In this document: one piece after another, positions 1-59,384 of the stretch
Numbering within the stretch: position 1 is the stretch's first letter
How the letters are laid out: each line of letters opens with the position of its first letter
NCBI GenBank assembly: GCA_029939545.1
Contig: JAOZSS010000002.1
Span: 1 to 59,384, forward strand
Direction: 5' to 3'
DNA from: Kiritimatiellia bacterium
GTDB lineage: Bacteria > Verrucomicrobiota > Kiritimatiellia > UBA8416 > JABMPJ01
DNA: 59,384 nt
The notes under the pieces: generated by a model
Seen by the model: the letters and a program-made list of their open reading frames with translations, nothing else
Databases searched by the model: none
Told to the model about the DNA's origin: nothing
Position numbers and translations under genes: made by a program

Positions 1-776
1 GGCTGCTCGAGGAGTTTCCGGGTCGGCTCGAAATGGTCGACTACCTGCTGAAAAAAGGTATTGATGCCTTCCCCGGCGGAGAGAAGCGGTATTCCACGGA
101 CGGGAACCTGGCTGGGCTCTCGCATGAAGCCGAGGATCTGGAGAGTCTGGAAACGCCTGCCACCATCGTGGAGCCCACCATGGGTGTCTGGCCGGACCAG
201 GCCCCCGACGCGCCCGAGAACGTTGAGGTACGGTTCGAAAAGGGCCGTGCCATGGCGCTGAACGGGATCAGCATGGAGCCGCTCGAGCTGATGCAGGAGG
301 CCAACAAGATTGCCGGCCGGAACGGCGTGGGCTTCAAAAACGCGCTTGAGAACCGGATCATCGGAACCAAGAGCCGGGGTGTCTACGAAGCCCCGGGTAT
401 GGAATTGCTGGGAAGTACGCTGACGATGGTCTACCAGGCCACGATGGATCGGCGGGCGCTGGGACTGTTCCAGACGCTTTCAAAACTCGTGGCTGACCAG
501 GTGTACGACGGTCGGTACTACGACCCTTCGACCCGTGCCGCGCTGGCGGCAATCGACGTACTGGCGAGTGCGGCAACGGGTACCGTCAACGTAGCGCTCT
601 ACAAGGGCAACATCCTCTTCAACAGTCTGACAGCCTGTCCTGCTTCGCTCTACAACGAGGCGGATGCGTCAATGGAGGCGAGCGATGGCCTCAACCCGGC
701 AAGCTCACAAGGCTTCGCGGAAATCCAAAGCGTAGAAGCCCGCGCCCTGGCACACGCCGGCCAGATTCGGAAGTAG
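1..776 (+). CDS. argG: argininosuccinate synthase, C-terminal ~258 codons (5' end outside window)
   Basis: Frame-3 ORF is open to the window edge. Translation (YSTDGNLAGLSHEAEDLE, ENRIIGTKSRGVYEAPGMELL, GRYYDPSTRAAL) matches by eye the C-terminal half of E. coli-type (type 2) ArgG. Stop TAG 774-776. Confidence 0.9.
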   Translation, partial: LLEEFPGRLEMVDYLLKKGIDAFPGGEKRYSTDGNLAGLSHEAEDLESLETPATIVEPTMGVWPDQAPDAPENVEVRFEKGRAMALNGISMEPLELMQEANKIAGRNGVGFKNALENRIIGTKSRGVYEAPGMELLGSTLTMVYQATMDRRALGLFQTLSKLVADQVYDGRYYDPSTRAALAAIDVLASAATGTVNVALYKGNILFNSLTACPASLYNEADASMEASDGLNPASSQGFAEIQSVEARALAHAGQIRK

Positions 777-918
777 ATGGGGTGCCACCGCGTGGAGCGG
801 CGACCGGATCATCGTTCTGGAAGATGGCCGCATCACGCAGATGGCCCCCCATCACATTCTCATTGCGTGGGAAGGGCTAATTGCCATATCTACGAGTAAC
901 GGGACGCATGGTAGCTTT

Positions 919-3120
919 ATGACACAGCAATCGGCATCAGAATCGAAGGCAGGGAGGTTTGGCACCTTCGGAGGGGTGTTCACGCCCTGCACGTTGACGA
1001 TTCTGGGCGTGATCATGTTTCTCAGGTTCGGCATGGTGGTCGGGAACGCCGGCATCCTGCATGCCATAGGGATCGTGCTGGCCGCCAAGCTGATCACGAT
1101 GCTCACGGCTCTGTCTCTTTCCGCCATGGCCACCAATACACGCGTCCGGGGGGGCGGTGCCTATTTTCTGATCAGTCGGTCGCTGGGTATCGAGTTTGGC
1201 GGGGCGATCGGGGTGGTGTTCTATCTCTCGCAGGCCATATCCGTGGCGCTCTATATCATGGGCTTCACTGAGGCGCTGCTGGCTGTGGTGCCCTCTCTGG
1301 CGGCCATGCACGTGGTGACCGCAACGGCCATCAATGTGGCTGTCTTCGTCTGCGTCCTTATAGGGGCGGGATGGGCCATCAGGATTCAGTACGCTATTCT
1401 GGTGCTTCTATTGATGTCGATTGCCTCGTTTGCTGTCGGCGCCGTTACCTCCTGGAGCCCCCAATTGCTCGCTGAGAATATGGGTGCCAGCTATGAAGCA
1501 GGGCAGGGGTATTGGACGGTGTTTGCCATCTTCTTTCCTGCGGTCACCGGGATCATGGCCGGGGCCAACATGTCTGGCGATCTGAAGGATCCCGGGCGCT
1601 CTATCCCGCGCGGCACGCTATGGTCCATCGTGTTCACCGGCGCGGTGTATCTGGCCTTCGCTGTTTTGCTGGGGGGCGCAGCGGAACGGGCGGATTTGCA
1701 GGCGCATTCGATGATCGTGTCCAAGATCGCCTGGATTCCGGCCTTGATTGTCGCAGGTGTTTTTGCGGCGACTCTGTCGTCAGCCCTTGGCAGTATGATG
1801 GGCGCTCCACGTATCCTCCAGGCGTTGGCGCGTGATCGTGTCCTGCCTGTTTTGAGGCCATTCGGCAAGGGCAGCGGCCCGGCAGGCGAACCGCGGCGTG
1901 CCATCATCGCGTCATTCGCGATTGCACAGGCGGGGCTGATGCTGGGCGATCTAAACGCTATCGCGCCGGTGATCACGATGTTCTTCATGATCACTTACGG
2001 GGCTATCAACGTGGCAACTTTTGCGGAGGCCTATAGTGGCAACCCCAGCTACCGTCCGACGTTCCGTTGGTGTCACTGGTCGCTCTCCCTGGTGGGGGCC
2101 GTGCTGTGTGGCGGGGTGATGCTGCTGATCAATCCGTTGTGGGCGATCATCGCGGTGGTCACCATGTTTGCGATTCACCGCTATCTTGTGCGTCAGGAGT
2201 TGGAGGCGTCCTGGGGCGATGTTGTGAGCGGAGCGGTGCTTGAACGCGTGCGGCGAGACCTCTTGCTGCTCGAAGAGAATCACCACCATACCCGCAACTG
2301 GCGCCCTGCCATCCTGGTCTTGGGGGGGGGCACGACAGACAAGCTTCATTTGTCTTCTGTGGGACGGCGTCTTGCGGGGCCACATGGATTGCTCATGCTT
2401 GGCCAGGTGTTGGTGGGTAATCCGGATGAGCTGCTGGAGCGGCACACTCAACTGGAACACCGTTTGCGTAAACGGATAGCCGATAACCGGCTGGAGGCGT
2501 TCCCCTTGGTCATCATTGCGCCGTCGCTGACCGGTGGCGTATCGTCCTTGATCCAATCCGGCGGCATTGGGGCCGTGCGCCCCAATACGGTTCTTTTGGG
2601 CTGGAACAGCAACGTGGAGCAGCGGCCAGAGTTTGAGGAGAACCTCCGGACCGTCGTTCGGCTTGGGCGCAGCATGGTGATTTTGCGTGCGCTTGCCCCC
2701 CCCGACGATGTTCGGACGTTGCCTCCGGGCACCGTAGACGTGTGGTGGCAAGGCAAGGGGCCCAATGGCCACCTGATGCTGCTTCTGGCACATATTTTAT
2801 GCAGTACACATGATAGGCGCGGACGCACGATTCGACTGATTCGCATGCTGCCGAACGAAGCAGGGCGAGAGGAGACGCTGGCGCATCTCAGGCAGCTTTC
2901 AGACGAGGTGCGTATTCCCTGTGAAGCCGTTGTTGTGATCGGCCCTGCCTTCTCGCCCATGCTGCTCTCAGAGAGCGCAGGCGCCGCGCTCGTATTGCTT
3001 GGCATTGCCGACCCGTGCGAACATGAAGGCGGGTTCGTGGATCACCTGAATGCGCTCGTCGGCGATCTTCCGAATGTTCTGTTCGTGTATAGCGCCGGCG
3101 GCATGAGCCTGCATGTCTGA
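919..3120 (+). CDS. cation-chloride cotransporter-like permease (APC superfamily, SLC12/CCC type)
   Basis: Multi-TM amino-acid-permease-like N-terminal half (FGTFGGVFTPCTLTILGVIMFLRFG). Large cytosolic C-terminal domain begins with NWRPAILVLGG, as in SLC12 C-termini. The first 26 codons of the ORF (from 841) look non-native, so ATG 919 is preferred. Confidence 0.75.
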   Translation: MTQQSASESKAGRFGTFGGVFTPCTLTILGVIMFLRFGMVVGNAGILHAIGIVLAAKLITMLTALSLSAMATNTRVRGGGAYFLISRSLGIEFGGAIGVVFYLSQAISVALYIMGFTEALLAVVPSLAAMHVVTATAINVAVFVCVLIGAGWAIRIQYAILVLLLMSIASFAVGAVTSWSPQLLAENMGASYEAGQGYWTVFAIFFPAVTGIMAGANMSGDLKDPGRSIPRGTLWSIVFTGAVYLAFAVLLGGAAERADLQAHSMIVSKIAWIPALIVAGVFAATLSSALGSMMGAPRILQALARDRVLPVLRPFGKGSGPAGEPRRAIIASFAIAQAGLMLGDLNAIAPVITMFFMITYGAINVATFAEAYSGNPSYRPTFRWCHWSLSLVGAVLCGGVMLLINPLWAIIAVVTMFAIHRYLVRQELEASWGDVVSGAVLERVRRDLLLLEENHHHTRNWRPAILVLGGGTTDKLHLSSVGRRLAGPHGLLMLGQVLVGNPDELLERHTQLEHRLRKRIADNRLEAFPLVIIAPSLTGGVSSLIQSGGIGAVRPNTVLLGWNSNVEQRPEFEENLRTVVRLGRSMVILRALAPPDDVRTLPPGTVDVWWQGKGPNGHLMLLLAHILCSTHDRRGRTIRLIRMLPNEAGREETLAHLRQLSDEVRIPCEAVVVIGPAFSPMLLSESAGAALVLLGIADPCEHEGGFVDHLNALVGDLPNVLFVYSAGGMSLHV

Positions 3121-3125
3121 GCACT

Positions 3126-4574
3126 CTACCTCTTCCAGAATCCCGGTAGCAGGACAATCAAGACCGTATAGAGCTCTAGTCGGCCCAATAGCATCAGGAG
3201 CGTCAGAAACACCTTGCCACCTGCTGGGATCGCGCTGTAGTTCTGAACCGCCCCTACGCCACCCAGTCCCGGCCCGATATTGCCGAGTGTCGCGATGACC
3301 GATGTCACCGCGGTCTGCAGGTCCGGCGTGAACAGCGTCATCACCAGGGAGCCGACCGCAAACACCAGCACAAATACGATGAAGAATCCCGAGATGTGAG
3401 AGATCACTTCCTGCGGTATGGGCTCGCCGCCGATCTTCACCTTCACGACCGCCTGCGGCTGCATGAAGAGCGTTATTTCACGTACAACTTTCTTAAGGAG
3501 GACCAACACGCGTATGTTCTTCATGCCGCCGCCCGTCGAACCGGCGCAGCCACCGATGAACATAAGGAGCACGAGCACCACCTTCGTTGCACCCGGCCAG
3601 AGGTCGAAGTCCTCTGTGCAGAAGCCTGTCGTCGTCATAATGGATGTCGACTGGAAAAACGCCGCCCGAACGGCGTGCCCGAAGGATGGATAGACAGTGC
3701 GGTAAATGCTCAGAATGATCATGACCGTCGCCGTCAGCCAGGCCCCGAGGTAGAAGCGGAACTCGGGATCGCGGAAGTAGCACAGCGGCCGACCGAGCAA
3801 CGCGCGATAGTTCAGTGCAAAATTGGTGCCCGCCAGAAACATAAACACGATGATGACGGTCTCGATGTAAGGGCTGTTGTAGGCGGCCACGCTGGCGCTT
3901 CGTGTGGAGAATCCTCCGGTTGCCATGGTGGCAAAGGCATGGCAGAAGGCGTCAAACCAGTCCATGCCGCCCAGGCGGAGCAGGGCGGCTTCGGCTACGC
4001 AGAGGAACACGTAAACACCCCACAGGAGTTTGGCCGTGGTCGCGATGCGAGGCGTCAGGCGGTCCTTCGACGGGCCGGGCATTTCGGCCCGGTAGATCTG
4101 CATGCCGCCTACGCCGAGAAAAGGGAGGATCGCCACACAGAGGACCAACACCCCCATGCCGCCGAAGAAATGGGTCATCGCACGCCAGAACAGAACGCCG
4201 CGGGGCACGGCCTCCAAGTTGGACAGCACGGATGCCCCCGTGGTTGTGAATCCCGACATCGTTTCGAATAGTGCGTCCGTCGGGCTGGTGATGACGCCGG
4301 TCAGCATGAAGGGCAATGAACCCAGAATGGCTGCTGCCAGCCAGCCGAAGGTTACGATCCCGAACCCGTCCCGTCGCGACAGCTCCACCGGCCCCCGCGT
4401 CAGAAGGAAGAGCACTATCCCTGTTGCCAGTACAATGCCGGACGATGCCAGCATGCCGATCCGCGCCTGCCACGGATCTGCATAGTGCCAGGCAATGCCC
4501 GCGCACAGGCCGATGGCCATGCCCAATACGGCCAACATAATCGCAATGAGGTGCAATACCGGTCTCAGGTTCAT
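3126..4574 (-). CDS. trkH: TrkH/KtrB-family K+ uptake membrane subunit
   Basis: 482-aa polytopic protein with repeated M1-P-M2 units and selectivity-filter-like TTTGF/MATGGF/GSTGGG motifs. Lies directly downstream of trkA. Confidence 0.85.
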   Translation of the reverse strand: MNLRPVLHLIAIMLAVLGMAIGLCAGIAWHYADPWQARIGMLASSGIVLATGIVLFLLTRGPVELSRRDGFGIVTFGWLAAAILGSLPFMLTGVITSPTDALFETMSGFTTTGASVLSNLEAVPRGVLFWRAMTHFFGGMGVLVLCVAILPFLGVGGMQIYRAEMPGPSKDRLTPRIATTAKLLWGVYVFLCVAEAALLRLGGMDWFDAFCHAFATMATGGFSTRSASVAAYNSPYIETVIIVFMFLAGTNFALNYRALLGRPLCYFRDPEFRFYLGAWLTATVMIILSIYRTVYPSFGHAVRAAFFQSTSIMTTTGFCTEDFDLWPGATKVVLVLLMFIGGCAGSTGGGMKNIRVLVLLKKVVREITLFMQPQAVVKVKIGGEPIPQEVISHISGFFIVFVLVFAVGSLVMTLFTPDLQTAVTSVIATLGNIGPGLGGVGAVQNYSAIPAGGKVFLTLLMLLGRLELYTVLIVLLPGFWKR

Positions 4575-4639
4575 GATCAGTGTTCTGTTCTTGTGTTGTT
4601 ACCCGCCACGCCCGGCACAAGGTGCCGGGCGCACTCTGG

Positions 4640-6085
4640 TTATCTCTTGAACATGTTCTGCACGCGTCCGACATCTGCCGGCAGGGCAAAGATGACGAGT
4701 TGGTCACCTTCCTCCAAGGTCAGATCGCCGGTGGGGATATGGATCGTGTCTCCCCGCAGTACTGTGGCAATTAGGCATTCGCCGGGCATTTTCAGCTGGC
4801 TGATGGGCTTGCCTGCCCAGCGGTGCCCTTCTCGTACCACAACGTGCAGCAGTTCGCCTGGTGCCTTGTGCAGCCAGGTGGCCGCCCGGACATGTTTGCC
4901 TCGAACGAAATGCAGGATCGCGTTAGTCATGGATAGGTGCGGACTCACCACCCGGCTGAGGAGCCCGAGGTTGCGGATCACCGGTACATATTCGGGTTTT
5001 GAGACCAGTGCCACCGTGAGGGGCGCGCCCAGCTTATTGGCGAGCATGCAGCTAATAATGTTGAGTTCCTCGTCCTCGGTGATGGCGATAAAGGCCGTGT
5101 TCGTTCCGAGGCCCGCGTTTACCAGCATCTCCTGATCGGAGGCGTCACCATGCAGCACCAGCGTCTTGTGCAGAACATCGCAACACTCCTCGGCCCGCGT
5201 GGCGTCCCGCTCAAGCAGCACCGCCGGAATCGACGCGGCTTCCAGTCTGCGAGCCAAATCCAAGCCCAACCCCCCGCCGCCGGCGATCACGCTCTTGCCG
5301 AAGGCATGTCTGCCCGGATAGACCCAGTCAAGGAACTGACTCAAATCACCAGGCAGCACGGCCACATAGAGGTCGTCGCCGACCTCAAAACGTGCGTTAC
5401 CACGGGGCAGAAAGGAAACATCGCCCCGCAAAGCTGTGATGAATCGTACCCGTGCGATGAGATTCGCCACGGCCCCGTCTGTGTCTGCCTGGGCGGGCAT
5501 TTGTCGGACCTCTGAGACACTCGTCGCACCTGAATCAGGTGTCGTCTCTTCCGCTGTGGCGTGCGCCACACTCAGGTCGGCCAATGTGCCGTTGAGGAGT
5601 GGACTCGCCGGGCGTACCTGAACACGGGCAATCAGCGCTCGCCCTTCAAGCAGCCAAACCGACTCGAGCAGTCCGGGATTCTTGATGATTTCGAACAGTT
5701 CATCCGCAGCCTCTTGATTCTGGCAGACCAGGCAATCGACACCAAGCCGCTTGTAGTCGAGTAGTGGAGACTCCAGCAAGGCCGGGTTCACGATACGGGC
5801 CACCGTGTTTGCCACGCCGGCCTCGCGCGCACAGATACAGGCCAGCAGGTTGACTTCATCGGAGTTTGTGACGGCGATCAGTAGATCGGCTTTGGCTAGT
5901 TCGGCCTTCTCGAGCACATCGGGTGACGATCCTGATCCTATGACCGTCATGATGTCGAGCTGGGCCTCAAGGGAGGCAAGCCGCTCCGGGACCTTGTCGA
6001 CAACGACGACCTCGTGCGACATATCGCCCAGTTCCGCCGCGAGGTGACGTCCCGCATTTCCGGCTCCAATGATCAGTATTCTCAT
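4640..6085 (-). CDS. trkA: TrkA K+ uptake regulatory subunit (tandem RCK_N/RCK_C)
   Basis: MRILIIGAGNAGRHLA Rossmann motif, then a second GGGGLG Rossmann half. ATG 6085 is chosen over ORF start 6118 because it places the GxGxxG at the N-terminus. Confidence 0.85.
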   Translation of the reverse strand: MRILIIGAGNAGRHLAAELGDMSHEVVVVDKVPERLASLEAQLDIMTVIGSGSSPDVLEKAELAKADLLIAVTNSDEVNLLACICAREAGVANTVARIVNPALLESPLLDYKRLGVDCLVCQNQEAADELFEIIKNPGLLESVWLLEGRALIARVQVRPASPLLNGTLADLSVAHATAEETTPDSGATSVSEVRQMPAQADTDGAVANLIARVRFITALRGDVSFLPRGNARFEVGDDLYVAVLPGDLSQFLDWVYPGRHAFGKSVIAGGGGLGLDLARRLEAASIPAVLLERDATRAEECCDVLHKTLVLHGDASDQEMLVNAGLGTNTAFIAITEDEELNIISCMLANKLGAPLTVALVSKPEYVPVIRNLGLLSRVVSPHLSMTNAILHFVRGKHVRAATWLHKAPGELLHVVVREGHRWAGKPISQLKMPGECLIATVLRGDTIHIPTGDLTLEEGDQLVIFALPADVGRVQNMFKR

Positions 6086-6386
6086 CCGACACTGTCCTTC
6101 CCTGCTGCTCCAGTGCATGCATTAATCAGGTGAGCATATCCCATACTGTAAGGCCACGTCACCCGTAAATCCCGTGCCTTCGCTGAAGCGGGGTACATCC
6201 TTCGTTCCTCTGTAGTCGTTGCCATATCAGTGCTGCAACAGAAAATTGGAGAGGTGGCCGCCGAGCGAATAGATCGGGTTGGATGGCCTGCCATCCGAAG
6301 CTCGCCTTCTGGCAAGACACAGGCCCCCCGTCGCCCTTTGGGCTATGGATGGCATCCTTCACTCTTGCTACGTTGCGAGCGAAGGA

Positions 6387-6462
6387 TGGTGGCGAGACGC
6401 GGAATTGAACCGCGGACACGTGGATTTTCAGTCCACTGCTCTACCAACTGAGCTATCTCGCC
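6387..6462 (-). tRNA. tRNA-Phe (anticodon GAA), CCA encoded
   Basis: Minus-strand sequence GGCGAGATAGCTCAGTTGGTAGAGCAGTGGACTGAAAATCCACGTGTCCGCGGTTCAATTCCGCGTCTCGCCACCA folds as a canonical cloverleaf. It has a 7-bp acceptor stem, GCTC/GAGC D stem, CTGAAAA anticodon loop and GGTTCAATTCC T arm. Confidence 0.92.
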
Positions 6463-6492
6463 ATGACAGAAACGGCTGGCAATGTACCGTGG

Positions 6493-6861
6493 TCAGGTAT
6501 CGGAATCAACCCCTTTTTGCCCCGATTCCCCACGCGGAAGTCCCTCGCCTGGCTTGGAGCCCTGTGACGCTTTCTCGTGCAGGAGGTGGCGTATGCTCTG
6601 GACCGGGTGGTGCAGGAGCATGCGGGGGCCTGCGTAGCGCATGACGGCGGTGATACGTTCGCGCATCTCGGGGCTGTAGCAGAGGATGGGACAGTGGCGG
6701 CAGGTCGGTTTGTCCTCGCCATAGGGGCAGCGAGTCAGTCGATCGAGGGCGTAGTCCAGCAGCGCGCTGCAATCCTCACACAGGGGATCGGGATGGCCCT
6801 GTCCTTTACAGTACAGGTGAATCATTGAGCGGAGAGACGCTTGTTCCTTCTCGAGGCTCAT
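6493..6861 (-). CDS. Cys-rich protein of the nitrous-oxide-stimulated-promoter (YgbA-like) family
   Basis: 122 aa with the pattern LYCKGQGH...LCEDC...CPYGEDKPTCRHCPILCYSPEMRERITAVMRYAGPRM typical of that family as I recall it. Family name is from memory. Confidence 0.55.
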   Translation of the reverse strand: MSLEKEQASLRSMIHLYCKGQGHPDPLCEDCSALLDYALDRLTRCPYGEDKPTCRHCPILCYSPEMRERITAVMRYAGPRMLLHHPVQSIRHLLHEKASQGSKPGEGLPRGESGQKGVDSDT

Positions 6862-6865
6862 GGGC

Positions 6866-7930
6866 TCAGAACCAGCGTTTGCGCTTGAAGAAGATGGTCA
6901 TGCCGATGGCCATCGTGATCATGATGGACCAGGCCATTGCGTAGCCCCATGGCCACTTGAGTTCCGGCATCACTTCGAAGTTCATGCCGTAGATCCCCGC
7001 GACGAACGTGAGCGGCATGAAGATGGTTGCGATGACGGTCAGCACGCGCATCACCTCGTTCATCCGGTTGCTGACGACGGTCATGTAGATGTCGAGCGTA
7101 CCGGAGAGCATGTCGCGCAGCGACTCCAGGTTGTCGATGATCTGGATGGTGTGGCCGTAGACATTGCGGATATAGGGTGCCAGTTTTTCATCGATCAGCT
7201 TGTTCTCGGCCGACTCGAGGTTGCCGACCATCTCGCGCAGCGGCCACAGGCACTTGCGCAGGTAGACCATCTCGCGTTTGAGCTGGTGAATCTCGGTGAG
7301 CGTTTCCGGTTTGGCCTTGGCAGTAACTGCGTCGTGCAGGGCCTCGATCCGGTCGCCCAGGGCTTCCAGCACGGCGAAGTAGTTGTCCACAATGGAGTCG
7401 ACGAGCGCATAGGCAAGATAGTCGCACCCCTCCTCGCGAATGCGGCCGGCGGAGGTGCGGATGCGCTCACGGATGCGGTCGAAGACATCGTCCCTGACTT
7501 CCTGAAAGGTCAGCACATAGTTGGTGCCCAGCACCATGCTGATTTGTTCGGCCACCACGCCGTCATCGTCTTCGGGACGGTAGAGCATCTTGAGCGCCAT
7601 GAAGATGTAATCAGCGTGATCCTCCATCTTGGGGCGCTGGCCGGTGTTGGCGACATCTTCGAGAACAAGCGGGTGGAGGCCGAACGCATCGCCGATTTCC
7701 TGCAGCAGGTCGGTGTCGTGCAGGCCGACCACATTAATCCAGGTGACGGACGACTTGCCGACATAGGCCTGGCAGTCGGCAGCGGAGGTGAGGATCTCCT
7801 CCTTGATCTCCGTGGCGTTGTAGTCGATCACGGTGATCTGGGCCTGCTCAACACGTTGATCACCGAGGTAGACGACCGTTCCCGGCGGAAGGCCGGCCAC
7901 ACCGGCATGTTTTTTCAGAAGGCTATCCAT
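6866..7930 (-). CDS. corA: CorA Mg2+/Co2+ transporter
   Basis: 354 aa. C-terminal two TM helices carry the signature YGMNFEVMPELKWPWGY. Confidence 0.9.
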   Translation of the reverse strand: MDSLLKKHAGVAGLPPGTVVYLGDQRVEQAQITVIDYNATEIKEEILTSAADCQAYVGKSSVTWINVVGLHDTDLLQEIGDAFGLHPLVLEDVANTGQRPKMEDHADYIFMALKMLYRPEDDDGVVAEQISMVLGTNYVLTFQEVRDDVFDRIRERIRTSAGRIREEGCDYLAYALVDSIVDNYFAVLEALGDRIEALHDAVTAKAKPETLTEIHQLKREMVYLRKCLWPLREMVGNLESAENKLIDEKLAPYIRNVYGHTIQIIDNLESLRDMLSGTLDIYMTVVSNRMNEVMRVLTVIATIFMPLTFVAGIYGMNFEVMPELKWPWGYAMAWSIMITMAIGMTIFFKRKRWF

Positions 7931-8052
7931 AACGTATCTCCTGTACCGGCGCAGTCTGGCACAGGGGGGCGAGCCAAACCAGAGGAAAAGAGACGAGCCC
8001 GCGGGCGTAATTCATTGATCCAGGGCTCCAAATCCGGTAGACAAGACCCACG

Positions 8053-8649
8053 ATGATTACTTTTCTTAATGGGAATGTTGCGGAGAAGCAGCCTACGCGG
8101 CTGGTGATGGATGTGCAGGGGGTGGGATATGAGGTGTTTATCCCGCTCTGTACCTACGACCGGTTGCCTGCGATCGGTGAGCGATGCAAGGTGTTGACGC
8201 ATGACTATGTCCGTGAGGATGCGCGACAGCTCTTCGGGTTCATGTCTGAGGATGACCGCGATACGTTCCGGCTTCTGCTGGGGATTAGTGGCATCGGGCC
8301 CAAGATTGCGCTCAGCGCGCTCAGCGGTCTGTCGGCACGTGATCTGAAGGCCGCCGTGGTGGAAGGTGACGTTAAGCGGCTTAGTTCCATCTCGGGGATC
8401 GGTAAGCGTACGGCTGAACGCATGGTCGTGGAGCTACGCAGCCGGATCAAGCCGGGTGAGGCGCTCGAGGCGGTTGCGGGCGGCGACCCCAACTCGCCGG
8501 GCAACATCCGCTTGCGCGATACGGTGTTGGCCTTGATTGCGCTGGGCTACCAACAGGACGCGGCGCGCAAGATGGCCATGCAGGCGTTGAAGGGCGGCGA
8601 TGACCTGGGTGTCGAAGAGCTGATCAAGCGGGCGCTGGGAGGACGATAG
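8053..8649 (+). CDS. ruvA: Holliday junction branch-migration complex subunit RuvA
   Basis: MITFLNG...VGYEVFIP OB-fold start, two HhH motifs (GISGIGPKIALSALSG, ISGIGKRTAERMVVEL) and a C-terminal domain III. Immediately followed by ruvB. Confidence 0.9.
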   Translation: MITFLNGNVAEKQPTRLVMDVQGVGYEVFIPLCTYDRLPAIGERCKVLTHDYVREDARQLFGFMSEDDRDTFRLLLGISGIGPKIALSALSGLSARDLKAAVVEGDVKRLSSISGIGKRTAERMVVELRSRIKPGEALEAVAGGDPNSPGNIRLRDTVLALIALGYQQDAARKMAMQALKGGDDLGVEELIKRALGGR

Positions 8650-9666
8650 GTGAGTGATGACCGAACACTGGGGACCCTGAACAGCCGCGACAACGACTTT
8701 GAGCTGAGTGTGCGGCCGACGCGGTTCGAGGATTTTGCCGGCCAGGAGAAGGTGAAAGAGCGTCTGGAGTTGGCCGTCGATGCCGCGCGTCAACGCGAGG
8801 ACGTCCTCGACCACGTCTTGCTGTCGGGACCGCCTGGACTGGGCAAGACCACGCTGGCCTACATCATTGCCGAGGCGATGGGCAGCGCCATCAAGGTGAC
8901 GTCCGGCCCGATCATCGATAAACCCGGCGACCTGGCGGGGCTGCTCACCAACCTCGAGCGCGGTGACGTACTCTTCATCGACGAGATCCACCGCATGCAG
9001 AAGACGGTCGAGGAGTATCTCTATGCCGCGATGGAGGATTTCGTCCTCGATATCATGATTGACCAGGGGCCCAATGCCCGCTCGGTCCGGATTGAACTGC
9101 CGCGGTTCACGCTCCTGGGGGCCACGACACGCAGCGGACTGATCTCGTCGCCACTGCGTTCCCGGTTCGGGATCACCGACCGGCTCGATTACTATGATGC
9201 GGCAACCCTGCAACATATCGTCGAACGCACCGCCCGCATCCTCGATATCGAGGTGGAATCGGATGGCTCCATGGAGATCGCCCGCCGCTCGCGCGGCACC
9301 CCGCGTATCACGAACAACCTGCTTCGCCGCGTGCGCGATTACGCGCAGGTTCGGGCCGACAACCGCGTCACGCGGGAGGTGGCCGACAAGGCGTTAGCCA
9401 TGCTGGATATCGATGAGCAGGGGCTGGACGATATGGATAAGCGCATCCTCGAGACAATCATCCACAAGTTCTCGGGCGGCCCGGTGGGGCTCAACTCATT
9501 GGCGGTGTCCGTGGGCGAGGAGGCCGACACGATCGAAGATGTCTACGAACCCTACCTCATCCAGGAAGGATACCTGAAGCGCACCGCCCAGGGCCGCGTA
9601 GCAACCGATCTCTGTTACGAACGACTCGGGCTGAAACCGAACCAGGCGCAACAGCGACTACTGTAA
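8650..9666 (+). CDS. ruvB: Holliday junction ATP-dependent DNA helicase RuvB
   Basis: [19 protein letters not shown], Walker [12 protein letters not shown], Walker [13 protein letters not shown] start abuts the ruvA stop. Confidence 0.95.
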
Positions 9667-9671
9667 GACGC

Positions 9672-9699
9672 CCTGAACCTTGAACCCTGAACCTTGAAC
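9672..9699 (+). repeat. tandem 14-mer CCTGAACCTTGAAC x2 (heptad-periodic YYTGAAC), degenerating into CTGGTCAACC
   Basis: Read directly. Lies between the ruvB stop (9666) and the NusG-paralog start (9712). The ORF-track TTG start 9694 falls inside it. Confidence 0.9.
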
Positions 9700-9711
9700 C
9701 TGGTCAACCTC

Positions 9712-10197
9712 ATGTCTTGGTGTGTTATACATGTGAAACCGCGCTGTGAGAAGAAGATCGCGAAGTGCTGTAGTGTCCTCGGCATTGAGTACTTTCTTCC
9801 GCTGCGCTCAGAGACCAAGATCTACCAGCGCCGCAAGGTCACGGCCGAGAAGCCGATCTTTCCGGGCTATGTCTTTGCCTCGTTCGACCGGCAGCAGCGC
9901 TTGAGCCTGCTGAAGACCAACCAGATCGTTCGCTTCCTGGAGACGGACGATGAGGCGCGCCTGGTCCATGAGCTGGAGCAGGTCCGCAAGGCGCTGTCCG
10001 TGGATCCGTCGCTCGGTTCGGATGCCGCATTGAAGGCGGGGACTGCCGTACGTATCACGGGCGGCCCGTTCATGGGCGTGGAGGGCTGGGTGCAGGAGAT
10101 GCGCAGCCACAGCAAGGTCTGCCTCAGCGTTGACATGATCGGTCAGGCCGTCGTTGTCGAAGTCGCGCGGGACTATCTTGATCTGATCGATGTTTGA
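9712..10197 (+). CDS. NusG/RfaH-like transcription antitermination paralog (UpxY-like)
   Basis: WCVIHVKPRCEKK...FLPL...KPIFPGYVFA NGN domain plus a C-terminal KOW-like GTAVRITGGPFMGVEGWV. Start ambiguous (TTG 9694 or ATG 9712). Confidence 0.6.
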   Translation: MSWCVIHVKPRCEKKIAKCCSVLGIEYFLPLRSETKIYQRRKVTAEKPIFPGYVFASFDRQQRLSLLKTNQIVRFLETDDEARLVHELEQVRKALSVDPSLGSDAALKAGTAVRITGGPFMGVEGWVQEMRSHSKVCLSVDMIGQAVVVEVARDYLDLIDV

Positions 10198-10244
10198 GAG
10201 TGGTTAGCCTCTCTTTCTCTGCGCTCTTTCGCGGCCAATTCCTC

Positions 10245-11015
10245 TTACCATTCAAGCACGAGGCCATCGTAGGACACATGCATAGTCTCCGGCAGCTTCG
10301 CCTGCGTTTCCACATGATCGAGGTCGTGGCAGAGGTGGATGATGTATGAGGTCGTGGCACCGATCTGCTTGAGCAGGGCGACGCTGTCATCGAGGGTCAG
10401 ATGGGTCAGGTGCGGCCGCAAGCGGAGCGCGTCAAGAATCATGACATCGCTGCCGCGGAAGGCGTCGATCGCTGCCTCGGTCATGACCGAGCAGTCCGGC
10501 ACATAGCCCAATGACCGGCCGTCGGAATCAAAACGAAACCCCAGGATCGTATTGTGCCCGTGTTGCACCTCGACGGGAGTCACGCGCACCTCGCCGATAT
10601 CGAACGGTTGGTCGATGGCAGTGAACGTGATGCGCGGCCGATAGAACCCCGCCACACGCTCGGTCGAGATGTAGTTGAAGACGCGCAGCAGGTTATCCAG
10701 CGTATCCTGCGACGCATACGCCGGGATGATCTCATCCTGGATCGTGTTGTAACGGCGGATGTCGTCGAAGCCGAAGATGTGGTCGGCGTGCGCATGCGTG
10801 AAGCAGACCGCATCGACACGCGGCAGCCGGTGGGCGAGGGCCTGCTCTCGGAAGTCGGGCGTGGTATCGACCACGATGTGCTTGCCGCCGGCCTCGAGGT
10901 AGAGGCTAGTACGTAGCCGCCGATTGTGAGGATCATGGGAGGCACAGACGGGGCAGTAGCACCCGATGATCGGGACGCCCGCCGAGGTGCCGGTACCGAG
11001 GAAGATCGCCTTCAT
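10245..11015 (-). CDS. MBL-fold metallo-hydrolase (PhnP-like)
   Basis: MKAIFLGTGTSAGVP...CPVC...FTHAHADH (HxHxDH) motif. ATG 11015 is preferred over ORF start 11051. Confidence 0.7.
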   Translation of the reverse strand: MKAIFLGTGTSAGVPIIGCYCPVCASHDPHNRRLRTSLYLEAGGKHIVVDTTPDFREQALAHRLPRVDAVCFTHAHADHIFGFDDIRRYNTIQDEIIPAYASQDTLDNLLRVFNYISTERVAGFYRPRITFTAIDQPFDIGEVRVTPVEVQHGHNTILGFRFDSDGRSLGYVPDCSVMTEAAIDAFRGSDVMILDALRLRPHLTHLTLDDSVALLKQIGATTSYIIHLCHDLDHVETQAKLPETMHVSYDGLVLEW

Positions 11016-11047
11016 GGAGGATATGGTGGGGTCTTTCGGTGCAAAGA

Positions 11048-11075
11048 ACAAGGCCGGACATGTGTCCGGCCTTGT
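11048..11075 (-). terminator. candidate intrinsic terminator after hppA
   Basis: Perfect 13-nt inverted repeat ACAAGGCCGGACA/TGTCCGGCCTTGT, 23 nt past the hppA stop. Followed on the minus strand by TCTTTGC, a short and imperfect U tract. Confidence 0.5.
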
Positions 11076-11098
11076 CTTGTCTTCGTTGTCCGGGGCAT

Positions 11099-13555
11099 CT
11101 ACTTGGTGAGGTACACCACCAGGTTGCGGATCTGGTCGCCGTAGGCCACCACGACGCCGGAGAACACCACGCTGACCATGGTCATGAGCTTGATCAGGAT
11201 GTTCAGGCTTGGGCCGGAGGTATCCTTGAACGGATCGCCAACGGTGTCGCCCACGACACTGGCTTTGTGGTGTTCGGAACCTTTCCCGGTGAGCGGGGTG
11301 GTCTGCTCTGTGTCATCCGGATGATACGTCTTCTCGTTTTTTTCGATCGATTTCTTGGCGTTGTCCCAGGCGCCGCCTGCGTTGTTGAGCATACAGGCCA
11401 ATGTAAAGCCAGTGGTCAGTGCGCCGACGAGCAGACCAATCACGCCCGCTACGCCGAGGATGATGCCCACGGCCACGGGAACGATGATAGCCAGCAGGCT
11501 GGGAACCAGCATTTCTTTCTGGGCGCCCTTCGTGGAAATTGCCACGCAGTTGGCATAGTCCGGGGTGCCGGTGCCGTCCATGATGCCCGCGATTTCGCGG
11601 AACTGGCGGCGCACCTCGTTCACCATCGCGCCGGCCGCACGGCCGACGGCTTTCATGGTCATCGCGCAGAAGACAAAGGCCATCATCGCGCCGAGAAAAA
11701 TACCGCACAGGAGTTGAGGATTCATCACGGACAGATCATAGGCCAGCACGAAATCGCTCATCTTGGCGCCGGCAGTCATGACGACCCGACTCACACCTTC
11801 CACGACAGAGCCATCCATGGATCCCTGATATTTGTCCGTCACAAACAGGACCTCGCCGACCTTCTGGGCACCGGCTATCGCGCCGTCAACAACGGGCTTG
11901 TTCGCCAGCTTCATCAGCCAGATGCGGATCTCTTCGAGGTAGGCGGCCAGCAACGCCATCGCGGTCAGGGCGGCCGATCCGATCGCAAAGCCTTTGCCAA
12001 TGGCTGCGGTGGTGTTCCCCAGCATGTCCAGAGCATCGGTTTTTTTGCGAACGTCTTCGCCCAGACCGGCCATCTCTGCGTTGCCGCCGGCGTTATCGGC
12101 GATGGGACCGTAGGCATCTGTGGCCAGTGAGAAGCCGAGGGTCGAGAGCATACCGACGGCGGCAAACCCGACGCCGTAGAGGCCCATGGCGAAGTCCGTG
12201 AATCCGCCGGCAAAACCGAACGCGCAGATAATGCCGAAGACGATGGTCAGAGAGGAGAGCCCTGTGGAGAACATGCCGACGGCCAAACCGTCGATGATTG
12301 TTGTGGCCGCCCCCATCTTGGTCTGGTCCACGATGCCCTGGGTCGGTTTGTAGGCGTCAGAGGTGTAGTATTCGGTCAATACTCCGATCGCACAGCCGGC
12401 AACGAGACCGGCGCATACCGAACCGAAGATGCCCCATGTTACGATTCCGAAGACGGCCAGAAGGGCGACCACCACGGCGATCGCGGCGGTACTGAACCAC
12501 AGGGGTGTGGTCAGGGCCTTCATCAGCGTTTTCATGTCCGACTTGTCGCCGCAGCGCACCATCAGACAGCCAATGATGGAGAGGATGATGCCGATACCGG
12601 CCACAATCATCGGCGCTATCACGGCATTGACGCCATGCAGCGGATTGGGCGCGCCGCTCGCGAGTATCATCGGCAGGGCCGCGCCGAGTGCCGCTGTGGC
12701 GAGAATCGAGCCGCAGTAGGATTCGTAGAGGTCGGCACCCATGCCCGCGACGTCGCCTACGTTGTCGCCCACGTTGTCGGCTATGGTCGCCGGGTTGCGG
12801 GGATCGTCTTCCGGGATACCGGCTTCGACTTTGCCCACTAGGTCGGCTCCCACATCGGCCGCCTTGGTGTAGATACCGCCGCCCACGCGGGCGAACAGGG
12901 CCTGGGTTGATGCGCCCATGCCGAAGGTCAGCATGGTGGTCGTGATTTCAACGTACTTCTGGTGGCTGGTCATATCGGCATGGACCAGTTGCAGTCCCAG
13001 GAAACTCAGGCCGGTTCTCATGTGCTCAACCGAGTACACCAGCTTATCGAGAACCCAGTACCAAGCGCAAATATCGAGGAGGCCGAACCCGACCACGACC
13101 AGCCCCATGACGGCGCCGGAGCGAAAGGCTACCTGTAGACCGCGGTTGAGCGATTCGGACGCGCCCTGTGCGGTGCGTGCCGATGCGTTGGTGGCGGTTT
13201 TCATGCCCAGGAATCCGCAGAGACCGGAGAAGAATCCCCCGGTCAGAAACGCGATCGGCACAAACGGGTTCTGAATGCCTATCTTGGCCAATACGGCGAA
13301 GATCACTAGGAGCACGAGAAAGACAATGCCGACCACCTTGTACTGAGAGTACAGGTAAGCGTAGGCACCATCACGCACATGCTGCGCGATTTCCTTCATA
13401 TTGTCCGAGCCTTCGCTCGAACCCATCATCTTCTTATAGAAGAAGAATGCAAAACCCAGCGACAGCAACGACGCAATGGGAGCGATCCACCAGAGCAGTT
13501 CCACCTTGTTCACTATGACGTCCTTTCGGAGTGTGACCGCCTCGCAAACGGCCAT
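11099..13555 (-). CDS. hppA: membrane-bound proton/sodium-translocating pyrophosphatase, K+-dependent subtype
   Basis: [55 protein letters not shown]. Ala rather than Lys after GNTT marks the K+-dependent clade. The ORF upstream of 13555 is Arg/Gly/Pro junk overlapping the cyclase gene. Alternative GTG start at 13513. Confidence 0.9.
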
Positions 13556-13644
13556 GTTACCCACTGCCCGCCGACTCCGGCGGGCAAAACTGAAACGAGC
13601 CTGTACCATAGCGGAGTGGAGGGGCGGGATCAATGAGAAAGGCA

Positions 13645-15909
13645 CTAATCCTTCGTGGCTCGCACGTACTCGCCTTCCCAGTCGTCCGGCGGGGGCGTTT
13701 CGCGGTAGCCCATGATGCGGATACGGAGGGTGTTGCTGGGGCCGTCGTCCGGGTCGATTCCAAGCGCCTCGGCCAGCTTGTAGAGGGCATCGTCCCAGTG
13801 GCGCTCCCAGTGCAGGTGCAGTGCCTCGGTGTAGAGTGAGGCCATCTTGCGGGTGTCGTCGCTGATGGCACCACGCTTGCCGAGGAGTTCGTAGACATTG
13901 ACCGGCTTGGATTTGCCCTGCACCACGATCTTGTCGAGGAAGCGCACCTCGATCACATCGCGCGCCGCCTCGGCTGTGGCCTCGCCGATCAGGATGGAGG
14001 TGCCGTACTCCTTGTTGGTAGGCTCCAGCCGCGAGGCGAAGTTCACGGCATCGCCCATGACGGTATAGGAAAAGCGCATGTCGGAGCCCATATTGCCGGC
14101 CGTCACGGTGCCCGTGTTGATGCCCATGCGAACCGTAATGGTCTGCCCGAACTCTTTCTCCAGCTCGGGCCGGAGCTGGGCCAGGCGCTCCTGCTGTTCC
14201 ACGGCAGCCAGGCAGGCCTGGGCCGCATGGTCGTCGGCCCGGAACGGTACGCCCCATTCGGCCATGACCGCGTCACCCTCGTACTTATCCACGTAGCCAC
14301 CGTGCCCCAGGATGATATTGGTCATGGGCGTCAGGTAGCGGTTGAGCAGTTCGGTCATCCGGTCGGGCTCCATCTGCTCGGAGATGGTGGTGAACCCGGC
14401 GACGTCGGAGAAGAACATCGTGGCTTCGGCGCGTTCCCCGCGCAGCGAGAAGCTCTCCGGGTTGGTTTCGAGGTAGCGCAACACGTCGCGCGACACCATG
14501 GTGCCGAACATGTTGCGCACATGCTTCTTCTGCTGCTCTTCCTGCCAGAACCGGATCATGGTCAGCACCGGGTAGATGAGGAGCGTGGAGAGCATGGTCC
14601 ATGCCGGGACAAATACCATCTGCCGATGTTTCAGCAGTAGGATCGCGGTTGCCAGCGACAGGCCAAGCGTCACGAGGGTCAGCAGGAACGAGAGCCACGA
14701 GCATCCACGCGAGATCAGGAACGTCATGAACAGGCCGACCAGGAGAATCGCCATGAACTGGGCGCCGTCCATCCAGTTCGGCTCGCGCAGCGCGTCGCCC
14801 GCGAGAATATTATCGACCATCGTGGCATGCACCTCGACGCCCGGGAACAGACTGGTCAGCGGGGTGGCACGCAGGTCGCGCAGCCCGATCGCGGATGTCC
14901 CCACGAACACGATCTTGTTGCTCAGGACACTGGAGGAGACCGTGCCGTCGAGGAGGTCAGCCGCCGAGTACGTGGGAAACGAGGAGGCTAGTCCGGTATT
15001 CGGATTCTCAGTTGTGGTGCGGTAGTTCACAACGAGTCGCCCCGACTTCGTACACGGGATCACCATGTCACGCAGCCGGAGTTGGACTACGCCCCTCTTG
15101 TCGTATTCGATCATGCACTGGTCGAGGCCCCGGTCGAGCCGGACCGCCTCCAGGGCGAGCGAGGGGTAGATGCGTTGCGGCCCGAACGCCCAGATTAGCG
15201 GGTTGCGGCGGACCACGTTGTCGGCATCGACCGACGCGTTGAAGAAGGCTGTTTCGGCGGATTTCCGGAGCTGCGGAATGGAGACGGTGATCTCGCGCGC
15301 TTGGGTCAGGTACGCGTTGATGTTGGTCGCTCCCGCGCCGCCTCGCAGGAAGAAACGCGAACCATCATAGAGCGGATCGGACGCCTCAGGGGCCTCGTTG
15401 ACCATCGTGGGTGACACGTGCATGAAGCATCCCAGGATCGTCTGGCCCTCCGACAGGGCCAGGGCCAGCAGGTGGTCATAATCATCCATCCCTTCAGGAA
15501 GCCCCTTGATTTCTACATTCAGGTTGAGATTGCGATGAAGGTCGGCGCGGATCTCGTTGGGCGAGGTCCGGTCGGCCTCTGCAAAGACCACGTCGTAGGC
15601 CACGACCGACGGACTGCCGCTGAGAATCCGTTCGGTCAGGCGCGCGGTCAGGTAACGTGGCCACGGCCATTGGCCCAGTTGCTGGAGACTGGCTTCATCG
15701 AGATCGACGATGGCTACCCGGCCGGACTTGGAATCGCCATGGACCTCTCGAAGCAGCGCATCGTAGAGCTTGTCCGACACCGCATCGACCACGTCGAGGC
15801 CGAGGATGAAGATGACCAGGCAGAGCAGTGTGACCAGGCAGCCGATGGTCCACACCAGCGGAATGCGCCGGAGCACTCGCCGACTGAATATCCTGCGCCA
15901 CCATCCCAT
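13645..15909 (-). CDS. CHASE2-sensor class III adenylate/guanylate cyclase
   Basis: N-terminal TM, CHASE2 motifs (VAIVDLDEASLQQLGQWPWPRYLTA, AYDVVFAEAD), three TM helices, then the cyclase core (FFSDVAGFTTISE, DKYEGDAVMAEWGVPF, GINTGTVTAGNMG). Confidence 0.85.
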   Translation of the reverse strand: MGWWRRIFSRRVLRRIPLVWTIGCLVTLLCLVIFILGLDVVDAVSDKLYDALLREVHGDSKSGRVAIVDLDEASLQQLGQWPWPRYLTARLTERILSGSPSVVAYDVVFAEADRTSPNEIRADLHRNLNLNVEIKGLPEGMDDYDHLLALALSEGQTILGCFMHVSPTMVNEAPEASDPLYDGSRFFLRGGAGATNINAYLTQAREITVSIPQLRKSAETAFFNASVDADNVVRRNPLIWAFGPQRIYPSLALEAVRLDRGLDQCMIEYDKRGVVQLRLRDMVIPCTKSGRLVVNYRTTTENPNTGLASSFPTYSAADLLDGTVSSSVLSNKIVFVGTSAIGLRDLRATPLTSLFPGVEVHATMVDNILAGDALREPNWMDGAQFMAILLVGLFMTFLISRGCSWLSFLLTLVTLGLSLATAILLLKHRQMVFVPAWTMLSTLLIYPVLTMIRFWQEEQQKKHVRNMFGTMVSRDVLRYLETNPESFSLRGERAEATMFFSDVAGFTTISEQMEPDRMTELLNRYLTPMTNIILGHGGYVDKYEGDAVMAEWGVPFRADDHAAQACLAAVEQQERLAQLRPELEKEFGQTITVRMGINTGTVTAGNMGSDMRFSYTVMGDAVNFASRLEPTNKEYGTSILIGEATAEAARDVIEVRFLDKIVVQGKSKPVNVYELLGKRGAISDDTRKMASLYTEALHLHWERHWDDALYKLAEALGIDPDDGPSNTLRIRIMGYRETPPPDDWEGEYVRATKD

Positions 15910-15927
15910 AGTGCTCCCGGAGGCTCG

Positions 15928-17421
15928 TCAGAGTTCGTTCATGTCATACAGGTCGGTCGCAAACCCGCCGTCGACCTCTGCATCGGGGCCGTGCGTGAAA
16001 CCGAAAGAGCCGAACGCTCCTGTGACCGGGTCGGGATCAGGCAGGCCGGGGCCTACGATGTTGCCCTGAATACTCTCGGCAGTGAGCGTGCCGTCCGGGA
16101 ACGAAAGGCCGTGGACCTCCATCATATAGTAGGTCTGGTTTCCGCTAAGTGTCCCGTCCGACTGGATGGCGCCATCGGCCTCGAAGTAGAGCGACCCATC
16201 GTCGCTCGACATATCGAAGGTGCCGTCCCAGTTCGGTGCCACGTTGTTTCCTACCTGCACATTCAAGTCGCACGTACCCTCGACACCAACGATCTCCCCA
16301 TCATGTAGAATCGTCGCCGCGGCATCGCCGCTTCCGGTCAGGTTGAAGAGCTGCGGGCCGATTTCCAGATCTGTGAACGCAGAGTCATCAATGATCCGTG
16401 TGCCGCTGAACGAATAGCTCTGCAACTCACCATCACACTCCCAGTGGCCCCAGTCCCAGTCAATGCCACTGCCCCGCGGAACAAAGACGCACGTCGGGCC
16501 AGGCTCTGGCTCTGGCTCTGGCTCTGGCTCGGGGTCCGGCTCTGGCTCGGGGTCGGGTTCGGGATCAGGTTCTGGCTCTGGCTCTGGAGGTGGCGGGTCT
16601 GGTAGCGGCAATTCAGAAGGAGGGCGTGGTCCGAGCGGTGGGGTGGCACCCGCCTTGGGAAGAAAGCTGCCCAGTCCGGCGAGGAACAGGTCGGGAGAAA
16701 GATCATCCACTTTGAACCCGCGGATTGAGATGTCGTCGCCCACCTCTACGGCGCTCAGGAAGGCGGCGAGAAGCTCGGAAGGCAGGTCGAGCACCTGTAT
16801 CGGCTTGCCCTTGCGAAGCAGAACGCGTTTGCGTGATTCGTCAATCAGGATCTCTGTGCGGCCGCTTTTCTTTCGTCCTCGCCCGAACAGCGACCATCTC
16901 CCGCCGCCGGAAGCCTGTGCGTCTGTCTCGACCGAGACCTGTTCCGGACCATGCAGCGTGATGATGTAGATGTCTTCAGCATCGGGCAGTACTTTGAAAC
17001 CGAGGTCGCAGCCGCGGATACCGATTGTGGCCATGCGTGTCCTGACCTTGAAGCGTTTTGGATTCAGCCGCGTGATCTTGTCGGTAACCACTCTGAACAG
17101 GCCCTTGGTTATTCCCAGCTTAGCACGGTTGCGTGACTTTTGGTTGGGGTCATAGACATACTCGTCAATTACCAGTTCACTCTTCTCGCCCTGGGAGACA
17201 AGGGAGTCGTCCACGAACAGGATTTGCAGCTTGCTGCCTTCGTCCGTACTGATCCGGTCGAGCGGAAACACCGGGCTCTGGATCGCCAGCGCACGCCGCG
17301 CCCCTTTCTGGTTCACGGCCGAGGCCGTGCCTTCCAGCGCAACAACTTTCCCGGCCGGGTCCACGACGGCGAACGCTACCCCCAGGGACGTGACGCTCAG
17401 CAACATGGCAAGGCAGAGCAT
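15928..17421 (-). CDS. secreted FecR-domain protein with (PE/PD)n linker and TbpB-like C-terminal beta domain
   Basis: Signal peptide MLCLAMLLSVTSLGVAFA. FecR motifs (GKVVALEGTASAV, DRISTDEGSKLQILFVDDS, ATIGIRGCDLGFKV). PEPEPEPDPEPDPEPEPDPEPEPEPEPEP spacer. C-terminus GAFGSFGFTHGPDAEVDGGFATDL. An alternative coupled start at 17493 reads through the heptad repeat. Confidence 0.7.
   Translation of the reverse strand: MLCLAMLLSVTSLGVAFAVVDPAGKVVALEGTASAVNQKGARRALAIQSPVFPLDRISTDEGSKLQILFVDDSLVSQGEKSELVIDEYVYDPNQKSRNRAKLGITKGLFRVVTDKITRLNPKRFKVRTRMATIGIRGCDLGFKVLPDAEDIYIITLHGPEQVSVETDAQASGGGRWSLFGRGRKKSGRTEILIDESRKRVLLRKGKPIQVLDLPSELLAAFLSAVEVGDDISIRGFKVDDLSPDLFLAGLGSFLPKAGATPPLGPRPPSELPLPDPPPPEPEPEPDPEPDPEPEPDPEPEPEPEPEPGPTCVFVPRGSGIDWDWGHWECDGELQSYSFSGTRIIDDSAFTDLEIGPQLFNLTGSGDAAATILHDGEIVGVEGTCDLNVQVGNNVAPNWDGTFDMSSDDGSLYFEADGAIQSDGTLSGNQTYYMMEVHGLSFPDGTLTAESIQGNIVGPGLPDPDPVTGAFGSFGFTHGPDAEVDGGFATDLYDMNEL
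16502..16587 (-). repeat. imperfect hexanucleotide microsatellite (GGCTCT/GGGTCN)n encoding the Pro-Glu/Pro-Asp linker
   Basis: Read directly in the sequence; in frame within the FecR-domain gene. Confidence 0.9.
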
Positions 17422-17455
17422 TCTGCGCCTGAGCCTTGGGGTATTGGTGGGGGTA

Positions 17456-17483
17456 CATTCCGCATTCCGCATTCCGCATTCCG
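17456..17483 (-). repeat. four perfect tandem heptamers (plus CATTCCG; sense GCGGAAT), degenerate fifth unit to 17490
   Basis: Read directly. Lies between the barrel-gene stop (17493-17495) and the FecR-gene ATG 17421. Confidence 0.95.
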
Positions 17484-17492
17484 CATTTCTCA

Positions 17493-18995
17493 TCAGAACC
17501 TCCCCCAGTAACCCAACATGGTCACGTTGCGGTCATAGTCATACAGCTCAAACGTGGAAGCGTTGTCGGTGTATTGGTGCTTCAACTCTAGCCCCGTCTT
17601 CCCGAACAGTCGCAACGTTGCCTTGGCGTTGAGCTGTAGTCGTTCGTCCACCCGGTCTCGCGGGGCCAGCACCTCGCGTGCATCATGCTCATTGCGAGTG
17701 TAGCGGGCCGAGGCAGACAGGTTCAGCCGCCCCCAGATAACGGTTGCTCCAGCCACACCGGAAAGCCCGGTATAGGAGAAGATGGCCGCATCGGCATTGT
17801 TGTCGGCCACGCGCAGCCCGGCGAACACCGATGTGTTGTCGGTCAGCATGAGTCGTGCGGTCTGCTCCAGACCAAGATAGAGCCCGTCATAGGTATTGCG
17901 CGTATCGTACTCACGGTGTTCAGCCAGCAGGGCTGAGATCCAGTAGAGGCGGTGACCGCCTGGCTTGAAGATGCGCAGATAGGCCGGCATGATTCCGACG
18001 GTGTCGACCAACGGATCGGAGCCGTCCCAGATGCGTGCAGCACGTACGACTCCCTTGAAGATCCCTTTTTTCGATGCATGCTTGACCCCGAGCGCCACGC
18101 GCACGAGGCGAGTCTCATACCCTTCTTTTGATTCGAACGGGTACCCGAGCACGGCGCACAACAGACGTTTGTCAGAGTCCTGTTCATCGAGCCAGTTCTC
18201 GTAGTAATTCAGGTCTGCGGCCGCTCCCCATCCGCCGGACTGACCAAAGTCATAGAGCGTTTCCACGGTGGCGGCGGCATAGGCCCCGCTGGTATCGACC
18301 GGTTGGGACTCTCGATCTACCGACAGCTCTGTGAAAACGTACGGTCCCATGCTGATGGGGGAGACCGCCACGGTATCGCTGCTGGGCCCCACGTTGACGT
18401 TATCATCGTGGATGGCCCCCGCGTCGAGCCGCACTGACACATGGAAGCGTTTGCCTTGGCGATCGATCTCGGCTAGCTGCCTCTTGATCTTACGGGCCAC
18501 GTTCTCGGGTGGGTCCTGGGCGAGGACATGCTCGTAGGTGCGACGGGCGACATCGTGTCGGCCCGACAGTGTGCAGACTCGCGCCAGCTCGACCCCGGCC
18601 CGGTGGTTGTCCGGGGAGATCTGGATAACGCGTTCGAACGCCAGCTCGGCCCGGGCCAGGTCGTTGCGCTTGACCGAGAGCACGCCGATGATGAAGTTGA
18701 GCTCGGGGACACGCGGGTGCTCACGCATCAGCCCGGCCAGCAGGTGCCATGCCCGGTCGAGCGACTCCTGCGGCAGGGGGTGCGTCGGCTCGTGAGGGCC
18801 GCGCGTGAACGTTTCAAAGTAGGCGGCCTGGGTTTCGGTCAGTAGCGACATGACCTCTGCCCGTTTGCCCGCCCTCAAGGCCACTTGCAGGGCCGTCTCA
18901 CCTTCCGCGTTGCGGAACGGTTCCTCCGCTCGGGCAAGTGTTCCCACGATCAACAATATCGTGCTCGCAAGCACCAACCATCTGCGCATCGTCAT
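17493..18995 (-). CDS. outer-membrane protein: N-terminal TPR domain + C-terminal beta-barrel, Slam/DUF560 (type XI secretion)-like
   Basis: Signal peptide MTMRRWLVLASTILLIVGTLARA and about 160 aa of TPR-like helices. These are followed by about 310 aa of amphipathic beta strands (HDDNVNVGP..., ...RVDERLQLNAKATLRL...YTDNASTFELYDYDRNVTMLGYWGRF) with a terminal Phe. Size and layout match Neisseria Slam. Family call is by eye only. Confidence 0.55.
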   Translation of the reverse strand: MTMRRWLVLASTILLIVGTLARAEEPFRNAEGETALQVALRAGKRAEVMSLLTETQAAYFETFTRGPHEPTHPLPQESLDRAWHLLAGLMREHPRVPELNFIIGVLSVKRNDLARAELAFERVIQISPDNHRAGVELARVCTLSGRHDVARRTYEHVLAQDPPENVARKIKRQLAEIDRQGKRFHVSVRLDAGAIHDDNVNVGPSSDTVAVSPISMGPYVFTELSVDRESQPVDTSGAYAAATVETLYDFGQSGGWGAAADLNYYENWLDEQDSDKRLLCAVLGYPFESKEGYETRLVRVALGVKHASKKGIFKGVVRAARIWDGSDPLVDTVGIMPAYLRIFKPGGHRLYWISALLAEHREYDTRNTYDGLYLGLEQTARLMLTDNTSVFAGLRVADNNADAAIFSYTGLSGVAGATVIWGRLNLSASARYTRNEHDAREVLAPRDRVDERLQLNAKATLRLFGKTGLELKHQYTDNASTFELYDYDRNVTMLGYWGRF

Positions 18996-19094
18996 CCACT
19001 CCGCCTCTCGCGAATCAGCGTCAAGTCACCCGTCACATAAATACGATAGCACAACCGTGTCCCAAGCGGGGGGAGGAAGTCAAGGGCGCAGAGG

Positions 19095-19129
19095 TCGGAG
19101 GTCGGAAGCCGGAGGTCGGAAGCCGGAGG
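19095..19129 (+). repeat. five tandem heptads TCGGAGG TCGGAAG CCGGAGG TCGGAAG CCGGAGG (14-mer x2.5)
   Basis: Read directly. Lies 63 nt upstream of the ATG at 19193, on its sense strand. Confidence 0.9.
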
Positions 19130-19192
19130 GGGGCAGGAAAGGGTTGTGGGCTCAGTGTCAGACTGTAGAGTAGATATGAAAGGGGGTGTGTC

Positions 19193-19435
19193 ATGGCTAT
19201 CATTGCGGTCAGGACGTTCTTTATGTGGTGCTCGATCCTGAACTTCGCGCTGCTGATCTTGTCGTTTCTGCTTTGTGCGGGTGGCGCAGGCTGGGTTTAC
19301 CGTATTCACAGCAAGTGGTTCCCGCTGCCTCGCGAGACGTTCAGCGCGATGCTCTATGGATTCCTTGGCGTCTACAAGATGCTCTGGTTCGTCTTCAACG
19401 TCATTCCGTACGTCGCCCTCGTCATCATGACGTGA
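19193..19435 (+). CDS. small conserved membrane protein (2-3 TM; resembles a DUF6868-type family, name from memory)
   Basis: 80 aa with hydrophobic segments FFMWCSILNFALLILSFLL and MLWFVFNVIPYVALVIM. GAAAGGGGG Shine-Dalgarno lies 8 nt upstream. Confidence 0.55.
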   Translation: MAIIAVRTFFMWCSILNFALLILSFLLCAGGAGWVYRIHSKWFPLPRETFSAMLYGFLGVYKMLWFVFNVIPYVALVIMT

Positions 19436-19593
19436 CCGGGCACGCTCGCAGGGCATCACCGCGTGCGGTTCCCTAATATATGGGGGGCGCTTAGTCGCAT
19501 GAGTGAGAGCGGAAGACCGGTTACACCCCTCGAGGAATAGCCCTTCTGATAAAGGGTATTGAACTGCTGCATAGGTGGGCGTAATCTGTGTCT

Positions 19594-22500
19594 ATGACTA
19601 AACGGGCTATACTGTTTGGCGTCGCAGCACTGTGTCTGGCGCTGGCTGTTCCGGGGTGGACGGTGGAGTACACCTCGTCTGAAGTGCGCCCGGCGGGCGA
19701 TGTAGACGGCTACTGGGATAGTGTCGCCGCGTCAGGTGACGGCAGGACTCTCATCGCGGGCCACTACGATGGCCGCCTCTATACCTCTACCGATATAGGG
19801 CAATCCTGGGTTGAACGCCAACCCGCCGGTGACACGAACCTGTACTGGAGCGGCGTAGCCTGCTCGGGTGACGGCGCTGTCATGCTGGCGGCCTCGGCTT
19901 GGGATATGTATACATCACCGGGGCGGCTCTATGCGTCCATCAACGGCGGCCAGAGCTGGGCCGAGGAGCAGCCGGCCGGAGACGCTGACCTCATATGGAC
20001 TGCCTTGGCCTGTTCGGCGGACGGGCGGACCGTGCTCGTGGGTGTGGGTGGCGGAATCGGTGGTCGGCTCTATATCCAGCGTGGCGGTCCGGGCAATGCC
20101 TGGCTGGAGACACAGCCGTCGGGTCCGACGAATTTCCTCTGGACCTCCGTGGCCTGCTCAGGCGACGGGTCGGTTCTGATGGGCTGCGCGCGGAGCGGAG
20201 GGGTCTATCTCTCGCGCAACAACGGCGTATCCTGGACTCAGGTGTTGCCAACCGGGCCGCAGACGGAGCTGTGGAGTGCGGTTGCGATGTCAGCTTTCGG
20301 TCAGCATCTGTACGTGGCGCATGGATTTGATGGGGGCCGACTCTACGGATCGAGCGACGGCGGGCAGAGCTGGGACGAACTGCGGCCGGGAGGAGATACC
20401 GATATCGGCTGGTCTGGTCTTGCCTGCTCGGGCAACGGGCGCGGGGTGCTGGCCGTCGCAGAGTATGGTCGCGCGTATGCATCGGATGATGCCGGGGGCA
20501 CGTGGGACGAGTGGGTGCCGTCGGGTGCGAGCAACCATGCCTGGCAGTCGGCGACCATGTCAGTCGACGGACGACGCGTCACGGCGGGACAGGGCCCGGG
20601 TCGGCTCTACAGCGGCGCGATTACCAGCGGTGTGTCACGGTTCTTTTACGAGGCATCGGACAGCAACGGCGTCTCCCAGATCTGGACCTGCCTGACGGAT
20701 GGCAGCGGGGAGCTGCAGCTCTTTGACGACAGCAACAATCGCTACCTTGTCGCCGTGTCGGCTGATCAAACGAAGCTAGCCTATATCATGAACGACGGGG
20801 CGCTGAAATGGATTTGCACATCCGACATCAACGGCACCAACGAACGGAAGCTGATTTCGACAGACACGACCGATGCTTTTGGGTGCGTTAACTGGCATCC
20901 TGATGGAGTGCACCTGATTTACACTGAAAGAACGGACAATGGTTCACGCAATGGAGATGTGTTCCGTTGCGATACCAGTGGATCCAACATCGAGAACCTC
21001 ACGTCAAACTGGACCTACAACAAGCACTACGCCGCCTACGCGCCTGATGGAGCACAGTTCTGCATGGGGCGCAACGAGACGGGATGGTATGCGTTTCCCC
21101 AGAACCTGTTTGTGTGCGACGCCGATGGTAGCAATGAGAGGATTCTTACGGATCATGGTGCTGGCGAGGATAAGAAGGTCAACACATGCAGGTACTCGCC
21201 AAGTGGAGCGCAGATCGTCTATCAGTTGGGGTACGGTTCCAATGATTCCGGGATTTGGACTATCCGTCCGGATGGGCACTATCAGTCCAACATTATTGTC
21301 GCTGGCGCCTTCCGTAACCAGGGCCCCGCCTTCACGCGCGATGGCACCCAGGTGGTGTTTACCCGCTACACCGGCGGGCGCTGGCAGCTTGCGACCTGTG
21401 ATCCGGATGGGTCGAACGTGCAGGTGCTCTCTATGTCCAGCGCCTTGAATCGCAAACAGCCCTGCCATGCCGTTGTGGAAGGGCTAGCATCCTTGGCTGG
21501 GCGTGTTCGCTGCGACATGTGGCCACCGCGTGCTGTGGTGGAGGGAGCGCGCTGGCGTCTGACCGAAGGCGCGGACGTCGAGTGGCACGACTCGGGCGAG
21601 GTGTCGGACTTGCTGGCCGTCGATCAGAATCCCTATACCGTGGAGTTCGATTACATAACCGACTACTGCGAGCCCGAGGACGTGGACGTTACGATCAGCC
21701 ACGGTGTCATCAGTGAAGTTGATGGGGTGTATATGCCCTGCGACATGGCATACATCAACGGCGGAACGTTTCAGATGGGGCTCTACCTGGGGCAGGGCGG
21801 GCACAGCGTGACGCTGGACGATTTCATGATGGATTATGGTGAGGTCACGGTGGCCGAGTATCAGTCCTACTGTTTCGATACCGGACAAACCATGCCGGAC
21901 CCGCCCCCGTGGGGCTGGAGCAACAGCAGCCTGCCTGTCGTGAACGTGACATGGAACGATGCCGCCGCATTCGCCGCCTGGGCCGGCAAGCGTCTGCCGA
22001 CGGAGGCGGAGTTCGAGTATGCCATGCGAGGGGGCGCGGCCGACCAGCTCTATCCATGGGGGGATACGATTAGCTCCGAAAGCGCCAACTACATGGGTGC
22101 GGCTATCGGGCAACCGACAGTGGCAGGGAGTTTCGCCTCGAGTAGCTACTACCTCTATGACATTGCGGGGAACGTGAACGAGTGGTGCTACGACTGGTAC
22201 GAGGCACCGCTGACGGGGCCGGTGACCAATCCTATCGGCCCGGCGAGCGGTGCCTACAAGGTGAGCCGGAGCGGATCCTGGGTCAACCGCGCGCGGCAGC
22301 TCCGTTGCTCGTCCCGGATCTACCGCAATCAGTCGGTCCGCTACATCGATCTCGGGTTCCGGTGTGCGGCGGAAGCCGGGCAAGGCTATATGGAAGAGCA
22401 GTTTGCGGGGGCGCCCGACTGGTGGGTGTTTTCGCATTTCGGTCTCGAGGTCGGCGGCCCCGGCGGGTGGTATGACCCGCTGCGCGATAGCGATGGCGAC

Positions 22501-22782
22501 GGTAGCTCCGATGAGGCTGAGTTCGCAGCGGGCACCAGCCCCACCGATGCGACCTCGGTCCTCAGTATCGAGCGTGTTGTGCCGATGGCCGATGGCGCGG
22601 GATACGTTGTGGAATGGGCGAGCGAACCGGGGCGAGTCTACACGCTGGAACACTGTGAGGCGTTGGGAGCAGGTTATCAGCCGGTAGCAGGCAACATCCC
22701 GGCCACGCCCCCTGTGAACACGTATAGCGTGAGCGGCCCACACGCAGCCGTGGGATTCTACCGGGTGAGGATTCCGCAATGA
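19594..22782 (+). CDS. giant secreted multidomain protein: BNR/Asp-box propeller + TolB-like (PD40) propeller + FGE-sulfatase (SUMF1) domain + TSP3-like Ca-binding + C-terminal domain
   Basis: Signal peptide MTKRAILFGVAALCLALAVPGW. At least 5 Asp-boxes (STDIGQSW, SINGGQSW, SRNNGVSW, SSDGGQSW, SDDAGGTW). PD40-like repeats (SPSGAQIVYQ, FTRDGTQVVFTR, DPDGSN). FGE motifs (GGTFQMG, VNVTWNDAAAFAAWAGKRLPTEAEFEYAMRGG, GNVNEWCYDWY, RSGSW, GFRCA). DSDGDGSSDEAEF. Confidence 0.7.
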   Translation: MTKRAILFGVAALCLALAVPGWTVEYTSSEVRPAGDVDGYWDSVAASGDGRTLIAGHYDGRLYTSTDIGQSWVERQPAGDTNLYWSGVACSGDGAVMLAASAWDMYTSPGRLYASINGGQSWAEEQPAGDADLIWTALACSADGRTVLVGVGGGIGGRLYIQRGGPGNAWLETQPSGPTNFLWTSVACSGDGSVLMGCARSGGVYLSRNNGVSWTQVLPTGPQTELWSAVAMSAFGQHLYVAHGFDGGRLYGSSDGGQSWDELRPGGDTDIGWSGLACSGNGRGVLAVAEYGRAYASDDAGGTWDEWVPSGASNHAWQSATMSVDGRRVTAGQGPGRLYSGAITSGVSRFFYEASDSNGVSQIWTCLTDGSGELQLFDDSNNRYLVAVSADQTKLAYIMNDGALKWICTSDINGTNERKLISTDTTDAFGCVNWHPDGVHLIYTERTDNGSRNGDVFRCDTSGSNIENLTSNWTYNKHYAAYAPDGAQFCMGRNETGWYAFPQNLFVCDADGSNERILTDHGAGEDKKVNTCRYSPSGAQIVYQLGYGSNDSGIWTIRPDGHYQSNIIVAGAFRNQGPAFTRDGTQVVFTRYTGGRWQLATCDPDGSNVQVLSMSSALNRKQPCHAVVEGLASLAGRVRCDMWPPRAVVEGARWRLTEGADVEWHDSGEVSDLLAVDQNPYTVEFDYITDYCEPEDVDVTISHGVISEVDGVYMPCDMAYINGGTFQMGLYLGQGGHSVTLDDFMMDYGEVTVAEYQSYCFDTGQTMPDPPPWGWSNSSLPVVNVTWNDAAAFAAWAGKRLPTEAEFEYAMRGGAADQLYPWGDTISSESANYMGAAIGQPTVAGSFASSSYYLYDIAGNVNEWCYDWYEAPLTGPVTNPIGPASGAYKVSRSGSWVNRARQLRCSSRIYRNQSVRYIDLGFRCAAEAGQGYMEEQFAGAPDWWVFSHFGLEVGGPGGWYDPLRDSDGDGSSDEAEFAAGTSPTDATSVLSIERVVPMADGAGYVVEWASEPGRVYTLEHCEALGAGYQPVAGNIPATPPVNTYSVSGPHAAVGFYRVRIPQ

Positions 22783-23318
22783 TCGACCAGAAGCAGCGCG
22801 CCACGTTCCTGGCGGTGGGTGCGGTCAGTTTTTTGCTCGGGGTTCTAGTGCTCATCCTCGGGAAGCAATTCGACGAGTTTGCGCTCGTTGTGATGGGGCC
22901 GTGTTTCATGCTGACCGGTGTCACATGGACGATCGTCATTCTGCTGGCCTTCAAGTTTGCGAAAATCCCGCAGATGGAAGCCGTCTCCGCACCGGAACCG
23001 GAATCCGAACCGCAAGCGCACACCAGGGGACGTATCCGGCTGTCGGAATCCGGGTTTGTGGATCCGACCCACTGTTTCTGCCAGATCCCGGAGGCGGACA
23101 TGCGGCCATGGGTTGAGAAACGCTACGTCGAGCATGTGCCGACGATGGCGTTGTTAGAGTCGACCGACGACCCGCACGAGAAGGAAGTGATCAGTATTGT
23201 CGCCATGCTCGATGTCGATGACGACACCTTGTTGTGCGTGATGGGTGACGTCGATAAGCCCGATCACCACATCATCCACTGTCGCGAGAACATTCGGCGC
23301 ATGCTGGGCGTCGAATGA
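22779..23318 (+). CDS. hypothetical membrane protein
   Basis: Two N-terminal TM helices. ATGA overlaps at both ends (with the giant gene and with pabB). No recognisable family. Confidence 0.5.
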   Translation: MIDQKQRATFLAVGAVSFLLGVLVLILGKQFDEFALVVMGPCFMLTGVTWTIVILLAFKFAKIPQMEAVSAPEPESEPQAHTRGRIRLSESGFVDPTHCFCQIPEADMRPWVEKRYVEHVPTMALLESTDDPHEKEVISIVAMLDVDDDTLLCVMGDVDKPDHHIIHCRENIRRMLGVE

Positions 23319-25126
23319 CCGTCGCTCCCGTCTCCACTCCTTTCGGTGCCGCTCAGGGCAGGCCCGACGTCAATAGCGTCGTGCTGCAGGATCCATGGCG
23401 AGGATGCTGGGTCCGCTTTGCCCAACCCACCACTACCCTCGTGGCCCATGAGCGTGCCGACGTGATACCCGTGCTGGAAGCCGCTGCGGCGCTGGTCGAG
23501 AAAGAGGGGCTGACGGCGGCGGGCTTTGTCTCGTATGAAGCCGCTGGCGCCTTCGACTCCGCGCTGACGACGCATCCCGTTGATACGTTTCCGCTGGCCT
23601 GGTTCGGTTTGTATACCGAAGGTGAGCCGGTGGCCGCGCCCGCTCCACGTGAGCAGACGGATCTGCCCGATCCGACTGATTCTTCCGATCAACTGCCGGA
23701 CTGGACCCCCTCGCTGAGCGATGAAGCGTACCACGCGGCCATTGAGCGCGTGCGCGACTATATCGCGGCGGGCGATACCTACCAAGTCAACTTCTCGTTC
23801 CGGCTGCACGCGGAGGCACCGGATGATGCATGGGCGCTCTTCACTCGCATGGTGGGCGGATCGTCGAACGGTTACGCGGCATACGTTGACATCGGTGAGT
23901 GGGCCGTGTGTAGCGCCTCGCCCGAGCTCTTCTTTCGTCTCAGTGGGCGCGATATTGTCTCGCGGCCCATGAAAGGCACACGCCCGCGCGGCCGTTGGTT
24001 GGGCGAGGATGTGGCGCGGGCGCGCGAGCTGCAGCAGGCCGCCAAGGACCGTGCCGAGAACGTGATGATTGTCGACATGGTGCGCAACGATCTTGGGCGC
24101 ATCGCGGATCCCGGGACGGTGGAGGTCGCAAAACTGTTTGACGTCGAGCGCTATCCCACTGTGCTCCAGATGACGAGTACGGTGCATGGGCAGACGGATG
24201 CCGGATTGGTGGATATTTTCAAGGCGATTTTTCCGGCCGCATCTATCACCGGTGCCCCGAAAGCGCACACCATGGAACTCATCACGGAACTGGAGGATTC
24301 GCCGCGCCGGATCTATACCGGAACGATCGGGTACCTCGCCCCGAAACGCGAGGCGCAGTTCAACGTGGCCATTCGTTCAGCCCTGGTGGACCGCTCCCGC
24401 AACGAGGTTGAGTACGGGGTGGGGGGCGGCATCGTATGGGACAGCCGTGAGATGGCCGAGCTGGCAGAATGCTATACCAAGGCGGCCGTGCTGCGCACAC
24501 CGGCACCCGCATTCGAGTTACTGGAGTCCCTGCTCTGGGTGTCGGGTACAGGCTATTTTCTACCCGAGAAACACACGGACCGTCTGCAAGCGTCGGCCGA
24601 CTATTTCGGATGGCAGATTGATATGGACGGGGTTGGGAAAGCGTTGACGGTCGAGGCGGACGGGCTATCCGGCGAGGCGCACAAGGTGCGGCTGACCGTG
24701 GGGCCGAGCGGGCGCGTGGCCGTGACAAGTGCCGCGCTGCAGCCGTTGCCCGCGCCGTACCGCGTCGGCCTGGCAAACCGGCCAGTGGACGCCGAAGACC
24801 GATTCCTGTTTCACAAGACCACGCATCGGAAGGTATATGAAGAGGCGCGGACGGCGCACCCGGATGTGGATGACGTTCTGTTGTGGAACGCGGAAGGCGA
24901 ACTGACCGAGTCGACGATTGCCAACGTCGTGGTCGAGCTTGATGGTAAGCTCGTCACACCGCCGGTGCGTTGCGGGTTGCTCGCGGGTGTCTACCGCGCG
25001 TTTCTGCTGGCGAGCGGCGCGGTGAGTGAATCGGTGGTCCATCGCGACGACCTGGCACGCTGCACAAGGGTGTGCCTGGTGAACTCAGTGAGAGGTATGT
25101 GGGATGTGGTTCTGGAGAGTGTGTGA
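23315..25126 (+). CDS. pabB: aminodeoxychorismate synthase component I fused to aminodeoxychorismate lyase-like (class IV aminotransferase fold) domain
   Basis: Chorismate-binding motifs PELFFRL, RPMKGTRPRG, ENVMIVDMVRNDLGRI, ITGAPK, RRIYTGTIGY, GGGIVWDS. The C-terminal ~220 aa carry FHKTTHR and LLWNAEGELTESTIANVV, typical of PabC/IlvE-fold proteins. Confidence 0.8.
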   Translation: MTVAPVSTPFGAAQGRPDVNSVVLQDPWRGCWVRFAQPTTTLVAHERADVIPVLEAAAALVEKEGLTAAGFVSYEAAGAFDSALTTHPVDTFPLAWFGLYTEGEPVAAPAPREQTDLPDPTDSSDQLPDWTPSLSDEAYHAAIERVRDYIAAGDTYQVNFSFRLHAEAPDDAWALFTRMVGGSSNGYAAYVDIGEWAVCSASPELFFRLSGRDIVSRPMKGTRPRGRWLGEDVARARELQQAAKDRAENVMIVDMVRNDLGRIADPGTVEVAKLFDVERYPTVLQMTSTVHGQTDAGLVDIFKAIFPAASITGAPKAHTMELITELEDSPRRIYTGTIGYLAPKREAQFNVAIRSALVDRSRNEVEYGVGGGIVWDSREMAELAECYTKAAVLRTPAPAFELLESLLWVSGTGYFLPEKHTDRLQASADYFGWQIDMDGVGKALTVEADGLSGEAHKVRLTVGPSGRVAVTSAALQPLPAPYRVGLANRPVDAEDRFLFHKTTHRKVYEEARTAHPDVDDVLLWNAEGELTESTIANVVVELDGKLVTPPVRCGLLAGVYRAFLLASGAVSESVVHRDDLARCTRVCLVNSVRGMWDVVLESV

Positions 25127-25149
25127 GAAGGTGAGTGTGTGAGAAGGTG
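25121..25149 (+). repeat. direct repeat GTGTGAGAAGGTG x2 (16-nt period) spanning the pabB stop and the Ldh_2 leader
   Basis: Read directly (25121-25133 and 25137-25149). Confidence 0.85.
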
Positions 25150-25158
25150 GGGGACAGA

Positions 25159-26274
25159 ATGAGTGACGCTGTATGTCATGTCGACTTCGAAACCATGGAA
25201 GCATTCATGGTGGATGTGTTCAAGGGGATGGGGGTGCCGGCGGACGATGCGGCGGTATGCGCCGAGGTCCTGATTGCGGCGGACAAGCGCGGCATCGATT
25301 CGCACGGAGTCGGGCGCCTCAAGCCGATCTATTATGACCGGATCATGGATCACAAGATCCAGCAGCCTGTCACCGAGTTCGAGATTGTGCGCGAGCAGGC
25401 CGCCACAGCCGTGGTCGACGGGCATCACGGCATGGGGATGGTGATTGCCAAGCGCTGCATGCAGATGGCGATCGACAAGGCCGCGGAGTTCGGTATGGGC
25501 ATGGTGGTGGCGCGCGATTCGACTCATTACGGGATCGCAGGCTTCTATCCCATGATGGCCTGCAACGCCGGCATGCTGGGGATGTGCGGTACCAACGCGC
25601 GTCCCTCGATAGCGCCAACCTTCGGCGTGGAAAACATGCTGGGGACCAACCCGCTGGTGTTCGGGTTCCCGACCGATGAGCCGTTCATCTTTACGAACGA
25701 CTACGCCACATCCGTTTCACAGCGCGGCAAGATCGAGCAGTACGCGCGCGAAGGCAAGGATCTGCCGGCGGGATGGGTGATCGATCGCGAGGGCCAGACC
25801 CGCACCGATGCCGTATCCGTCCTGGATGAGCTGGTGGCCGGTACGGCGGCACTGGTTCCGGTGGGCGGCATCGGCGAGGAGACGGCCGGCTATAAGGGGT
25901 ATGGCTACGCCACCGTCGTGGAGATTCTGTCGGCCGCGTTGCAGCAGGGCGCGTTCCTTAAGCAGCTTTCAGGGTTCGACGCCGATGGTGGCCGCGTGCC
26001 CTACCGGCTGGGCCATTTCTTTATGGCGGTCAACATTTCGGCGTTCACGGAGCTGGAGGCTTTCAAGAAGACGACTGGTGATATCCTGCGCGCGTTGCGC
26101 GGATCACAAAAAGCGCCCGGGGCGGAGCGCATCTACACGTGCGGAGAGAAGGAACACCTGGCCTGGCTCGAACGGAAGGACTCCGGCGTCCCGCTCGGAC
26201 CCGAGATCCAGAAACAGATCATCACGATGCGTGACGCACTCGGATTGGACGGCTATCGGTTTGAGTTTGAGTGA
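25159..26274 (+). CDS. Ldh_2-family (malate/L-lactate/sulfolactate-type) NAD(P)H oxidoreductase
   Basis: AADKRGIDSHGVGRLKPIYYDRI, STHYGIAGFY, TNPLVFGFP, GYKGYGYATVVEILSAAL. ATG 25159 is preferred to GTG 25135, which lies in the repeat. Confidence 0.8.
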   Translation: MSDAVCHVDFETMEAFMVDVFKGMGVPADDAAVCAEVLIAADKRGIDSHGVGRLKPIYYDRIMDHKIQQPVTEFEIVREQAATAVVDGHHGMGMVIAKRCMQMAIDKAAEFGMGMVVARDSTHYGIAGFYPMMACNAGMLGMCGTNARPSIAPTFGVENMLGTNPLVFGFPTDEPFIFTNDYATSVSQRGKIEQYAREGKDLPAGWVIDREGQTRTDAVSVLDELVAGTAALVPVGGIGEETAGYKGYGYATVVEILSAALQQGAFLKQLSGFDADGGRVPYRLGHFFMAVNISAFTELEAFKKTTGDILRALRGSQKAPGAERIYTCGEKEHLAWLERKDSGVPLGPEIQKQIITMRDALGLDGYRFEFE

Positions 26275-26280
26275 CCGTGA

Positions 26281-26362
26281 GCCAATACGGCTCGCTGGAG
26301 ACAGCTCGCCCTAGCTGATCGAGGGCTGGGTAGAGCGAGCACTCCGAGCGAGCCGTATTGGC
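26281..26362. repeat. long inverted repeat (16-bp perfect arms GCCAATACGGCTCGCT / AGCGAGCCGTATTGGC, about 50-nt partly self-complementary interior) between convergent genes
   Basis: Read directly. Sits between the Ldh_2 stop (26274) and the stop of the Cys-rich ORF (26365). Possible bidirectional terminator, but no U tracts. Confidence 0.8.
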
Positions 26363-26364
26363 GG

Positions 26365-26583
26365 TTAATGCGATCGCTTATGGGGTGGGGGCCGTTTGCC
26401 CCGTTTTGACTTCCCGCGCGAGGCGCATCCGCCGTTCTTCTGGTTGAGACACAGAGCACACCGGGTATCGCTGCACATCTGGCAGCTATAGCAGTCGCGA
26501 CAGTTGTGCTTGCGCTGACAGGCTGGCTGAGCATCCGGCTGCCACACGAGCCCATCCAGCCCACGCATCTTGACCCATGCCAT
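26365..26583 (-). CDS. small Cys-rich basic protein, hypothetical
   Basis: 72 aa with the cluster C-x6-C-x2-C-x2-C-x2-C-x4-C-x2-C (ACQRKHNCRDCYSCQMCSDTRCALCL). Family not recognised; coding status uncertain. Confidence 0.35.
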   Translation of the reverse strand: MAWVKMRGLDGLVWQPDAQPACQRKHNCRDCYSCQMCSDTRCALCLNQKNGGCASRGKSKRGKRPPPHKRSH

Positions 26584-26655
26584 CGCGTCGCCCCTGTTCC
26601 CGGGAGGTTCGCTTAGACCGTCTAGTAGCCTATAGCCTAAACCCCTACAGCCTTC

Positions 26656-27132
26656 TTATATGACTGTTTTGGGCAGCAGGATCAGCAGAATCTTTGGTTC
26701 CTGCTGGCTGGCCTTGACGAGCGTTGGCGCCACAACGGTGAGCTTCAGGTAGAGGTCGCCGACGACGAGCATGTAGTTGCCGTTGTCGATGGCCGGTAGC
26801 GAGAAGAATCCATCACGGTCCGTTGTCGTCTCATGGAGGAGTTTATCCGGGACGGTCTTGCCGCGTGCGCTCTTTTTCCAGGTCCAGACCTGTACTCTGA
26901 GGCCTTGGATAATCGTCCGCTCCTCAACGCGTGTTTCGAGAATGACGATCTTGCCTCGCACGGTCGCTTTTTCCATTACGATCGGAACGCGCCATCTTCT
27001 GACCTTCTTTTCGGCTGCCACGGCCTGATCAACAGGCAGGCACATGCCTGCCAGTATCAAGACCGCGACCAGACGGTCAATACCGCCCCACAATGTGGTT
27101 GTCATAGCATTCCTCCCTTTCATGGAGGTCAA
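26656..27132 (-). CDS. hypothetical exported protein with carboxypeptidase-regulatory-like beta-sandwich
   Basis: Hydrophobic N-terminus LVAVLILAGMCLPV, then VRGKIV...DRDGFFSLPAIDNGNYMLVV, typical of CarboxypepD_reg-like folds. The start could be ATG 27105. Confidence 0.45.
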   Translation of the reverse strand: MTSMKGRNAMTTTLWGGIDRLVAVLILAGMCLPVDQAVAAEKKVRRWRVPIVMEKATVRGKIVILETRVEERTIIQGLRVQVWTWKKSARGKTVPDKLLHETTTDRDGFFSLPAIDNGNYMLVVGDLYLKLTVVAPTLVKASQQEPKILLILLPKTVI

Positions 27133-27361
27133 ATATAAAGGTGAGCAAGCTCACTGTGTTTTCGTCTGTTTGCATTCTCAATATGAACAGGTCAGGCAAC
27201 CAGTTCAAGCAATAAAAGAGGGATCTTCTGCTGCGCCGAAAATCGGGTCGCCAGGATGTAGGCTATGGACGGTAGGCCGAGGGGCACAATGCGAACGAAG
27301 CATACCGCATGATTCCGGTGAGATCATTACCTTCAAACAACAGCTCCTACAGTCTACAGCC

Positions 27362-30166
27362 TCATCTCCTCGGGCGGGTAGACTCCGCCAGAACCTCCTT
27401 CATGGCATCAACAGCGGGTGTGTCGACCAAAGGGGCGTCAGGCCCATAGGCCAAGTGCAATGCTCCGCTGCGAGCGAGATGGCGCAGTCGGCCTCGCAGG
27501 CTGCTTGCCCTGATGGGTTTATTCTTCTTCCCGTCAACCGCCTGGAGCTTGAAAATCGTCTTCTCCAGGCCGTTGACCTTGGCGTCAGCAAGGCCGACCA
27601 GTTTGGCCAGCCACGCGTCCGGCCGGTGGATATCTTCCATTTCCACATAGGCCATCAACAGCACGTGGTCATAGAGCTCCACGGCATCTGCGTAGTTCTG
27701 TGCAAACCATTGCTCCGATTTCGGGTAGTGAAGCAGCGGTGCGAAGATGGCGCGCGCAAGCTGACAGCGGGGACGGTAGCGCTTGACTTGTTTGCCCAGC
27801 CGCGTGGTCAGGCGATTGAGCGTCTCGGTCTTGATTCGAACCCACGCCTGCTCCTGCTCGCTGCTAAGGCTGCCGGTACCCGGGGTCGCGGTCCCGAGCC
27901 GGGCGGCAAAGACCTTCTGGGCTGCCGAGTTATAGTCCTCGCTATCCGTGAGGTAGGCGTCCTCTCCGAAGACGATGCCATCACACCGGACGTGTTCGGC
28001 CATGTCGCGATAGAGCTGGGTTACCCAAGTGATTACATCAGGATGGAAGGGGGAGTATCGCTGCTGTAACGCGAAAGAGGGGCGAACCCCAGCGGTCCGG
28101 GCCTCCATCACGCGCATGGTGTCGTTGCGGGGTGTGGCGGGTCGATCAAAGCTGAGCACGGGTAGTTTGAGCCACACGCGGAATCGTGCGCTCTGTAGGC
28201 GCGCCACCACGTGATCGAGAGCGTCGTGCAACACCGGTAGCTGTGTCGTGGGAAAGTAGGCGGCTTCGACGTTGCCGTCGCCATCGCTGTCGGCGCAGGC
28301 TTTGAGGATGACCGTGTTGGCGCCGAGAGTCCGCAGCCGCTGTGCCAGTCGGATGATGTTGCGGTCCAGTTCCTGGTTGGTGGGGGCATCGATGGCGTCC
28401 ATCGGAACACTGACCGCCCGGACCTGCGCGATGGGGGGCGGCCCCGGTTTGACCAGTGAGATGAAGCTCCCCACGGCGGGGTTGTGCAGGACAGGCACAC
28501 GCTCGAGCGTTTCGGTGTCCGTGATATGCGGTTGCGCGTGCAGGCCCAGTTGCAGCACGAACCCGAGCCGTTCCGCTTCAGCGGCCGCCGGGGCATTGCG
28601 GGCGCCATGCGACCACACCAGCACACGCGGTCGTGATCCCGTACGTTCTTTCATCAAGCGCACGGCATGGCTGAGTGTCGCCTGGATGCGCGAGCGTTGC
28701 TCGGCTTCTGTTTCGTAACGACCTGTCCCTGCATCATAGAGGCGCGTGATGGCGGCAAACCCGACATCGCCCTGCGGGTTGCCGCATACCAGTTCAAACA
28801 GCCCCTCGGCTTCGACCCCCAGTGTCACGAGACGGTGACCGGCAAGTTGACCTATCTCGTCCCATGACATCAACGGTCCACTCAGGTCCATGGGCGGGCC
28901 GTTTTCAATCCAGGCCGGGCATACGGAGACAATGACAGGGATATCATAGAGTTCGAGAACCGGAACGACGTGCTTCATAACGCCGGCGTAGCCGTGGTCG
29001 AATGTGAGGAGCACGGCGTTGTCGGGAAGGCTCCGCTCACCGCGCCGTGCCGCGGCAATGTCGCCGGCGCTCACGAAGTGGTAGTCGTGTGTGCGAAGGT
29101 ACTCGATATGCTGTAAGAAGCGCAGTGAAGCCATGGCGGTAGGTGCTCGGTTCTCACGGTCGCTCACGTCGAAGTAGCAGAGGGCCAGCAGCTCGTCGGG
29201 CTCGAACGACGGAAGTACGCTGACATCGCCGCTGGTCTCATCCCAAGCGGCTTGCGCCTCGACCATGCGTGATTCGACGTGGCGCCGGACATGGGCCCAC
29301 ATCAGGGAGGGGTGGGCCGCCACGACTTCCTGGGCCAGGCTCAAGCAGCCCATGTCGCACAGGAGTTGGGCCTTGAGGTTCACGGCATCGGCGCTGTCCG
29401 GGTCAAGTTCGAGAATTCGATCAAACGTATCGAGGGCGAGAACCCGAGTGCCGGCCTGCCACTGAACAGCCGCCAACGCGAGCAGGAGCGTCGGGCGCTG
29501 CGGATTGAGACGGATCGTGCGCTGGATGGCCTCCAGCGCATCGTCGTAGCGCTTGTCGTCGAGCAGGGCGAGGGCGAGACCCAGGCCGGCATCGGCATCG
29601 GCCGGTGTTGCCTCGATGATGGTGCGGTAGATGGTAGCGGCCTCGGAGCGCTTTCCGCCCTCGCGGTAGGCGTCGGCCACGGAGCGCAGCATGGGGGTGG
29701 GCAGTACATAGCCTTCCGGTAGTCCCTCGTAGGCTTTGATCAGCTCGGTCGTGGCGCTGGTATTGAGGAGTGCTTCCAGATAGGCGGGCTTGAGAAACTC
29801 GGCCTCCGGGGCCAGCGTCACGGCCCGGCGCAGAAGCGTGAGTGCGCGGGTGTCTTCGCTGCCTTGGGCAGCCTTGTGCAGAACCATCACGAGCAGGTTG
29901 CGCGCACGGATGTCATTCGGGGTGACGGTCAGGATCTTTTCATATGTCTCCACGGCACCATCGTAATCCTGCGTCCGCCGCTGCATGGCGCCCTTGGCGG
30001 ATAGGAGGCCTGCGTCATTAGGGGCGGCCCCAAGCTTCTTTTCGATCTGATCGAGTGTCTCTGGTTGCAGGGAGTCTGCCCGTGTACCGGTCAGCGCAAC
30101 AAGCGTAAGCGCGGTGAGCAAACATACGAAGCGCGTAGCACGCCAAAGTCGAATGGACATAGACAC
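27362..30166 (-). CDS. TPR-repeat protein fused to PgaB-like poly-beta-1,6-GlcNAc N-deacetylase / GHL13 domains
   Basis: Signal peptide and about 260 aa of TPRs. CE4-like region (LLTFDHGYAGV, PRVLVWSHGARNAPAAAEAERLGF). C-terminal region NQELDRNIIRLAQRLRTLGANTVILKACADSDGDGNVEAAYFP... aligns by eye with the E. coli PgaB C-terminal domain. Confidence 0.75.
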   Translation of the reverse strand: MSMSIRLWRATRFVCLLTALTLVALTGTRADSLQPETLDQIEKKLGAAPNDAGLLSAKGAMQRRTQDYDGAVETYEKILTVTPNDIRARNLLVMVLHKAAQGSEDTRALTLLRRAVTLAPEAEFLKPAYLEALLNTSATTELIKAYEGLPEGYVLPTPMLRSVADAYREGGKRSEAATIYRTIIEATPADADAGLGLALALLDDKRYDDALEAIQRTIRLNPQRPTLLLALAAVQWQAGTRVLALDTFDRILELDPDSADAVNLKAQLLCDMGCLSLAQEVVAAHPSLMWAHVRRHVESRMVEAQAAWDETSGDVSVLPSFEPDELLALCYFDVSDRENRAPTAMASLRFLQHIEYLRTHDYHFVSAGDIAAARRGERSLPDNAVLLTFDHGYAGVMKHVVPVLELYDIPVIVSVCPAWIENGPPMDLSGPLMSWDEIGQLAGHRLVTLGVEAEGLFELVCGNPQGDVGFAAITRLYDAGTGRYETEAEQRSRIQATLSHAVRLMKERTGSRPRVLVWSHGARNAPAAAEAERLGFVLQLGLHAQPHITDTETLERVPVLHNPAVGSFISLVKPGPPPIAQVRAVSVPMDAIDAPTNQELDRNIIRLAQRLRTLGANTVILKACADSDGDGNVEAAYFPTTQLPVLHDALDHVVARLQSARFRVWLKLPVLSFDRPATPRNDTMRVMEARTAGVRPSFALQQRYSPFHPDVITWVTQLYRDMAEHVRCDGIVFGEDAYLTDSEDYNSAAQKVFAARLGTATPGTGSLSSEQEQAWVRIKTETLNRLTTRLGKQVKRYRPRCQLARAIFAPLLHYPKSEQWFAQNYADAVELYDHVLLMAYVEMEDIHRPDAWLAKLVGLADAKVNGLEKTIFKLQAVDGKKNKPIRASSLRGRLRHLARSGALHLAYGPDAPLVDTPAVDAMKEVLAESTRPRR

Positions 30167-30249
30167 AACCTCCTGTTCACCACTGATGCAAATTCAGCGG
30201 TTGTGAGTCTAGCCCCGCACTCCGCGACAGTGCAAGGCAATTGGGGTAC

Positions 30250-30267
30250 TTCTCATCATGATGAGAA
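30250..30267. promoter_or_regulatory. perfect 18-bp palindrome TTCTCATCATGATGAGAA in a divergent promoter region
   Basis: Read directly. Lies in the lower-GC 249-nt spacer between the PgaB-like gene (start 30166, minus) and pilT (30416, plus). Confidence 0.4.
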
Positions 30268-30415
30268 CAGACATAATAAGCTGAAAATCCCCTTGCGTAC
30301 CTTATAGTAGGAACTAGAATGCCATCTAAGGAAGCAGATGACGTCGCGACAAGATTCGTGTTGGATTTTGTCGGCGTGGGGTCAAGCGAAGAGGTCAAGC
30401 GTGAATCATTTTTCC

Positions 30416-31480
30416 ATGGATCAGCTTCTGGGCGAGATGGCTACCCAACAGGCATCCGATCTCCTGGTCATGGCCGGGACGATGCCGCAGTACCGTGTGA
30501 ACGGTGTGCTCGTGCCTTTCGGCACCACCCCCTTGCGTGGTGAAGATACACGCGCCCTGGCCGAGTCCCTGCTCAGCAAGCCGGACCGCGCGACCTTCGA
30601 AGTAGACCGCAGCATCGACATTGCCTACGGCATCGAGGGGGTCTCCCGCTACCGTGTCAACGTCTTCTATCAGCGCAACTCGATTGCGATGGCGATCCGG
30701 ATGATTCCGTACGACATCCCCGAGTTCGAGACCCTCGGCCTGCCGCTGATCGTACGCGACTTTGCCTCGCGCCCCCATGGGCTCGTCCTGATCACCGGAC
30801 CGGCCGGCAGCGGCAAATCCACCACGCTGGCATCAATGATTGATTTCATCAACGAAACGCGCCATGTCCACGTCGTCTGTATCGAGGATCCCATCGAGTA
30901 TCTTCACACCCATCGCCAGAGTGTGATTGCCCAGCGTGAGCTGCGGTCGGATGCGCACACGTTCTCGGGCGCGTTGCGCAGCGTGTTTCGTCAGAGTCCC
31001 GACGTCATCATGGTGGGGGAGATGCGTGACCTCGAGACCATGCAGTTGGCTCTGACGCTTGCCGAGACCGGCCACCTGATTATGGGCACGCTGCACACGC
31101 AGGATACGACCCATGCCATCAATCGAATCGTGGACGTCTTCCCGCCCGATCAGCAGCAGCAGGTCTACGTGCAGCTTTCCATGGTGCTGGTGGGGATCAT
31201 CTCGCAGCAGCTTCTGATGACTCAGGACAAGACGCGTCGCGTGCTGGCGTGCGAAGTGATGAACGTCAACAACGCCATCCGCAACCAGATTCGCGAGATG
31301 CAGATCCAGCAGATTTACTCGGTGATTGAAACGGGCGCTTCGGAGGGTATGATGACGATGAATGATTCGCTCTCCCGGCTGTTTCATGAGGGGTTGATTA
31401 CAGAGGAGAAAGCGCTGCGCCGATCGCCGCGCCCGAAAGAGTTGGTTCGGTTGTTGAATGCTAAGCCTCGCAGAAAATGA
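30416..31480 (+). CDS. pilT: type IV pilus retraction ATPase PilT
   Basis: MDQLLGEMATQQASDLLVMAG, Walker A GPAGSGKSTT, Asp box/Walker B VIMVGEMRD, His box GHLIMGTLHT and the PilT-type AIRNQIRE motif. Confidence 0.9.
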   Translation: MDQLLGEMATQQASDLLVMAGTMPQYRVNGVLVPFGTTPLRGEDTRALAESLLSKPDRATFEVDRSIDIAYGIEGVSRYRVNVFYQRNSIAMAIRMIPYDIPEFETLGLPLIVRDFASRPHGLVLITGPAGSGKSTTLASMIDFINETRHVHVVCIEDPIEYLHTHRQSVIAQRELRSDAHTFSGALRSVFRQSPDVIMVGEMRDLETMQLALTLAETGHLIMGTLHTQDTTHAINRIVDVFPPDQQQQVYVQLSMVLVGIISQQLLMTQDKTRRVLACEVMNVNNAIRNQIREMQIQQIYSVIETGASEGMMTMNDSLSRLFHEGLITEEKALRRSPRPKELVRLLNAKPRRK

Positions 31481-33438
31481 AAGGCAGGTTGGTGATGGGT
31501 AAGTCTGACAGATGGATGGTGGCAGGTCTGGCGATTCTGATGGTTCTGGCCGTGGGCGTGATCCCGGCGGTGAGCCAGGATGTGGAACCTGAGGCAGAGA
31601 TGACCGAGGAGGTCTATGCCGACAAAGTGAGCATCAACGTTCAGGGCGGAAACCTTGTGCAGGTGCTGAGCGCTTTTTCGCGCCAAACCGGCAAGAGCAT
31701 TGTGATTGGTCCTGATGTCGAGGCAACGGTCAACGTTCACCTTGCGGACGTGCCATGGAAGGATGCGCTCGACGTGATCCTCAAGCCTTACGGCTACGAC
31801 TACCAGCAGGTTGGCGAGGCGATTGTCGTTAACTCGTTGGACAAGTTTCAGACCGTTGAGATGCAGGAACCGCTCAGTTCGCGTGTGTTCCATCTCAAGT
31901 ACCTGGATGCGGCGGCGGTCAAGGATATGATTGAGGCCCAACTCACCAGTCGGGGCAATTGGAGTGCGTTGACCATCCGCGGTCAGCGCGGATGGGCGTA
32001 CGAAGATACCGCGAGGAGCGGTCGCGGAGCCGGTGGATCGCTGAACCGACGCGAACGAGCTAGCGTTGAGGATGAGCGAGTGCTGGAAAGCCTCAAGCTT
32101 CGCGGCAAGACCCTGGTGGTGGTCGACACCTCCTCGGTGATCGAGAAAATCGAGGCCATGTTGCGGGAAGTCGATCTCAAGCCGCCCCAGATCCTGATCG
32201 AATCCCGTTTTGTCGAGGTATCGTCCGACTTTATGAAGGACATCGGTGTTGAGTTTGGCACAGGTCCGAACGCCACGCAGACCGCAGCGGTGCAGCCGGT
32301 CAACCTGGAAGGCGACGGCAACCTGGTGGGGATTGGCATCCGCCAGACGGGAGGCAATGTCCGTCCGGCCTCTTTTGCCCCGCAGTCAGAAATCGGCGGT
32401 TCCGCGCCTTACCAGGCCGGGCTCTCCCTGCTGTTTCAGCAACTCACAGACCTTCAGTTCGAAGTGCTGCTGCACATGATGGAGGAGGATGTGCGGGCCA
32501 ATCTCCTCTCATCCCCGCGCGTGATGACGCTGAACGACCAGGAAGCCACGATCATGGTCGGCACCAAGTATCCGATTATCGAGTCGCGAACAAGTGCATC
32601 CGGCTCGTCATCCGGCTCTATCTCCACCTCGCTCGACTACTATGAGAATATTGGCATTCAGCTCAATGTGATTCCGCAGATCTGCGACAACAACTCGATT
32701 CGCATGGTCGTCAACCCGAAGGTTCGTACGCTCATTTCGACCACGTCGGGCAAGACAGGTGAGCAGGGCAACATCTCCCTGACCGAATACCCTGTCCTCT
32801 CCACACGCGAAGCCGAGACACATGTTCTTGTGCAGAGTGGCGAGACGATCGTGATTGGTGGCCTGCTGGAGGACCAGGAGAGCAAGACCACGCTGCGCGT
32901 ACCGTTCCTTGGCTCTATTCCTCTTTTAGGGCGGCTGTTCCGGCGTGAAGCCGTCAACAACCGGAAGATGGATCTGCTCATCTTCCTGACCGCAACGATT
33001 ATTGACTCCGAGAGTGACATGGTCGATGAAGGCGTGATGCGCGAGGCCACCACGGCGCACATCGTCGAGATGGAGAAAGCGACCCGCGAGTTGTTTGAGG
33101 CCCGGGCGCGCGAGAAATCCGAACGTATGTCCGAGGAGGTGCGGCGGGAAGAAAAGCGCCGCCAGTCAATCGAGCAGGCGCGTAAAGAATCTGAAGCGCG
33201 TCGCAAGGCGGATGAAGCGCAGGCCGTTGAAGAAGCGGAAGCGCGTGATCGCGCCATCGATGAAGCCAAGACCGAGCAACGTGCGCGTGAGCAGGCCGCC
33301 CTCGAGGCCGCCCGTGCAGAGATTGCAGAGAAGCTGAACCGCGAAGAGGATACAGGGACCTCCCTGAATCTACCGGCCGGGGAAGACGATGCCGAACGCG
33401 AATCGGTTATCAGGCGTTTTCCTGCGGTAGGGCAGTGA
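31477..33438 (+). CDS. pilQ: secretin (PilQ/GspD family) with a ~130-aa charged coiled-coil C-terminal tail
   Basis: ATGA overlap with pilT and a signal peptide. Secretin core (LLSSPRVMTLNDQEATIMVG, VLVQSGETIVIGGL, VPFLGSIPLLGRLFR, DLLIFLTATII). The tail is rich in E/R/K/A. Confidence 0.85.
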   Translation: MKGRLVMGKSDRWMVAGLAILMVLAVGVIPAVSQDVEPEAEMTEEVYADKVSINVQGGNLVQVLSAFSRQTGKSIVIGPDVEATVNVHLADVPWKDALDVILKPYGYDYQQVGEAIVVNSLDKFQTVEMQEPLSSRVFHLKYLDAAAVKDMIEAQLTSRGNWSALTIRGQRGWAYEDTARSGRGAGGSLNRRERASVEDERVLESLKLRGKTLVVVDTSSVIEKIEAMLREVDLKPPQILIESRFVEVSSDFMKDIGVEFGTGPNATQTAAVQPVNLEGDGNLVGIGIRQTGGNVRPASFAPQSEIGGSAPYQAGLSLLFQQLTDLQFEVLLHMMEEDVRANLLSSPRVMTLNDQEATIMVGTKYPIIESRTSASGSSSGSISTSLDYYENIGIQLNVIPQICDNNSIRMVVNPKVRTLISTTSGKTGEQGNISLTEYPVLSTREAETHVLVQSGETIVIGGLLEDQESKTTLRVPFLGSIPLLGRLFRREAVNNRKMDLLIFLTATIIDSESDMVDEGVMREATTAHIVEMEKATRELFEARAREKSERMSEEVRREEKRRQSIEQARKESEARRKADEAQAVEEAEARDRAIDEAKTEQRAREQAALEAARAEIAEKLNREEDTGTSLNLPAGEDDAERESVIRRFPAVGQ

Positions 33439-33441
33439 TCA

Positions 33442-33462
33442 GTGGACGGTGGACGGTGGACG
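33442..33462 (+). repeat. tandem heptamer GTGGACG x3
   Basis: Read directly. Lies between the secretin stop (33438) and the pilB ATG (33478). Confidence 0.9.
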
Positions 33463-33477
33463 GTAGTCAGTAATCGT

Positions 33478-35190
33478 ATGAGTACGCTTAAACTAGGCGA
33501 TATTCTCCGGAACGGTGGGTCCATCACCGACGCGGAGCTGGATCACGCGCTTGATCAGCAGCGTGGCACCAACAAGTTTCTTGGTGATGTGCTGTTGGAG
33601 CTGGGGTATGCCTCGCCCACGGATATCGCGCGGGCGCTTGCCGTGCAGCTCGATATCCCCTTTATCGAGCTCGGCGACGCCTACGAACTTCGCCCCGATG
33701 AAGTGCATCTCGTTCCCGAGTCCGTGGCGCGTCGCTTCTGTCTGGTGCCGATTAAGAAGGAGACAGCCTCGGCCGTGACCGTTGTGATGCGCGATCCGCT
33801 CGACATCGAGGCGCTGGATACGGTGCGGACGCAGACCGGGCTGGAAGTGATTAAGGCGGTAAGCACCGAGGACCGTATCCTGGCGGCGATCGACAAGTTC
33901 TATCGTGCCGATGCCTACCTCGAGCATGATTTGAAGGACATTGCCGATCTAGATGCCGAGACCGCGCCGCTGGATGGCGAAGAGGGGCGCGATGCCGACC
34001 AGCTTCGCATCGAGGCCAACGATGCGCCCGTGGTGCGGTTTGTGAACCTGCTGCTCATGCAGGCGGTTCGCGACGGGGCGAGTGACATTCATTTCGAACC
34101 CGGCGAACGCGATGTCACTGTGCGTCTGCGAATCGACGGCGTGCTCCAAGAGGTCACGCCGCCGTCCAAGACGCTTTATCCGGCCATCGTCACGCGTGTC
34201 AAGATTCTGTCCAATATGGACATTGCCGAGCATCGACTGCCGCTCGACGGACGGTTCAAGTTTTCGGCCTACAAGCGCGTCATCGACGTGCGTGTGTCGT
34301 CCCTTCCTGAGATTCACGGGGAGAAACTGGTGCTGCGTATTCTCGACCGGAACTCGCTCAAGGTCGATATGACCGAGATCGGGTTCGGCCAGGACATGCT
34401 TCAAAGCTTTCGCCGTGTATTGAAGCTTCCCAACGGCATTGTGCTCCTCACCGGACCCACCGGCAGCGGCAAAACCACCACGCTCTATAGTGCCCTTAGC
34501 TTCCTGCGCAGTCCGACCCAAAACATCCAGACCGTTGAGGATCCGGTCGAGTACCAGCTCAACAAGATCAACCAGATGCAGGTGCGCGCCCTGATCGACC
34601 TGACGTTCGCCAACGCGTTGCGGTCGATCCTGCGTCAGGATCCCGACATCATTATGATTGGTGAGATTCGCGATGCGGAGACCGCGCGCATTGCCATGCG
34701 CGCCTCATTGACCGGTCATCTGGTGCTCAGTACCCTGCATACCAACGACTCCCCCTCCGCCTTCTGGCGGCTGCGCGATATCGGCATTGAGCCCTACCTG
34801 ATCGCCGCCACCATCAAACTCGTGCTCTCTCAGCGTCTGGTTCGGGTGCTCTGTCCCGAGTGCAAAGAGGAGACCCGGCCCGATGCGGAGCTGCTGAACC
34901 TACTTCGGCCTCACCGGGAGGATGTAGACCAGTGGACCTTCTACAAGGGCGTGGGATGCACCAAGTGCAACAGGCGCGGATTCAAGGGGCGGACCGGTAT
35001 TTTTGAGTACCTGGAAGTGGGTGACGGCGTGCGGCAGATGGTCATCGATAACGTGGGCGAAGTGGAGCTGCGTAAAGGCGCGCAGGAACTCGGCATGGAG
35101 CCGCTGCTGGTGAATGGGCTGCACAAGGTCGAACGCGGAGAGACCACCGTGACGGAGTTGTTGGGGGTTTGTCCGCTGGGGTTGGGTTAA
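33478..35190 (+). CDS. pilB: type IV pilus assembly ATPase PilB (GspE family) with N-terminal MshEN/T2SSE_N domain
   Basis: LGDILRNGGSITDAELDHALDQQ...DIARALAVQLDIPFIEL. Walker A GPTGSGKTTT, IIMIGEIRD, GHLVLSTLHTND and the tetra-Cys CPEC...CTKC. Confidence 0.9.
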   Translation: MSTLKLGDILRNGGSITDAELDHALDQQRGTNKFLGDVLLELGYASPTDIARALAVQLDIPFIELGDAYELRPDEVHLVPESVARRFCLVPIKKETASAVTVVMRDPLDIEALDTVRTQTGLEVIKAVSTEDRILAAIDKFYRADAYLEHDLKDIADLDAETAPLDGEEGRDADQLRIEANDAPVVRFVNLLLMQAVRDGASDIHFEPGERDVTVRLRIDGVLQEVTPPSKTLYPAIVTRVKILSNMDIAEHRLPLDGRFKFSAYKRVIDVRVSSLPEIHGEKLVLRILDRNSLKVDMTEIGFGQDMLQSFRRVLKLPNGIVLLTGPTGSGKTTTLYSALSFLRSPTQNIQTVEDPVEYQLNKINQMQVRALIDLTFANALRSILRQDPDIIMIGEIRDAETARIAMRASLTGHLVLSTLHTNDSPSAFWRLRDIGIEPYLIAATIKLVLSQRLVRVLCPECKEETRPDAELLNLLRPHREDVDQWTFYKGVGCTKCNRRGFKGRTGIFEYLEVGDGVRQMVIDNVGEVELRKGAQELGMEPLLVNGLHKVERGETTVTELLGVCPLGLG

Positions 35191-35232
35191 TCGGGGAGAG
35201 GGAGAGCGTCTCGCGCAGAGGCGCAGAGTGAT

Positions 35233-35332
35233 CCAGGCATTCTGCCTGGGCTATGATGTGGCTCCCCTTTGGGGAGCGGGAGAAGACGACCCCAAAGGGG
35301 TCGAACATTATAGCCCAGCGAGAATCGCTGGG
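35233..35332. repeat. two head-to-head copies of a 45-nt bipartite-hairpin element (35233-35277 inverted, 35288-35332 forward)
   Basis: Read directly. The unit is GACCCCAAAGGGGTC + AACATYATAG + a 6-7-bp hairpin. A third copy lies at 38128-38172. Confidence 0.85.
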
Positions 35333-35352
35333 AGTCAATGAGAGAAGGGAGA

Positions 35353-36582
35353 ATGGCGACATTTTCATATACGGCTAAGCAGGACGATGGCGAGATGGTG
35401 CGTGCCACGTTGCGTGCCGATTCGCGTCATGCCGCCCTCGGCCTGCTGCGCGGTCGTGGCCTGATTCCCCTTTCGGTGGAAGAGGTCGGTCGCGGCCGGG
35501 TGCGCGCCAAGAGCCGTAAGCGCGGCAGCTTCACGCGTTGGGGCGGCGCTATCTCAACCAGCGACAGGGCGATCTTCTGCCGTCAGCTTGCCATCTCCGT
35601 CAATGCCGGCGTCCCCCTGCGCGAGTCGTTGGAGTCGATTACGGAAGACCTCGATAAACCCGCCTTCAAGCGCGTGCTGGAACACATTGTTGATCAGTTG
35701 CATGCCGGCGTATCATTCTCCGATGCCTTGTCGCAACACCCGGCCACATTCAACACGCTGTTTGTCGCCCTGATCCGGGCGGCGGAGGAGTCGGGCAGCC
35801 TGCCCCAGACACTTGAGCAGTTGGCCGTGGCGGAGGAGCGTTCGCAGCGGTTGCAGACCAAGATTCGCAGTATCACGGCCTACCCGATCTTCATTGCCAT
35901 CTTCTTTGTGGTGGTCTGTGTCATCATGACTCTGTACGTCTTGCCAAAGTTTCAGGAGATTTTCAGCGGCTACAGTTCCGAGCTGCCTCGCGTTACGCGC
36001 ATGGTTTTCGGGCTCAACCAGTTCATGATCGATAACGCCCTGCTCATCGGCGGGGGATTTGCATTCGTGGTTATTGGCCTTTATCTGTGGGGGCGTACGG
36101 TGGCGGGCCAGTACATGTTTGATGCTATGAAGCTCAAGCTGCCTTACTTCGGTCCCTGCTTCATGAAGTTTGCCGTGTCACGCTTCTGTCAGAATTTCTC
36201 CGTGATGATGAAGGGGGGGGTGCCGGTGGCCACGGCCATGGAGATGTCGGCGGCAACCTGCGGCAACCGGGTCATGGAGAAGGCGCTGCTCGAGGCGCGC
36301 GACCGAATCATTGATGGCGCCGGCATTTCCGAGAGCCTTGAGCGCGACGTCAGGCTTCCGCGTCTGGTGGTGCGCATGGTGAGCGTCGGCGAGTCATCCG
36401 GACGGCTGCCCGAAGTGCTCGAGCGTATCTCGCTGGTGTACGAGGAACAGGTGGAAGCCGCGATCATGGTCGCCACCTCACTTTTCGAGCCGCTTGTGAT
36501 TTGTCTGTTTGGTATAGTAGTATTGATTCTGGTAATGGCGGTGTATCTGCCGGTGTTCTCGGCAGCCGCGTATGGGTCGTGA
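35353..36582 (+). CDS. pilC: type IV pilus platform protein PilC (GspF family)
   Basis: Two T2SSF repeats (FCRQLAISVNAGVPL / FCQNFSVMMKGGVPV) and three TM segments. Confidence 0.9.
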   Translation: MATFSYTAKQDDGEMVRATLRADSRHAALGLLRGRGLIPLSVEEVGRGRVRAKSRKRGSFTRWGGAISTSDRAIFCRQLAISVNAGVPLRESLESITEDLDKPAFKRVLEHIVDQLHAGVSFSDALSQHPATFNTLFVALIRAAEESGSLPQTLEQLAVAEERSQRLQTKIRSITAYPIFIAIFFVVVCVIMTLYVLPKFQEIFSGYSSELPRVTRMVFGLNQFMIDNALLIGGGFAFVVIGLYLWGRTVAGQYMFDAMKLKLPYFGPCFMKFAVSRFCQNFSVMMKGGVPVATAMEMSAATCGNRVMEKALLEARDRIIDGAGISESLERDVRLPRLVVRMVSVGESSGRLPEVLERISLVYEEQVEAAIMVATSLFEPLVICLFGIVVLILVMAVYLPVFSAAAYGS

Positions 36583-36583
36583 G

Positions 36584-36656
36584 CCGGAAGCCGGAGATCG
36601 GAGATCGGATGTCGGAAGGAAACGTCGGTTATCGATTGGGTATCGGTGATCGGAAC
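36584..36656 (+). repeat. degenerate array of about 10 heptads with a YCGG(A/T) core (CCGGAAG CCGGAGA TCGGAGA TCGGATG TCGGAAG ... TCGGTTA ... TCGGTGA TCGGAAC)
   Basis: Read directly. Fills the pilC-pilin intergenic leader on the sense strand. Confidence 0.85.
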
Positions 36657-36683
36657 AAACTAAACCCAAAAGGGAGACACACA

Positions 36684-37121
36684 ATGAAACGTAAACGCGA
36701 AGGTTTCACACTCGTGGAACTGATGGTAGTGGCGGTCATCGTCGCTATTCTTGCAGCGGTAGCCATTCCGCTGATGAGTGCTAACAAGGTTCGCGCCATG
36801 GCAACGGAAGCCGAGGCGGGATGCGGAACAATCCGCACGGCTCTGCGCGCTATGTATGCGGAAACGGGGGCTTATGATACGGATCTGAACGGTGGATCAA
36901 TCAGTGCGGGTGACTTGGCTTCGTCGCTGCCGGGCATCGGTCCAGCCGATCTTGATGGCCGCTACTTCGACGATCCGTGTTACACATTGACGGCGGTTAG
37001 CGCCAGTGGTTATACGATTCGCTGTTTGGGTTCAGCCTCTGGTGCGCCGGAAGCGAGCAAAGTTAGCGGTGTAACCGTGACGCTGGACGATGCCGGCGCG
37101 TTGGTGAAGACTCTGCCGTAG
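36684..37121 (+). CDS. major type IV pilin / pseudopilin with prepilin N-terminal cleavage-methylation motif
   Basis: MKRKREG|FTLVELMVVAVIVAILAAVAIPL. AAAGGGAGA Shine-Dalgarno upstream. 145 aa. The longer ORF from 36501 overlaps pilC and was rejected. Confidence 0.85.
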   Translation: MKRKREGFTLVELMVVAVIVAILAAVAIPLMSANKVRAMATEAEAGCGTIRTALRAMYAETGAYDTDLNGGSISAGDLASSLPGIGPADLDGRYFDDPCYTLTAVSASGYTIRCLGSASGAPEASKVSGVTVTLDDAGALVKTLP

Positions 37122-37183
37122 CGAGATCCCTGTATAGGGGGGGACGTCACCCCCCGTTCTGAACGTGAGTGTATGGGTGATAC

Positions 37184-38113
37184 ATGGCACTAACGAAAGA
37201 GACAGTCATAGGACTCGATATCGGGGCTGACCAGGTTTCGATGGCGCAGGTCGAGGTGCGTGGCGTGAAGAACGTGCATCTCCGCAATGCGGGCTGGGCG
37301 CCGTTGTCGCCCGGCCTGGATGCTGGGAGCATAGCCTCGGTGGTGCGAGACTTGTGGAAAGAGTGTCGCCTGTCCTCTTTCACGGTCGCTTCCTGTCTGC
37401 GGACTCCTGCGCTGGTGGTGCGGCATTTCCGGTTTCCGTCGTTGAACGATGAGGAGTTGACGGCTGCTCTCGGGCTGGAGGCCGAGGAGGTGTTACAGCT
37501 CGATTCCAGCCAGATCGCCATGGATTGGCACGAAAACCTTGTCGACGCCGGGCCCGATGACGCACGTGGCCGGGAGGGGGTCCTGGTTGCGGTTCCCCTG
37601 GACGAGTTGACGCGCCACCAGGAGATACTGGAGGCGGCCGGGCTGCTGCCCGTGATTGTGGATATCGGCTGTACGGCGCTTGGTAACGCCTATGTGGGGC
37701 TGCGCGGAGAGGAACACAAGGCGCATGCCGTCTGTCTGGTGAATCTGAATGGTAGAACGGCTGACGTGGCCATCCTGTTTGACGGCAACGCGATGTATCC
37801 GCGTTGTCTGGCCAATGTAGGCGCAGGCGAGGGCCGCGATCGGTACCTGGCCGATAGTTTGAACGACATGCTTAAGTACTATCAGTTCAAGCTACGGCGT
37901 GAGCCGGTGACGGATATTGTGCTCACGGGGCAGACCCCTGAAAAGGGTGCGTTGTGTGAGGTTGTACAGAAGCGTACCGGGCTGCCGGTCTCCATGTGGG
38001 CGCCATGTGAGGACATTCATATTCGCCACGGGCGTGTTCGGCAGGCGTTGGAACGTCACCCCGAGCAGGGGCTGACGCTGGCCACGGCTATCGGTGTGGC
38101 GATGAGAAGATAG
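37184..38113 (+). CDS. pilM: PilM-like actin-fold pilus assembly protein
   Basis: VIGLDIGADQVSMAQVE start, a second ATPase-fold half (PVIVDIGCTALGNAY) and its position before pilN-like. Confidence 0.75.
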   Translation: MALTKETVIGLDIGADQVSMAQVEVRGVKNVHLRNAGWAPLSPGLDAGSIASVVRDLWKECRLSSFTVASCLRTPALVVRHFRFPSLNDEELTAALGLEAEEVLQLDSSQIAMDWHENLVDAGPDDARGREGVLVAVPLDELTRHQEILEAAGLLPVIVDIGCTALGNAYVGLRGEEHKAHAVCLVNLNGRTADVAILFDGNAMYPRCLANVGAGEGRDRYLADSLNDMLKYYQFKLRREPVTDIVLTGQTPEKGALCEVVQKRTGLPVSMWAPCEDIHIRHGRVRQALERHPEQGLTLATAIGVAMRR

Positions 38114-38127
38114 GGGTTTAGGTCGGG

Positions 38128-38172
38128 GACCCCAAAGGGGTCCAACATCATAGCCAGGGGTGAAACCCCTGG
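38128..38172 (+). repeat. third copy of the 45-nt bipartite-hairpin element
   Basis: GACCCCAAAGGGGTC-CAACATCATAG-CCAGGGG-TGAAA-CCCCTGG. Lies in the pilM-pilN spacer. Confidence 0.85.
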
Positions 38173-38241
38173 GAACTGAATAATGATAGAGGCTGATAGC
38201 CGACAGCCTAATCAGTCCGAGCGAAGCGATCTGGAGCGACG

Positions 38242-38835
38242 ATGGTGATGTTTGAGATCAACCTGATGAAAGACCGGGCCTTTTCCGCACCCGTGCGGAA
38301 AGTGCTGTTCTGGGGGGTGTCGCTCTATCTGGTGATCTGTATTGCGGCCCTGGCCGGCATAGCCAACTGGGGTACCCATCGGTTGATCGCCGCCGCACGG
38401 CTTCGTGAAAGCCTGGCGGAACAGGAAGAGCAGTTCCACAAGACCCACCACCGCTCACAGGATATTCTGGAGTACGCCCGGCGAGCCAGAACCCGACTTG
38501 AAATAGATGCCGAAAGCCTGGAAACCATTGATGGACTTATCCGTAACAGAGTGAGTCTGGTCAGCATCATATCGGCGTTGACCGCCCCGCTGCCGGTCGG
38601 GGTCGATCTGCTGAACTTGACGCTGAACGGCAAAGAAGGATCTATAAATTTCAGTGTGGTGATTCCGGAAGGACGCTCCGATGATCGCATCAGCGGTGGG
38701 CGGCTCACCTCGATTTGGAATGCCGATGAGACACTTCAGCTCCGGCTGGAACGTATCCGGGCGGTCTCGACCAAGCGTGATCGGCTGCAAGGCAAGACCG
38801 TGGTGGTGATGCAGTTTTCGGCGGGACTTAGGTAG
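38242..38835 (+). CDS. pilN: PilN-like bitopic pilus alignment protein
   Basis: FEINLMKDR start, a single TM helix (VLFWGVSLYLVICIAALAGI), then a coiled coil and ferredoxin-like C-terminus. Confidence 0.65.
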   Translation: MVMFEINLMKDRAFSAPVRKVLFWGVSLYLVICIAALAGIANWGTHRLIAAARLRESLAEQEEQFHKTHHRSQDILEYARRARTRLEIDAESLETIDGLIRNRVSLVSIISALTAPLPVGVDLLNLTLNGKEGSINFSVVIPEGRSDDRISGGRLTSIWNADETLQLRLERIRAVSTKRDRLQGKTVVVMQFSAGLR

Positions 38836-38837
38836 AA

Positions 38838-38966
38838 CGGGGGAGAGGAACCGCGGAAGGCACGGAAAGTACGGATATAGGGAGAGAAAGGGAGAATCTC
38901 GTGCAGAGACGCAGAGGCGCAAAGAAGAGGGGATCGTCGTCTGTTGGGGAGAGGAACCACGGGAAG
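38838..38966 (+). repeat. composite GGA-rich intergenic repeat block
   Basis: Read directly. Contains ACGGGGGAGAGGAACCGCGGAA; 9-nt-period CGGAAGGCA CGGAAAGTA CGGATATAG; GGGAGAGAAAGGGAGAATCTCGTGCAGAGACGCAGAGGCGCAAAG; and GGGGAGAGGAACCACGGGAAG. The words recur at 40032-40050 and 35193-35228. Confidence 0.8.
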
Positions 38967-39004
38967 ACGGGTTGCTGGTAGGTAGAGTATAGAGAGCAGT
39001 TCTT

Positions 39005-39553
39005 ATGGATTTGGGTGTATTCAGACGAAAGAAGGCGACGTTCTGGGCATGGCTTGTCCTGCCGGCGTTGTGCGTGGCGGTGGCCTTCCAGGCCTTCCAT
39101 GTCACCTGTCTGTTTGTTGAGGATCGACTACAGCGGCGGCAGGCCGTACTCGGGATACTTTCCGACGTCGAGCAGCGTATGGATGTTGCCAAAGATGTGG
39201 TCCTGGGATTTGCCGCGATGGGCGGCGGTCGCGCGGCGGCGGGAAACGTCAACTCGCGTATTACGGAGTTGGCTCGTCGCCATCATTTTGTGGTCAACTC
39301 GCTACAGGTTAAGGATTCGACCGAGAACAGTGAGGAGGGCGCGCGGGCGCTTGAGATCGACCTTAAGGGCGAAGGGGATATTCTGTCGCTGATGCAGTTC
39401 ATGAACGAATTGCAGAGTCCCCAGCATCTGACCATCGTTGACGGGGCCACCATTCGACTCAAGCGCCAGACATCCGGAGTGTCGGCCGTCTACAATTCCG
39501 AGCTGTCGGTCCGCTGTTTCCACGATGCGCTCCAAGGGGGGGGCGATGACTGA
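39005..39553 (+). CDS. PilO/GspM-like bitopic pilus assembly protein
   Basis: N-terminal TM helix (FWAWLVLPALCVAVAF), a coiled coil and a C-terminal alpha/beta domain (ALEIDLKGEGDILSLMQFMNELQ). Call rests on position and architecture only. Confidence 0.5.
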   Translation: MDLGVFRRKKATFWAWLVLPALCVAVAFQAFHVTCLFVEDRLQRRQAVLGILSDVEQRMDVAKDVVLGFAAMGGGRAAAGNVNSRITELARRHHFVVNSLQVKDSTENSEEGARALEIDLKGEGDILSLMQFMNELQSPQHLTIVDGATIRLKRQTSGVSAVYNSELSVRCFHDALQGGGDD

Positions 39554-40025
39554 ACTCTCTCTTAAGCAACAGGCCGTGCCGCTGACGTTGCTGGTCGCCT
39601 TGTTGGTGGCCGCCGTCGTCGGTGCCGTGGCCCACCAACGCCTCAAGCAGGAGCGCCGCGCCTTCTCGATCGATCATTATGAACGACTGATGCATCGCAT
39701 CGATGTCGTGATCAGCTCTATAAGCGACACCATGGTTCAGGAGGGCATGGCGGCTGATTTTGAGGAACTGCTCAAGCGGTCGAAAGCCGAACTCACCGCG
39801 GATACCCCCGCTCCCATCGATATGTCCGGGGAACGTCTGCCCTTGGAGTTGACGGGCATTGTCTGGAATCCTCACATCCCCCTCGCTTTTCTGAACGGGA
39901 TGACCGTTGAAAAAGGCGATCGGGTGGGGGATGCCGAGATCATTCATATAGGGAAGGAGTCGGTCAGCGTGCGGTATCCTGATAAGACCGAACAGACCCT
40001 GACCCTGACACCGAATGATGAGTAG
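39546..40025 (+). CDS. PilP/GspC-like protein
   Basis: ATGA-type overlap with the preceding gene and one TM helix. C-terminal beta domain LELTGIVWNPHIPLAFLNGMTVEKGDRVGDAEIIHIGKESVSVRY is typical of PilP/GspC HR domains. Confidence 0.55.
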   Translation: MTELSLKQQAVPLTLLVALLVAAVVGAVAHQRLKQERRAFSIDHYERLMHRIDVVISSISDTMVQEGMAADFEELLKRSKAELTADTPAPIDMSGERLPLELTGIVWNPHIPLAFLNGMTVEKGDRVGDAEIIHIGKESVSVRYPDKTEQTLTLTPNDE

Positions 40026-40045
40026 CCGTTCACGGGAGAGGAACC

Positions 40046-40072
40046 GCGAATGAACGCGAATGAACGCGAATG
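40046..40072 (+). repeat. tandem decamer GCGAATGAAC x2.7 overlapping the start codon of the first pseudopilin
   Basis: Read directly. The ATG at 40050 lies inside unit 1. Confidence 0.85.
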
Positions 40073-40469
40073 GAGTGGGCCCGCCCCCGCGCGTACAGGT
40101 GCCACGCTGATCGAGGTCATGCTGGCCAGCGTCATCCTGGCCATACTGGCCCTCGCCGGTGCGGCCTTCATCTACCGTAGCCGTGCCGACATCGCCCTCC
40201 AGAAAAACCGCCGCGTGGCGGTTGAACTGGCCAATGCCCGGCTGGAGGAAGTGATGTATGATTGGACCTATGCCGATACACTGAACATGGTGGGGTCGCC
40301 AACAAACCAGTGGTTGACCATTAACGGTCGTGGAAACTATCGGCGTCGAACCATTGTGAACCAAACCGGCGCGGGCCATGACAACTGCCTGCGCATCATC
40401 GTGCGAATGCGGTACAACCAGCGCGACAATTCCGACGAGGTCCGCTTCGAAACCCTGAGGGGGCGTTAG
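40050..40469 (+). CDS. minor pseudopilin (prepilin-type N-terminus)
   Basis: ARTG|ATLIEVMLASVILAILALAGAAF. GGGAGAGGAA Shine-Dalgarno upstream. Confidence 0.7.
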   Translation: MNANEREWSGPAPARTGATLIEVMLASVILAILALAGAAFIYRSRADIALQKNRRVAVELANARLEEVMYDWTYADTLNMVGSPTNQWLTINGRGNYRRRTIVNQTGAGHDNCLRIIVRMRYNQRDNSDEVRFETLRGR

Positions 40470-40471
40470 CC

Positions 40472-40969
40472 ATGTTCAGGTGCGTAAGATCTTGGACTAC
40501 AGCTTCGCGCAGTGGGGTGACGATCATTGAGCTTATGGTCGCCATGCTATCGGCAAGCGTGTTGGCCATCACGGCCGGTATTATCCTGGTGTACTGCTTC
40601 AGAACCCTGCGTGCGAACGGCGATGCGGTGGAGCTGCAACGGGATGTGGATATCACGACGCGGACCCTGTTCAGGGCTATTCGAACGGCTCGAGACAATG
40701 ACACAACGGTTTCCGGTGGTGGGACCACGCTGGAACTTGACGGAGGGGCCAGGACCTTCACGTTTCTTCCGAATGGGGGTGGTCTTGTCTATGATCCCAA
40801 CGTGGGTGTCAGTGGCGATGAGCAGATGCTTGCGAGCAACACATCCACGAACGCAAACGAATGCCGGTTTTGGGACAACGGCGATTCGATTAGAATATTG
40901 TTAACCGTTTATGCTCAAGATGATACAATTCAAGTCGATACCGACATACACATGCGTAACGAGATATAA
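40472..40969 (+). CDS. minor pseudopilin (prepilin-type N-terminus)
   Basis: SRSG|VTIIELMVAMLSASVLAITAGIIL. Confidence 0.7.
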   Translation: MFRCVRSWTTASRSGVTIIELMVAMLSASVLAITAGIILVYCFRTLRANGDAVELQRDVDITTRTLFRAIRTARDNDTTVSGGGTTLELDGGARTFTFLPNGGGLVYDPNVGVSGDEQMLASNTSTNANECRFWDNGDSIRILLTVYAQDDTIQVDTDIHMRNEI

Positions 40970-40972
40970 GCT

Positions 40973-42517
40973 ATGAAAACCAAGCACTATCACGATGACC
41001 CCCGACGGGGTGCCATTCTTGGCGTTGTCCTTGTCGTCGTGGGTCTGGTGAGCTTCATCGGCATGGGCCTGATGGAACTCGCCGCGCGCGATGGCGAAGA
41101 GGCATCGAAAGCCGTAAGCAATACACGCGCTTTCTGGCTGGCCGAGGCGGGTGTGCAGCGTATCGTTAAGCGGTTGTATGATGGAACGCCGGGCAATGTT
41201 GGCAACAGGACTCTGGGGTACGGCAAATACCGAGTCTGGCTCCATGACACGGCCGATCCTCCCTATGCGGTGGCGCGCGGTCGCGCCGGCTCGTCAGATC
41301 GCTACATCCGGGTAGATCTCGTCTATCTGGCCTCGCCCTATGAGGACACCGTGTATGGCGGCGGTGCGGGTGGAGGTGATTGGGTGCTGGATCTGAGGGG
41401 ATCGGGGGATCCTAACTCTTGGAACGACAGGGGCGGACGGGACATCATCAACGGCGATATTTATGCCAATGGCGATCTCTATATGGACGAGGACAGCGAG
41501 GTTAATCCGGCCCCCGCTCCCAACACCTACAATCTCAACGGAGATGTGGAGGTAACTGGTGGGATCACGGTCGATGGCAGCGCGTCAATATCGGGCGGGC
41601 AGACGACAGGTGTTGACCCCCGTGAGTCACCGGATCTGAATGCGATGGATTATGCCAACAACAACACGTATGACATCGCCCAGATATTCGACGATCTCGG
41701 CATATCATCTGGCTATCTACCTGCGGGACATCCTCTACGCGATGTCGTTATGAAGAATCCATCTGGCCGTACCTCCGAATGCGCATCGACTACGGGGGAC
41801 GACTTCTTTTTTGAACCTCGCGTTTGCAACAACAATGGTGCCGATTCCCATGAGGCACGAACTCCGCTTGATCTGGGAGATGGGAATCTCTATTACGTCG
41901 ATGGTGAGGTGTGGTTTCATAGTGATTACGTGTACGGATTCGAAGTGGATGGACAAGCCACGATAGTGGCCACGCACGATGTACACATCAGTGACAATCT
42001 AAAATACAAGGACAGCACTGATCTGCTCGGGTTGATTGCGCTTGGTGAGTACGATGCGGGGGGGGATCTGGATTCAGGCGGGAACTTCTACTTTGGTGAC
42101 CCGGAGTTCGGGACGCTCTTCACGGTTGATGCCTTCATGTTTGCGGGCAATGACTTCCTGTATAACACCCGTTCGACCGGCCCCGGACAGGAGGAGCCGG
42201 AAAGCGGATTTGAGGTGTATGGGAACTTTGCGGCAATCAATCGGGTGAGTGTCAATCGCGACTGGTACAGACCCTCGGGTGGCGGTAGTCGTCGTGCCGC
42301 GTGGTATGATCACAGCACTGACGAGTGGAAAGATGTTGTCACTGACGATCCCCTGACGCCGGGGGAGATCAGCGGCATGCGCCACTACCGCATGAAGGTG
42401 TCATACGACGAGCGGATACGAGATCCGACAACGCAACCCCCGGGACTTCCGGAAGGCGGCGGGAGCATCTTTGGCGGCATGGTGGGCTGGGCGGAAGTCA
42501 ATACAAGTAGCGGGTAG
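40973..42517 (+). CDS. large PilX/GspK-like minor pilin-associated protein
   Basis: RRGAILGVVLVVVGLVSFIGMGLMELAARDGEEASKAVSNTRAFWLAEAGVQ matches the PilX N-terminal domain pattern. The remaining ~430 aa are Gly/Asp-rich beta sequence. Confidence 0.55.
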   Translation: MKTKHYHDDPRRGAILGVVLVVVGLVSFIGMGLMELAARDGEEASKAVSNTRAFWLAEAGVQRIVKRLYDGTPGNVGNRTLGYGKYRVWLHDTADPPYAVARGRAGSSDRYIRVDLVYLASPYEDTVYGGGAGGGDWVLDLRGSGDPNSWNDRGGRDIINGDIYANGDLYMDEDSEVNPAPAPNTYNLNGDVEVTGGITVDGSASISGGQTTGVDPRESPDLNAMDYANNNTYDIAQIFDDLGISSGYLPAGHPLRDVVMKNPSGRTSECASTTGDDFFFEPRVCNNNGADSHEARTPLDLGDGNLYYVDGEVWFHSDYVYGFEVDGQATIVATHDVHISDNLKYKDSTDLLGLIALGEYDAGGDLDSGGNFYFGDPEFGTLFTVDAFMFAGNDFLYNTRSTGPGQEEPESGFEVYGNFAAINRVSVNRDWYRPSGGGSRRAAWYDHSTDEWKDVVTDDPLTPGEISGMRHYRMKVSYDERIRDPTTQPPGLPEGGGSIFGGMVGWAEVNTSSG

Positions 42518-42570
42518 ACATTTCTGCGGGATAGGGTAGTATTCGATAAGAATGTGATAGGAGGCTTGGT

Positions 42571-43173
42571 ATGAAGCGGTTGGGCATTGTCGGTTTAATT
42601 GGGATTGTTGTGGTTGCGGTCGTGATGGGCATATGCGGTGTGGGATGCGATACGGTGACCGATTCATCAGGCGCCATCAGCTTCACAACACCGCTAATGA
42701 CGGTGACGGGACGGTATGCCGTCGTGATTACCGTATCTGACACAAACAATAATCTCTACCTTCCCCTCATCTGGTCTGTCTCCGACTCGTCGCTGGGTGA
42801 CTTCACCGAGCAGGGAGGCTTGACCGCGCTCTACATGGGCGGGACCGAGGTCGGCATCAATACGATCACGGCGAGAGATCAGGGCAATGCCGAAGGAATC
42901 ATGGTGGTCAACCACGTTCCGGCTGACGGCATCAGTCTCAGCCCTCTAACCAACACCCTTGATGGTGCTGGCGCGCAAATGCAGTTTACCGTAGTCCCCG
43001 ATGGGCTTGCACTGCCCTTGGTATGGACGAGTGGCAACGAGGCGTTCGGTGTCTTTGTGGGCGGGGGCCAGTACGATGCCGTATATGCCGCTGTTGGTCC
43101 TGTCGGGGACAACTTCATCAGCGTCAGAGACCAGATGGGAGCCTCTGCTACCGCCATCGTCTATCACCGTTAG
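42571..43173 (+). CDS. lipoprotein with two Ig-like (Big_2-like) repeats, hypothetical
   Basis: AGGAGG Shine-Dalgarno and a lipobox-like VVMGIC|G. Internal repeat (LIWSVSDSSLGDF / LVWTSGNEAFGVF). Confidence 0.5.
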   Translation: MKRLGIVGLIGIVVVAVVMGICGVGCDTVTDSSGAISFTTPLMTVTGRYAVVITVSDTNNNLYLPLIWSVSDSSLGDFTEQGGLTALYMGGTEVGINTITARDQGNAEGIMVVNHVPADGISLSPLTNTLDGAGAQMQFTVVPDGLALPLVWTSGNEAFGVFVGGGQYDAVYAAVGPVGDNFISVRDQMGASATAIVYHR

Positions 43174-43185
43174 CTGTCCCTCTAT

Positions 43186-45051
43186 ATGCAGAAACATCCC
43201 GCGGTAATCCTGGTACTGGTGTTGGCCGCGCTGCTGCTGGGCATCTACTGGCACACGCTGTTCGGGCATTCCGTCCACACCCGGTTTGCGCTGCTCGACG
43301 ATTCCTCGTCCCTCAAAGAGAATCCGCATCTTGCCGAGGCGTGGGATGTCGACGGCCTTGGCGCATTGGTGGCGCGGCCCTACTTCTTCGACTGGACCCC
43401 GCTCTACTGGGCGGTCATCTGGGTGCAGCGCGGGCTCTTTGGAAATTCCGCAGTGGCCTATCGTGCGGTCAGCCTGGTGGCGTTCTTGAGCGCCATGTTC
43501 ATGCTCTTCGGCCTGATGCGACGCTGGAGCGGGTCACCCCCGCTTGCGGCACTCCTTGTCCTACTTCTTGCCGCGCACCCGCTCGTGGTGGAGTCCCTGG
43601 CTTGGCCCACCACCCAGAAGACGGTGCTGAGCCTGTTACTCGCGGTGGCGAGTCTCTCCCTGTACGACCGGATGCTTCGTTCCGGGAATCGTGCCGCACG
43701 GTTATGCCTCTGGTGCGCTGTGGCAGGCTTGGTCGTAGTCTCGTTCGGCATCAAGTTGCGTGGTCTGACGCTTCCGTTTTGCCTTGCCGCATATGACCTG
43801 GCATGGTCGATGGGGGCGAAGTCGAAAGGTTTCCGTGAAAGGGCGACGGGAATGCTGTGTCGCAGCGGCTTGCTCATGACAGCCGCCCTCCTGTGGGCGC
43901 TCTATAACCAGGTTGCCGTGTTCGGTGGATCGGAAAGCGGGCTCACGTTCGACACCTACCTTGGCGGGAGTTTCTTCAATTCCATCGCAACTCATGCGGT
44001 CATTGAGTGGCGATCCCTTCTCCAATGGTTCTGGCCTGGGCGGATCTACTTCTTCTATGCCTATGAGATCTACGGTCTGTCGGACTGGGAGCCCTGGGCG
44101 GCCGGGATGGGCGTGCTTGGTGTAGTCGGGCTCCTGGTTGGCGCCACTCCGCGCGAGCATCGCAACATGGCACTGTTTGGTGCCTGTTGGTACCTGCTGC
44201 AACGGGCGCTGACGGCAGGTGTTTTTCCGCACCAGTGGGGCGAGATGTGTAACCGGTATGCTCTGGTGGCGTCGGTTGGGCTGGTGCCGCTGCTTGGCCT
44301 GCCTCTGCTGCGCGTCTACAGGAGTATCGCGCGGCCCGACTGGCGACGATGCCTGCTTGCGGCTGCCGGGGGTGTCTTGATCGTCTTTGCGATGCAAAGC
44401 TGGATTCTCAGCACACGCTACATGACCTACTCGGGTCTCGCGAAGTTGAGCCATCCCGACAGCACACGTGTGCGTTTCCGGCGGCTGATGCAGTCGCGCG
44501 GCAACAGCGTGGACGTCGATTGGGCCAGGCTTCGCGATGACTTGGCTGCGCCGACAGCCATCGGATGGATCCAGCTTGCGCGTGCGGCGGCCCACTGGGG
44601 GCAAGACCGGTACGCGCGTGGCTTCGATCCGCCGGATGATGAGGTGCTCCAATACGCAGGCCGTGTTCCGTTGCCTGTCTACCGGCACCTCGTTCTTGCC
44701 TCGTACTATGCCGCGACGGACAGACCCGACCTCTTCCGCACGCTGCTCACTGAAGCTCTTGACATCGCAGCGCCACGCCTTAAGAGGTGGATGGTCGCCG
44801 TGGAATCTGACCTGCGTGCTGGACGTGAACGAGACTGGTACCAGGCGTACCTGCGTGTTGAGGATGGCGTGGCACGGCGCGGTGAGCTGGAGGAATGGTC
44901 AAAGGTGCTGCCCCATGCCTTGGAGCTTCTTGTCGAGGTCGAGACGCGAAGACAGGTCGTCGTGCTCGGCTGTGGGATCAATCCGGAAGCCCCGTTCTGG
45001 CGACGCCAGTGGGCGGCGTTGGATGACTCCGGGGGGAGCGACAGACCATAG
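43186..45051 (+). CDS. polytopic GT-C-fold glycosyltransferase-like membrane protein (PMT/TMTC-like) with soluble helical C-terminal domain
   Basis: About 10 TM helices. The first loop has FALLDDSSSLKENPHL, resembling the DD/DE acceptor-loop motif of GT39/TMTC-type enzymes. C-terminal ~170 aa are helical. Confidence 0.5.
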   Translation: MQKHPAVILVLVLAALLLGIYWHTLFGHSVHTRFALLDDSSSLKENPHLAEAWDVDGLGALVARPYFFDWTPLYWAVIWVQRGLFGNSAVAYRAVSLVAFLSAMFMLFGLMRRWSGSPPLAALLVLLLAAHPLVVESLAWPTTQKTVLSLLLAVASLSLYDRMLRSGNRAARLCLWCAVAGLVVVSFGIKLRGLTLPFCLAAYDLAWSMGAKSKGFRERATGMLCRSGLLMTAALLWALYNQVAVFGGSESGLTFDTYLGGSFFNSIATHAVIEWRSLLQWFWPGRIYFFYAYEIYGLSDWEPWAAGMGVLGVVGLLVGATPREHRNMALFGACWYLLQRALTAGVFPHQWGEMCNRYALVASVGLVPLLGLPLLRVYRSIARPDWRRCLLAAAGGVLIVFAMQSWILSTRYMTYSGLAKLSHPDSTRVRFRRLMQSRGNSVDVDWARLRDDLAAPTAIGWIQLARAAAHWGQDRYARGFDPPDDEVLQYAGRVPLPVYRHLVLASYYAATDRPDLFRTLLTEALDIAAPRLKRWMVAVESDLRAGRERDWYQAYLRVEDGVARRGELEEWSKVLPHALELLVEVETRRQVVVLGCGINPEAPFWRRQWAALDDSGGSDRP

Positions 45052-45116
45052 CGGTGGTCGGTATTTGTTTGGACCAGCCATGAAGCGTAGGCTCGGTCAC
45101 GATAAGGGGAGAAGAC

Positions 45117-46427
45117 GTGCGGCGATTCATCAATGAGCTCATCGCAGGCGAGATATCGCGGGCAACGCGGTACGGTGCCTGCGTGGTCCAGGTAGAGCCC
45201 CTCGGGTTTGACGACGGATTGCTGCTGGGCAAGTTGGATGCTCCCGCCCGTGAATCGGTTTCGCTGGACGAGTTCCGGGCGCATTCGCGGGCACGACCGA
45301 GCCCCGTTCATGTGTTGCTGAATGGGAATCTCAATCACCATTGCGACGTACAGGCATTGCTGCAGACCCTACACGAAGGACTCGGTCGTACCTCGCGCGT
45401 TGTAGCTGTGCTGTTCAGTCCGTACTGGGCATACGTCTATCGCGTGGCCACGGCGCTGGGTATTCGGAAAGGCGACATACCCACGACGTTTCTGACAGAG
45501 AGCGATCTCAGAAGTGTGGCGAAGCTGGCCGATTTTGAAGTTGTGCGGTTGCGTCATGTGGGGTTCATCCCATTCCGCATGCTGGGGCTTGGCACGTGGA
45601 TTAACCGCTTCCTGGCCGCCTGTCCTGGTCTGCGATGGCTCAGTATGACGAACGTCGTGGTGCTGCGTCCGATAACCCATGCCCGGGAGCGTCCTTCCTT
45701 GTCGATCATCATCCCGGCGCGGGATGAAGCGGGCAACATCGAAAACGCGCTGAAGCAGTTGCCCAGGCTGGGCGTGTCGTTGGAGGTCATCTTCGTGGAA
45801 GGGCATTCGTCGGATGGGACTTGGGACGAGATCCAGCGAGTGCAGGCGCTCTACGGAGACAGGTTCACGATCAAGAGTCTGCAACAGGAAGGCGTCGGCA
45901 AGAGTGATGCGGTGAGAGTGGGCCTCTCGCATGCCTCGTCCGAGCTGCTCACGATCCTTGATGCCGATCTCACCATGCCCCCAGAGAAACTCAGCTGTTT
46001 CTACGAGGCCTATGTCGCCGAGAAGGCCGACTTCATTAACGGATCGCGACTACTCTATCCCATGGAAGGTGAGGCCATGCGTCTGCTCAACAAGGTGGGC
46101 AACCTGGTCTTCGCCCGTCTGTTGAGCTGGGTACTCGACCACGATCTGACAGATTCCCTTTGCGGCACCAAGCTCTTTCGGCGCGATGACTATGAACGGA
46201 TGACGGCATGGCGACGGGATTTTGGCGACTTCGATCCCTTTGGCGACTTTGAGCTGCTCTTTCCCGCGGCATCGCTGGGAATCGGCTGCATAGATATGCC
46301 GATTCGCTACCGTGATCGAACCTATGGCAGCACGAGCATCTCCCGGTTCAGGCATGGGATCATGCTCTTTAGGATGGCGTGGATCGGGTTCGCGAAAATC
46401 AAACTGGGTGCACGCCGTGAGCATTGA
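45117..46427 (+). CDS. family 2 glycosyltransferase with degenerate N-terminal methyltransferase-like domain
   Basis: LSIIIPARDEAGNIE, VIFVEGHSSDGT, ILDADLTMPPE (DxD) and a C-terminal amphipathic/TM tail, as in polyprenyl-phosphate sugar synthases. The N-terminal ~180 aa lack a GxGxG SAM motif. GTG start. Confidence 0.75.
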   Translation: MRRFINELIAGEISRATRYGACVVQVEPLGFDDGLLLGKLDAPARESVSLDEFRAHSRARPSPVHVLLNGNLNHHCDVQALLQTLHEGLGRTSRVVAVLFSPYWAYVYRVATALGIRKGDIPTTFLTESDLRSVAKLADFEVVRLRHVGFIPFRMLGLGTWINRFLAACPGLRWLSMTNVVVLRPITHARERPSLSIIIPARDEAGNIENALKQLPRLGVSLEVIFVEGHSSDGTWDEIQRVQALYGDRFTIKSLQQEGVGKSDAVRVGLSHASSELLTILDADLTMPPEKLSCFYEAYVAEKADFINGSRLLYPMEGEAMRLLNKVGNLVFARLLSWVLDHDLTDSLCGTKLFRRDDYERMTAWRRDFGDFDPFGDFELLFPAASLGIGCIDMPIRYRDRTYGSTSISRFRHGIMLFRMAWIGFAKIKLGARREH

Positions 46428-47151
46428 CAGTCCGGCTCGCGAAGCGCTCATTAGTCGCACGATCCTGTCGAAACCGTCCATGAGGCGGCTGTACGAAGAG
46501 CACTACAGTCAGTACCGAGATGTGATCGGTCGCACACCCACCAACGGGCTCCTGGTCGAACTGGGGGCCGGAGCAGGTTTTGCGAAAGAGTGTGTGCCGG
46601 GTATCATTACGACCGATGTGCTCGAGTACGAAGGTGTCGACCGAGTTGTCGACGCGACGGAGATGCCCTTTGCGGACGGTTCGGTTCGGTTCATCGGTAT
46701 GATCAACGTGTTCCACCACATACCGGACGTGGAGCGCTTCCTGCATGAGGTGGCCCGTGTGCTGTGCCGCGGCGGCCGGATACTGGTGGTGGATCAGCAC
46801 AACGGATGGATCAGTTCGCCCATCCTGCGGTTTCTTCACCATGAGCCCTATTGTCCGAACGAGCCGCAATGGGATTTCGATTCAAGCGGTCCGCTGTCGG
46901 GAGCCAACGGAGCCTTGGCTTGGATCGTGTTCCGCCGTGACCACGGGCGGTTTGAAGCGATATTTCCCGACCTCCACCTCGTACGTTACGAGCCCACCGC
47001 GCCTCTGAAGTACTGGCTGTGTGGCGGGCTTACGCGGTTGAACCTTCTACCGGGGTGGGCCTACCGATGTGTTGACCGTTTGGAAAGGTTTCTTCTGGCC
47101 CTGAGCAGCAACTTCGGCAGCTTCTGCTATGTTGAGATTGAGCGGCGGTAG
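46417..47151 (+). CDS. class I SAM-dependent methyltransferase
   Basis: Motif I LLVELGAGAGF, then DATEMPFADGSVRFIGMINVFHHI. GTGA overlap with the GT2 stop. Start uncertain (GTG 46417 or ATG 46480). Confidence 0.7.
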   Translation: MSIDSPAREALISRTILSKPSMRRLYEEHYSQYRDVIGRTPTNGLLVELGAGAGFAKECVPGIITTDVLEYEGVDRVVDATEMPFADGSVRFIGMINVFHHIPDVERFLHEVARVLCRGGRILVVDQHNGWISSPILRFLHHEPYCPNEPQWDFDSSGPLSGANGALAWIVFRRDHGRFEAIFPDLHLVRYEPTAPLKYWLCGGLTRLNLLPGWAYRCVDRLERFLLALSSNFGSFCYVEIERR

Positions 47152-47153
47152 CC

Positions 47154-48533
47154 CTATCCGTACGCCTCAGGGCCGGGCTCCGGGATCTCTTCGAGCAGTT
47201 TGGTGACGATGTCGATCGATCCGATGCCCTCGGAGTCTGCCGCGAAGTTGGTTAGGATGCGGTGACGCAACACCGGTGCCGCTGCGTGGCGGATATCGCT
47301 GCACCCCACATGGATCCGTCCCTCCAGCACCGCACGCGCCTTGGCGGCCAGAACAAGATACTGCCCGGCACGTGGACCCGCACCGGTCGAGACGAAGTTC
47401 TTGGTCACCTCGGGAGCATCGTCATATTGCGGCCGCGTGGCGCGCACCAGTCGGATGGCGTACTTCACGACGTGGGCTGACACGGGGACTTTGCGGACCA
47501 CTTCCTGTAGTTTCAGTACATCCTCCTTCGTGATCACGCACTCGGGTGTCTGCACGGTCCCGGCCGTTGTGGACCCGACAATCTCCTCCTCTTCGTGCGC
47601 CTCGGGATAGTCGACCCAGATGTTGAACATGAAACGGTCCAATTGCGCCTCGGGCAGCGGATAGGTTCCTTCCTGTTCAATCGGGTTCTGCGTGGCCAGC
47701 ACGAAGAACGGCGCATCAAGCTTGTAGGTCTCGTTGCCGACCGTGACGCGCTTCTCCTGCATGGCTTCCAGCAGGGCGGCCTGGGTCTTGGGTGGCGTAC
47801 GGTTGATTTCATCGGCGAGCAGCAGGTTGCAAAAGATGGGTCCCTTAACAAAGCGGAACTCCTTCTCGCCGGTATCGCGGTTGCTCTCCAACACCTCGGT
47901 GCCGGTGATGTCGGTCGGCATTAGGTCGGGCGTGAACTGGATGCGCTTGAATTCAAGGTTGAGGACCTTGGCCATTGTGCTCACGGTGAGGGTCTTGGCC
48001 ATGCCGGGCAGCCCGATCAGTAGCGCGTGGCCGTGGGCGATGATGCACATCAGGATCTGGTCGAGCACTTCGCGCTGACCAACAATGACTTTTCCGACCT
48101 CGGCGCGGATCGCATCGGCCCGGTCCTTCATCTTCTCAACCAGGGCGAGCTCATCGCTTGTTGTATCTGCGGCAGGCATTGCAGCGGACGTTGCAGTGGG
48201 CTCTGCGGCCGGTTCGGGGGCGGCTTCGCCCTCCTTCACGACCTCACCGTTCAAGCGGAAGGTGCAGACCGTCTCACCCAGTGTGATCACGTCGCCGTCC
48301 GCAAGCAGCGAGCTGGCTACCATTTTCCCGTTCAGGGCCGTGCCGTTGGAACTGTTGAGATCTGTGATCCGCCACGCATCGCCGTCGGGTTGCAGCTCGG
48401 CATGTTGACCGGATATTTCGCCGTCCTCGATAACCAGGTTGGCCTCTTCGTCGCGCCCTATGATCAAGGCGGAGTCGGGTAGCTCCATTTCCTGTCCGGA
48501 AAAAACACCTTCGGTGAAAACTAACTTGGGCAT
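47154..48533 (-). CDS. FHA domain fused to MoxR-family AAA+ ATPase
   Basis: FHA region ([24 protein letters not shown]...[14 protein letters not shown]). MoxR core ([82 protein letters not shown]). Confidence 0.85.
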
Positions 48534-48561
48534 GCTGAGCTCCTTCTACGGTCCACAAACT

Positions 48562-49305
48562 CTAACGGGTAAGCTTTATTTCGCCAAGATCTTTGATTGA
48601 ACGCGTCACGCGAACACCGCCCAGTTTCGCGGCATAGTTGTGTCGGGGTAGGGGTGCACCCGGCTCGTACGACACGGGGTAGAGATCGCGCGCCCGCGTG
48701 ACCTGCCATCCGGGGCCCACATCCTTGAACAGGAGCAGCTTGAACGTGCGCCGGAACTCCCGGTGGCCTTCAGCCGATGACGTATCACGCACAAAGGTGC
48801 AGATGGCGCGGGCCGTGTTCCCACGGCCGGTGGTGCCTTCAAGACGGTGGATGAACTTCTTCTTGAAATAGGGTTCCGAGGCATTGACGATGTTCTTGAC
48901 CTTCTTGCGATCCTCCTTCGTGAGCGTGTTGGGTTCGCGGTGGAGGCGCAGCCCCTCGTAGAAACGATCCTTGTAGATCACGATCAGGTCATACTTGCGC
49001 ATCGGCAGTCCCTCGAACAGGAAACTGCGCCTGTTGCTGCCGGTGACCTTGCCTTTGTACACAAAACGGGGCTCATCCGCGGGAAGCGCCAGAACCTGCT
49101 CAATCGGGAGCCCCGGCGAGGCGATGGAGCCCTGGATGCCGCCCGTGGCGGAAGGGTCGGATTTTGTATAAAGGAAGCCGCGCCCGGGATCAATGGTGCC
49201 GTCGTCCCTGATGATACGAACACCCACTCCGACCGATTCCCGGGTCTCAGCCGTGGCTGTGCCGACCACAAGGAGGATGATGCCCAGGAGTGCGAGTGGC
49301 TTCAT
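48562..49305 (-). CDS. exported protein of unknown function
   Basis: Signal peptide MKPLALLGIILLVVGTATA. ATGA overlap with the upstream gene. No recognisable domain. Confidence 0.5.
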   Translation of the reverse strand: MKPLALLGIILLVVGTATAETRESVGVGVRIIRDDGTIDPGRGFLYTKSDPSATGGIQGSIASPGLPIEQVLALPADEPRFVYKGKVTGSNRRSFLFEGLPMRKYDLIVIYKDRFYEGLRLHREPNTLTKEDRKKVKNIVNASEPYFKKKFIHRLEGTTGRGNTARAICTFVRDTSSAEGHREFRRTFKLLLFKDVGPGWQVTRARDLYPVSYEPGAPLPRHNYAAKLGGVRVTRSIKDLGEIKLTR

Positions 49306-51497
49306 AATGTGTCCTTGGTTGCCTCGCGGTGGCCATCATCCTTGAGCTCATCTTCCGACATCTGTATCCAGCGATCGAATCGCTCAGCCTGGGGATGGAA
49401 CTGGAGGCGCTTGCGGGCTTCGACGCAGAAGGCCTTGAGCGAGGCGGTCGGTTCCTCCATGTCGATCAGGCAGTCGAGCAGGGTCTCCAAGGCGTCCCCC
49501 ATGTAGCTCGACGCCTCCAGGGCGTCGCAGTAGCCTTCCAGCAGTCGGCGGGCGCGGCGAGGCTGGCCTACCGATCGGTAGAGCTTCGCTTCCAGTAGCA
49601 TCAGATCTCCCGATATCTTACTCAGCGGGAATTGGCGTTCCCAGTTGCGCAATACATCATGCATTTCGGCATAGGCGCCCTGATCGAGAAAGGTCCGCGC
49701 TGTCTCGGAAGCCGCCGCTTCGAGTACGGCCTGGGTCTTCCAATCCTTCGAGCGTCCCCGCGACTGTGACCGGCGGTAGCTGCTCTGTACATCATCATAG
49801 TGCCGGGTCGCATCGTTCAGGTTCCCATCGAGAAACTCAACGTCGCCAAGGCGGATCTTGGCCCACTGGCGTGTCTCACCGGCACCACCGGAGAGTCTCA
49901 TGAGAATCTTGCGGGCGCCGACCAGGTCATCCATGTAATACATGAGGATTTCGGCTTTCCTGATCTGCAGCATGCTCCCGTCGGCTGCTCCAAATCGATC
50001 GGCCCAGTCGATGGCGGCCTTGGGGTCGACGACCGGGGCCACCGTGAGAAAATGGTCCTGTAGAGTCGTGAGGTGGTCGCGGGGCGCAGAGCGTTTGAGC
50101 GCATCCCAATGTTTGGAAAACAGTGTGGCCAGCAATACCTTGCCTTCTCCGAACGCGAGCGTGCGTCCCAGGTTGTTCCACATGCTCTTGTCCCAGTCGT
50201 GCGTCGGGTCCATGCCTTCCGGCGTTGCGCGGACGATGGCGAGACAGGCAGCACGAAAGGCTTCACGTGCCGTGGAGTCATCCAGCGAAGTTTCTGCATC
50301 GCTGTAGGCGTAGAAGGGGCGCACGGCTCGGGTCTTCTGCTTGCCCATGGCGGTGGTTAGGGCAATGGTGTGTTCGCGGACGCCCCTGAAGAGCCATGGA
50401 ATGCCGGATGCGCTGATCTCACGCTTGCCGGGCATTGTCCAGGTGTACGTGGTGTCCGCCGGGTTGCCCTTCGTCACGGCACCGACCCGGTAGTAAATGA
50501 GCGGCTTCTCGCCCTCGAACCAGTAGGTGTGCACCGGTTGCATGCGTATGACCGGCACGGGCGCGCCGTCGCGTGAGCCGACGCTCGCGAGAAGGGATCG
50601 TCCTGAACGAACAATCTCTTCATCGGCCACCACGCGGCTGGCCCACTTGGCGGTGCCAGGAAACTTCTCATACTTGGGGCGTGGGCCGCCTAAATCCTCC
50701 ATCGTGCTTCCCGGTGGCGCCCACGTCATCCATATGGCCCCTTTGTCCTCGATGAATGGACCCGGAATGCGGCAGGCGGAAAGGATGTCGAGCCGGTGCA
50801 GCCCTTCAGACAGGGTCCGGTATTGGCCGACGCCGCCCCACTTGTCGATCCGCTTGGAGAGCGAGATCGTCTTGCCGTTGATGCTAACCTTGGACTGCCC
50901 GGAAATGGTCATCGGCGCCAGCCATGTCCGGCCGGGCTTCTTCAGCTCCAGGTAAGAGAGCAGGTAGAACGCACAGGGGTCCGGGCGGCCCGTTGGGTCT
51001 CCTCCGATACAGAGCGCAGCCATGGGGTGACCCGGGTTCTGTCGGAAGTGTACGCGTGGACTGACCGATCCGAATCCGGCCAGGCGCGAGGCGGCCCCCA
51101 TGTCGCCGCGATCGGGATTGGCGCATAGGATCGAGCTCGGGGTCAGCCCGGTTTCGGGTTTCCACACCTTCAGGCTGCGCCCTGGCACCACGTAGATATC
51201 GACCGTGGTCCCTGCGGTGGGGGCCTCAACGACAGTGGCCAGGCCGGAGCCCTGATTGTGCCAGAGGGCATAGCTCTTCAGTGGGGACCCATCCTCCGCG
51301 AACGCGCGTGTTACAGGATAGGGTTCTGGGAGGATGCCGCCATCCGGAATGACGACGAAATAGCCCGCACTCTCATGCGTCGGAGCGGTGGAGAGGTGGT
51401 ACGTAAAGCGCAGGGGGGCTTCGCCGACCTTCCAGTCGGCTGCGACCGGGAGCGCCAAGCCAGAAATCAGTGCCAGCAACAGAAAACGGCTATTCAC
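49302..51497 (-). CDS. exported 731-aa protein of unknown function with helical-repeat (TPR-like) C-terminal third
   Basis: GTG start and signal peptide MNSRFLLLALISGLALPVAA. Overlaps both neighbours. No recognisable catalytic motif. Confidence 0.5.
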   Translation of the reverse strand: MNSRFLLLALISGLALPVAADWKVGEAPLRFTYHLSTAPTHESAGYFVVIPDGGILPEPYPVTRAFAEDGSPLKSYALWHNQGSGLATVVEAPTAGTTVDIYVVPGRSLKVWKPETGLTPSSILCANPDRGDMGAASRLAGFGSVSPRVHFRQNPGHPMAALCIGGDPTGRPDPCAFYLLSYLELKKPGRTWLAPMTISGQSKVSINGKTISLSKRIDKWGGVGQYRTLSEGLHRLDILSACRIPGPFIEDKGAIWMTWAPPGSTMEDLGGPRPKYEKFPGTAKWASRVVADEEIVRSGRSLLASVGSRDGAPVPVIRMQPVHTYWFEGEKPLIYYRVGAVTKGNPADTTYTWTMPGKREISASGIPWLFRGVREHTIALTTAMGKQKTRAVRPFYAYSDAETSLDDSTAREAFRAACLAIVRATPEGMDPTHDWDKSMWNNLGRTLAFGEGKVLLATLFSKHWDALKRSAPRDHLTTLQDHFLTVAPVVDPKAAIDWADRFGAADGSMLQIRKAEILMYYMDDLVGARKILMRLSGGAGETRQWAKIRLGDVEFLDGNLNDATRHYDDVQSSYRRSQSRGRSKDWKTQAVLEAAASETARTFLDQGAYAEMHDVLRNWERQFPLSKISGDLMLLEAKLYRSVGQPRRARRLLEGYCDALEASSYMGDALETLLDCLIDMEEPTASLKAFCVEARKRLQFHPQAERFDRWIQMSEDELKDDGHREATKDTL

Positions 51498-51831
51498 CTT
51501 TCGCTTTCTGCTTCTGCTTCGCGACGGGCCGTGCGAGCACTCTCTTTGCCGATACTCTGCCGCGCGTTTCCCTGAGCTTCGTGATCAGCACGGGCGGCTG
51601 TGGCGGCTTCTTGGCTTCGGTTCGCGATAGCGGGGTTACGGGACAGCAGCAACACGCATCCATCGTATCTGCCGATGAAGCGGTACGCGGTGGCGCAGGC
51701 GGCTTCTTGCGGTTGACCGGAGGCGGAACAAAGCCCTGTTCGTCGGATCCATCGCCAGCGCCCAAGACGGTTCCCGAGCACAGTGTGGCGGCCAGAATAG
51801 GCACCAAACCTCTGCTAAGCTTCTTTTTCAT
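51490..51831 (-). CDS. small exported Pro/Lys-rich protein with CCCC motif
   Basis: Strong GGAGG Shine-Dalgarno 6 nt upstream of ATG 51831, 20 nt after the ycaO stop. Signal-peptide-like MKKKLSRGLVPILAATLCSGTVLGA. Mature part is PPPVNRKKPPAPP...DACCCCPVTPLS...KKPPQPP...KQKQKAKGE. Confidence 0.45.
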   Translation of the reverse strand: MKKKLSRGLVPILAATLCSGTVLGAGDGSDEQGFVPPPVNRKKPPAPPRTASSADTMDACCCCPVTPLSRTEAKKPPQPPVLITKLRETRGRVSAKRVLARPVAKQKQKAKGE

Positions 51832-51851
51832 ACGCGACCTCCATCTGCATA

Positions 51852-53102
51852 CTACCACCCGCTCGGATAGGAGTTCAAGACCTCATCCCGGGTCCATCGC
51901 CGATACAGAACGTGACTGTTAGGAGGATGGTAGGGGAGCGCATCCGAATAGCCCGGCACGACGACCTGCACCACGGGGAATCCGATCTCCGGATCGGTGA
52001 AATCAACCACGAAGCAGTCGAGACCGAGCTTGGCATAGATGGCGAGGGCCTGCTCAATGTCGTCCAGGCAGTCGTCTGACGGGGTGCCCGGGTCAAATGG
52101 AACCCGCTCACCGTCTTCGAGGAAGGCGGCATGCGTGAACGGTACAAACCCGAACATGAAAGCGGAGAGGAGGTTGTCTTCGTCATCTCCCGTACATTTC
52201 AGGTTGCGGAAATCATGCTTCAAGACGCGCTCCTGGTCGGCAGGCCGGGCTTCGATGAACTCGTCCAGCCGCCGCCCCTGCACGTACTCGGTGAAGACGC
52301 GTGTCAGGGCCAGCTCGCGGTTGAAGGCCGCACCGACCTTGAAGAAGTGATGAAACTGGAACGCCTCGGGAATGTTTGGGTCGCGGAAGTAGGCCCCGAT
52401 ACAGGGCAGCTCTCCTCCGAACGAGAGATCCTTGATCGTGACCTCAATGCCCTTCTCCTCCACAAAAGCCAGTAGCTCCTGAATCATCGGACTTGGAATC
52501 GATGCGGGGTCGATCGTGGGCACCACCATCCTGTTCTTGAGGATGGTGATGTGCGTACGGCGCTCGAAGATCTCGGTCATCGCGTGAACCAGGGCCTCCT
52601 CCAAACGGTTCCCGGACGCCAGTCCGTTGGGTCCGCTGATCAGGCGGATATACTCAATGGGCAGTGAAACGGTCTTCTTGCTCAGCAGCGAGAAGCCGTC
52701 GACCCAGTGTCGCGCACAGTCGAGCGCCTTGATGCACTCCAGCAGCGCCGGTGTGAGGCTGGATACATGTGGCAGCATCGCTTCAATCGGTAACGCGTCT
52801 GCAATCTCGTCCTGGTATCCAACCCTGTAGCCTGGCAGCGACGTTACCGCGCGCGCCGCCATCCATTCAGCACTCTCAGCCAGCGCACCGGCCCGGCTCC
52901 ACATCTTGGAGGTCCCTTTGCCCATCGCCCGGAACTCAAGCTCATCAATAAACAGGGCCGACCAATGCAGGTGCTCCGCCACCTCTTCTTCGATGAATCG
53001 GTAGTCATATCTGGCGCGCAGGATCGGCTCCAGGCGAGCAACCGTATGCTCCGGTGTCTCGCAACGCCCCCCCGCTATTCGTTTACAGCTTTGTAGTTTC
53101 AT
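51852..53102 (-). CDS. ycaO: YcaO-domain protein (ATP-dependent amide-backbone activating enzyme family)
   Basis: RCETPEHTVARLEPIL, GKGTSKMWSRAGALAESAEWMAAR (E-x-x-E ATP/Mg site), GPNGLASGNRLEEALVHAMTEIFERR and VVVPGYSDALPYHPP near the C-terminus. Confidence 0.85.
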   Translation of the reverse strand: MKLQSCKRIAGGRCETPEHTVARLEPILRARYDYRFIEEEVAEHLHWSALFIDELEFRAMGKGTSKMWSRAGALAESAEWMAARAVTSLPGYRVGYQDEIADALPIEAMLPHVSSLTPALLECIKALDCARHWVDGFSLLSKKTVSLPIEYIRLISGPNGLASGNRLEEALVHAMTEIFERRTHITILKNRMVVPTIDPASIPSPMIQELLAFVEEKGIEVTIKDLSFGGELPCIGAYFRDPNIPEAFQFHHFFKVGAAFNRELALTRVFTEYVQGRRLDEFIEARPADQERVLKHDFRNLKCTGDDEDNLLSAFMFGFVPFTHAAFLEDGERVPFDPGTPSDDCLDDIEQALAIYAKLGLDCFVVDFTDPEIGFPVVQVVVPGYSDALPYHPPNSHVLYRRWTRDEVLNSYPSGW

Positions 53103-54343
53103 CCTGTTCTCAACCCCGGTGGTGGCACGCCCTCACCCGGCGAAAGCCACCCATCAATATCGGTTGCAGCTTGAATCCCCTCTGCGATGCATTGGGCGAC
53201 GGTGGCGCCGCCATTCAGCATGCCGCCGGCGGTGAAGACGTTGTCGGCGGATGTGTCGGGGAGGTCGTCGGCCACTCCGAGTTCCATCGCTTCAATGACG
53301 AGGGATACGGGCATAATCCTCTCGCCTCCGGTCATGGCACGTCCTGCGGACGGCGGCAGGACATGTGCGACGCGCAGACCTGTCACACGGCCCCGCGCGC
53401 TCGTCTCGTACCCCAACGGCTGTGTGAGCGGAAGGTAGTGTACCCCTTCGCTCTTGAACCAGTCCTCGCTCCGATGCCAGTGCATTTCCGAGCGCGGCCC
53501 TCCATAGACAATGTAGACGTTGCGTGCCCCCAGCCTCTGCGCGGCGACGGCGGCGTCCATGGCACAGTCGTCGCCGGCGAGTACCACGACTTCGTCGGGA
53601 ACAGTGGTGCGTGATCCGGCTTTGGTCTCACGAAGAAAATCGATACCGCTCATCACGTTCTCTGCCGCCCCCAGTGAAGACTCCTGCCATAAGCCAACGG
53701 CGACGAGGACGGCATCGTAACGGCTGCATAGCGACTCGAGTTCAATATCCTGCCCGAGCGCTTCTCCCAGGCGCAGGGTCAGGCGGCCGACCGACAGGGC
53801 CGGCGCGAGCACGGCATCGATCTCCGGTTGGATGTTGGGCAGGCGGCGCGATGGAATCAGGATGTGAGGCGTTCCACCCAAGGCGCTTTCCCGCTCGATG
53901 ATCGTAACGCGGTGTCCCTGTTCGAGGAGCCTGACCGCGCACGCGATCCCCGTGGGGCCGCCGCCCACGATCCCAATGTGTTGTCCAGACTCCCTGTCCG
54001 GCAGGACTACGCCCGGCAGACCGGTGTCACGCGCCAGCCATGCTACGGTGTACTGAATGTCCAGGATAGGCGTGGGATCCTGCCCCAACGCACGTTCGAC
54101 GCGGGCGCCTTCGTTGAAGATCCACGGGGGAGTCAGATGCGAGCACAGCTCGGGCAGCGGGTTGGTCTGTCTCAGGATCTCGTAGCTGCGGGCACTGTCG
54201 CCATCCGCGAATGCCTTGACGAAGCCCGATACATCGGTGTGGTCTGGGTAGGCCGCACTGTAGCACGCTAAGGCGGACGCATGACAGCGACGCGCCTGGT
54301 CGACCAGACGATCGGGATCGTATGTTTCCGAGGGGCTACTCAT
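53099..54343 (-). CDS. GltD-like FAD/NAD(P)H oxidoreductase with degenerate N-terminal Fe-S domain
   Basis: Two dinucleotide folds (IGIVGGGPTGIACAVRLLEQGHRVTIIERESALGG; VVVLAGDDCAMDAAVAAQRLGARNVYIVY). N-terminal helical region is like the glutamate synthase small subunit, but the Cys ligands are largely absent. Confidence 0.75.
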   Translation of the reverse strand: MSSPSETYDPDRLVDQARRCHASALACYSAAYPDHTDVSGFVKAFADGDSARSYEILRQTNPLPELCSHLTPPWIFNEGARVERALGQDPTPILDIQYTVAWLARDTGLPGVVLPDRESGQHIGIVGGGPTGIACAVRLLEQGHRVTIIERESALGGTPHILIPSRRLPNIQPEIDAVLAPALSVGRLTLRLGEALGQDIELESLCSRYDAVLVAVGLWQESSLGAAENVMSGIDFLRETKAGSRTTVPDEVVVLAGDDCAMDAAVAAQRLGARNVYIVYGGPRSEMHWHRSEDWFKSEGVHYLPLTQPLGYETSARGRVTGLRVAHVLPPSAGRAMTGGERIMPVSLVIEAMELGVADDLPDTSADNVFTAGGMLNGGATVAQCIAEGIQAATDIDGWLSPGEGVPPPGLRTG

Positions 54344-55316
54344 TCGCCACCTTCTTCCCTACAGGCGCCATGTAGATCGCGAACTCCTCCTTTCCGTCCA
54401 CCCCGATGAGCGCGTCCATCTTGACCTGGTTGTAGGCGAGCATGGCGCATACGCCGGCACCGATCGACTCGGCGGCGAGGTAGAGGTTCTGGCAAACGTG
54501 GCCCGCTTCAATGGCAATCATGCGGTGCGCAATGGGACCGTAGCGCCACTCGGTACGGTAGGGGACGGCGGTCCAGACAAAGACGACGGCCGCCTGCGGT
54601 GGGGCGGTCTGTCCGTAACATGCCGCCTTGATCCTGGGTGCCAGTGCGGCATCCTCACGAATCTGGATCAGTGCATGCTCGTGCGGCAGGTAGCGGTAGA
54701 TCCCCGGCACCAGGCCCTCCACGCGATTGAGAAGGAGATAGGTCTCGAACGGATGTCGCGCTCCGCCGGATGGCACCGTGCGGTACTGGTTGACAATGCG
54801 GCCTTCCGCATCGCGGTCGACCTTGGCGACCCCCTGCGTACACCACAGCAGGAAGCTCAGCTCCGCCCGTGTGAGGGGCTCGGCCGCATAGGCACGCACG
54901 CTGCGTCGCCGCACAATGGCATCTTTCAACGGCATCGTGCCAAGGTCGAGCGTTTCCGGGTGGGGGAGGGCCATGCGTTTGGCATGGGTCGGCACCGGTT
55001 GCGCTGCCGGGGGAGCGGGTAGGCCCTTGCGCTGATCGGTCTCGGTACGCCAGTCCCCCATATACCCTTTCAGGAAGACGCGCAACTGTTCCCGTGGCAG
55101 CTCTGCGAGTGGCTGGACCTCGGTGGCATGGGCGCACAGCGGAAGGAACAGCAGGACGAAGAGGACGCTGGTGTTGTAATTCAGAAGTCCGCGTAGTACA
55201 TGGTTGTCATTCCGAGCGAAGTCGAGGAATCTCCAAGTCATTGGGTGCCACGGAGATCCCTTGGCAAGCTCGGGATGACATCGTGGATCGATCTCTCTTT
55301 CGGATCTGGCCGTCAC
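54336..55316 (-). CDS. SagB/ThcOx-type FMN dehydrogenase (nitroreductase fold) with hydrophobic N-terminal segment
   Basis: IVRRRSVRAY, FLLWCTQGV, YRTVPSGGARHPFETYLLLNRVEGLVPGIYRYLPHEHAL, AIEAGHVCQNLYLAAESIGAGVC. Start is either GTG 55316 (4 nt after the upstream stop) or ATG 55241. Both lie in or next to a palindromic repeat. Confidence 0.8.
   Translation of the reverse strand: MTARSEREIDPRCHPELAKGSPWHPMTWRFLDFARNDNHVLRGLLNYNTSVLFVLLFLPLCAHATEVQPLAELPREQLRVFLKGYMGDWRTETDQRKGLPAPPAAQPVPTHAKRMALPHPETLDLGTMPLKDAIVRRRSVRAYAAEPLTRAELSFLLWCTQGVAKVDRDAEGRIVNQYRTVPSGGARHPFETYLLLNRVEGLVPGIYRYLPHEHALIQIREDAALAPRIKAACYGQTAPPQAAVVFVWTAVPYRTEWRYGPIAHRMIAIEAGHVCQNLYLAAESIGAGVCAMLAYNQVKMDALIGVDGKEEFAIYMAPVGKKVANE
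55206..55279. repeat. 74-nt palindromic element (arms GTCATTCCGAGC / GCTCGGGATGAC) of the widespread GTCATTCCGAGCGAAGTCGAGGAATC type
   Basis: Read directly. 12-bp outer stem (one G-U) with inner complementary GGAATCTCC/GGAGATCC. Translates as the familiar spurious VIPSEVEES / LDFARNDN peptides. Confidence 0.75.
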
Positions 55317-55319
55317 AGG

Positions 55320-58300
55320 CTAAAGCGCCTCGTTGAGCTTCTTGTAGTAATCGGCGACGAGGTTGCGGTAGCGCGGTGGCGCATCGTCGGGGCCAGCCGC
55401 CAGAACATCGTCGAGGAGTGCGGATGAGCGCCCACCGGTGAGTGTTGCGGAGGGGCCGGCCTGGAGCTGGGTCCGCGCGCGCTTGAGCGCCACAACCGCC
55501 TGCTTGCGGTGCTCTTTGATCTGCTCGATCGACCGCCCTGCGGCAACCGCATCGGCCGCCTGCCGCAGGTGATGGGCGGCGGTCTTGAAGGAATCGGCCC
55601 GAATGTTCTTGAGCGATGCCTTGGTGTACATGGCATCGGCCTGCTTCGCCATCAGGGCTTCCATTCCGTCGAGCGAACCCTCCTCGGTGGAGTCCATGCG
55701 CCGTGTGCCGCCACCCATGCCGATATCGTCGGCTTTGCCGGAGGCCTGCTTGCCGCCGCCGGTGGCTGCGGTGGTGGCTTCACCGTCCAAATCAACCTGT
55801 CCGTCCTGGGTGGGATCCTGTGTGCGACGAGCCTCGATATTCGAATCGCCTTCGCCGATCGTGCCGGACCCGGACGCGTTCTCTCCCACGGCCATGCCCT
55901 CGCGGCCCACGTTGGATCGGCCATCCTGTTCCTTATGGTCAGGAGTCATGTTGCCCGACTTACCCTTGGCCGAGAAGCCGGTAAGGTCGCCCTCCTTCAC
56001 TTCCCATCCGATCCCGGGATCGTCACCGACGGCGTGGTTCGACGCGCCGTCAACAGCTTCCTCGGCACCCTCCTCGGCCTCTTCGAGTAGATCGCCAATC
56101 AGGTCCTCGGCTTGGGCGGCCAGCGCACCCAGGGCGATGCCTTCTTCCGGCATCTCTTCCCGGTCCATCGCCTCGGTGGTGATGACGTCGTCTTCTTTCT
56201 CGTCCTGCAACCATTCCTCGAGCTTTTCAAAGCGCTCCTCGGCCTCCTCCATCCTCTCGAGCAGGTTCTGACGGTCACGCTTGGCGTAAGCCTTCTCGGT
56301 AGGATTCTCAACGTCAATGCCGGCGGCCTCCTGCTCTTCTTCGTCCATGATCTCGTGCTCTTCAAAGATGCTGAAGACATCCTCGACCAGCTCGTTGGCG
56401 ATGCTTAGCTCTGCGAAGATATGCAGGTCGCGCGGAATCTCCAGGAGGGCTTGCTTCGTGTTCTTAAGGATCTCCTGGTATTCCTCCTCCATCATATCGA
56501 TCATCTCTTCATTCGACGCGTCGCCCTGCTCTTTTACCATATCCATGGCCTGAATGGCTTTCTCGTGAATCGCGCGGATCTTTTCGAGCTTCTCACCCGC
56601 AAACTGCAGCACATCGAGCATCTGCTCCTCGCGTTCGCCCTGCTCGGATGCCTTGATCGCGTTTAGATGGTTCTGCAGGGCTTCCAGCTTGGTCAGAGCT
56701 TGCTTCTCGTCGGGAAGCGCGGCGGTGGGCTGGTTGTTGTCGAGGTCTTCGGCGGCCAGCAGCATGTCCTCGCGAATGCCGGCGTCATCGCAGCGGGTCG
56801 CGAGCTCGATGAGAATGGAGGCGAAGGCCTGGTCGTTGGCCGCAACAGACGCGGACTCCTGTTTGCAGGCATTGCCGAAGTCCGTGAGATCCTCGGCCAG
56901 GTCGTCCTGCATGTCAACCACACTGGATCCGACCTCGGTTCTGGTCTTGGCATACTTCTGCGTATTCTGGATGACCAGCGTCTCTCTGCGGATGAGGGCG
57001 TCCAGCATGTTGGAGAGCGCGCTGACGCGTTGTTCCACGCGGGTCCGTACGGCACCCGCCTGCGCGTAGGTGAGTTGCCTGAGAATCTTCTCCTCCATGT
57101 TGATGGCATCGTTGCAGAGCGTGGCCTTATTGTCATTCACGGGCAGGCGCGCGAGGATCTCGATGACCTCCCGCATTTCGTTCAGGTAGAGCGCTTTCGT
57201 GGCGGGCGTGAGACTGCCCAGCGGCTCGCCCGGCGCGGCCAGCAGGTCGCGCGTTACCATGCGGATCTGGCGCTGCTGTTCGGCCGCCCCATTCCACTGC
57301 TGCGCGGTGGTGGCCATGAGCGTGGCCTGGCAGGCGCGGGTGCGGGCAATGTTGTCGCGCTGCATGTCGATCAGACGCCCGAGCGTGGAGGCGACTTCTT
57401 CGTCGAGCTTCCTCTGCTCTTTGGCGGCATCCGCCAGCGATGCCGCATTGAAGAGGATGGTGTCGGAACGGACGGTGTGGGGCTCGCCGGGCCGCGTGTC
57501 GCGCGCGACGAGGCGGAATGCGATGGTGCGTCCCTCCTGCTCGTCAATGGCCTCACTCCAGAGCGTGACGAACGACTTCGCCCTGCCGGGGGTCCACGCT
57601 CCAACCTTCTCGCCTGCCTCGCTGCGCTTTGAGCCGGGCTGTACTCGTTCGAGCCACAGGTCGACCAGGCCGTAGTCATCATCCACGGCAAAATCGATAG
57701 TAGGCTTGGTGCCCTGCGGCAACGTGGGGCGGCCGGTTGGGGCAATGATCGTGATGACCGGCGCGTTGTCTGGAATAATGGTGAAGCCCACCTCCGTATC
57801 GATGCTCTCGCCATACGTGTCGGTCGCGCTGATCGATAGGCTGGTGCCCTGATGAATGGTGAGTTCCGCTGCTCGTCTGTTTTGCGCGTCGGCTGACAGG
57901 GGTTGCAGTGGAATGGGGGTGTCCTGTTGGAGCTGGGCGGATGCGGAAGCGAGTGCTCCGTTACAGGTCAATGTCAGGGCTACGCGCGAGCCTTCGGGGA
58001 TCGCGATCGTATCGGCCAGGCCGTCGAACGTCGCCGGTGCGATGCCGGTGTAGGGGGGCGGGGTGACGGTCAGTTCAACCGCAGTGCAGGCCAGCGGGGG
58101 GCGCGGCGTAATCTCGAACCACTCGGGAAAAGGTGCGTCTCCGGCACGGAACCGGTAGCGCACGGCCGTGGTCAGCAGCGGAATGCGATGCGAAAAGCGT
58201 TCCTCGGGGTCGCCTTTGATGGTCCCGAGCGTGTGGGTCGAGGCGTCGCCGTCGGCGGGTCTGATATCCAGCAGTACGCGGTGGCCTTTATGCCCCGCCA

Positions 58301-58991
58301 CCGTGCAGGCGAGTACCAGCGGCTTGCCCTGTAGTGCTGTGTCGTTGCCCGGTGTTACGGTCAGGAGCTGGGTGAGACTGACCGGCGGGGTGTCGGCGAA
58401 CGGGTTGGTCACCCGCCACATCGCGGTGGCCCAGGCGCGTCCGGTCAGGGCGGTAGGCAGCAGGATGACCGCCAGCGCCACAGAGAAACCCGCGAAGGCC
58501 CAGCGGTGGAGTTTCCTGTTCTTCATGCGCTTCACACTGACCGTGTTCCATCCCCTGACGTCACGCTTGAGATACGCGTTCTTGAAGGGATCGTTTCCGG
58601 GCGTGGCTGCAAACTGGAGATAGTTGATCAGGTGGTTGTCGAGCTCCGGGAACGCGTGCTCCACGGATGCCGCAACAGCCTGCGGATTGAGCGGGTGGCG
58701 CACGGTGCGCAGCAGCCACCAGATCGTAGTCCCCACCACGCCGAGCAGGAGCAGGAAGACGGTGAAGCGCGCCGGTCGACCGAACTGGAGCAGGAGATCT
58801 GACAAGACAAACACGAACAGCCCGCCCAGCATCACGGCGGTCCCGATCATCAGCCGCACCTGCGCCTGCCAGCGCCGCACCGTCCGGCCAATGCGTCCCA
58901 GTTCCTTGTTGAGTTCTGCCTGCGTCATCCTTGTTCTTCCTGCCTGGATCACACCACCACCGGGGTTGCCCCGGTGGTGGCCGAGAGCCAT
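55320..58991 (-). CDS. giant membrane-anchored protein, DUF4175-like (N-terminal TM hairpin, beta-rich middle, coiled-coil, highly acidic region)
   Basis: TM helices MIGTAVMLGGLFVFVLSDLLL / FTVFLLLLGVVGTTIWWLL, followed by AASVEHAFPELDNHLINYLQF. Long E/D-rich segment. C-terminal PPRYRNLVADYYKKLNEAL. Family name is from memory. Alternative start ATG 58928. Confidence 0.6.
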   Translation of the reverse strand: MALGHHRGNPGGGVIQAGRTRMTQAELNKELGRIGRTVRRWQAQVRLMIGTAVMLGGLFVFVLSDLLLQFGRPARFTVFLLLLGVVGTTIWWLLRTVRHPLNPQAVAASVEHAFPELDNHLINYLQFAATPGNDPFKNAYLKRDVRGWNTVSVKRMKNRKLHRWAFAGFSVALAVILLPTALTGRAWATAMWRVTNPFADTPPVSLTQLLTVTPGNDTALQGKPLVLACTVAGHKGHRVLLDIRPADGDASTHTLGTIKGDPEERFSHRIPLLTTAVRYRFRAGDAPFPEWFEITPRPPLACTAVELTVTPPPYTGIAPATFDGLADTIAIPEGSRVALTLTCNGALASASAQLQQDTPIPLQPLSADAQNRRAAELTIHQGTSLSISATDTYGESIDTEVGFTIIPDNAPVITIIAPTGRPTLPQGTKPTIDFAVDDDYGLVDLWLERVQPGSKRSEAGEKVGAWTPGRAKSFVTLWSEAIDEQEGRTIAFRLVARDTRPGEPHTVRSDTILFNAASLADAAKEQRKLDEEVASTLGRLIDMQRDNIARTRACQATLMATTAQQWNGAAEQQRQIRMVTRDLLAAPGEPLGSLTPATKALYLNEMREVIEILARLPVNDNKATLCNDAINMEEKILRQLTYAQAGAVRTRVEQRVSALSNMLDALIRRETLVIQNTQKYAKTRTEVGSSVVDMQDDLAEDLTDFGNACKQESASVAANDQAFASILIELATRCDDAGIREDMLLAAEDLDNNQPTAALPDEKQALTKLEALQNHLNAIKASEQGEREEQMLDVLQFAGEKLEKIRAIHEKAIQAMDMVKEQGDASNEEMIDMMEEEYQEILKNTKQALLEIPRDLHIFAELSIANELVEDVFSIFEEHEIMDEEEQEAAGIDVENPTEKAYAKRDRQNLLERMEEAEERFEKLEEWLQDEKEDDVITTEAMDREEMPEEGIALGALAAQAEDLIGDLLEEAEEGAEEAVDGASNHAVGDDPGIGWEVKEGDLTGFSAKGKSGNMTPDHKEQDGRSNVGREGMAVGENASGSGTIGEGDSNIEARRTQDPTQDGQVDLDGEATTAATGGGKQASGKADDIGMGGGTRRMDSTEEGSLDGMEALMAKQADAMYTKASLKNIRADSFKTAAHHLRQAADAVAAGRSIEQIKEHRKQAVVALKRARTQLQAGPSATLTGGRSSALLDDVLAAGPDDAPPRYRNLVADYYKKLNEAL

Positions 58992-58997
58992 CGCCCG

Positions 58998-59384
58998 CTA
59001 CGGAAGCTTATACACCTTCACATTATTAATCGATACGCCCTGCGCCGTCCATATATAGACCGAGAAGAAGCGGACCTGCCGGAGATGTTTCTTGGCGGCC
59101 GAGGAGAGCTTCTGCATGGGGAAGTCGAGCGAGATCTTCTTCCATGAACCCGGGAACCCGGTCTCGGCTTTGCTCTTGTAGACCATGCGTGTCTCGCCAG
59201 GGCAGGGGGTGTCGTGTGGGCGTACGCCGGGCTTCCAGCGATAGCCGGCGAAGTAGACGCGCGTGGGCCCATACTTGTTCTTCGTGTTGGCCTTCAAATC
59301 CATTGTGCAGCGGTAGCGGGCATTGGGGTCGAACTTGATGAGCTGGGTCTCCACCTTGTTCTCGCCGCCCTGCTTAGGCGTAAT
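58998..59384 (-). CDS. hypothetical protein, C-terminal part (5' end outside window)
   Basis: Reading frame stays open to the window edge beyond the listed GTG 59354. Ends ...FFSVYIWTAQGVSINNVKVYKLP, 6 nt before the next gene. Jelly-roll-like ending, but no family assigned. Confidence 0.5.
   Translation of the reverse strand: MTPKQGGENKVETQLIKFDPNARYRCTMDLKANTKNKYGPTRVYFAGYRWKPGVRPHDTPCPGETRMVYKSKAETGFPGSWKKISLDFPMQKLSSAAKKHLRQVRFFSVYIWTAQGVSINNVKVYKLP

Follow-up and report, generated by a model that had tools for sequence, protein, structure and literature searches.

Our analysis suggests, with a probability of about 0.55, that three adjacent genes in the stretch of Kiritimatiellia DNA under study (59,384 nucleotides, hereafter the window) constitute a single envelope-spanning sensory module, in which an event at the outer membrane would be passed on to cAMP through a tethered or threaded relay resembling a split version of the NsrA system of Sinorhizobium. 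The ORF list and Pfam bear out the three minus-strand reading frames of the initial annotation, with the coordinates and domains that it had assigned to them (Table 1). Its overall interpretation, a trans-envelope signalling module built around a Slam-like barrel, is supported by our results. This interpretation could have been contradicted on three points, namely the DUF560 membership of the barrel, the fold of the C-terminal domain of the FecR protein, and the conservation of the triad; all three were tested, and a contradicting result was obtained for none of them.

Table 1. Features of the three-gene locus, in window coordinates.
Feature	Coordinates	Strand	Evidence and remarks
Gene 1, TPR-barrel outer-membrane protein of the DUF560/SlipAM (Slam, T11SS) family	17493..18995	-	500 aa; ORF, Pfam, AF2, Foldseek
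Periplasmic TPR region of gene 1, residues ~76-181	18453..18770	-	Pfam TPR_19, TPR_9, TPR_2, TPR_16; AF2 helices 76-181
Beta-barrel of gene 1, residues 183-500, 14 long predicted strands	17496..18449	-	DSSP of AF2 model
Heptanucleotide tandem repeat GCGGAAT x4.6, perfect	17456..17487	-	TRF; between the TGATG overlap and the signal-peptide ATG at 17421
Gene 2, secreted FecR-domain protein	15928..17421	-	497 aa (521 aa if start = 17493); ORF, Pfam FecR
FecR domain PF04773 of gene 2, residues 55-158	16948..17259	-	Pfam E 1e-9; invariant columns in alignment A3
(PE/PD)n low-complexity linker of gene 2, residues ~272-308	16498..16608	-	Translation; TRF
C-terminal lobe of gene 2, 189 aa, TbpB/NHBA/HpuA-like handle-plus-barrel fold	15931..16497	-	AF2 + Foldseek
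Gene 3, inner-membrane CHASE2-class III adenylate cyclase	13645..15909	-	754 aa; ORF, Pfam
Periplasmic CHASE2 domain of gene 3, residues 29-393	14731..15825	-	Pfam
Cytoplasmic class III cyclase domain of gene 3, residues 495-673	13891..14427	-	Alignment with CyaB

The product of gene 1 begins with a signal peptide (MTMRRWLVLASTILLIVGTLARA) and ends in NVTMLGYWGRF, whose beta-signal-like GYWGRF closes the barrel. The AF2 model shows the layout expected by the initial annotation for this 500-aa protein, TPR helices followed by 14 long strands, with only moderate confidence (pLDDT 76, pTM 0.57). Several Pfam TPR families match at residues ~79-175, and the sequence matches in the PDB, such as the TPR protein PA4667, are confined to this part. 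When the barrel alone was compared by Foldseek with the PDB, which holds no Slam structure, the closest entries were the 14-stranded CymA and OmpG (TMt 0.53-0.69); the top matches of the whole model were BcsC and PelBC, both TPR-plus-barrel proteins. Regarding the proposed membership in DUF560, the window protein itself lies just under the Pfam cut-off: its residues 288-491 match positions 75-279 of the 288 in the SlipAM profile (PF04575) with an E value of 2e-4 and 21.4 bits, 0.6 bit short of the gathering score of 22. The family to which it belongs is clearly inside: out of 46 homologues, 33 match SlipAM, the best of them with an E value of 1.9e-12, and NCBI names one homologue 'DUF560 domain-containing protein'. 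The loop that joins strands 3 and 4 of the barrel is lengthened by 21 aa (residues 273-293); no homologue has this insertion, not even one with 95% identity (alignment A2).

The gaps of 71 and 18 nt first described between the three genes hold for the start codons chosen in that description. The reading frame of gene 2, however, is open upstream as far as an ATG at 17493, which overlaps the stop codon of the barrel gene as TGATG (17491-17495), and the orthologues L002 and L005 start exactly at this overlapping ATG, directly with a signal peptide; therefore, the 71-nt gap may be coding. This stop/start overlap of the barrel and FecR genes is counted here as translational coupling. In the orthologue L007, another 7-mer takes the place of the GCGGAAT unit, and no such repeat occurs in L002 or L005. 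The signal peptide of gene 2 is of the Ala-x-Ala type, and inspection of the translation revealed no lipobox in the N-terminus. More than 100 homologues of gene 2 were collected and alignments A1 and A3 were built; the best-conserved part of the family is the N-terminal FecR domain, which includes the near-invariant motif ATIGIRGC(D/E)LGF (alignment A3, N-terminal alignment). The (PE/PD)n spacer pointed out in the initial annotation is real and is encoded by a (GGCTCT)14 array at 16502-16587 (TRF). Across the family, the linker is of low complexity, rich in P, G, A, D, T, S and E, and ranges from 13 to 524 aa, with a median of 110.

The C-terminal lobe, which ends in ...GAFGSFGFTHGPDAEVDGGFATDLYDMNEL, was modelled with high scores (pLDDT 97.4, pTM 0.91), and the TbpB-like architecture predicted for it was confirmed at the level of the fold. 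Its top PDB matches in Foldseek are NHBA, the TbpB C-lobe, full TbpB and HpuA, with an E value of 2e-6 and a TMt of 0.69 against 6cuj, and a probability of 1.00 for each of 5kkx, 3ve1, 4qq1, 4o4x and 9mr0. At the level of sequence, the window's domain has no match to Pfam TbpB_B_D, a profile of the lobe retrieved no TbpB from the PDB, and profile-profile comparison finds little similarity between the window-type lobes and those of Proteobacteria (probability 52%, E 1.4e-4); a homologue in Hydrogenimonas (P0071) does pass TbpB_B_D, with an E value of 3.3e-10. The earlier matching of FTHGPDAEVDGGF to the F-x-G-P-x-A-E-x-x-GG-x-F signature of TbpB is unsupported by the profile alignment, which, at a low hhalign probability, sets GGFATDL against the final GIFAAK strand of the proteobacterial homologues; the proposed register is probably wrong. 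The lobe family comprises 211 representative clusters, in every one of which the lobe is C-terminal, and its members end in G-x-FGADL followed by a variable tail. The best 150 matches to the lobe profile included 89 new full-length representatives, and all but two of these (87) carry a FecR N-domain. On these sequences, the lobe is nearly exclusive to FecR proteins, unlike the lobes of Slam/T11SS cargo.

The assignment of gene 3 rests on strong Pfam matches to CHASE2 (E 2.4e-55) and Guanylate_cyc (E 1.9e-22). The closest PDB entry to its cyclase domain is 3r5g, the CyaB of P. aeruginosa (E 6.4e-38), and in the alignment of the two the metal-binding Asp residues, the Lys/Thr substrate pair and the Asn/Arg residues coincide. 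As the Lys/Thr residues of the adenylate cyclase CyaB are kept, cAMP is the probable product.

The conservation of the triad extends over PVC-group phyla, Alpha- and Gammaproteobacteria, and Campylobacterota. Among the assessable loci of the PVC group, the barrel lies upstream of the FecR gene in 41 of 58, the cyclase lies downstream in 29 of 52, and the full order of barrel, FecR and CHASE2-cyclase is found in 25 of 48; the corresponding figures for assessable proteobacterial loci are 15/18, 11/15 and 9/13. The conserved order is also seen with a broader barrel profile. About 40% of the assessable PVC FecR genes have no adjoining CHASE2 gene. In Hydrogenimonas, the P0071 gene (FecR + TbpB_B_D) has both a TPR-barrel gene and a CHASE2 cyclase gene as neighbours. 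Chance falls far short of explaining the arrangement, given that the order found in the window is repeated in other phyla. It is important to consider that four orthologous modules (L035, L043, L039 and L065) keep the barrel and the cyclase with a FecR protein that has a disordered tail instead of the lobe, and therefore the lobe is not essential to the module.

The relay idea has an experimental precedent that the initial annotation did not cite. In Sinorhizobium meliloti, the CHASE2 cyclases CyaK and CyaD1/D2 depend on NsrA to perceive their signal, and CyaK needs it genetically in order to perceive an external protein signal (PMC7529298, PMC13001267). On pSymB, cyaK is directly preceded by a gene that joins FecR, TPR and a C-terminal barrel in 1190 aa, a Rosetta-stone fusion of parts that the window divides between a TPR-barrel protein and a FecR-linker-lobe protein. 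In both cases FecR, TPR and an outer-membrane barrel are encoded directly upstream of a CHASE2 class III adenylate cyclase, and NsrA-CyaK follows the proposed order of outer membrane, FecR domain, CHASE2 and cAMP. The two systems differ in that NsrA lacks the TbpB-like lobe and has a barrel of ~590 aa, in which Pfam weakly hints at a TonB-dependent-receptor-like domain (OMP_b-brl_3) and finds no SlipAM (DUF560) at E <= 0.01, and which matches the PVC barrel profile only marginally (E 3e-4). Clustering of FecR with CHASE2 cyclases has also been reported in Campylobacterota, where it was not linked to T11SS or a TbpB-like lobe (PMC9239204). Hydrogenimonas thermophila has the same triad, with a TPR protein followed by a FecR + TbpB_B_D protein whose FecR domain is 38% identical to the window's; there, the cyclase is divergently oriented, the lobe is of the classical Pfam TbpB_B_D type and not of the divergent PVC subfamily, and a PDEase_II-GAF-HD phosphodiesterase is present, whereas no dedicated phosphodiesterase is recognisable in the window, which has just a Lactamase_B_2 gene nearby. 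FecR-CHASE2 pairing occurs with histidine kinases as well, in Burkholderia BiofilmReg and P. aeruginosa PA4035/PA4036 (PMC5192318). As in the window, LysM-FecR (COG4254) operons encode a secreted FecR-domain protein beside a CHASE2 sensor, which supports the FecR domain as the periplasmic partner of CHASE2; their anchor is LysM on peptidoglycan and their output a histidine kinase, whereas the window would use the lobe and the outer-membrane barrel as its anchor and a cyclase as its output.

The layout described for T11SS is a DUF560 outer-membrane protein beside a Sec-exported cargo with a C-terminal TbpB-like lobe (PMC8406197, PMC12282271). With TbpB, LbpB, fHbp, HpuA, hemophilin/HrpC, HphA, NilC and Pls as the cargo of comparison, the window agrees in the N-terminal TPR domain and 14-strand DUF560 barrel of its outer-membrane protein, and in a Sec-exported neighbour that joins a variable N-terminal part to the lobe. 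It differs in its passenger, a FecR signalling domain instead of a nutrient-binding or adhesin domain, in its connection to a CHASE2 cyclase, and in its host, a member of the PVC group, whereas the T11SS literature describes the family in Proteobacteria; its barrel, moreover, is just below the SlipAM threshold, and translocation through it is predicted only. With FecA-FecR-FecI, the window shares a three-tier logic of outer-membrane barrel, periplasmic FecR (PF04773) and cytoplasmic output. Its FecR protein, however, lacks the cytoplasmic anti-sigma domain and transmembrane helix and has a cleavable signal peptide in their place, and its output is a cyclase on a separate protein; neither an ECF sigma factor nor a TonB-dependent transducer adjoins the triad in the ORF list and neighbourhood of the window.

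We read the proposed relay as a split version of NsrA-CyaK. The barrel would engage the lobe and display or hold it at the outer membrane, with the Pro/Glu/Asp-rich linker either running through the barrel or extended across the periplasm, and the conserved FecR domain would remain periplasmic and contact the CHASE2 domain. The trigger would be a ligand that binds to the lobe or barrel, or a mechanical change or change of occupancy there; it would be conveyed through FecR to CHASE2, which would switch the cytoplasmic class IIIb cyclase and change cAMP. We infer the surface display of the lobe and the topology of the module, and the direction and nature of the signal are likewise predicted. In known T11SS, the whole cargo crosses the outer membrane and non-lipidated cargo is released; a threaded topology is not known from any other member of this family. 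If the whole protein were released, its FecR domain would be separated from the periplasmic CHASE2 domain; we therefore consider a tethered or threaded arrangement more likely than simple secretion.

Two alternatives concern the location of the FecR-lobe protein. It may act as a periplasmic adaptor with no translocation, the barrel being a receptor or porin for the external signal and the protein bridging its TPR domain or periplasmic face to CHASE2, with the lobe as a periplasmic binding or docking domain. Such a layout copies the periplasmic half of NsrA, whose FecR and TPR parts, being N-terminal to the barrel, are periplasmic and of which only the barrel loops are surface-exposed (PMC7529298), and it fits both the lobe-less variants that retain barrel and cyclase and the strongest conservation of the FecR domain. 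We consider it unlikely, as the fold of the lobe is specifically that of Slam/T11SS cargo, a DUF560-family barrel is paired with the lobe protein in 41/58 assessable PVC loci, and lobe plus DUF560 barrel is the signature for predicting T11SS cargo (PMC8406197, PMC12282271). That same combination, together with the missing lipobox and the secretion of T11SS cargo that lacks lipid (PMC8406197; bioRxiv 10.1101/2023.03.29.534853), would be expected if the entire protein were exported and released like hemophilin or HphA, either as an extracellular binding protein or as an FlgM-like export checkpoint in which a periplasmic pool inhibits or activates CHASE2 and the export rate sets cAMP. Canonical secretion is nevertheless quite improbable: FecR is also the partner of periplasmic CHASE2 sensors in systems that lack a barrel (PMC5192318), its position in the NsrA fusion is periplasmic, and the lobe does not behave like a general export tag, since it is hardly ever joined to any other passenger.

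Two further readings assign other roles to the barrels. Ail and OmpX appear among the Foldseek matches of the lobe (E 1.8e-4 to 1e-2), and the Campylobacterota homologue has been termed an outer membrane protein (PMC9239204), as if the domain were a membrane-embedded, 8-strand OmpX/Ail-type barrel and the TPR-barrel an assembly or partner protein instead of a translocon. This is very doubtful, given that NHBA and TbpB rank higher, span all 189 residues including the handle and reach a TMq of 0.55-0.61 versus 0.39-0.46 for Ail and OmpX, that the family's G-x-FGADL ending with its variable tail has no C-terminal aromatic beta-signal, and that the Hydrogenimonas homologue passes TbpB_B_D. It is hardly credible that gene 1 is a PgaA/BcsC/PelB-type polysaccharide export porin whose adjacency to FecR and the cyclase is functionally meaningless. 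BcsC and PelBC do lead the whole-model matches, some PgaA proteins are also caught by PF04575 (PMC8406197), and the window contains a PgaB-like gene at 27362-30166; however, the model has 14 strands and not 16, the TPR region is short, synthase genes were not found adjoining, and the barrel-FecR adjacency, with its stop/start overlap, is kept across phyla.

The FecR/CHASE2 cluster itself had already been noted in Campylobacterota, and no link between it and T11SS was found in the literature searched. The module described here probably relays a cell-surface signal to cAMP, a role not previously assigned to the Slam/T11SS secretion family.

The initial annotation described three co-directional open reading frames (ORFs) on the minus strand, and all of them are present in the window at the coordinates that it gave: gene 1 for a TPR-barrel protein, gene 2 for a FecR-domain protein that ends in a C-terminal lobe, and gene 3 for a CHASE2 cyclase, with gene 2 lying 18 nt upstream of gene 3. 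The gene 2 frame remains open further upstream, to 17493, and the stop codon of the barrel gene overlaps an upstream ATG of this frame in the sequence TGATG. In two related genome loci, L002 and L005, the FecR orthologues start at the TGATG overlap and enter the signal peptide immediately, with no heptamer repeat at this place. In the window and in the loci L001 and L007, a heptanucleotide repeat lies between that start and the signal peptide; in L007 (~6255-6300) this position is taken by another 7-mer, GCAGGAT x4, and L001 (~9440-9540) has two short GCGGAAT runs. Because an ATG is contained in each heptamer unit, start codons are present in all three frames, and the repeat may allow a surface-related protein to vary by strand slippage, as phase variation or at the level of translation. 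A scan for promoters and terminators around the operon gave nothing better than shuffled sequence. Downstream, the orthologues of the H+-pyrophosphatase have 802 aa, so the real start of this gene is probably near 13507, which is about 137 nt after the cyclase stop.

Coordinates of the features of the module and of its surroundings in the window
Feature	Coordinates	Strand	Remarks
Gene 1, barrel	17493-18995	minus	ORF, 500 aa, C-terminus NVTMLGYWGRF
21-aa insertion DSDKRLLCAVLGYPFESKEGY in gene 1 product	18117-18179		residues 273-293
Heptanucleotide repeat GCGGAAT x4.6	17456-17487	minus	perfect; TRF; between TGATG overlap and FecR signal peptide
Gene 2, FecR protein	15928-17421	minus	ORF, 497 aa counted from the ATG chosen in the initial annotation
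(GGCTCT)14 array	16502-16587		(PE/PD)n spacer
Gene 3, CHASE2 cyclase	13645-15909	minus	ORF, 754 aa
H+-pyrophosphatase, longest ORF	11099-14257	minus	1052 aa; runs ~750 nt upstream into cyclase gene
Lactamase_B_2 (MBL-fold) protein	10245-11051	minus	268 aa; HAHADH motif; two genes downstream of cyclase
PgaB-like protein	27362-30166	minus	934 aa; TPR repeats, polysaccharide deacetylase, GHL13; TPR_Slam 2.4e-10

This arrangement is conserved in related genomes. In close relatives, at 64% and 56% identity, the order barrel, FecR protein, CHASE2 cyclase, H+-pyrophosphatase, MBL-fold gene and NusG is retained. A genome-collection scan with the full-length FecR protein alignment (A3) returned 79 loci, in which ORFs were called and then searched with our own profiles. 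In the PVC-like set, which comprises Lentisphaerota, Kiritimatiellia, Verrucomicrobiota and one Omnitrophota MAG, the barrel gene is directly upstream of 41 of the 58 assessable FecR genes, the CHASE2 cyclase gene is directly downstream in 29 of 52, and the full triad is present in 25 of 48; the corresponding counts in Proteobacteria (genera including Rhodopseudomonas, Bradyrhizobium, Tardiphaga, Pseudolabrys, Tagaea and Acidiferrobacter) are 15/18, 11/15 and 9/13. Hydrogenimonas has a TPR-barrel gene, a gene combining FecR and TbpB_B_D domains, a CHASE2 cyclase and a PDEase_II-GAF-HD phosphodiesterase (L086 1995-4355). Several genomes carry two or three copies of the module (L026, L030 and L063, for example, come from a single MAG), and tandem duplications were found among L044 5920-14812, L050 6257-14965 and L036 2545-9581, two of which read barrel, short FecR, barrel, FecR-lobe, cyclase, and the other barrel, FecR-lobe, cyclase, FecR-lobe. 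FecR proteins with a disordered tail in place of the lobe occur in Pontiellaceae and a Pseudomonadota MAG (L035 9962-10759, L043 4130-4876, L039 8077-9024 and L065 9902-10930), and their genes nevertheless keep a DUF560-like barrel and a CHASE2 cyclase as neighbours on the two sides. Eight loci (L004, L009, L012, L013, L016, L023, L037 and L063) have barrel and FecR-lobe pairs without an adjacent cyclase.

Several TPR families of Pfam match the gene 1 product at residues ~79-175, and the Slam/T11SS barrel family SlipAM/DUF560 (PF04575) matches it with 21.4 bits (E 2e-4, profile positions 75-279 of 288), the gathering score being 22. The scan covered 46 barrel sequences, 45 further barrel genes having been gathered from the genome loci; SlipAM matches 33 of the 46 at E <= 0.01 (best E 1.9e-12) and TPR_Slam 29. 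We rejected TPR_Slam (PF24575) as T11SS-specific evidence because the unrelated PgaB-like TPR protein of the window scores better on it. Close barrel homologues are few, and one of them, P0006, carries the NCBI name 'DUF560 domain-containing protein [Lentisphaerae bacterium]'; public annotation already gives DUF560 and FecR labels to homologues of the barrel and FecR proteins of the window. A profile search with the barrel alignment (A2) for the wider family gained only P0119 and one TPR protein. In an AlphaFold2 model of moderate quality (14-sequence alignment, pLDDT 76, pTM 0.57), the helices of the protein extend to residue 181 and are followed by 14 long strands. Single-sequence and profile searches of the PDB with the barrel protein gave TPR matches only. 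Foldseek with the whole model returned other TPR-plus-barrel exporters, BcsC and PelBC, and with the barrel only the best matches were the 14-stranded CymA and OmpG (TMt 0.53-0.69); no Slam chain was present among the 1536 matches in the PDB library. We have classed the gene 1 product within the DUF560 family as a divergent member, with the window sequence 0.6 bit under the curated PF04575 threshold.

Some peculiarities of the barrel family were also observed. The 21-aa insertion of the window barrel is missing in every homologue, including the 95%-identical P0001, and its site is a low-confidence loop between predicted strands 3 and 4. Twelve of the 46 barrel homologues have N-terminal ankyrin repeats before the TPR domain (alignment A5; Ank_2, best E 5.5e-30), which is an unusual feature for the periplasmic part of an outer-membrane protein; residues ~26-55 of the window barrel (the RNAEGETALQVALRAGKRAEVMSLL stretch) look like a single ankyrin-like remnant. 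In P0012, an NCBI protein of 411 aa on a 3.1-kb contig, the sequence runs from the middle of a barrel homologue (...ARLMLTD) straight into the C-terminal half of a cyclase (IILAHGGYVDKYEGD...); the remaining barrel part, the FecR gene and the CHASE2 domain are absent, and the protein results either from a deletion or from a chimeric assembly.

The gene 2 product begins with a cleavable signal peptide (cleavage between AFA and V) that has no lipobox, and contains a FecR domain (Pfam PF04773, E 1e-9, 39.1 bits against a cut-off of 24), whose region, with the near-invariant motif ATIGIRGC(D/E)LGF, is the best-conserved part of the protein. The low-complexity linker that follows ranges from 13 to 524 aa across the family (median 110), and the (PE/PD)n spacer reported for the window protein corresponds to the GGCTCT array. 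The lobe, a well-conserved domain made up of the last ~189 residues, ends in G-x-FGADL. At the sequence level, this domain of the window protein matches no Pfam family, with no PF01298 or PF08794 match at E <= 1, and single and profile searches of the PDB with the lobe gave nothing significant and no TbpB. The AlphaFold2 model of the lobe (38-sequence alignment, pLDDT 97.4, pTM 0.91) has a handle plus an 8-strand barrel, and its top Foldseek match in the PDB is the NHBA C-domain (6cuj, E 2e-6, TMt 0.69), accompanied by the TbpB C-lobe (5kkx, E 1.5e-5, TMq 0.57) and full TbpB (3ve1, 4qq1 and 4o4x, TMq 0.58-0.61 over about 205-219 columns), each of these five with probability 1.00; HpuA (9mr0 and 5ee2) is also among the top matches. 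In addition, the Hydrogenimonas thermophila homologue P0071, whose FecR domain is 38% identical to that of the window, passes Pfam TbpB_B_D (PF01298; 3.3e-10, 41 bits against a cut-off of 26), and the classical tail ...GEMGG...GIFAAKMK closes the Rhodopseudomonas homologues. Taken together, the structural matches, P0071 and the Rhodopseudomonas tail indicate that the predicted lobe is TbpB-like by fold. The initial annotation had proposed a TbpB-like C-terminus, and the likeness holds at the level of the fold; the exact register that it assigned to the TbpB motif is probably one strand off according to hhalign. The hhalign comparison of the PVC lobe with the lobes of proteobacterial FecR proteins (52% probability; 15% for the tail alone) lends weak support to their homology and does not establish it by sequence.

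When 1.84 billion representative proteins were searched exhaustively with the lobe profile, only 211 clusters bore the lobe, always at the C-terminus, and of the 89 full-length proteins that were newly returned within the best 150 matches, 87 have a FecR N-domain. Since the lobe in this representative library occurs almost only with FecR N-domains, we rejected its interpretation as a modular, general export tag, and it is better described as part of a dedicated architecture.

With a CHASE2 domain (2.4e-55 in Pfam) between transmembrane segments and a Guanylate_cyc domain (1.9e-22) with its catalytic residues, the gene 3 product has the characteristics of a CHASE2 class III adenylate cyclase. 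The best PDB match of the cyclase domain is Pseudomonas aeruginosa CyaB (3r5g, E 6.4e-38), and the alignment keeps FSDvaGFT, dKyeGD, yTvmGd and vNfaSRle, so that the metal-binding Asp, the substrate-defining Lys and Thr and the Asn/Arg pair all align. Judging from these residues, the product is probably cAMP rather than cGMP.

The MBL-fold gene downstream of the cyclase is syntenic only in close relatives (L001, L002 and L005); it has Lactamase_B_2 matches only, with no significant match to PDEase_II, and we did not count it as the phosphodiesterase of the module. Its orthologues have a weak Anti-Pycsar_Apyc1 match among precomputed Pfam results, and the protein could hydrolyse cNMP. An MBL-fold (Lactamase_B_2) hydrolase is found near the module in 12 loci (L064 7397-8422 and 11 others), and these module-adjacent proteins may supply the pathway with its cAMP phosphodiesterases. 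In 22 loci of PVC bacteria and Rhodopseudomonas (L054 4826-8551 and 21 others), a gene near the module encodes a large CHASE-dCache-PAS histidine kinase. Export genes of the NHLP-bacteriocin type, including a C39 peptidase ABC transporter and an HlyD-like protein, adjoin FecR/CHASE2-cyclase modules in L084 (7606-13102), L065 (15693-17834) and 5 other loci; the Ensifer plasmid among these also has a cNMP-binding protein.

The closest genetic precedent is found in Sinorhizobium meliloti, where NsrA, a beta-barrel protein of the outer membrane, is needed for protein-signal perception by the CHASE2 cyclases CyaK and CyaD1/D2 (PMC7529298, PMC13001267). We took the NsrA architecture from the pSymB record, on which cyaK was located; a tblastn search with a Rhodopseudomonas FecR domain did not recover pSymB. 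The gene directly upstream of cyaK encodes a protein of 1190 aa annotated as 'FecR domain-containing protein', in which Pfam places FecR at 66-160 and TPR at 417-587, followed by a C-terminal barrel that matches the window barrel profile marginally (E 3e-4, about 120 residues). In both the window and pSymB the gene of the FecR protein is directly upstream of a CHASE2 cyclase gene, but FecR, TPR and large barrel belong to one polypeptide in pSymB, whereas in the window they are split between two proteins. The pSymB gene is a Rosetta-stone fusion of the two window proteins minus the lobe, with the FecR domain placed in the periplasm. The window shares with T11SS a barrel gene whose neighbour encodes a Sec-exported protein with a C-terminal TbpB-like lobe. 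It shares the PF04773 domain with FecR of the FecIRA type; in contrast to that type, the window protein has a signal peptide and lacks the cytoplasmic anti-sigma domain and the transmembrane helix, and its neighbours (DUF560 barrel, CHASE2 cyclase, H+-pyrophosphatase, MBL-fold protein, NusG, DUF6868 and an FGE-sulfatase protein) include neither an ECF sigma factor nor a TonB-dependent transducer.

With a probability of about 0.55, and with a topology that we infer, the best-supported reading of the whole module is a split NsrA-like relay with a tethered or threaded FecR-lobe protein. The DUF560-family barrel would engage the TbpB-like lobe, which is to our knowledge the only kind of domain that DUF560 barrels handle; the Pro/Glu/Asp-rich linker would act as a spacer, the FecR domain would contact CHASE2 in the periplasm, and CHASE2 would gate the cyclase. 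Canonical T11SS releases non-lipidated cargo completely, and such release would take the FecR domain away from CHASE2; this favours the tethered or threaded state, and we find canonical secretion or an export checkpoint distinctly unlikely, even with a barrel and lobe arranged as in T11SS. The invariant core that emerges from the lobe-less modules and from the pairs without a cyclase is a FecR domain next to a TPR-barrel protein, and the secreted LysM-FecR proteins that adjoin CHASE2 histidine kinases in Burkholderiales and P. aeruginosa (PMC5192318) independently support a periplasmic partnership of the FecR domain with CHASE2. An adaptor that is wholly periplasmic is in our view an unlikely reading that nevertheless deserves some weight.

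A lobe embedded in the membrane as OmpX is would also have eight strands; the membrane barrels Ail and OmpX, however, rank below NHBA, TbpB and HpuA in the Foldseek search (TMq 0.39-0.46), which makes it very improbable. The barrel as a polysaccharide porin is scarcely credible, despite the matches to BcsC and PelBC: the number of strands, 14 versus 16, separates T11SS from PgaA (PMC8406197), and the 14 strands and short TPR region of the predicted window barrel fit the T11SS definition of that study. Beyond the split relay, we tentatively suggest that this branch of DUF560/T11SS, which occurs widely across the PVC group, the Alpha- and Gammaproteobacteria and the Campylobacterota, may be the outer-membrane half of a trans-envelope receptor and not a system for nutrient-protein secretion; the barrel would permanently hold a threaded protein, with the lobe outward and the FecR domain as the direct 'ligand' that has long been sought for CHASE2.

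It is important to note which parts of this picture were available before. The Campylobacterota cluster was noted earlier without a T11SS interpretation (PMC9239204), and since it, the NsrA-CyaK genetics and the DUF560/FecR annotation were already known, our finding joins two known kinds of system and is not a new category; by comparison with the papers cited here, the new element is the link between a T11SS-type barrel and lobe and FecR-CHASE2 cyclase signalling. T11SS has been described as proteobacterial, with nine environmental clusters lacking a characterised member (PMC8406197, PMC12282271), and neither FecR nor a cyclase occurs in these two papers; the HphA preprint (10.1101/2023.03.29.534853) uses FecR solely as a filter for iron-related neighbours.

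If the receptor interpretation of this branch is true, CHASE2 is a sensor gated by a protein partner and not by a small molecule, and T11SS reaches beyond Proteobacteria. The recognition target of CHASE2 is not known, according to PMC5192318, which cites domain databases, and a conserved partner with a FecR domain, linked to a barrel in the outer membrane, is a concrete, testable protein input for this widespread domain. Of the ten DUF560/T11SS sequence clusters, nine come from the environment and lack a characterised member or known cargo (PMC8406197); for some of them the module suggests signalling as the function and the FecR-lobe protein as the cargo, and it would extend the DUF560 family to Lentisphaerota, Kiritimatiellota and Verrucomicrobiota. 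Rhizobial NsrA-CyaK genetics, the Campylobacterota cAMP cluster and the FecR-CHASE2 kinase operons are linked in this way, and they would be one class of envelope-spanning relays in which the outer anchor can be exchanged, being LysM in one form, a fused barrel in another and a T11SS barrel with a lobe in the third.

Follow-up and report, generated by a model that had tools for sequence, protein, structure and literature searches.

What does a YcaO protein, encoded together with a SagB-type dehydrogenase, do in a chain of genes for exported proteins, a giant membrane protein and a MoxR ATPase, and is there a protein among them on which these enzymes might act?

Gene order and extent of the operon

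The chain of nine minus-strand genes proposed in the initial annotation is real, as an ORF check of the window (the whole stretch of 59,384 nucleotides that was analysed) found all nine where the annotation had placed them. Together with a predicted modification site, the features are, in order of transcription:

58998..59384, minus strand: w1, C-terminal 128 codons of a ~200-aa exported protein; no Pfam family
55320..58928, minus strand: w2, giant membrane protein, 1202 aa (ORF and database protein P0241)
54336..55316, minus strand: SagB-type FMN dehydrogenase (TIGR03605), N-terminal Sec signal peptide (…LFLPLCAHA/TEV)
53099..54343, minus strand: GltD-like NAD(P)H flavoprotein, cytoplasmic, short form (Fer4_20 and Pyr_redox_2)
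51852..53102, minus strand: stand-alone YcaO, 416 aa, cytoplasmic (PF02624, 183 bits, full length)
51490..51831, minus strand: small exported protein, 113 aa, candidate substrate, with a signal peptide and a GGAGG ribosome-binding site
51643..51654, minus strand: four Cys codons (residues 60-63 of the small protein), predicted modification site within the dominant core CCCCP[VI][TA]P
49302..51497, minus strand: w7, exported 731-aa protein with a signal peptide; no family
48562..49305, minus strand: w8, exported 247-aa protein with a signal peptide; no family
47154..48533, minus strand: FHA-MoxR AAA+ ATPase, last gene of the operon (FHA 65 bits, AAA_3 212 bits, AAA_lid_2)

The SagB and flavoprotein genes overlap by 8 nt (54343 vs 54336), as do those of the small protein and w7 (51497 vs 51490), and 4-nt overlaps join the flavoprotein gene to that of YcaO (ATGA, 53102 vs 53099) and w7 to w8 (49305 vs 49302); a 28-nt gap separates w8 from the MoxR gene. 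The GGAGG that had been assigned to the small gene is confirmed, 7 nt 5' of its ATG at 51831. The giant gene had been thought to start at 58991, nearly overlapping its upstream neighbour; the database copy (source NCBI, P0241) is 1202 aa long, which places the start at 58928 and leaves a 69-nt gap after w1. No terminator-like site was found on the minus strand in 46900-59384, and a convergent methyltransferase gene ends at 47151, beside the FHA-MoxR gene. At the other end the w1 reading frame is open up to the window edge (59384), and the operon is therefore truncated there. Profile HMM searches bore out the domain calls for YcaO, the SagB-type dehydrogenase, the GltD-like flavoprotein and FHA-MoxR; the small protein, w7, w8 and w2 had no Pfam or NCBIfam match.

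Conserved linkage to a MoxR/VWA envelope system

Coincidental adjacency, which the initial annotation had named beforehand as grounds for refutation, does not account for this arrangement. In a census of 80 species-level genome loci around the YcaO orthologue, a well-flanked subset (n=33, at least 8 kb on each side) has Bat/MoxR-type envelope genes beside YcaO in 31 loci and SagB or the flavoprotein in 28, with at least one of the same partner families kept in 32, and unbiased clustering of all flanking ORFs gave no further recurrent family beyond these partners. The adjacency is conserved in Kiritimatiellae, Lentisphaerae and Verrucomicrobia, despite several rearrangements of gene order. The linkage of YcaO to envelope genes is thus more than chance, and the conserved neighbourhood supports the earlier view that the enzyme trio belongs with them.

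The reported lack of the usual DUF58/VWA partners proved to be an artefact of the window edge. They are only apparently missing because the window is cut at its end; the loci of the closest relatives (L003, L004) continue upstream with a GATase1-like gene and BatA (VWA), giving the full operon BatA-GATase1L-w1-w2-SagB-flav-YcaO-small-w7-w8-MoxR. A second census, centred on the small protein, reads w2<-w1<-GATase1L<-BatA<-DUF58<-l277<-c16<-DUF4159 on one side and small->w7->w8->MoxR on the other, and joins onto the YcaO-centred layout. The resulting system of ~15 genes, a layout inferred from overlapping loci with no single contig spanning all of it, comprises DUF4159, two unnamed exported proteins (l277 and c16), DUF58, BatA, the GATase1-like protein, w1, w2, SagB, the flavoprotein, YcaO, the small protein, w7, w8 and FHA-MoxR. 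The nine window genes are best explained as its promoter-distal two thirds. Judging from signal peptides and transmembrane segments, FHA-MoxR, DUF58, YcaO and the flavoprotein are predicted to be cytoplasmic, BatA, the GATase1-like protein and w2 membrane-anchored, and DUF4159, l277, c16, w1, w7, w8, the SagB-type enzyme and the small protein exported.

In 38 loci the gene immediately upstream of w2 encodes a full-length w1 orthologue of 196-238 aa with a signal peptide, and w2 itself is linked to YcaO in 49 of the 80. The giant protein carries three TM helices at its N-terminus and further helices at its C-terminus, and besides these three Ig-like domains, a long helical bundle of acidic character and a disordered, Gly-rich segment that is conserved; Foldseek with the AF2 model of its orthologue P0246 (pLDDT 71.8) returned generic Ig arrays only. 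The DUF4175 / TIGR02302 proteins of MoxR operons presumably resemble it in being large, TM-anchored, rich in acidic low-complexity sequence and encoded beside MoxR-type genes. Membership of that family is nevertheless not supported, nor is the earlier label "DUF4175-like", as the DUF4175 HMM matched none of eight members of the giant-protein family even at E <= 5. Downstream, w7 comes after the small gene in 48 of 59 metagenome loci, and a weak, sub-threshold YbgF/TPR match at residues 594-682 suggests that its C-terminus may be TPR-like; w8 lies between w7 and MoxR in every case. The same FHA-like sequence opens all seven MoxR orthologues whose N-termini were inspected.

The enzymes and their candidate substrate

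The YcaO of the window forms its own clade and scores below every cut-off of the NCBIfam YcaO subfamilies. Its AF2 model (pLDDT 84) has a TM-score of 0.62-0.71 to E. coli YcaO, LynD and two archaeal YcaOs and 0.54 to McbD, and the motifs ExxE (E76/E79) and ExxER (E177/E180/R181) are invariant; with an orthodox predicted fold and invariant acidic ATP/Mg motifs, the enzyme looks catalytically intact. The recurrent families of the loci included no RRE or E1-like recognition domain.

The SagB homologue reaches 131 bits against the TIGR03605 cut-off of 78.4, and in the PDB it comes closest to 3eo7 and the cyanobactin oxidase CyaGox. Among 43 homologues, the FMN motif RRSxRx[FY] is found in 41, WKY in 27 and WRY in six, including the window's own. 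Given the TIGR03605 score, the FMN motif and the Lys-Tyr of the majority, these enzymes look catalytically intact. The hydrophobic N-terminal segment noted in the initial annotation is present, but that description was incomplete: it is a genuine export signal, which in about half of the homologues is of the lipoprotein type (lipobox-like in 22 of 42), and the true start probably lies downstream of the GTG at 55316. Export of SagB complicates a simple cytoplasmic scheme of YcaO followed by SagB. Since SagB is exported and the flavoprotein is cytoplasmic, the latter cannot be its direct electron partner. The flavoprotein is present in 57 of the 80 loci; most orthologues carry an N-terminal Old-Yellow-Enzyme (OYE; Oxidored_FMN) domain that is absent from the window's copy, with long forms of 830-875 aa in L001, L084 and L085 and short forms in L003, L004, L007, L012 and L031.

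The small protein consists of a signal peptide, GDGSDExGFVPPP, a Pro-rich linker, the CCCCPVTP core and RTEAKKPPxPPV. It had been picked earlier for complex prediction, without a substrate role being argued. Its homologues form at least 529 clusters at 90% identity, none of which carries an informative name or a recorded Pfam domain; CCCC is found in most members, and CCCCP[VI][TA]P is the dominant core. In 22 loci no more than 700 nt separate the small gene from YcaO, with both on the same strand. Cores of GGCTT or GGCC occur in loci with a TfuA-YcaO and/or a B12 radical-SAM enzyme; the core is GGCTT where a TfuA-YcaO fusion and the B12 radical-SAM enzyme replace SagB and the flavoprotein, and TfuA-YcaO and SagB never occur together in one locus. 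The core thus covaries with the tailoring enzymes, which counts for a substrate role. The protein is also homologous to the N-terminal arm/linker of DUF4159 proteins, where the core aligns with PYPPPPATP (CCCC to YPPP), and no YcaO was found near the Cys-free DUF4159-fused forms inspected. We suggest that the 113-aa protein is the likely substrate of the YcaO/SagB/flavoprotein module.

A proposed role and its alternatives

Our preferred reading, to which we give a probability of roughly 0.55, is that YcaO, SagB and the flavoprotein form a built-in module modifying the four cysteines of the small protein within the envelope system. The small protein would be made in the cytoplasm, where YcaO with ATP would activate backbone amides along the run of four cysteines (…A-C-C-C-C-P-V-T-P…) and close thiazolines ahead of Sec export; the exported SagB-type FMN enzyme would then oxidise these to thiazoles on the periplasmic side, and the NAD(P)H flavoprotein may handle electrons for a cytoplasmic redox step. 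The modification of an exported protein, one of the options previously proposed, is probably right; the chemistry itself we infer. Several points count against this reading: the export of SagB away from the cytoplasmic YcaO and flavoprotein, the lack of an RRE or E1-like domain among the recurrent families, the Arg-Tyr in place of Lys-Tyr in the window's SagB, the lack of the OYE domain in its flavoprotein, the flavin supply that a Sec-exported FMN enzyme would require in the periplasm, the position of the small gene in Chthoniobacterales, where it is not within 10 kb of YcaO, and small-protein flanks far more conserved than in any usual RiPP precursor.

The cysteine run could instead be a metal-binding site or a site of redox-active thiols. 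If the module were such a redox or metal-handling device, which we regard as possible though unlikely, CCCC would provide free thiols, a metal site or a persulfide/reducing-equivalent relay, the exported nitroreductase-fold FMN protein and the cytoplasmic NAD(P)H flavoprotein would move electrons for the envelope complex, and YcaO would act on another target, such as the Gly-rich disordered segment of w2 or a cytoplasmic loop. An exported SagB and a cytoplasmic flavoprotein are easier to reconcile with such a trans-membrane theme than with a soluble azole synthetase, electron input from NAD(P)H is the generic role of GltD-like proteins, and the Gly-rich stretch of w2 is invariant-rich yet disordered. 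The idea also agrees with an old proposal that Bat proteins supply periplasmic reducing power, a link reportedly made by Tang et al. in 1999. However, it leaves aside that YcaO adjoins the small gene, that the core alternates between heterocyclisable residue sets along with the tailoring enzymes, and that most SagB homologues retain Lys-Tyr, the hallmark of azoline dehydrogenases; w2, a large membrane protein probably inserted while made, would also seem a poor YcaO substrate.

An ordinary TOMM/LAP natural-product cluster, in which the small protein is a precursor with an N-terminal leader, the azole peptide is released as an antibiotic or signal and the envelope genes serve export or immunity, is more doubtful still. 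As in the known azole-forming synthetases (McbBCD of microcin B17, SagBCD of streptolysin S, BalhCD/BcerB and the cyanobactin LynD/ThcOx pair), an ATP-dependent amide activator of the YcaO family comes together with a SagB-family FMN dehydrogenase, the gene beside YcaO encodes a short ribosomal product containing consecutive Cys (or Cys/Thr), and the predicted chemistry runs from thiazoline to thiazole. The minimal LAP set is thus present; variant loci add the typical RiPP tailoring enzymes TfuA-YcaO and B12 radical SAM, and copies of the small gene on phage-like contigs mean that it can function as a portable unit. Yet the entire precursor, not a leader alone, is 60-100% conserved across classes and phyla with a nearly invariant core, and its N-terminus is a Sec signal peptide. 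Unlike those systems, the PVC module has no E1-like, Ocin-ThiF or RRE partner, and no leader protease, ABC exporter or immunity gene among the recurrent families; its YcaO scores under the SagD-type HMM cut-off, its dehydrogenase is exported, often as a lipoprotein, and it is embedded in a MoxR/VWA envelope system with an extra NAD(P)H flavoprotein. The small protein moreover recurs as an in-frame fusion with DUF4159 proteins, and this identifies it as a protein domain rather than a peptide to be released. A housekeeping E. coli-type YcaO aiding RimO methylthiolation of ribosomal protein S12, or mere coincidence, is effectively refuted: the naming of homologues in several JGI records and the best NCBIfam match by E-value (NF040716, E. 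coli-type) would favour the former, but that profile gives 92 bits against a cut-off of 700, the window's YcaO has 416 aa against 586 in E. coli, and the envelope linkage persists across three rearranged PVC lineages.

Also among the closest known systems is McrA thioamidation by YcaO(-TfuA) in methyl-coenzyme M reductase (M. jannaschii MJ1094, M. kandleri YcaO), where a stand-alone ~400-aa YcaO targets a conserved functional protein, not a natural-product precursor, and radical-SAM enzymes co-occur, with TfuA in the variant PVC loci; MJ1094 is also the best sequence match of the window's YcaO among solved structures. In contrast, the TIGR03266 score of the latter is far under the cut-off, the window has no TfuA, and the enzymes are proposed to act on a small exported protein that contains a run of Cys, with a SagB-type oxidase alongside. 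Bottromycin-type pathways share partner-independent stand-alone YcaOs working with B12-binding class B radical-SAM methyltransferases, as type II PVC loci hold two YcaOs and a B12 radical-SAM enzyme, a likeness of the enzyme sets only. With Bat (Bacteroides aerotolerance) and other MoxR-DUF58-VWA operons the system shares the MoxR AAA_3 ATPase, DUF58, BatA with VWA, GATase1-like and DUF4159 membrane/periplasmic proteins and TPR proteins; the PVC version has MoxR fused to an FHA domain and the lineage-specific w1, w2, w7, w8, l277 and c16, and it alone has the YcaO/SagB/flavoprotein module with a free-standing small Cys protein. No description of such a module in an envelope system of this kind was found in the literature searched, in line with the earlier remark that no description of the gene combination was known.

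We conclude that the YcaO/SagB/flavoprotein trio belongs integrally to a MoxR/Bat-like envelope gene set, with which it is conserved, and does not make up a classical antibiotic cluster. Its product would be a rigid poly-azol(in)e segment inside a proline-rich linker protein, which may be a detached version of the DUF4159 N-terminal arm, where polyproline occupies the same positions. Once modified, the small protein would be a subunit of the MoxR/VWA-type envelope complex with a structural or binding role, rather than a secreted antibiotic.

Gene chain in the window and its conservation

Nine consecutive minus-strand ORFs lie in the window exactly at the positions proposed in the initial annotation, with 4- or 8-nt overlaps at four junctions: SagB/flavoprotein, flavoprotein/YcaO, the gene for the small 113-aa exported Cys-run protein ("small gene")/w7, and w7/w8, the latter two encoding exported proteins of 731 and 247 aa. 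The spacing between w8 and MoxR is 28 nt. No terminator-like hairpin was found on the minus strand across the whole gene stretch, and the reading frame of w1, a partial gene for an exported protein, is open through the window end, so that the operon is truncated there.

Features of the window
47154–59384, minus: the nine-gene chain, ending in FHA-MoxR
51831, minus: ATG of the small gene, with GGAGG 7 nt ahead of it
53099–54343, minus: short, GltD-like flavoprotein
55320–58928, minus: giant membrane protein w2
43186–47151, plus: three genes convergent on the MoxR end of the operon, encoding a 621-aa multi-TM protein without a Pfam match, a family-2 glycosyltransferase and a class I methyltransferase

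Profile searches bore out four assignments made from the sequence alone, namely YcaO (PF02624, 183 bits, profile positions 1–324 of 325, above the Pfam threshold), a SagB-type dehydrogenase (TIGR03605, 131 bits against a cut-off of 78.4), a GltD-like flavoprotein (Fer4_20 and Pyr_redox_2) and an FHA-MoxR protein (AAA_3 at 212 bits and AAA_lid_2, MoxR-class). The same searches gave no match for the small protein, w7, w8, w2 or partial w1, and PADLOC anti-phage defence models matched none of eight proteins.

Close YcaO homologues number in the hundreds (55–84% identity), and all those with a name belong to Kiritimatiellae, Lentisphaerae or Verrucomicrobia. We took a census of 80 species-level genome loci with 10-kb flanks (loci are numbered L, database proteins P), mapped by tblastn with the window proteins and extra genes from one Lentisphaerae locus, and by a second approach, label-free clustering of all flanking ORFs. 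One set of families only recurs with YcaO. The family counts from tblastn are minimums, because contig ends interrupt many of the loci.

Families found with YcaO by tblastn (loci out of 80, minimum counts)
Flavoprotein: 57
w2, giant membrane protein: 49
SagB-type dehydrogenase: 42
w1, exported protein: 38
GATase1-like (GATase1L): 30
Small Cys-run protein: 28
w7: 16
DUF4159: 15
l277, unnamed exported protein: 15
BatA, VWA protein: 14
w8: 14
MoxR: 14
B12 radical SAM: 11
DUF58: 9
c16, unnamed exported protein: 9
TfuA-YcaO: 5

Among the 33 loci having at least 8 kb on both sides of YcaO, a partner family is present in 32, SagB or flavoprotein in 28, and both in 23. Gene order has been rearranged several times (layouts a–e) with the gene set still together, which is a signature of functional linkage. 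Coincidental adjacency is essentially excluded, as 31 of these 33 loci keep Bat/MoxR-type partners. One lone YcaO, in an Akkermansiaceae MAG (L048, 418-kb contig), has no partner genes within 10 kb on either side, and three loci with a YcaO orthologue (L014, L019 and L057) have none detected in 8–10 kb on one side only.

The closest relatives of the window (L003 and L004, YcaO 82–84% identical) show the order BatA-GATase1L-w1-w2-SagB-flavoprotein-YcaO-small-w7-w8-MoxR, and Chthoniobacteraceae show BatA-GATase1L-w1-w2-SagB-flavoprotein-YcaO. The three convergent genes are absent from L003 and L004, where equivalents of window positions 40472–43173 directly follow MoxR. In a second census, seeded with the small protein in JGI metagenomes, the commonest layout was two divergent operons, w2<-w1<-GATase1L<-BatA<-DUF58<-l277<-c16<-DUF4159 and small->w7->w8->FHA-MoxR; w7 directly follows the small gene in 48 of 59 informative loci, and a divergent DUF4159 gene lies opposite it in 41. 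Overlapping the small-centred and YcaO-centred layouts yields one system of ~22 kb and 15 genes. In Chthoniobacterales-type loci neither the small gene nor any CCCC or GGCTT ORF was found within 10 kb of YcaO, and there the gap between the two is bridged only indirectly, via the small-protein-centred census. Two small proteins (P0138 and P0192) lie in contexts with none of the system genes visible. A 1959-bp metagenome contig (L088, JGI contig Ga0190344_1014019) encodes a small protein 100% identical to that of the window, indicating the same organism or a very close relative in that sample.

The initial annotation considered the usual DUF58/VWA partners to be missing. They are absent from the window only because it is cut at w1: BatA is present in L003 and L004, and DUF58 and BatA together in L010, L011, L083, L084 and ~25 metagenome loci. 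The host system is a PVC-specific elaboration of MoxR-DUF58-VWA (Bat-like) operons. Judged from their N-termini, w1, w7, w8, l277, c16, DUF4159, SagB and the small protein are predicted to be exported and BatA, GATase1-like and w2 to be TM-anchored; FHA-MoxR, DUF58, YcaO and the flavoprotein are without signal peptide. All-against-all hhalign of w1, w7, w8, l277, c16, DUF4159, GATase1L, TPR and SagB gave no pair above 4% probability.

The label DUF4175-like, given earlier to w2, is not supported: PF13779 was unmatched in eight members even at E <= 5, and none of 53 homologues has a Pfam domain on record. The database copy (P0241, source NCBI) is 1202 aa long, which puts the start at 58928. An AF2 model of an orthologue (pLDDT 71.8) consists of N-terminal TM helices, three Ig-like domains, a long helical bundle, a conserved yet disordered Gly-rich segment and C-terminal helices, and Foldseek against the PDB returned generic tandem Ig arrays only. 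The Gly-rich segment, at roughly residues 950–1080 in the window protein and 922–1054 in P0246, is dense in invariant residues (…GKSGNxTPDHKEQDGRSNVGRQGM…GGGK…) although disordered in AF2.

The YcaO, SagB-type and flavoprotein enzymes

The AF2 model of the YcaO protein (pLDDT 84, pTM 0.86) is about equally similar (TM 0.62–0.71) to E. coli YcaO, LynD and two archaeal YcaOs (4q86, 4v1u, 6peu, 6cib), with a lower score against McbD (TM 0.54); identity to all these structures is 13–23%. Invariant residues E76/E79 and E177/E180/R181 align to E. coli GEYFER and SEVFER, the acidic ATP/Mg2+ motifs. An invariant LP[YF][HY]P(P) lies ~25 residues before the C-terminus and differs from the canonical terminal PxPxP. 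Curated subfamily models score far below their cut-offs: SagD-type TIGR03604 at 67.6 bits (cut-off 219), McrA-glycine thioamidation TIGR03266 at 79 bits (365) and the E. coli-type NF040716 (RimO accessory factor) at 92 bits (700), the last aligning to residues 141–391 only of a 416-aa protein, as against an E. coli-type architecture of ~586 aa. With fold and motifs intact and every curated subfamily cut-off missed, this is an intact YcaO in its own clade. A housekeeping E. coli-type YcaO is essentially excluded by the NF040716 score, and the same score marks the public naming as over-annotation, seen in the records of P0003, P0017, P0029 and many other homologues. In line with the earlier reading, no E1-like, Ocin-ThiF or RRE partner was found among the nine window proteins or the families recurring in the 80 loci, and no TfuA in the window.

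The nearest solved relatives of the SagB homologue are 3eo7 and the cyanobactin thiazoline oxidase CyaGox. The FMN phosphate-binding motif RRSxRx[FY] is present in 41 of 43 SagB homologues, the window protein included. The Lys-Tyr motif, reportedly catalytic in azoline dehydrogenases, reads WKY in 27 homologues and WRY in six, the window protein among them. The hydrophobic N-terminus noticed earlier proved to be a signal peptide carried by almost every homologue (lipobox-like Cys in 22 of 42), so the enzyme appears to be exported, whereas the expectation for the SagB family (TIGR03605) is a cytoplasmic enzyme complexed with the cyclodehydratase.

In most lineages the flavoprotein has 830–875 aa and combines OYE, Fer4_20 and Pyr_redox_2. 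Compared with L001:7243–9867, the window protein is a short GltD-like half without the Old-Yellow-Enzyme (Oxidored_FMN) domain, a form also seen in L003, L004, L007, L012 and L031, and no separate OYE gene was found in the window.

The small Cys-run protein

No other unnamed component of the system is as conserved as the small protein. Its pattern is a signal peptide followed by GDGSDExGFVPPP, PPAPPR, SSAET and xxACCCCPVTPxSRTEAKKPPxPPVLITKLK. A word-indexed search gave at least 529 clusters at 90% identity, of which none is informatively named or has a recorded Pfam domain. The great majority have the core CCCCP[VI][TA]P; GGCTT and GGCC are other cores. In 22 loci, including the window, the small gene lies on the same strand as YcaO and no more than 700 nt from it.

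Core sequence and tailoring enzymes vary together. Five divergent loci (L070, L074, L077, L078 and L082) gave no SagB or flavoprotein match and alone carry a second YcaO, a 918-aa TfuA-YcaO fusion, upstream of the PVC-type YcaO, with a B12-binding radical-SAM gene in four of the five; where visible, their small-protein core is PGGCTTPM. TfuA-YcaO and SagB never occur together in one of the 80 loci. A CGCC or GGCC core goes with a small-YcaO-B12 radical-SAM arrangement (e.g. L067).

Coordinates of the TfuA-YcaO variant
L082:6249–13092
L074:7260–13141
L077:4039–9947
L078:1186–8014

The order in the variant is TfuA-YcaO, PVC-type YcaO and B12-binding radical-SAM, then a Laminin_G_3 protein in L074, L077 and L082. 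A ~630-aa B12-binding radical-SAM protein also lies beside some SagB-type (CCCC) loci (L001:1–1762, L008:634–2547, L025:4914–6737, L031:5998–7827), and is therefore not confined to the loci with TfuA.

When 1.84 billion representatives were searched exhaustively by HMM, only 45 relatives of the small protein came back, and the distant ones are N-terminal arms of full-length DUF4159 proteins. One IMG/VR contig carries the CCCC form fused in frame to DUF4159, and many full-length DUF4159 proteins have a Cys-free module (…GETLIPYPPPPATPMSRSEKKNPP…) at the same place. By sequence, the small protein is a detachable N-terminal module of DUF4159 proteins.

Entries for the detachable module
L172:3984–5519, the fused CCCC form
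L173:9475–9927
L174:4254–4733
P0316, P0325, P0314 and P0318 (database proteins)

Aligned with the fused Cys-free forms, ACCCCPVTP falls where these read PYPPPPATP or PYPGPPATP. No YcaO was seen near the Cys-free forms in their inspectable surroundings, and since both fused and free-standing forms lie on short contigs, this correlation of YcaO absence with Cys absence comes from few loci. Azolines and azoles limit the backbone much as proline does. Together with the alignment, this makes a YcaO-cyclised Cys run replacing polyproline a coherent reading. We infer from its adjacency to YcaO, the covariation with tailoring enzymes and the homology to the DUF4159 arm that the small protein is the candidate YcaO substrate.

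In L082:14503–17029 an ECF sigma factor was confirmed, and the protein after it has an N-terminus that is anti-sigma-like by eye and a periplasmic DUF4159 behind a GDGSDEPGFV linker. The same fusion occurs in L074:14724–16703 and L067:2708–5020, and in L078:8565–9167 a Cys-free copy of the small-protein module makes up the whole periplasmic part. This arrangement suggests that a sigma/anti-sigma pair senses the module or receives a signal from it.

Well-conserved small proteins are also encoded on phage-like contigs (L168:7552–7803, L169, L170, L171 and L086:10001–10255), with no system enzymes near the small gene on any of the five. At L171:9986–10234 (IMGVR_UViG_3300024520_000105) it lies just upstream of terminase-large-like and major-head-like genes, identified by weak PHROG matches (E 1e-3 to 1e-5); in L168 its neighbours are small genes in a row on one strand, HNH and ARPP-1 among them; and L086 is part of a 508-kb contig also encoding IF3 and DNA methyltransferases, which may therefore be a huge phage. 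In GenBank phages, tblastn with the mature small protein gave no match, in a search where the low-complexity filter may have masked the Pro-rich query.

Proposed chemistry and its meaning

With a probability of about 0.4, we tentatively propose that RiPP-type chemistry serves PVC bacteria for the housekeeping modification of a protein, in which YcaO and an exported SagB-type oxidase would turn a tetra-Cys run into a rigid poly-thiazol(in)e, a synthetic proline mimic replacing the polyproline of the DUF4159 arm in a subunit of a trans-envelope MoxR/VWA machine. In sister lineages the versions would be thioamide or methylated ones, made by TfuA-YcaO and B12 radical SAM, and phage copies of the substrate would perhaps tamper with or exploit the machine. 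The computations show the linkage, the intact catalytic motifs, the export signals, the covariation and the arm homology, whereas substrate, chemistry and order of events are inferred. Cytoplasmic YcaO would cyclodehydrate the Cys run before Sec export; the exported SagB-type enzyme would then oxidise the azolines outside the cytoplasm, the flavoprotein would serve some cytoplasmic redox step, and the modified protein would act with DUF4159, w7 and w8 in the MoxR/VWA complex. Such a module would work like a minimal azole synthetase of YcaO and SagB, and in the sister lineages it resembles thioamide or bottromycin-style tailoring.

This mechanism has weak points. The membrane separates SagB from the flavoprotein, the window SagB has Arg-Tyr, the window flavoprotein is without OYE, no RRE-type recognition domain was found, and the small protein is far more conserved than a normal RiPP precursor. 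The main rival, in which the thiols stay free and serve a redox or metal function while YcaO has another target, we consider unlikely. A classical secreted LAP is more doubtful still: like a RiPP precursor, the small protein is a short ORF adjoining a modifying enzyme and has a core in which modifiable residues cluster, but such precursors have a conserved leader and a variable core, whereas here the whole protein is conserved with the core nearly invariant, and no protease for core release recurs among the flanking families of the 80 loci. The system likewise departs from the TOMM families in HMM cut-offs, E1/RRE partner, cytoplasmic dehydrogenase, core variability and proteolytic release. 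Modification of McrA by YcaO is closest in spirit, as it acts on a conserved functional protein.

YcaOs have two known roles, the making of antibiotic-like peptides and a single protein modification, which gives methyl-coenzyme M reductase its thioglycine. In the literature searched, no paper linked YcaO with MoxR, YcaO with Akkermansia or Verrucomicrobia gave only unrelated papers, DUF4159 was discussed only in the Pfam paper, and a combined search including BatA and DUF58 returned noise only.

Verrucomicrobia, Lentisphaerae and Kiritimatiellae are groups of importance in soils, fresh water, the sea and the gut. In these PVC bacteria a YcaO module is fixed in a widespread, uncharacterised envelope system, and its obvious candidate target is a small exported protein that is almost invariant. 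If true, the proposal could provide the first case of a structural envelope protein modified with azoles, and the SagB-type enzyme could be the first azoline oxidase working outside the cytoplasm. Confirmation would put right hundreds of genes now automatically annotated as "S12 methylthiotransferase accessory factor" and would make the pairing of an exported FMN dehydrogenase with a cytoplasmic ATP-dependent enzyme an experimentally accessible puzzle. It would also extend azole or thioamide chemistry to cell-envelope structural biology and give MoxR/DUF58/VWA "Bat-like" systems their first biochemical handle.

Follow-up and report, generated by a model that had tools for sequence, protein, structure and literature searches.

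Most of the very numerous YcaO enzymes have no known substrate. In the LAP/TOMM class, in which contiguous azoles are known, the YcaO is accompanied by an E1-like partner and a SagB/McbC dehydrogenase, and a proline-rich tail of the PxPxP type is typical of the YcaOs that form azolines. The thioamide-forming YcaO MJ1094 works without TfuA. NADPH:sulfur oxidoreductases belong among the GltD-like Fe-S flavoproteins. In the bottromycin precursor, a follower peptide is present and a Sec signal is lacking. Aerotolerance and periplasmic redox have both been connected with Bat operons, and we know of no established function either for these operons or for the PVC version described here. An E1-like or Ocin-ThiF partner, or a fused RRE, has served as a criterion for azol(in)e pathways (PMC8442711). 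The standalone YcaOs of bottromycin biosynthesis, cited in the same article, form a thiazoline or a macroamidine without a partner protein. Bufferins are Sec-exported RiPP metallophores modified by MNIO/DUF692 enzymes, and their Cys residues are converted to heterocycles in the cytoplasm (PMC11626156).

The window analysed here is a stretch of 59,384 nucleotides from a Kiritimatiellia bacterium. It contains an operon in which a YcaO gene is followed by a small ORF with four consecutive Cys codons. In the direction of transcription, the genes are as follows.

59001..59357, minus strand: p202 homologue, C-terminal part (tblastn 5e-30); the operon is cut here by the window end
55320..58991, minus strand: 1223-aa membrane protein with N-terminal TM helices, a conserved cluster member without a Pfam match
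54336..55316, minus strand: SagB-family nitroreductase-fold protein with a signal-like N-terminus, start codon uncertain (TIGR03605)
53099..54343, minus strand: GltD-like Fe-S/FAD NAD(P)H oxidoreductase, 414 aa (Fer4_20 and Pyr_redox_2)
51852..53102, minus strand: YcaO, 416 aa, without a signal peptide (PF02624, 1.1e-53)
51490..51831, minus strand: ORF of a Pro-rich tetra-Cys "arm" protein, 113 aa, predicted to be exported (translation, homologues, dN/dS)
49302..51497, minus strand: p731, exported, with a C-terminal TPR-like region and without a PDB or Pfam match
48562..49305, minus strand: p247, exported protein without a PDB-sequence match
47154..48533, minus strand: FHA-MoxR AAA+ ATPase, the last gene of the operon (AAA_3 3.9e-63, FHA 1e-17)

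The genes downstream of FHA-MoxR are convergent and unrelated. In the related locus L007, a GATase1-like gene and p202 lie upstream in the same order. Pfam and NCBIfam gave no match for p731, p247, or the 1223-aa protein, and profile searches with p731 and p247 against PDB sequences returned only noise (E ≥ 0.05). The operon belongs to a Bat-like MoxR/VWA envelope supercluster of ~15 genes, with DUF4159, DUF58, BatA-VWA, GATase1-like, a 1200-aa membrane protein, p731, p247, and FHA-MoxR among its members. FHA-MoxR lies within the window, and the DUF58, BatA-VWA, GATase1-like, and DUF4159 genes are found in syntenic loci. The operon is part of this larger assembly and not a small biosynthetic cluster.

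The small ORF starts with the ATG at 51831 and ends with a stop codon at 51490-51492, on the minus strand. The gap between the ycaO stop and this start is exactly 20 nt, and the p731 gene, which has a GTG start, overlaps the stop codon of the small ORF by 8 nt; neither the strand nor this overlap figures in the initial annotation. The features of the ORF are listed below.

51838..51842, minus strand: GGAGG Shine-Dalgarno, 6 nt 5' of the ATG (direct reading)
51757..51831, minus strand: residues 1-25, signal-like N-terminus with a conserved LAATLCxGT motif (homologue comparison)
51568..51756, minus strand: residues 26-88, conserved core GDGSDExGFVPPP..KKPPAPPRTASSAET..CCCC..PVTPxSRTEAKKPPQPPVLITKL (alignment A1)
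51643..51654, minus strand: CCCC, residues 60-63, codons TGT TGC TGC TGT (direct reading)
51490..51567, minus strand: residues 89-113 and the stop codon, a basic tail that is not conserved and varies in length and sequence in alignment A1

The 113-aa ORF, its distance from ycaO, and its GGAGG are thereby confirmed, with a translation identical to the one first reported. Conservation, on which the earlier proposal had been made to depend, is borne out: 259 homologues have been identified (E ≤ 0.01, identity 58-100%), from the Lentisphaerota, Kiritimatiellota, Verrucomicrobiota, and Omnitrophota. Comparison of the core region with the closest relative, L007, gives dN = 0.046 and dS = 1.03, a dN/dS of ~0.04, and dS is saturated against every other relative. 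By this measure, the small ORF is under strong purifying selection. Its product is the best-conserved protein of the cluster, with ~70-79% identity, compared with ~65% for MoxR, ~59% for YcaO, ~54% for p247, ~44% for the big protein, and ~36% for p731. The DNA is GC-rich and has many overlapping ORFs, which might suggest an untranslated chance reading frame, but the probability of this is close to nil in view of the homologues, the dN/dS, the Shine-Dalgarno sequence, the conserved position, and the existence of fused versions. The conservation data have already ruled it out. Pfam and NCBIfam contain no match for the small protein. AlphaFold2, given the small protein alone, predicts only an N-terminal helix, with the remainder extended and without a fold (pLDDT 61, pTM 0.16).

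A basic n-region and a hydrophobic h-region can be read in the sequence, and the helix predicted by AlphaFold2 covers residues 6-18. A Sec-type N-terminus, as initially suggested, is plausible, and bufferins provide a precedent for it. The h-region is far more conserved in the Cys-type proteins, with an entropy of 1.5 bits as opposed to 2.57 bits in the non-Cys relatives. C18, in the signal-like N-terminus, is invariant. Of 120 homologues checked for a lipobox, as proposed at the outset, none has a canonical one, although 13 of 120 fused relatives do, and a lipoprotein reading of ATLC has been rejected as a firm call. Cleavage by signal peptidase I or an uncleaved anchor is possible.

In alignment A1, the region 13-88 is conserved nearly throughout across phyla, and a variable core is absent. 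CCCC is retained in 118 of 120 homologues, the exceptions being one FCCC and one SCCC. The description of four consecutive Cys with no further Cys in the mature part holds, C18 being the sole Cys outside CCCC. In syntenic operons from four phyla, a small ORF is retained whose product has four, in some cases five, Cys in a row. By contrast, the proposal that the basic C-terminus binds nucleic acid or a polymer has lost its footing. The tail is lineage-specific in sequence and length, so such binding is not a conserved function, and a conserved basic C-terminus has been rejected.

Profile comparisons establish homology between the small protein and the N-terminal arm that longer, periplasmic DUF4159 proteins carry. 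Searched against 1.84 billion representatives, the small-protein profile matched only 47 clusters, several of which are 259-512-aa proteins with the module as their N-terminus and with matches down to 1e-13 and beyond. Four of these matches (P0261, P0266, P0271, and P0279) are shown or named as DUF4159, with the arm module N-terminal. The shared module at the DUF4159 N-terminus reads GDGSDExGFVxPP...R(S/T)E(K/A)KxPPxPPxx(F/I)TK, and an HMM of it matches fused ORFs in L028, L032, L079, L090, L104, and L118. Residues 26-88 of the small protein correspond to ~30-92 of the fused proteins. The fused family has at least 595 members and is without Cys at the PYP(G/P)PP site in 112 of 115; CCCC aligns with the YP(G/P)P of this motif in clusters in which no YcaO was seen. 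For a fused member, AlphaFold2 gives a model (pLDDT 84, pTM 0.81) in which the pLDDT of the CCCC-equivalent stretch falls under 50, as would fit a flexible loop, and the VLITKL-equivalent segment is assigned to a beta-strand (E87-92). Standalone DUF4159 proteins start just past this strand. A Foldseek search with the fused model retrieved only the uncharacterised ThuA/GATase1-like structure 4i66 and glutaminase domains, matches that offer no hint at function. The small protein is not a stand-alone RiPP precursor whose core varies; it is the best conserved of its cluster and homologous to a DUF4159 arm.

A comparison of related loci finds the CCCC loop together with the YcaO module. Where a cluster encodes YcaO, an Fe-S flavoprotein, and a SagB-like protein, its arm has CCCC and ATLCxGT, whether detached or, as in L118, fused. 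In a scan centred on the big protein, at least one gene of the YcaO module was present in all ten CCCC loci with adequate coverage, and neither YcaO nor flavoprotein was seen in nine distinct non-Cys loci. L104, which has a PYPPPP arm and is bounded by unrelated genes on both sides, is without SagB, flavoprotein, and YcaO; the visible part of the L090 cluster, which ends with FHA-MoxR, shows none of them. Where gene orders differ, the motif still goes along with YcaO, which supports the initial annotation: YcaO adjoins the small ORF under different arrangements, and in L023, L026, and L083 it is beside the small ORF yet apart from SagB and the flavoprotein. In Chthoniobacteraceae, YcaO and the small ORF lie ~17 kb apart in one divergent supercluster. 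An apparent lack of YcaO in Chthoniobacterales loci, which had seemed to refute the link, was dismissed on finding this distant copy in the same supercluster. In L118, a fused 506-aa DUF4159 protein carries ATLC and CCCC, and SagB, flavoprotein, and YcaO are in the same cluster, so the link between CCCC and YcaO is independent of the fusion state of the arm. The ATLCxGT motif accompanies the Cys-containing types, including L022 and L118, and is absent from L028, L033, and other non-Cys types. One variant has a RiPP-maturation radical SAM enzyme (TIGR03975, 454 bits) directly after YcaO. The CCCC types may constitute a single clade, in which case the co-occurrence could reflect few independent events. 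From these patterns, the arm is likely the target of the YcaO, in what would be an undescribed protein modification.

The YcaO of the window keeps the ATP/Mg motif NGLASGNxLEEAxxHAxxEIFERR and aligns to MJ1094 and E. coli YcaO, with ~60 residues preceding the YcaO domain match. An exact-sequence look-up returned no record. Its closest solved relative is MJ1094, the best PDB match (3.6e-16 over 150 residues). The best NCBIfam matches are the S12/RimO- and McrA-type families, both below their cut-offs (92/700 bits and 79/365 bits); for TIGR03266, the McrA-type thioamidation clade, the score is 79 bits against a cut-off of 365. A PxPxP C-terminus was found in none of 120 YcaO orthologues, and the last 10 residues contain no Pro in 94 of the 120. 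Pfam and NCBIfam revealed no E1-like, Ocin-ThiF-like, or RRE partner among the window operon proteins. TfuA was likewise not found among the window operon proteins scanned, a result that covers the window operon alone, the related loci having been compared by tblastn with cluster proteins.

The window flavoprotein matches only residues 419-826 of an 830-aa orthologue and is without the OYE half that most orthologues have. The SagB-like protein scores 131 bits against the TIGR03605 cut-off of 78 and keeps the RRSxRxY motif, which we take to be the FMN-phosphate site; it has WRY where CyaGox has WKY, at the catalytic Lys-Tyr position. All seven orthologues examined carry a signal peptide (hydrophobic N-terminus) or a lipobox. 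The SagB-like enzyme is therefore predicted to be periplasmic, and a joint cytoplasmic step with YcaO is unlikely. Of the original suggestion that CCCC is an azole site for YcaO and SagB together, the association with YcaO stands and the shared cytoplasmic step is improbable. The ATP/Mg motif and the SagB family membership speak for azole formation as the candidate chemistry; an E1-like partner and a PxPxP tail are lacking, as is TfuA.

Several observations go against modification of CCCC. These are the lack of an RRE or E1-like partner and of the Pro-rich tail, the thioamide-forming nature of the nearest solved YcaO, the location of the SagB-like protein in a different compartment from YcaO, its RY in place of the catalytic KY, and the missing OYE half of the window flavoprotein. 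Two loci also belong here: L079 has a single-Cys fused form and a ThcOx-type oxidase with no YcaO within view, and the SCCC copy in L001 is located away from any cluster genes.

On balance, we consider it somewhat more likely than not that a detached DUF4159 arm, Sec-targeted and extended, is modified at CCCC by the YcaO module. The small protein would be the detached N-terminal arm of a periplasmic DUF4159 protein with a GATase1/ThuA-like fold, working in the PVC Bat-like MoxR/VWA system. In lineages with YcaO, Fe-S flavoprotein, and SagB-like protein, an exposed arm loop reads CCCC and ATLCxGT stands in the signal region; elsewhere, this loop has PYP(G/P)PP. Acting on the pre-protein in the cytoplasm, the ATP-dependent YcaO would activate amides of the CCCC-loop backbone; attack by the Cys thiols would then yield as many as four contiguous thiazolines. 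Thiazoline formation on the arm would most likely precede Sec export. The flavoprotein, the exported SagB-like FMN enzyme, or both would set the oxidation state, to thiazole or thiazolidine, and the modified arm protein would be exported by Sec. The flanks GDGSDExGFVPPP and KKPPxPPV-LITKL, the latter as a beta-strand, would then dock on DUF4159, a contact suggested by the secondary structure of the fused model, and a rigid S/N-rich heterocycle run would be presented in the periplasmic complex, either to act like proline as a stiff spacer or to provide a metal or redox site. We infer the identity of the substrate, the chemistry, the order of the steps, and what the loop does once modified from these comparisons. 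More tentatively, and as a possibility that we hold with some doubt, the YcaO may have been recruited to the arm of a Sec-exported envelope subunit and not to a natural-product precursor, with CCCC becoming a thiazol(in)e/thiazolidine run that replaces the polyproline-like PYP(G/P)PP and the redox work split between the cytoplasmic flavoprotein and the periplasmic SagB-type enzyme. If so, no azoline-type modification of an exported protein, one of 506 aa in some genomes, would precede this one, and the SagB-family oxidase would be the first in the periplasm.

There is a lesser but real chance that CCCC is left unmodified and serves the Bat-like complex as a metal, Fe-S, or thiol-redox site in the periplasm, and that the module acts on another target, such as another cluster protein or a small molecule; CCCC and YcaO would then co-occur only through joint acquisition in one ancestor. 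The separation of an exported SagB-like protein from a cytoplasmic YcaO would fit, as would the missing recognition partner and PxPxP tail, the possible monophyly of the CCCC types, and the link of Bat operons to periplasmic redox and aerotolerance; YcaOs can act on large proteins or assist other enzymes (McrA, S12/RimO), and these are the families of the sub-cut-off NCBIfam matches. However, YcaO adjoins the small ORF in several gene orders (including L023, L026, and L083), the module is missing from no CCCC cluster with adequate coverage, the signal-region motif co-varies too, and azoline-type YcaO chemistry specifically needs Cys side chains. That last point also bears on a different chemistry on the same arm, in which YcaO would install thioamides or an amidine in or near CCCC and the flavoprotein would give reducing power or sulfide. 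The match to MJ1094, which thioamidates McrA, speaks for it, together with the lack of a PxPxP tail and an E1-like partner and the presence of NADPH:sulfur oxidoreductases among GltD-like flavoproteins. Thioamidation needs no substrate Cys, though, which leaves the four invariant Cys unexplained; TfuA is absent, and a SagB-family dehydrogenase that scores above the curated cut-off is characteristic of azol(in)e formation. We regard this chemistry as unlikely.

Lower still is the probability of a classical RiPP, in which the leader or signal is removed and a free poly-azole peptide acts as a bufferin-like or LAP-like metallophore or antibiotic. Here a small ORF with a Cys-rich core does lie beside YcaO and SagB, bufferins show that a precursor can have a Sec signal, and one variant has the RiPP-type radical SAM enzyme next to YcaO. 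Against this, the conservation of region 13-88 across phyla leaves no room for a variable core, DUF4159 proteins of 500 aa have the same sequence as their N-terminal arm, among them the fused one that bears CCCC, the cluster has neither a leader protease nor a dedicated exporter, and the neighbouring genes make up an envelope machine and not a biosynthetic cluster.

The preferred reading, modification of the detached arm at CCCC, gives a sharply defined YcaO substrate candidate, a single four-Cys loop, for which the PYPGPP arms without a YcaO seen are natural negative controls. The CCCC arm and YcaO occur in little-studied and widespread phyla (Lentisphaerota, Kiritimatiellota, and Verrucomicrobiota). 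If correct, YcaO chemistry would extend beyond peptide natural products to structural proteins that are exported. It would also be the second case, after bufferins and mechanistically unrelated to them, of a Sec-signal precursor modified before export, and a first functional handle would be gained on envelope clusters of the Bat-like MoxR/VWA kind, obscure in their role since the 1990s. Genome-mining rules of the kind "small ORF next to YcaO" can mistake a fragment of a larger protein for a RiPP. Literature searches on YcaO with MoxR, with VWA, with signal peptides in Verrucomicrobia, and in the Kiritimatiell* taxa, and on DUF4159 with BatA, found no description of the system. The sole Verrucomicrobia/YcaO paper found deals with CPR LAP clusters, and a PVC genome-content paper mentions none of these cluster genes.

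By comparison with bufferins, the arm proteins are likewise small (80-120 aa), with a Sec-type signal, putative in the arm, at the N-terminus and conserved Cys that are candidate sites for heterocycle formation in the cytoplasm before periplasmic export, and both look like conserved "physiological" products and not variable antibiotics. Bufferins depend on an MNIO and a DUF2063 partner, whereas an ATP-dependent YcaO is present here and Pfam found no match to MNIO (DUF692) or DUF2063 in the operon. The arm is unstructured and Pro-rich, in contrast to the folded bufferin mini-protein, and it is a homologue of an arm of a larger protein in a MoxR/VWA cluster; bufferins are metallophores, and metal binding by the arm is conjectural. 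With LAP/TOMM systems such as microcin B17 and plantazolicin, the operon shares a YcaO, a SagB-family TIGR03605 protein, and a Cys-rich ORF. It differs from them in having no E1-like, Ocin-ThiF, or RRE partner and no PxPxP tail, a dehydrogenase predicted to be periplasmic with RY for KY, an invariant core, and neither a leader protease nor an ABC exporter.

The bottromycin YcaOs are unrelated in sequence family and precursor, but a standalone YcaO that acts on Cys without an E1-like partner is a precedent for the proposed chemistry. The nearest characterised YcaOs, which serve Gly thioamidation of McrA or, as E. coli YcaO with RimO, S12, also have a functional protein as their target. Those targets are cytoplasmic and their modification is Cys-independent, and the scores here are far below the family cut-offs. 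Like Bat operons, the supercluster has a MoxR AAA+ protein, DUF58, and BatA-VWA, plus TPR-like and exported partners. The PVC version differs in adding DUF4159, a GATase1-like protein, the 1200-aa membrane protein, p731, p247, and the FHA domain of MoxR, and a subset of PVC clusters further adds the YcaO module and the CCCC arm.

The small ORF following ycaO lies at the coordinates given in the initial annotation and is encoded on the minus strand; its translation is identical to the one reported there. The gap to the ycaO stop is exactly 20 nt and a GGAGG motif precedes the ATG, as had been described; the motif stands 6 nt upstream of the start codon. At its stop end the ORF shares 8 nt with the next gene in order, p731. 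The minus-strand operon of the window runs p202 homologue (truncated by the window end), 1223-aa membrane protein, SagB-family protein, GltD-like Fe-S flavoprotein, YcaO, small ORF, p731, p247, and FHA-MoxR, downstream of which the genes are convergent and unrelated.

51490-51831 (-), small ORF, from sequence and translation (ATG 51831, stop 51490-51492)
51643-51654 (-), CCCC codons of the small ORF, from sequence
51852-53102 (-), ycaO (PF02624, 1.1e-53)
49302-51497 (-), p731
53099-54343 (-), Fe-S flavoprotein
54336-55316 (-), SagB-like protein

The CCCC-bearing peptide of the 113-aa product is ...TMDACCCCPVTPLSR, and the only other cysteine, C18, sits in the signal-like N-terminus. The protein falls outside all Pfam and NCBIfam families. 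A search of 5.8 billion proteins returned 259 homologues at E<=0.01, with Lentisphaerae, Chthoniobacteraceae, and Kiritimatiellia as named sources; the GTDB loci extend the carriers to Victivallales, Akkermansiaceae, Spartobacteria, and Omnitrophota. Residues 13-88 are conserved at nearly every position in the alignment of homologues, and the protein is the best conserved of its cluster. Compared with L007, a Victivallales MAG locus and the closest to the window, the core gives dN 0.046 and dS 1.03, with dS saturated against all other relatives. Given this closest locus, the window is probably of Victivallales origin. The chance that the ORF is spurious is negligible. Conservation of the poly-Cys core, proposed initially as a check, is borne out by 118 of 120 homologues with CCCC (the other two have FCCC and SCCC), and the L025 and L076 loci have CCCCC. 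The basic C-terminal tail for which a binding function had been suggested varies in length and sequence among homologues. In the AlphaFold2 model (pLDDT 61, pTM 0.16), the sole structured element is a helix at the N-terminus (residues 6-18), and the chain is otherwise extended.

An 84-aa SCCC variant is encoded away from cluster genes at L001 (10001-10255 of a 508-kb contig) and L002, where the neighbours are many short ORFs without Pfam matches and IF3, MT-A70, and D12 methyltransferase genes. A CCCC small-protein gene is also found in a bin named 'Candidatus Woesearchaeota archaeon' (L014, contig CAYLGX010000031.1). Since every other carrier is a PVC-group bacterium, the archaeal assignment is probably a binning error.

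The origin of the small protein is indicated by its distant relatives. When 1.84 billion representative proteins were searched with a profile, only 47 clusters came up, and the distant matches include proteins of 259-512 aa, four of them shown or named as DUF4159 proteins (P0261, P0266, P0271, and P0279), whose N-terminus is the small-protein module. This fused form reads signal, GDGSDExGFVxPP, PPPPPAN..GET, (I/V)PYP(G/P)PP, xPxSRSEKKNPPxPPxxFTKL, then the DUF4159 domains. At least 595 proteins make up the fused family, with Kiritimatiellae and Lentisphaerae as source names, and 112 of 115 members are Cys-free in the CCCC-equivalent region. The AlphaFold2 model of one fused member (pLDDT 84, pTM 0.81) has pLDDT 71-81 in the GDGSDE..PP segment and below 50 in the CCCC-equivalent stretch (residues 52-76), while TLFTKL, equivalent to VLITKL of the small protein, forms a beta-strand (E87-92, block-mean pLDDT 81-88). 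Standalone DUF4159 proteins begin right past this TLFTKL-type strand. Based on the module homology, the strand, and this start point, the small protein is the DUF4159 arm split into its own gene. From the pLDDT and DSSP output, it probably donates the VLITKL strand to DUF4159 in trans. The DUF4159 fold is ThuA/GATase1-like, and its structural neighbours are uninformative.

In two metagenomic proteins, P0270 and P0272, the arm module has PGGR in place of CCCC. The signal peptide is replaced there by a TM helix and an N-terminal domain resembling anti-sigma factors. This architecture points to a module that is anchored in the membrane, faces the periplasm, and may have a regulatory use.

A conserved supercluster emerges from context look-ups and from tblastn on ~115 related loci. 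It comprises DUF4159, p220, p274, DUF58, BatA-VWA, GATase1-like, p202, a ~1200-aa membrane protein, SagB-like, (OYE+)Fe-S flavoprotein, YcaO, small protein, p731, p247, and FHA-MoxR. The order YcaO-small-p731 is found in the window, L007, L008, and L024; FHA-MoxR-SagB-flavoprotein-YcaO-small in L019 and L027; small-SagB-flavoprotein-YcaO-DUF4159 in L011; small-flavoprotein-YcaO, with no SagB match, in L018; p274-YcaO-small-DUF4159 in L023 and L026; and YcaO-small-DUF4159 in L083. In Chthoniobacteraceae (L005, L029, L066, L070, L095, and others), the small gene is divergent from DUF4159 and YcaO is ~17 kb off at the far end. Signal peptides, judged by eye throughout, were recognised in the small protein, p731, p247, DUF4159, p220, p274, and p202, and not in YcaO, the flavoprotein, or FHA-MoxR. 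The L005 p220 (7871-8533 (-)) starts MDRRTFLSAAF... with a twin-arginine-like signal, so export in a folded or cofactor-bearing state may apply to at least one of the system's periplasmic proteins. The rest of the window encodes ordinary functions, listed below, none with an apparent tie to the cluster.

11099-14257 (-), H+-pyrophosphatase ORF, with ~260 extra N-terminal residues as called
19588-22782 (+), FGE-sulfatase-domain protein
27362-30166 (-), TPR/polysaccharide-deacetylase/GHL13 protein
35338-36582 (+), T2SS protein F

Across loci, the sequence type of the loop (CCCC or PYP(G/P)PP) tracks the YcaO module, that is, the SagB-like protein, the flavoprotein, and YcaO. In a scan centred on the ~1200-aa protein, all ten adequately covered CCCC loci have at least one of the three genes; seven have all three, and L069, L108, and L110 have a subset. 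YcaO and the flavoprotein were not found in nine distinct non-Cys loci, absence here referring to the 10-kb flanks examined. Those small-centred Chthoniobacterales loci in which YcaO is unseen are explained by flanks that reach 10 kb only. At L104, which has PYPPPP and the genes p220 through FHA-MoxR, the YcaO module is absent and the cluster is bordered by PEPCK on one side and an opposite-strand PHO4 transporter on the other. At L090, the cluster stops at FHA-MoxR, followed by unrelated genes, with no YcaO module visible. L118 has a fused protein containing ...LLATLCADT...MMACCCCPVTPMSRSEAKK... and the three module genes in the same cluster.

L118, 659-2179 (-) and 12418-14210 (+), fused 506-aa DUF4159 protein with ATLC and CCCC; SagB-flavoprotein-YcaO

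CCCC therefore accompanies YcaO whether the arm is detached or not, and the candidate substrate at L118 is consequently a full-size protein. At this locus, an ECF sigma factor and FecR-type anti-sigma pair separates YcaO from the p220-like gene.

A signal-region motif, ATLCxGT, accompanies the Cys types (including L022 and L118); non-Cys types, L028 and L033 among them, do not have it. In the h-region, the CCCC type has an entropy of 1.5 bits versus 2.57 bits for the non-Cys type. This co-variation is compatible with a dual signal-and-leader role. Intermediates are seen at L022, described below, and at L079, with PFPCPP, a ThcOx-type oxidase, and no YcaO in view. CCCC-type flanks (PPR..SSAET / RTEAKKPPQPP) with cysteines lost or reduced are seen at L028 (5146-6756, FPPPP), L033 (460-744, EGGA), and L022 (10001-10255, PGGCTTP). 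YcaO is kept nearby at L022, and the L028 and L033 contigs are too short to tell its presence. For co-loss, these three loci offer the best natural test cases. A single origin of the CCCC forms is possible, in which case the CCCC-YcaO association may rest on few independent events.

The ATP/Mg motif of YcaO is intact, and the protein is roughly equidistant from characterised YcaOs (MJ1094 3.6e-16, E. coli YcaO 2.7e-12, TruD/LynD ~1e-10). The partner and PxPxP-tail features of azoline-forming YcaOs (PMC8442711) were also sought: Pfam and NCBIfam show no E1-like, Ocin-ThiF or RRE partner and no TfuA among the window operon proteins, and none of 120 YcaO orthologues has a PxPxP tail. At L034 (284-2152 (+)), YcaO is directly followed by a 622-aa RiPP-maturation radical SAM C-methyltransferase (454 bits for TIGR03975, whose cut-off is 282; its C-terminal stretch looks winged-helix-like by eye) and then a standalone DUF4159, with no small ORF between these genes.

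The SagB-like protein exceeds the TIGR03605 cut-off and retains RRSxRxY, which we take to be the FMN-phosphate site. It has WRY where CyaGox has WKY, placing RY at the catalytic KY position. By eye, all seven orthologues (window, L007, L008, L011, L019, L027, and L029) have a signal-like hydrophobic start, and two have clear lipoboxes, LALLAAGC|DSK (L029) and ATVSC|DR (L011). These features predict a periplasmic location, so that the SagB-like protein would share a compartment with the mature arm and not with YcaO. A periplasmic SagB-family FMN enzyme, as predicted here, is unusual. The flavoprotein, which is cytoplasmic, is in most orthologues a FadH-like OYE + 4Fe-4S + FAD/NAD(P)H fusion of about 800-860 aa. 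In the window and L007, only the GltD-like half (Fer4_20 + FAD/NAD(P)H) is present and the OYE/FMN half is gone, so either there is no catalytic flavin domain or another protein provides it.

From comparative genomics, on which the functional statements here are based, the arm is somewhat more probably the substrate of the YcaO module than not, and the chemistry at the CCCC loop is less certain. The arm could instead carry CCCC as an unmodified metal or redox site, with YcaO acting on another target, which we consider unlikely. Less likely still, the arm is the substrate and the product a thioamide or amidine. A free RiPP metallophore or antibiotic, the initial reading, is very unlikely: the core is invariant, the small protein is homologous to a protein arm, a fused CCCC form exists, and a protease and exporter are absent.

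For the arm as substrate, we propose that cytoplasmic YcaO would activate backbone amides of the CCCC loop in the pre-protein to form thiazolines. No other known YcaO reaction needs Cys side chains. A partner-free YcaO can form thiazoline in bottromycin biosynthesis (PMC8442711). The flavoprotein, before export, and/or the SagB-like enzyme, once the arm is exported, would perform the redox tailoring. The loop so modified would lie between two DUF4159-docking segments, where relatives have polyproline-like PYP(G/P)PP, and could serve as a rigid spacer or a metal/redox site of a Bat-like MoxR/VWA complex. If true, this would be a YcaO-dependent modification aimed at an exported protein arm within an envelope machine; our literature search found no paper linking YcaO with MoxR/VWA, DUF4159 or the carrier phyla. 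Once modified, the arm would be exported by Sec, a proposed route which resembles that of the bufferins (PMC11626156).
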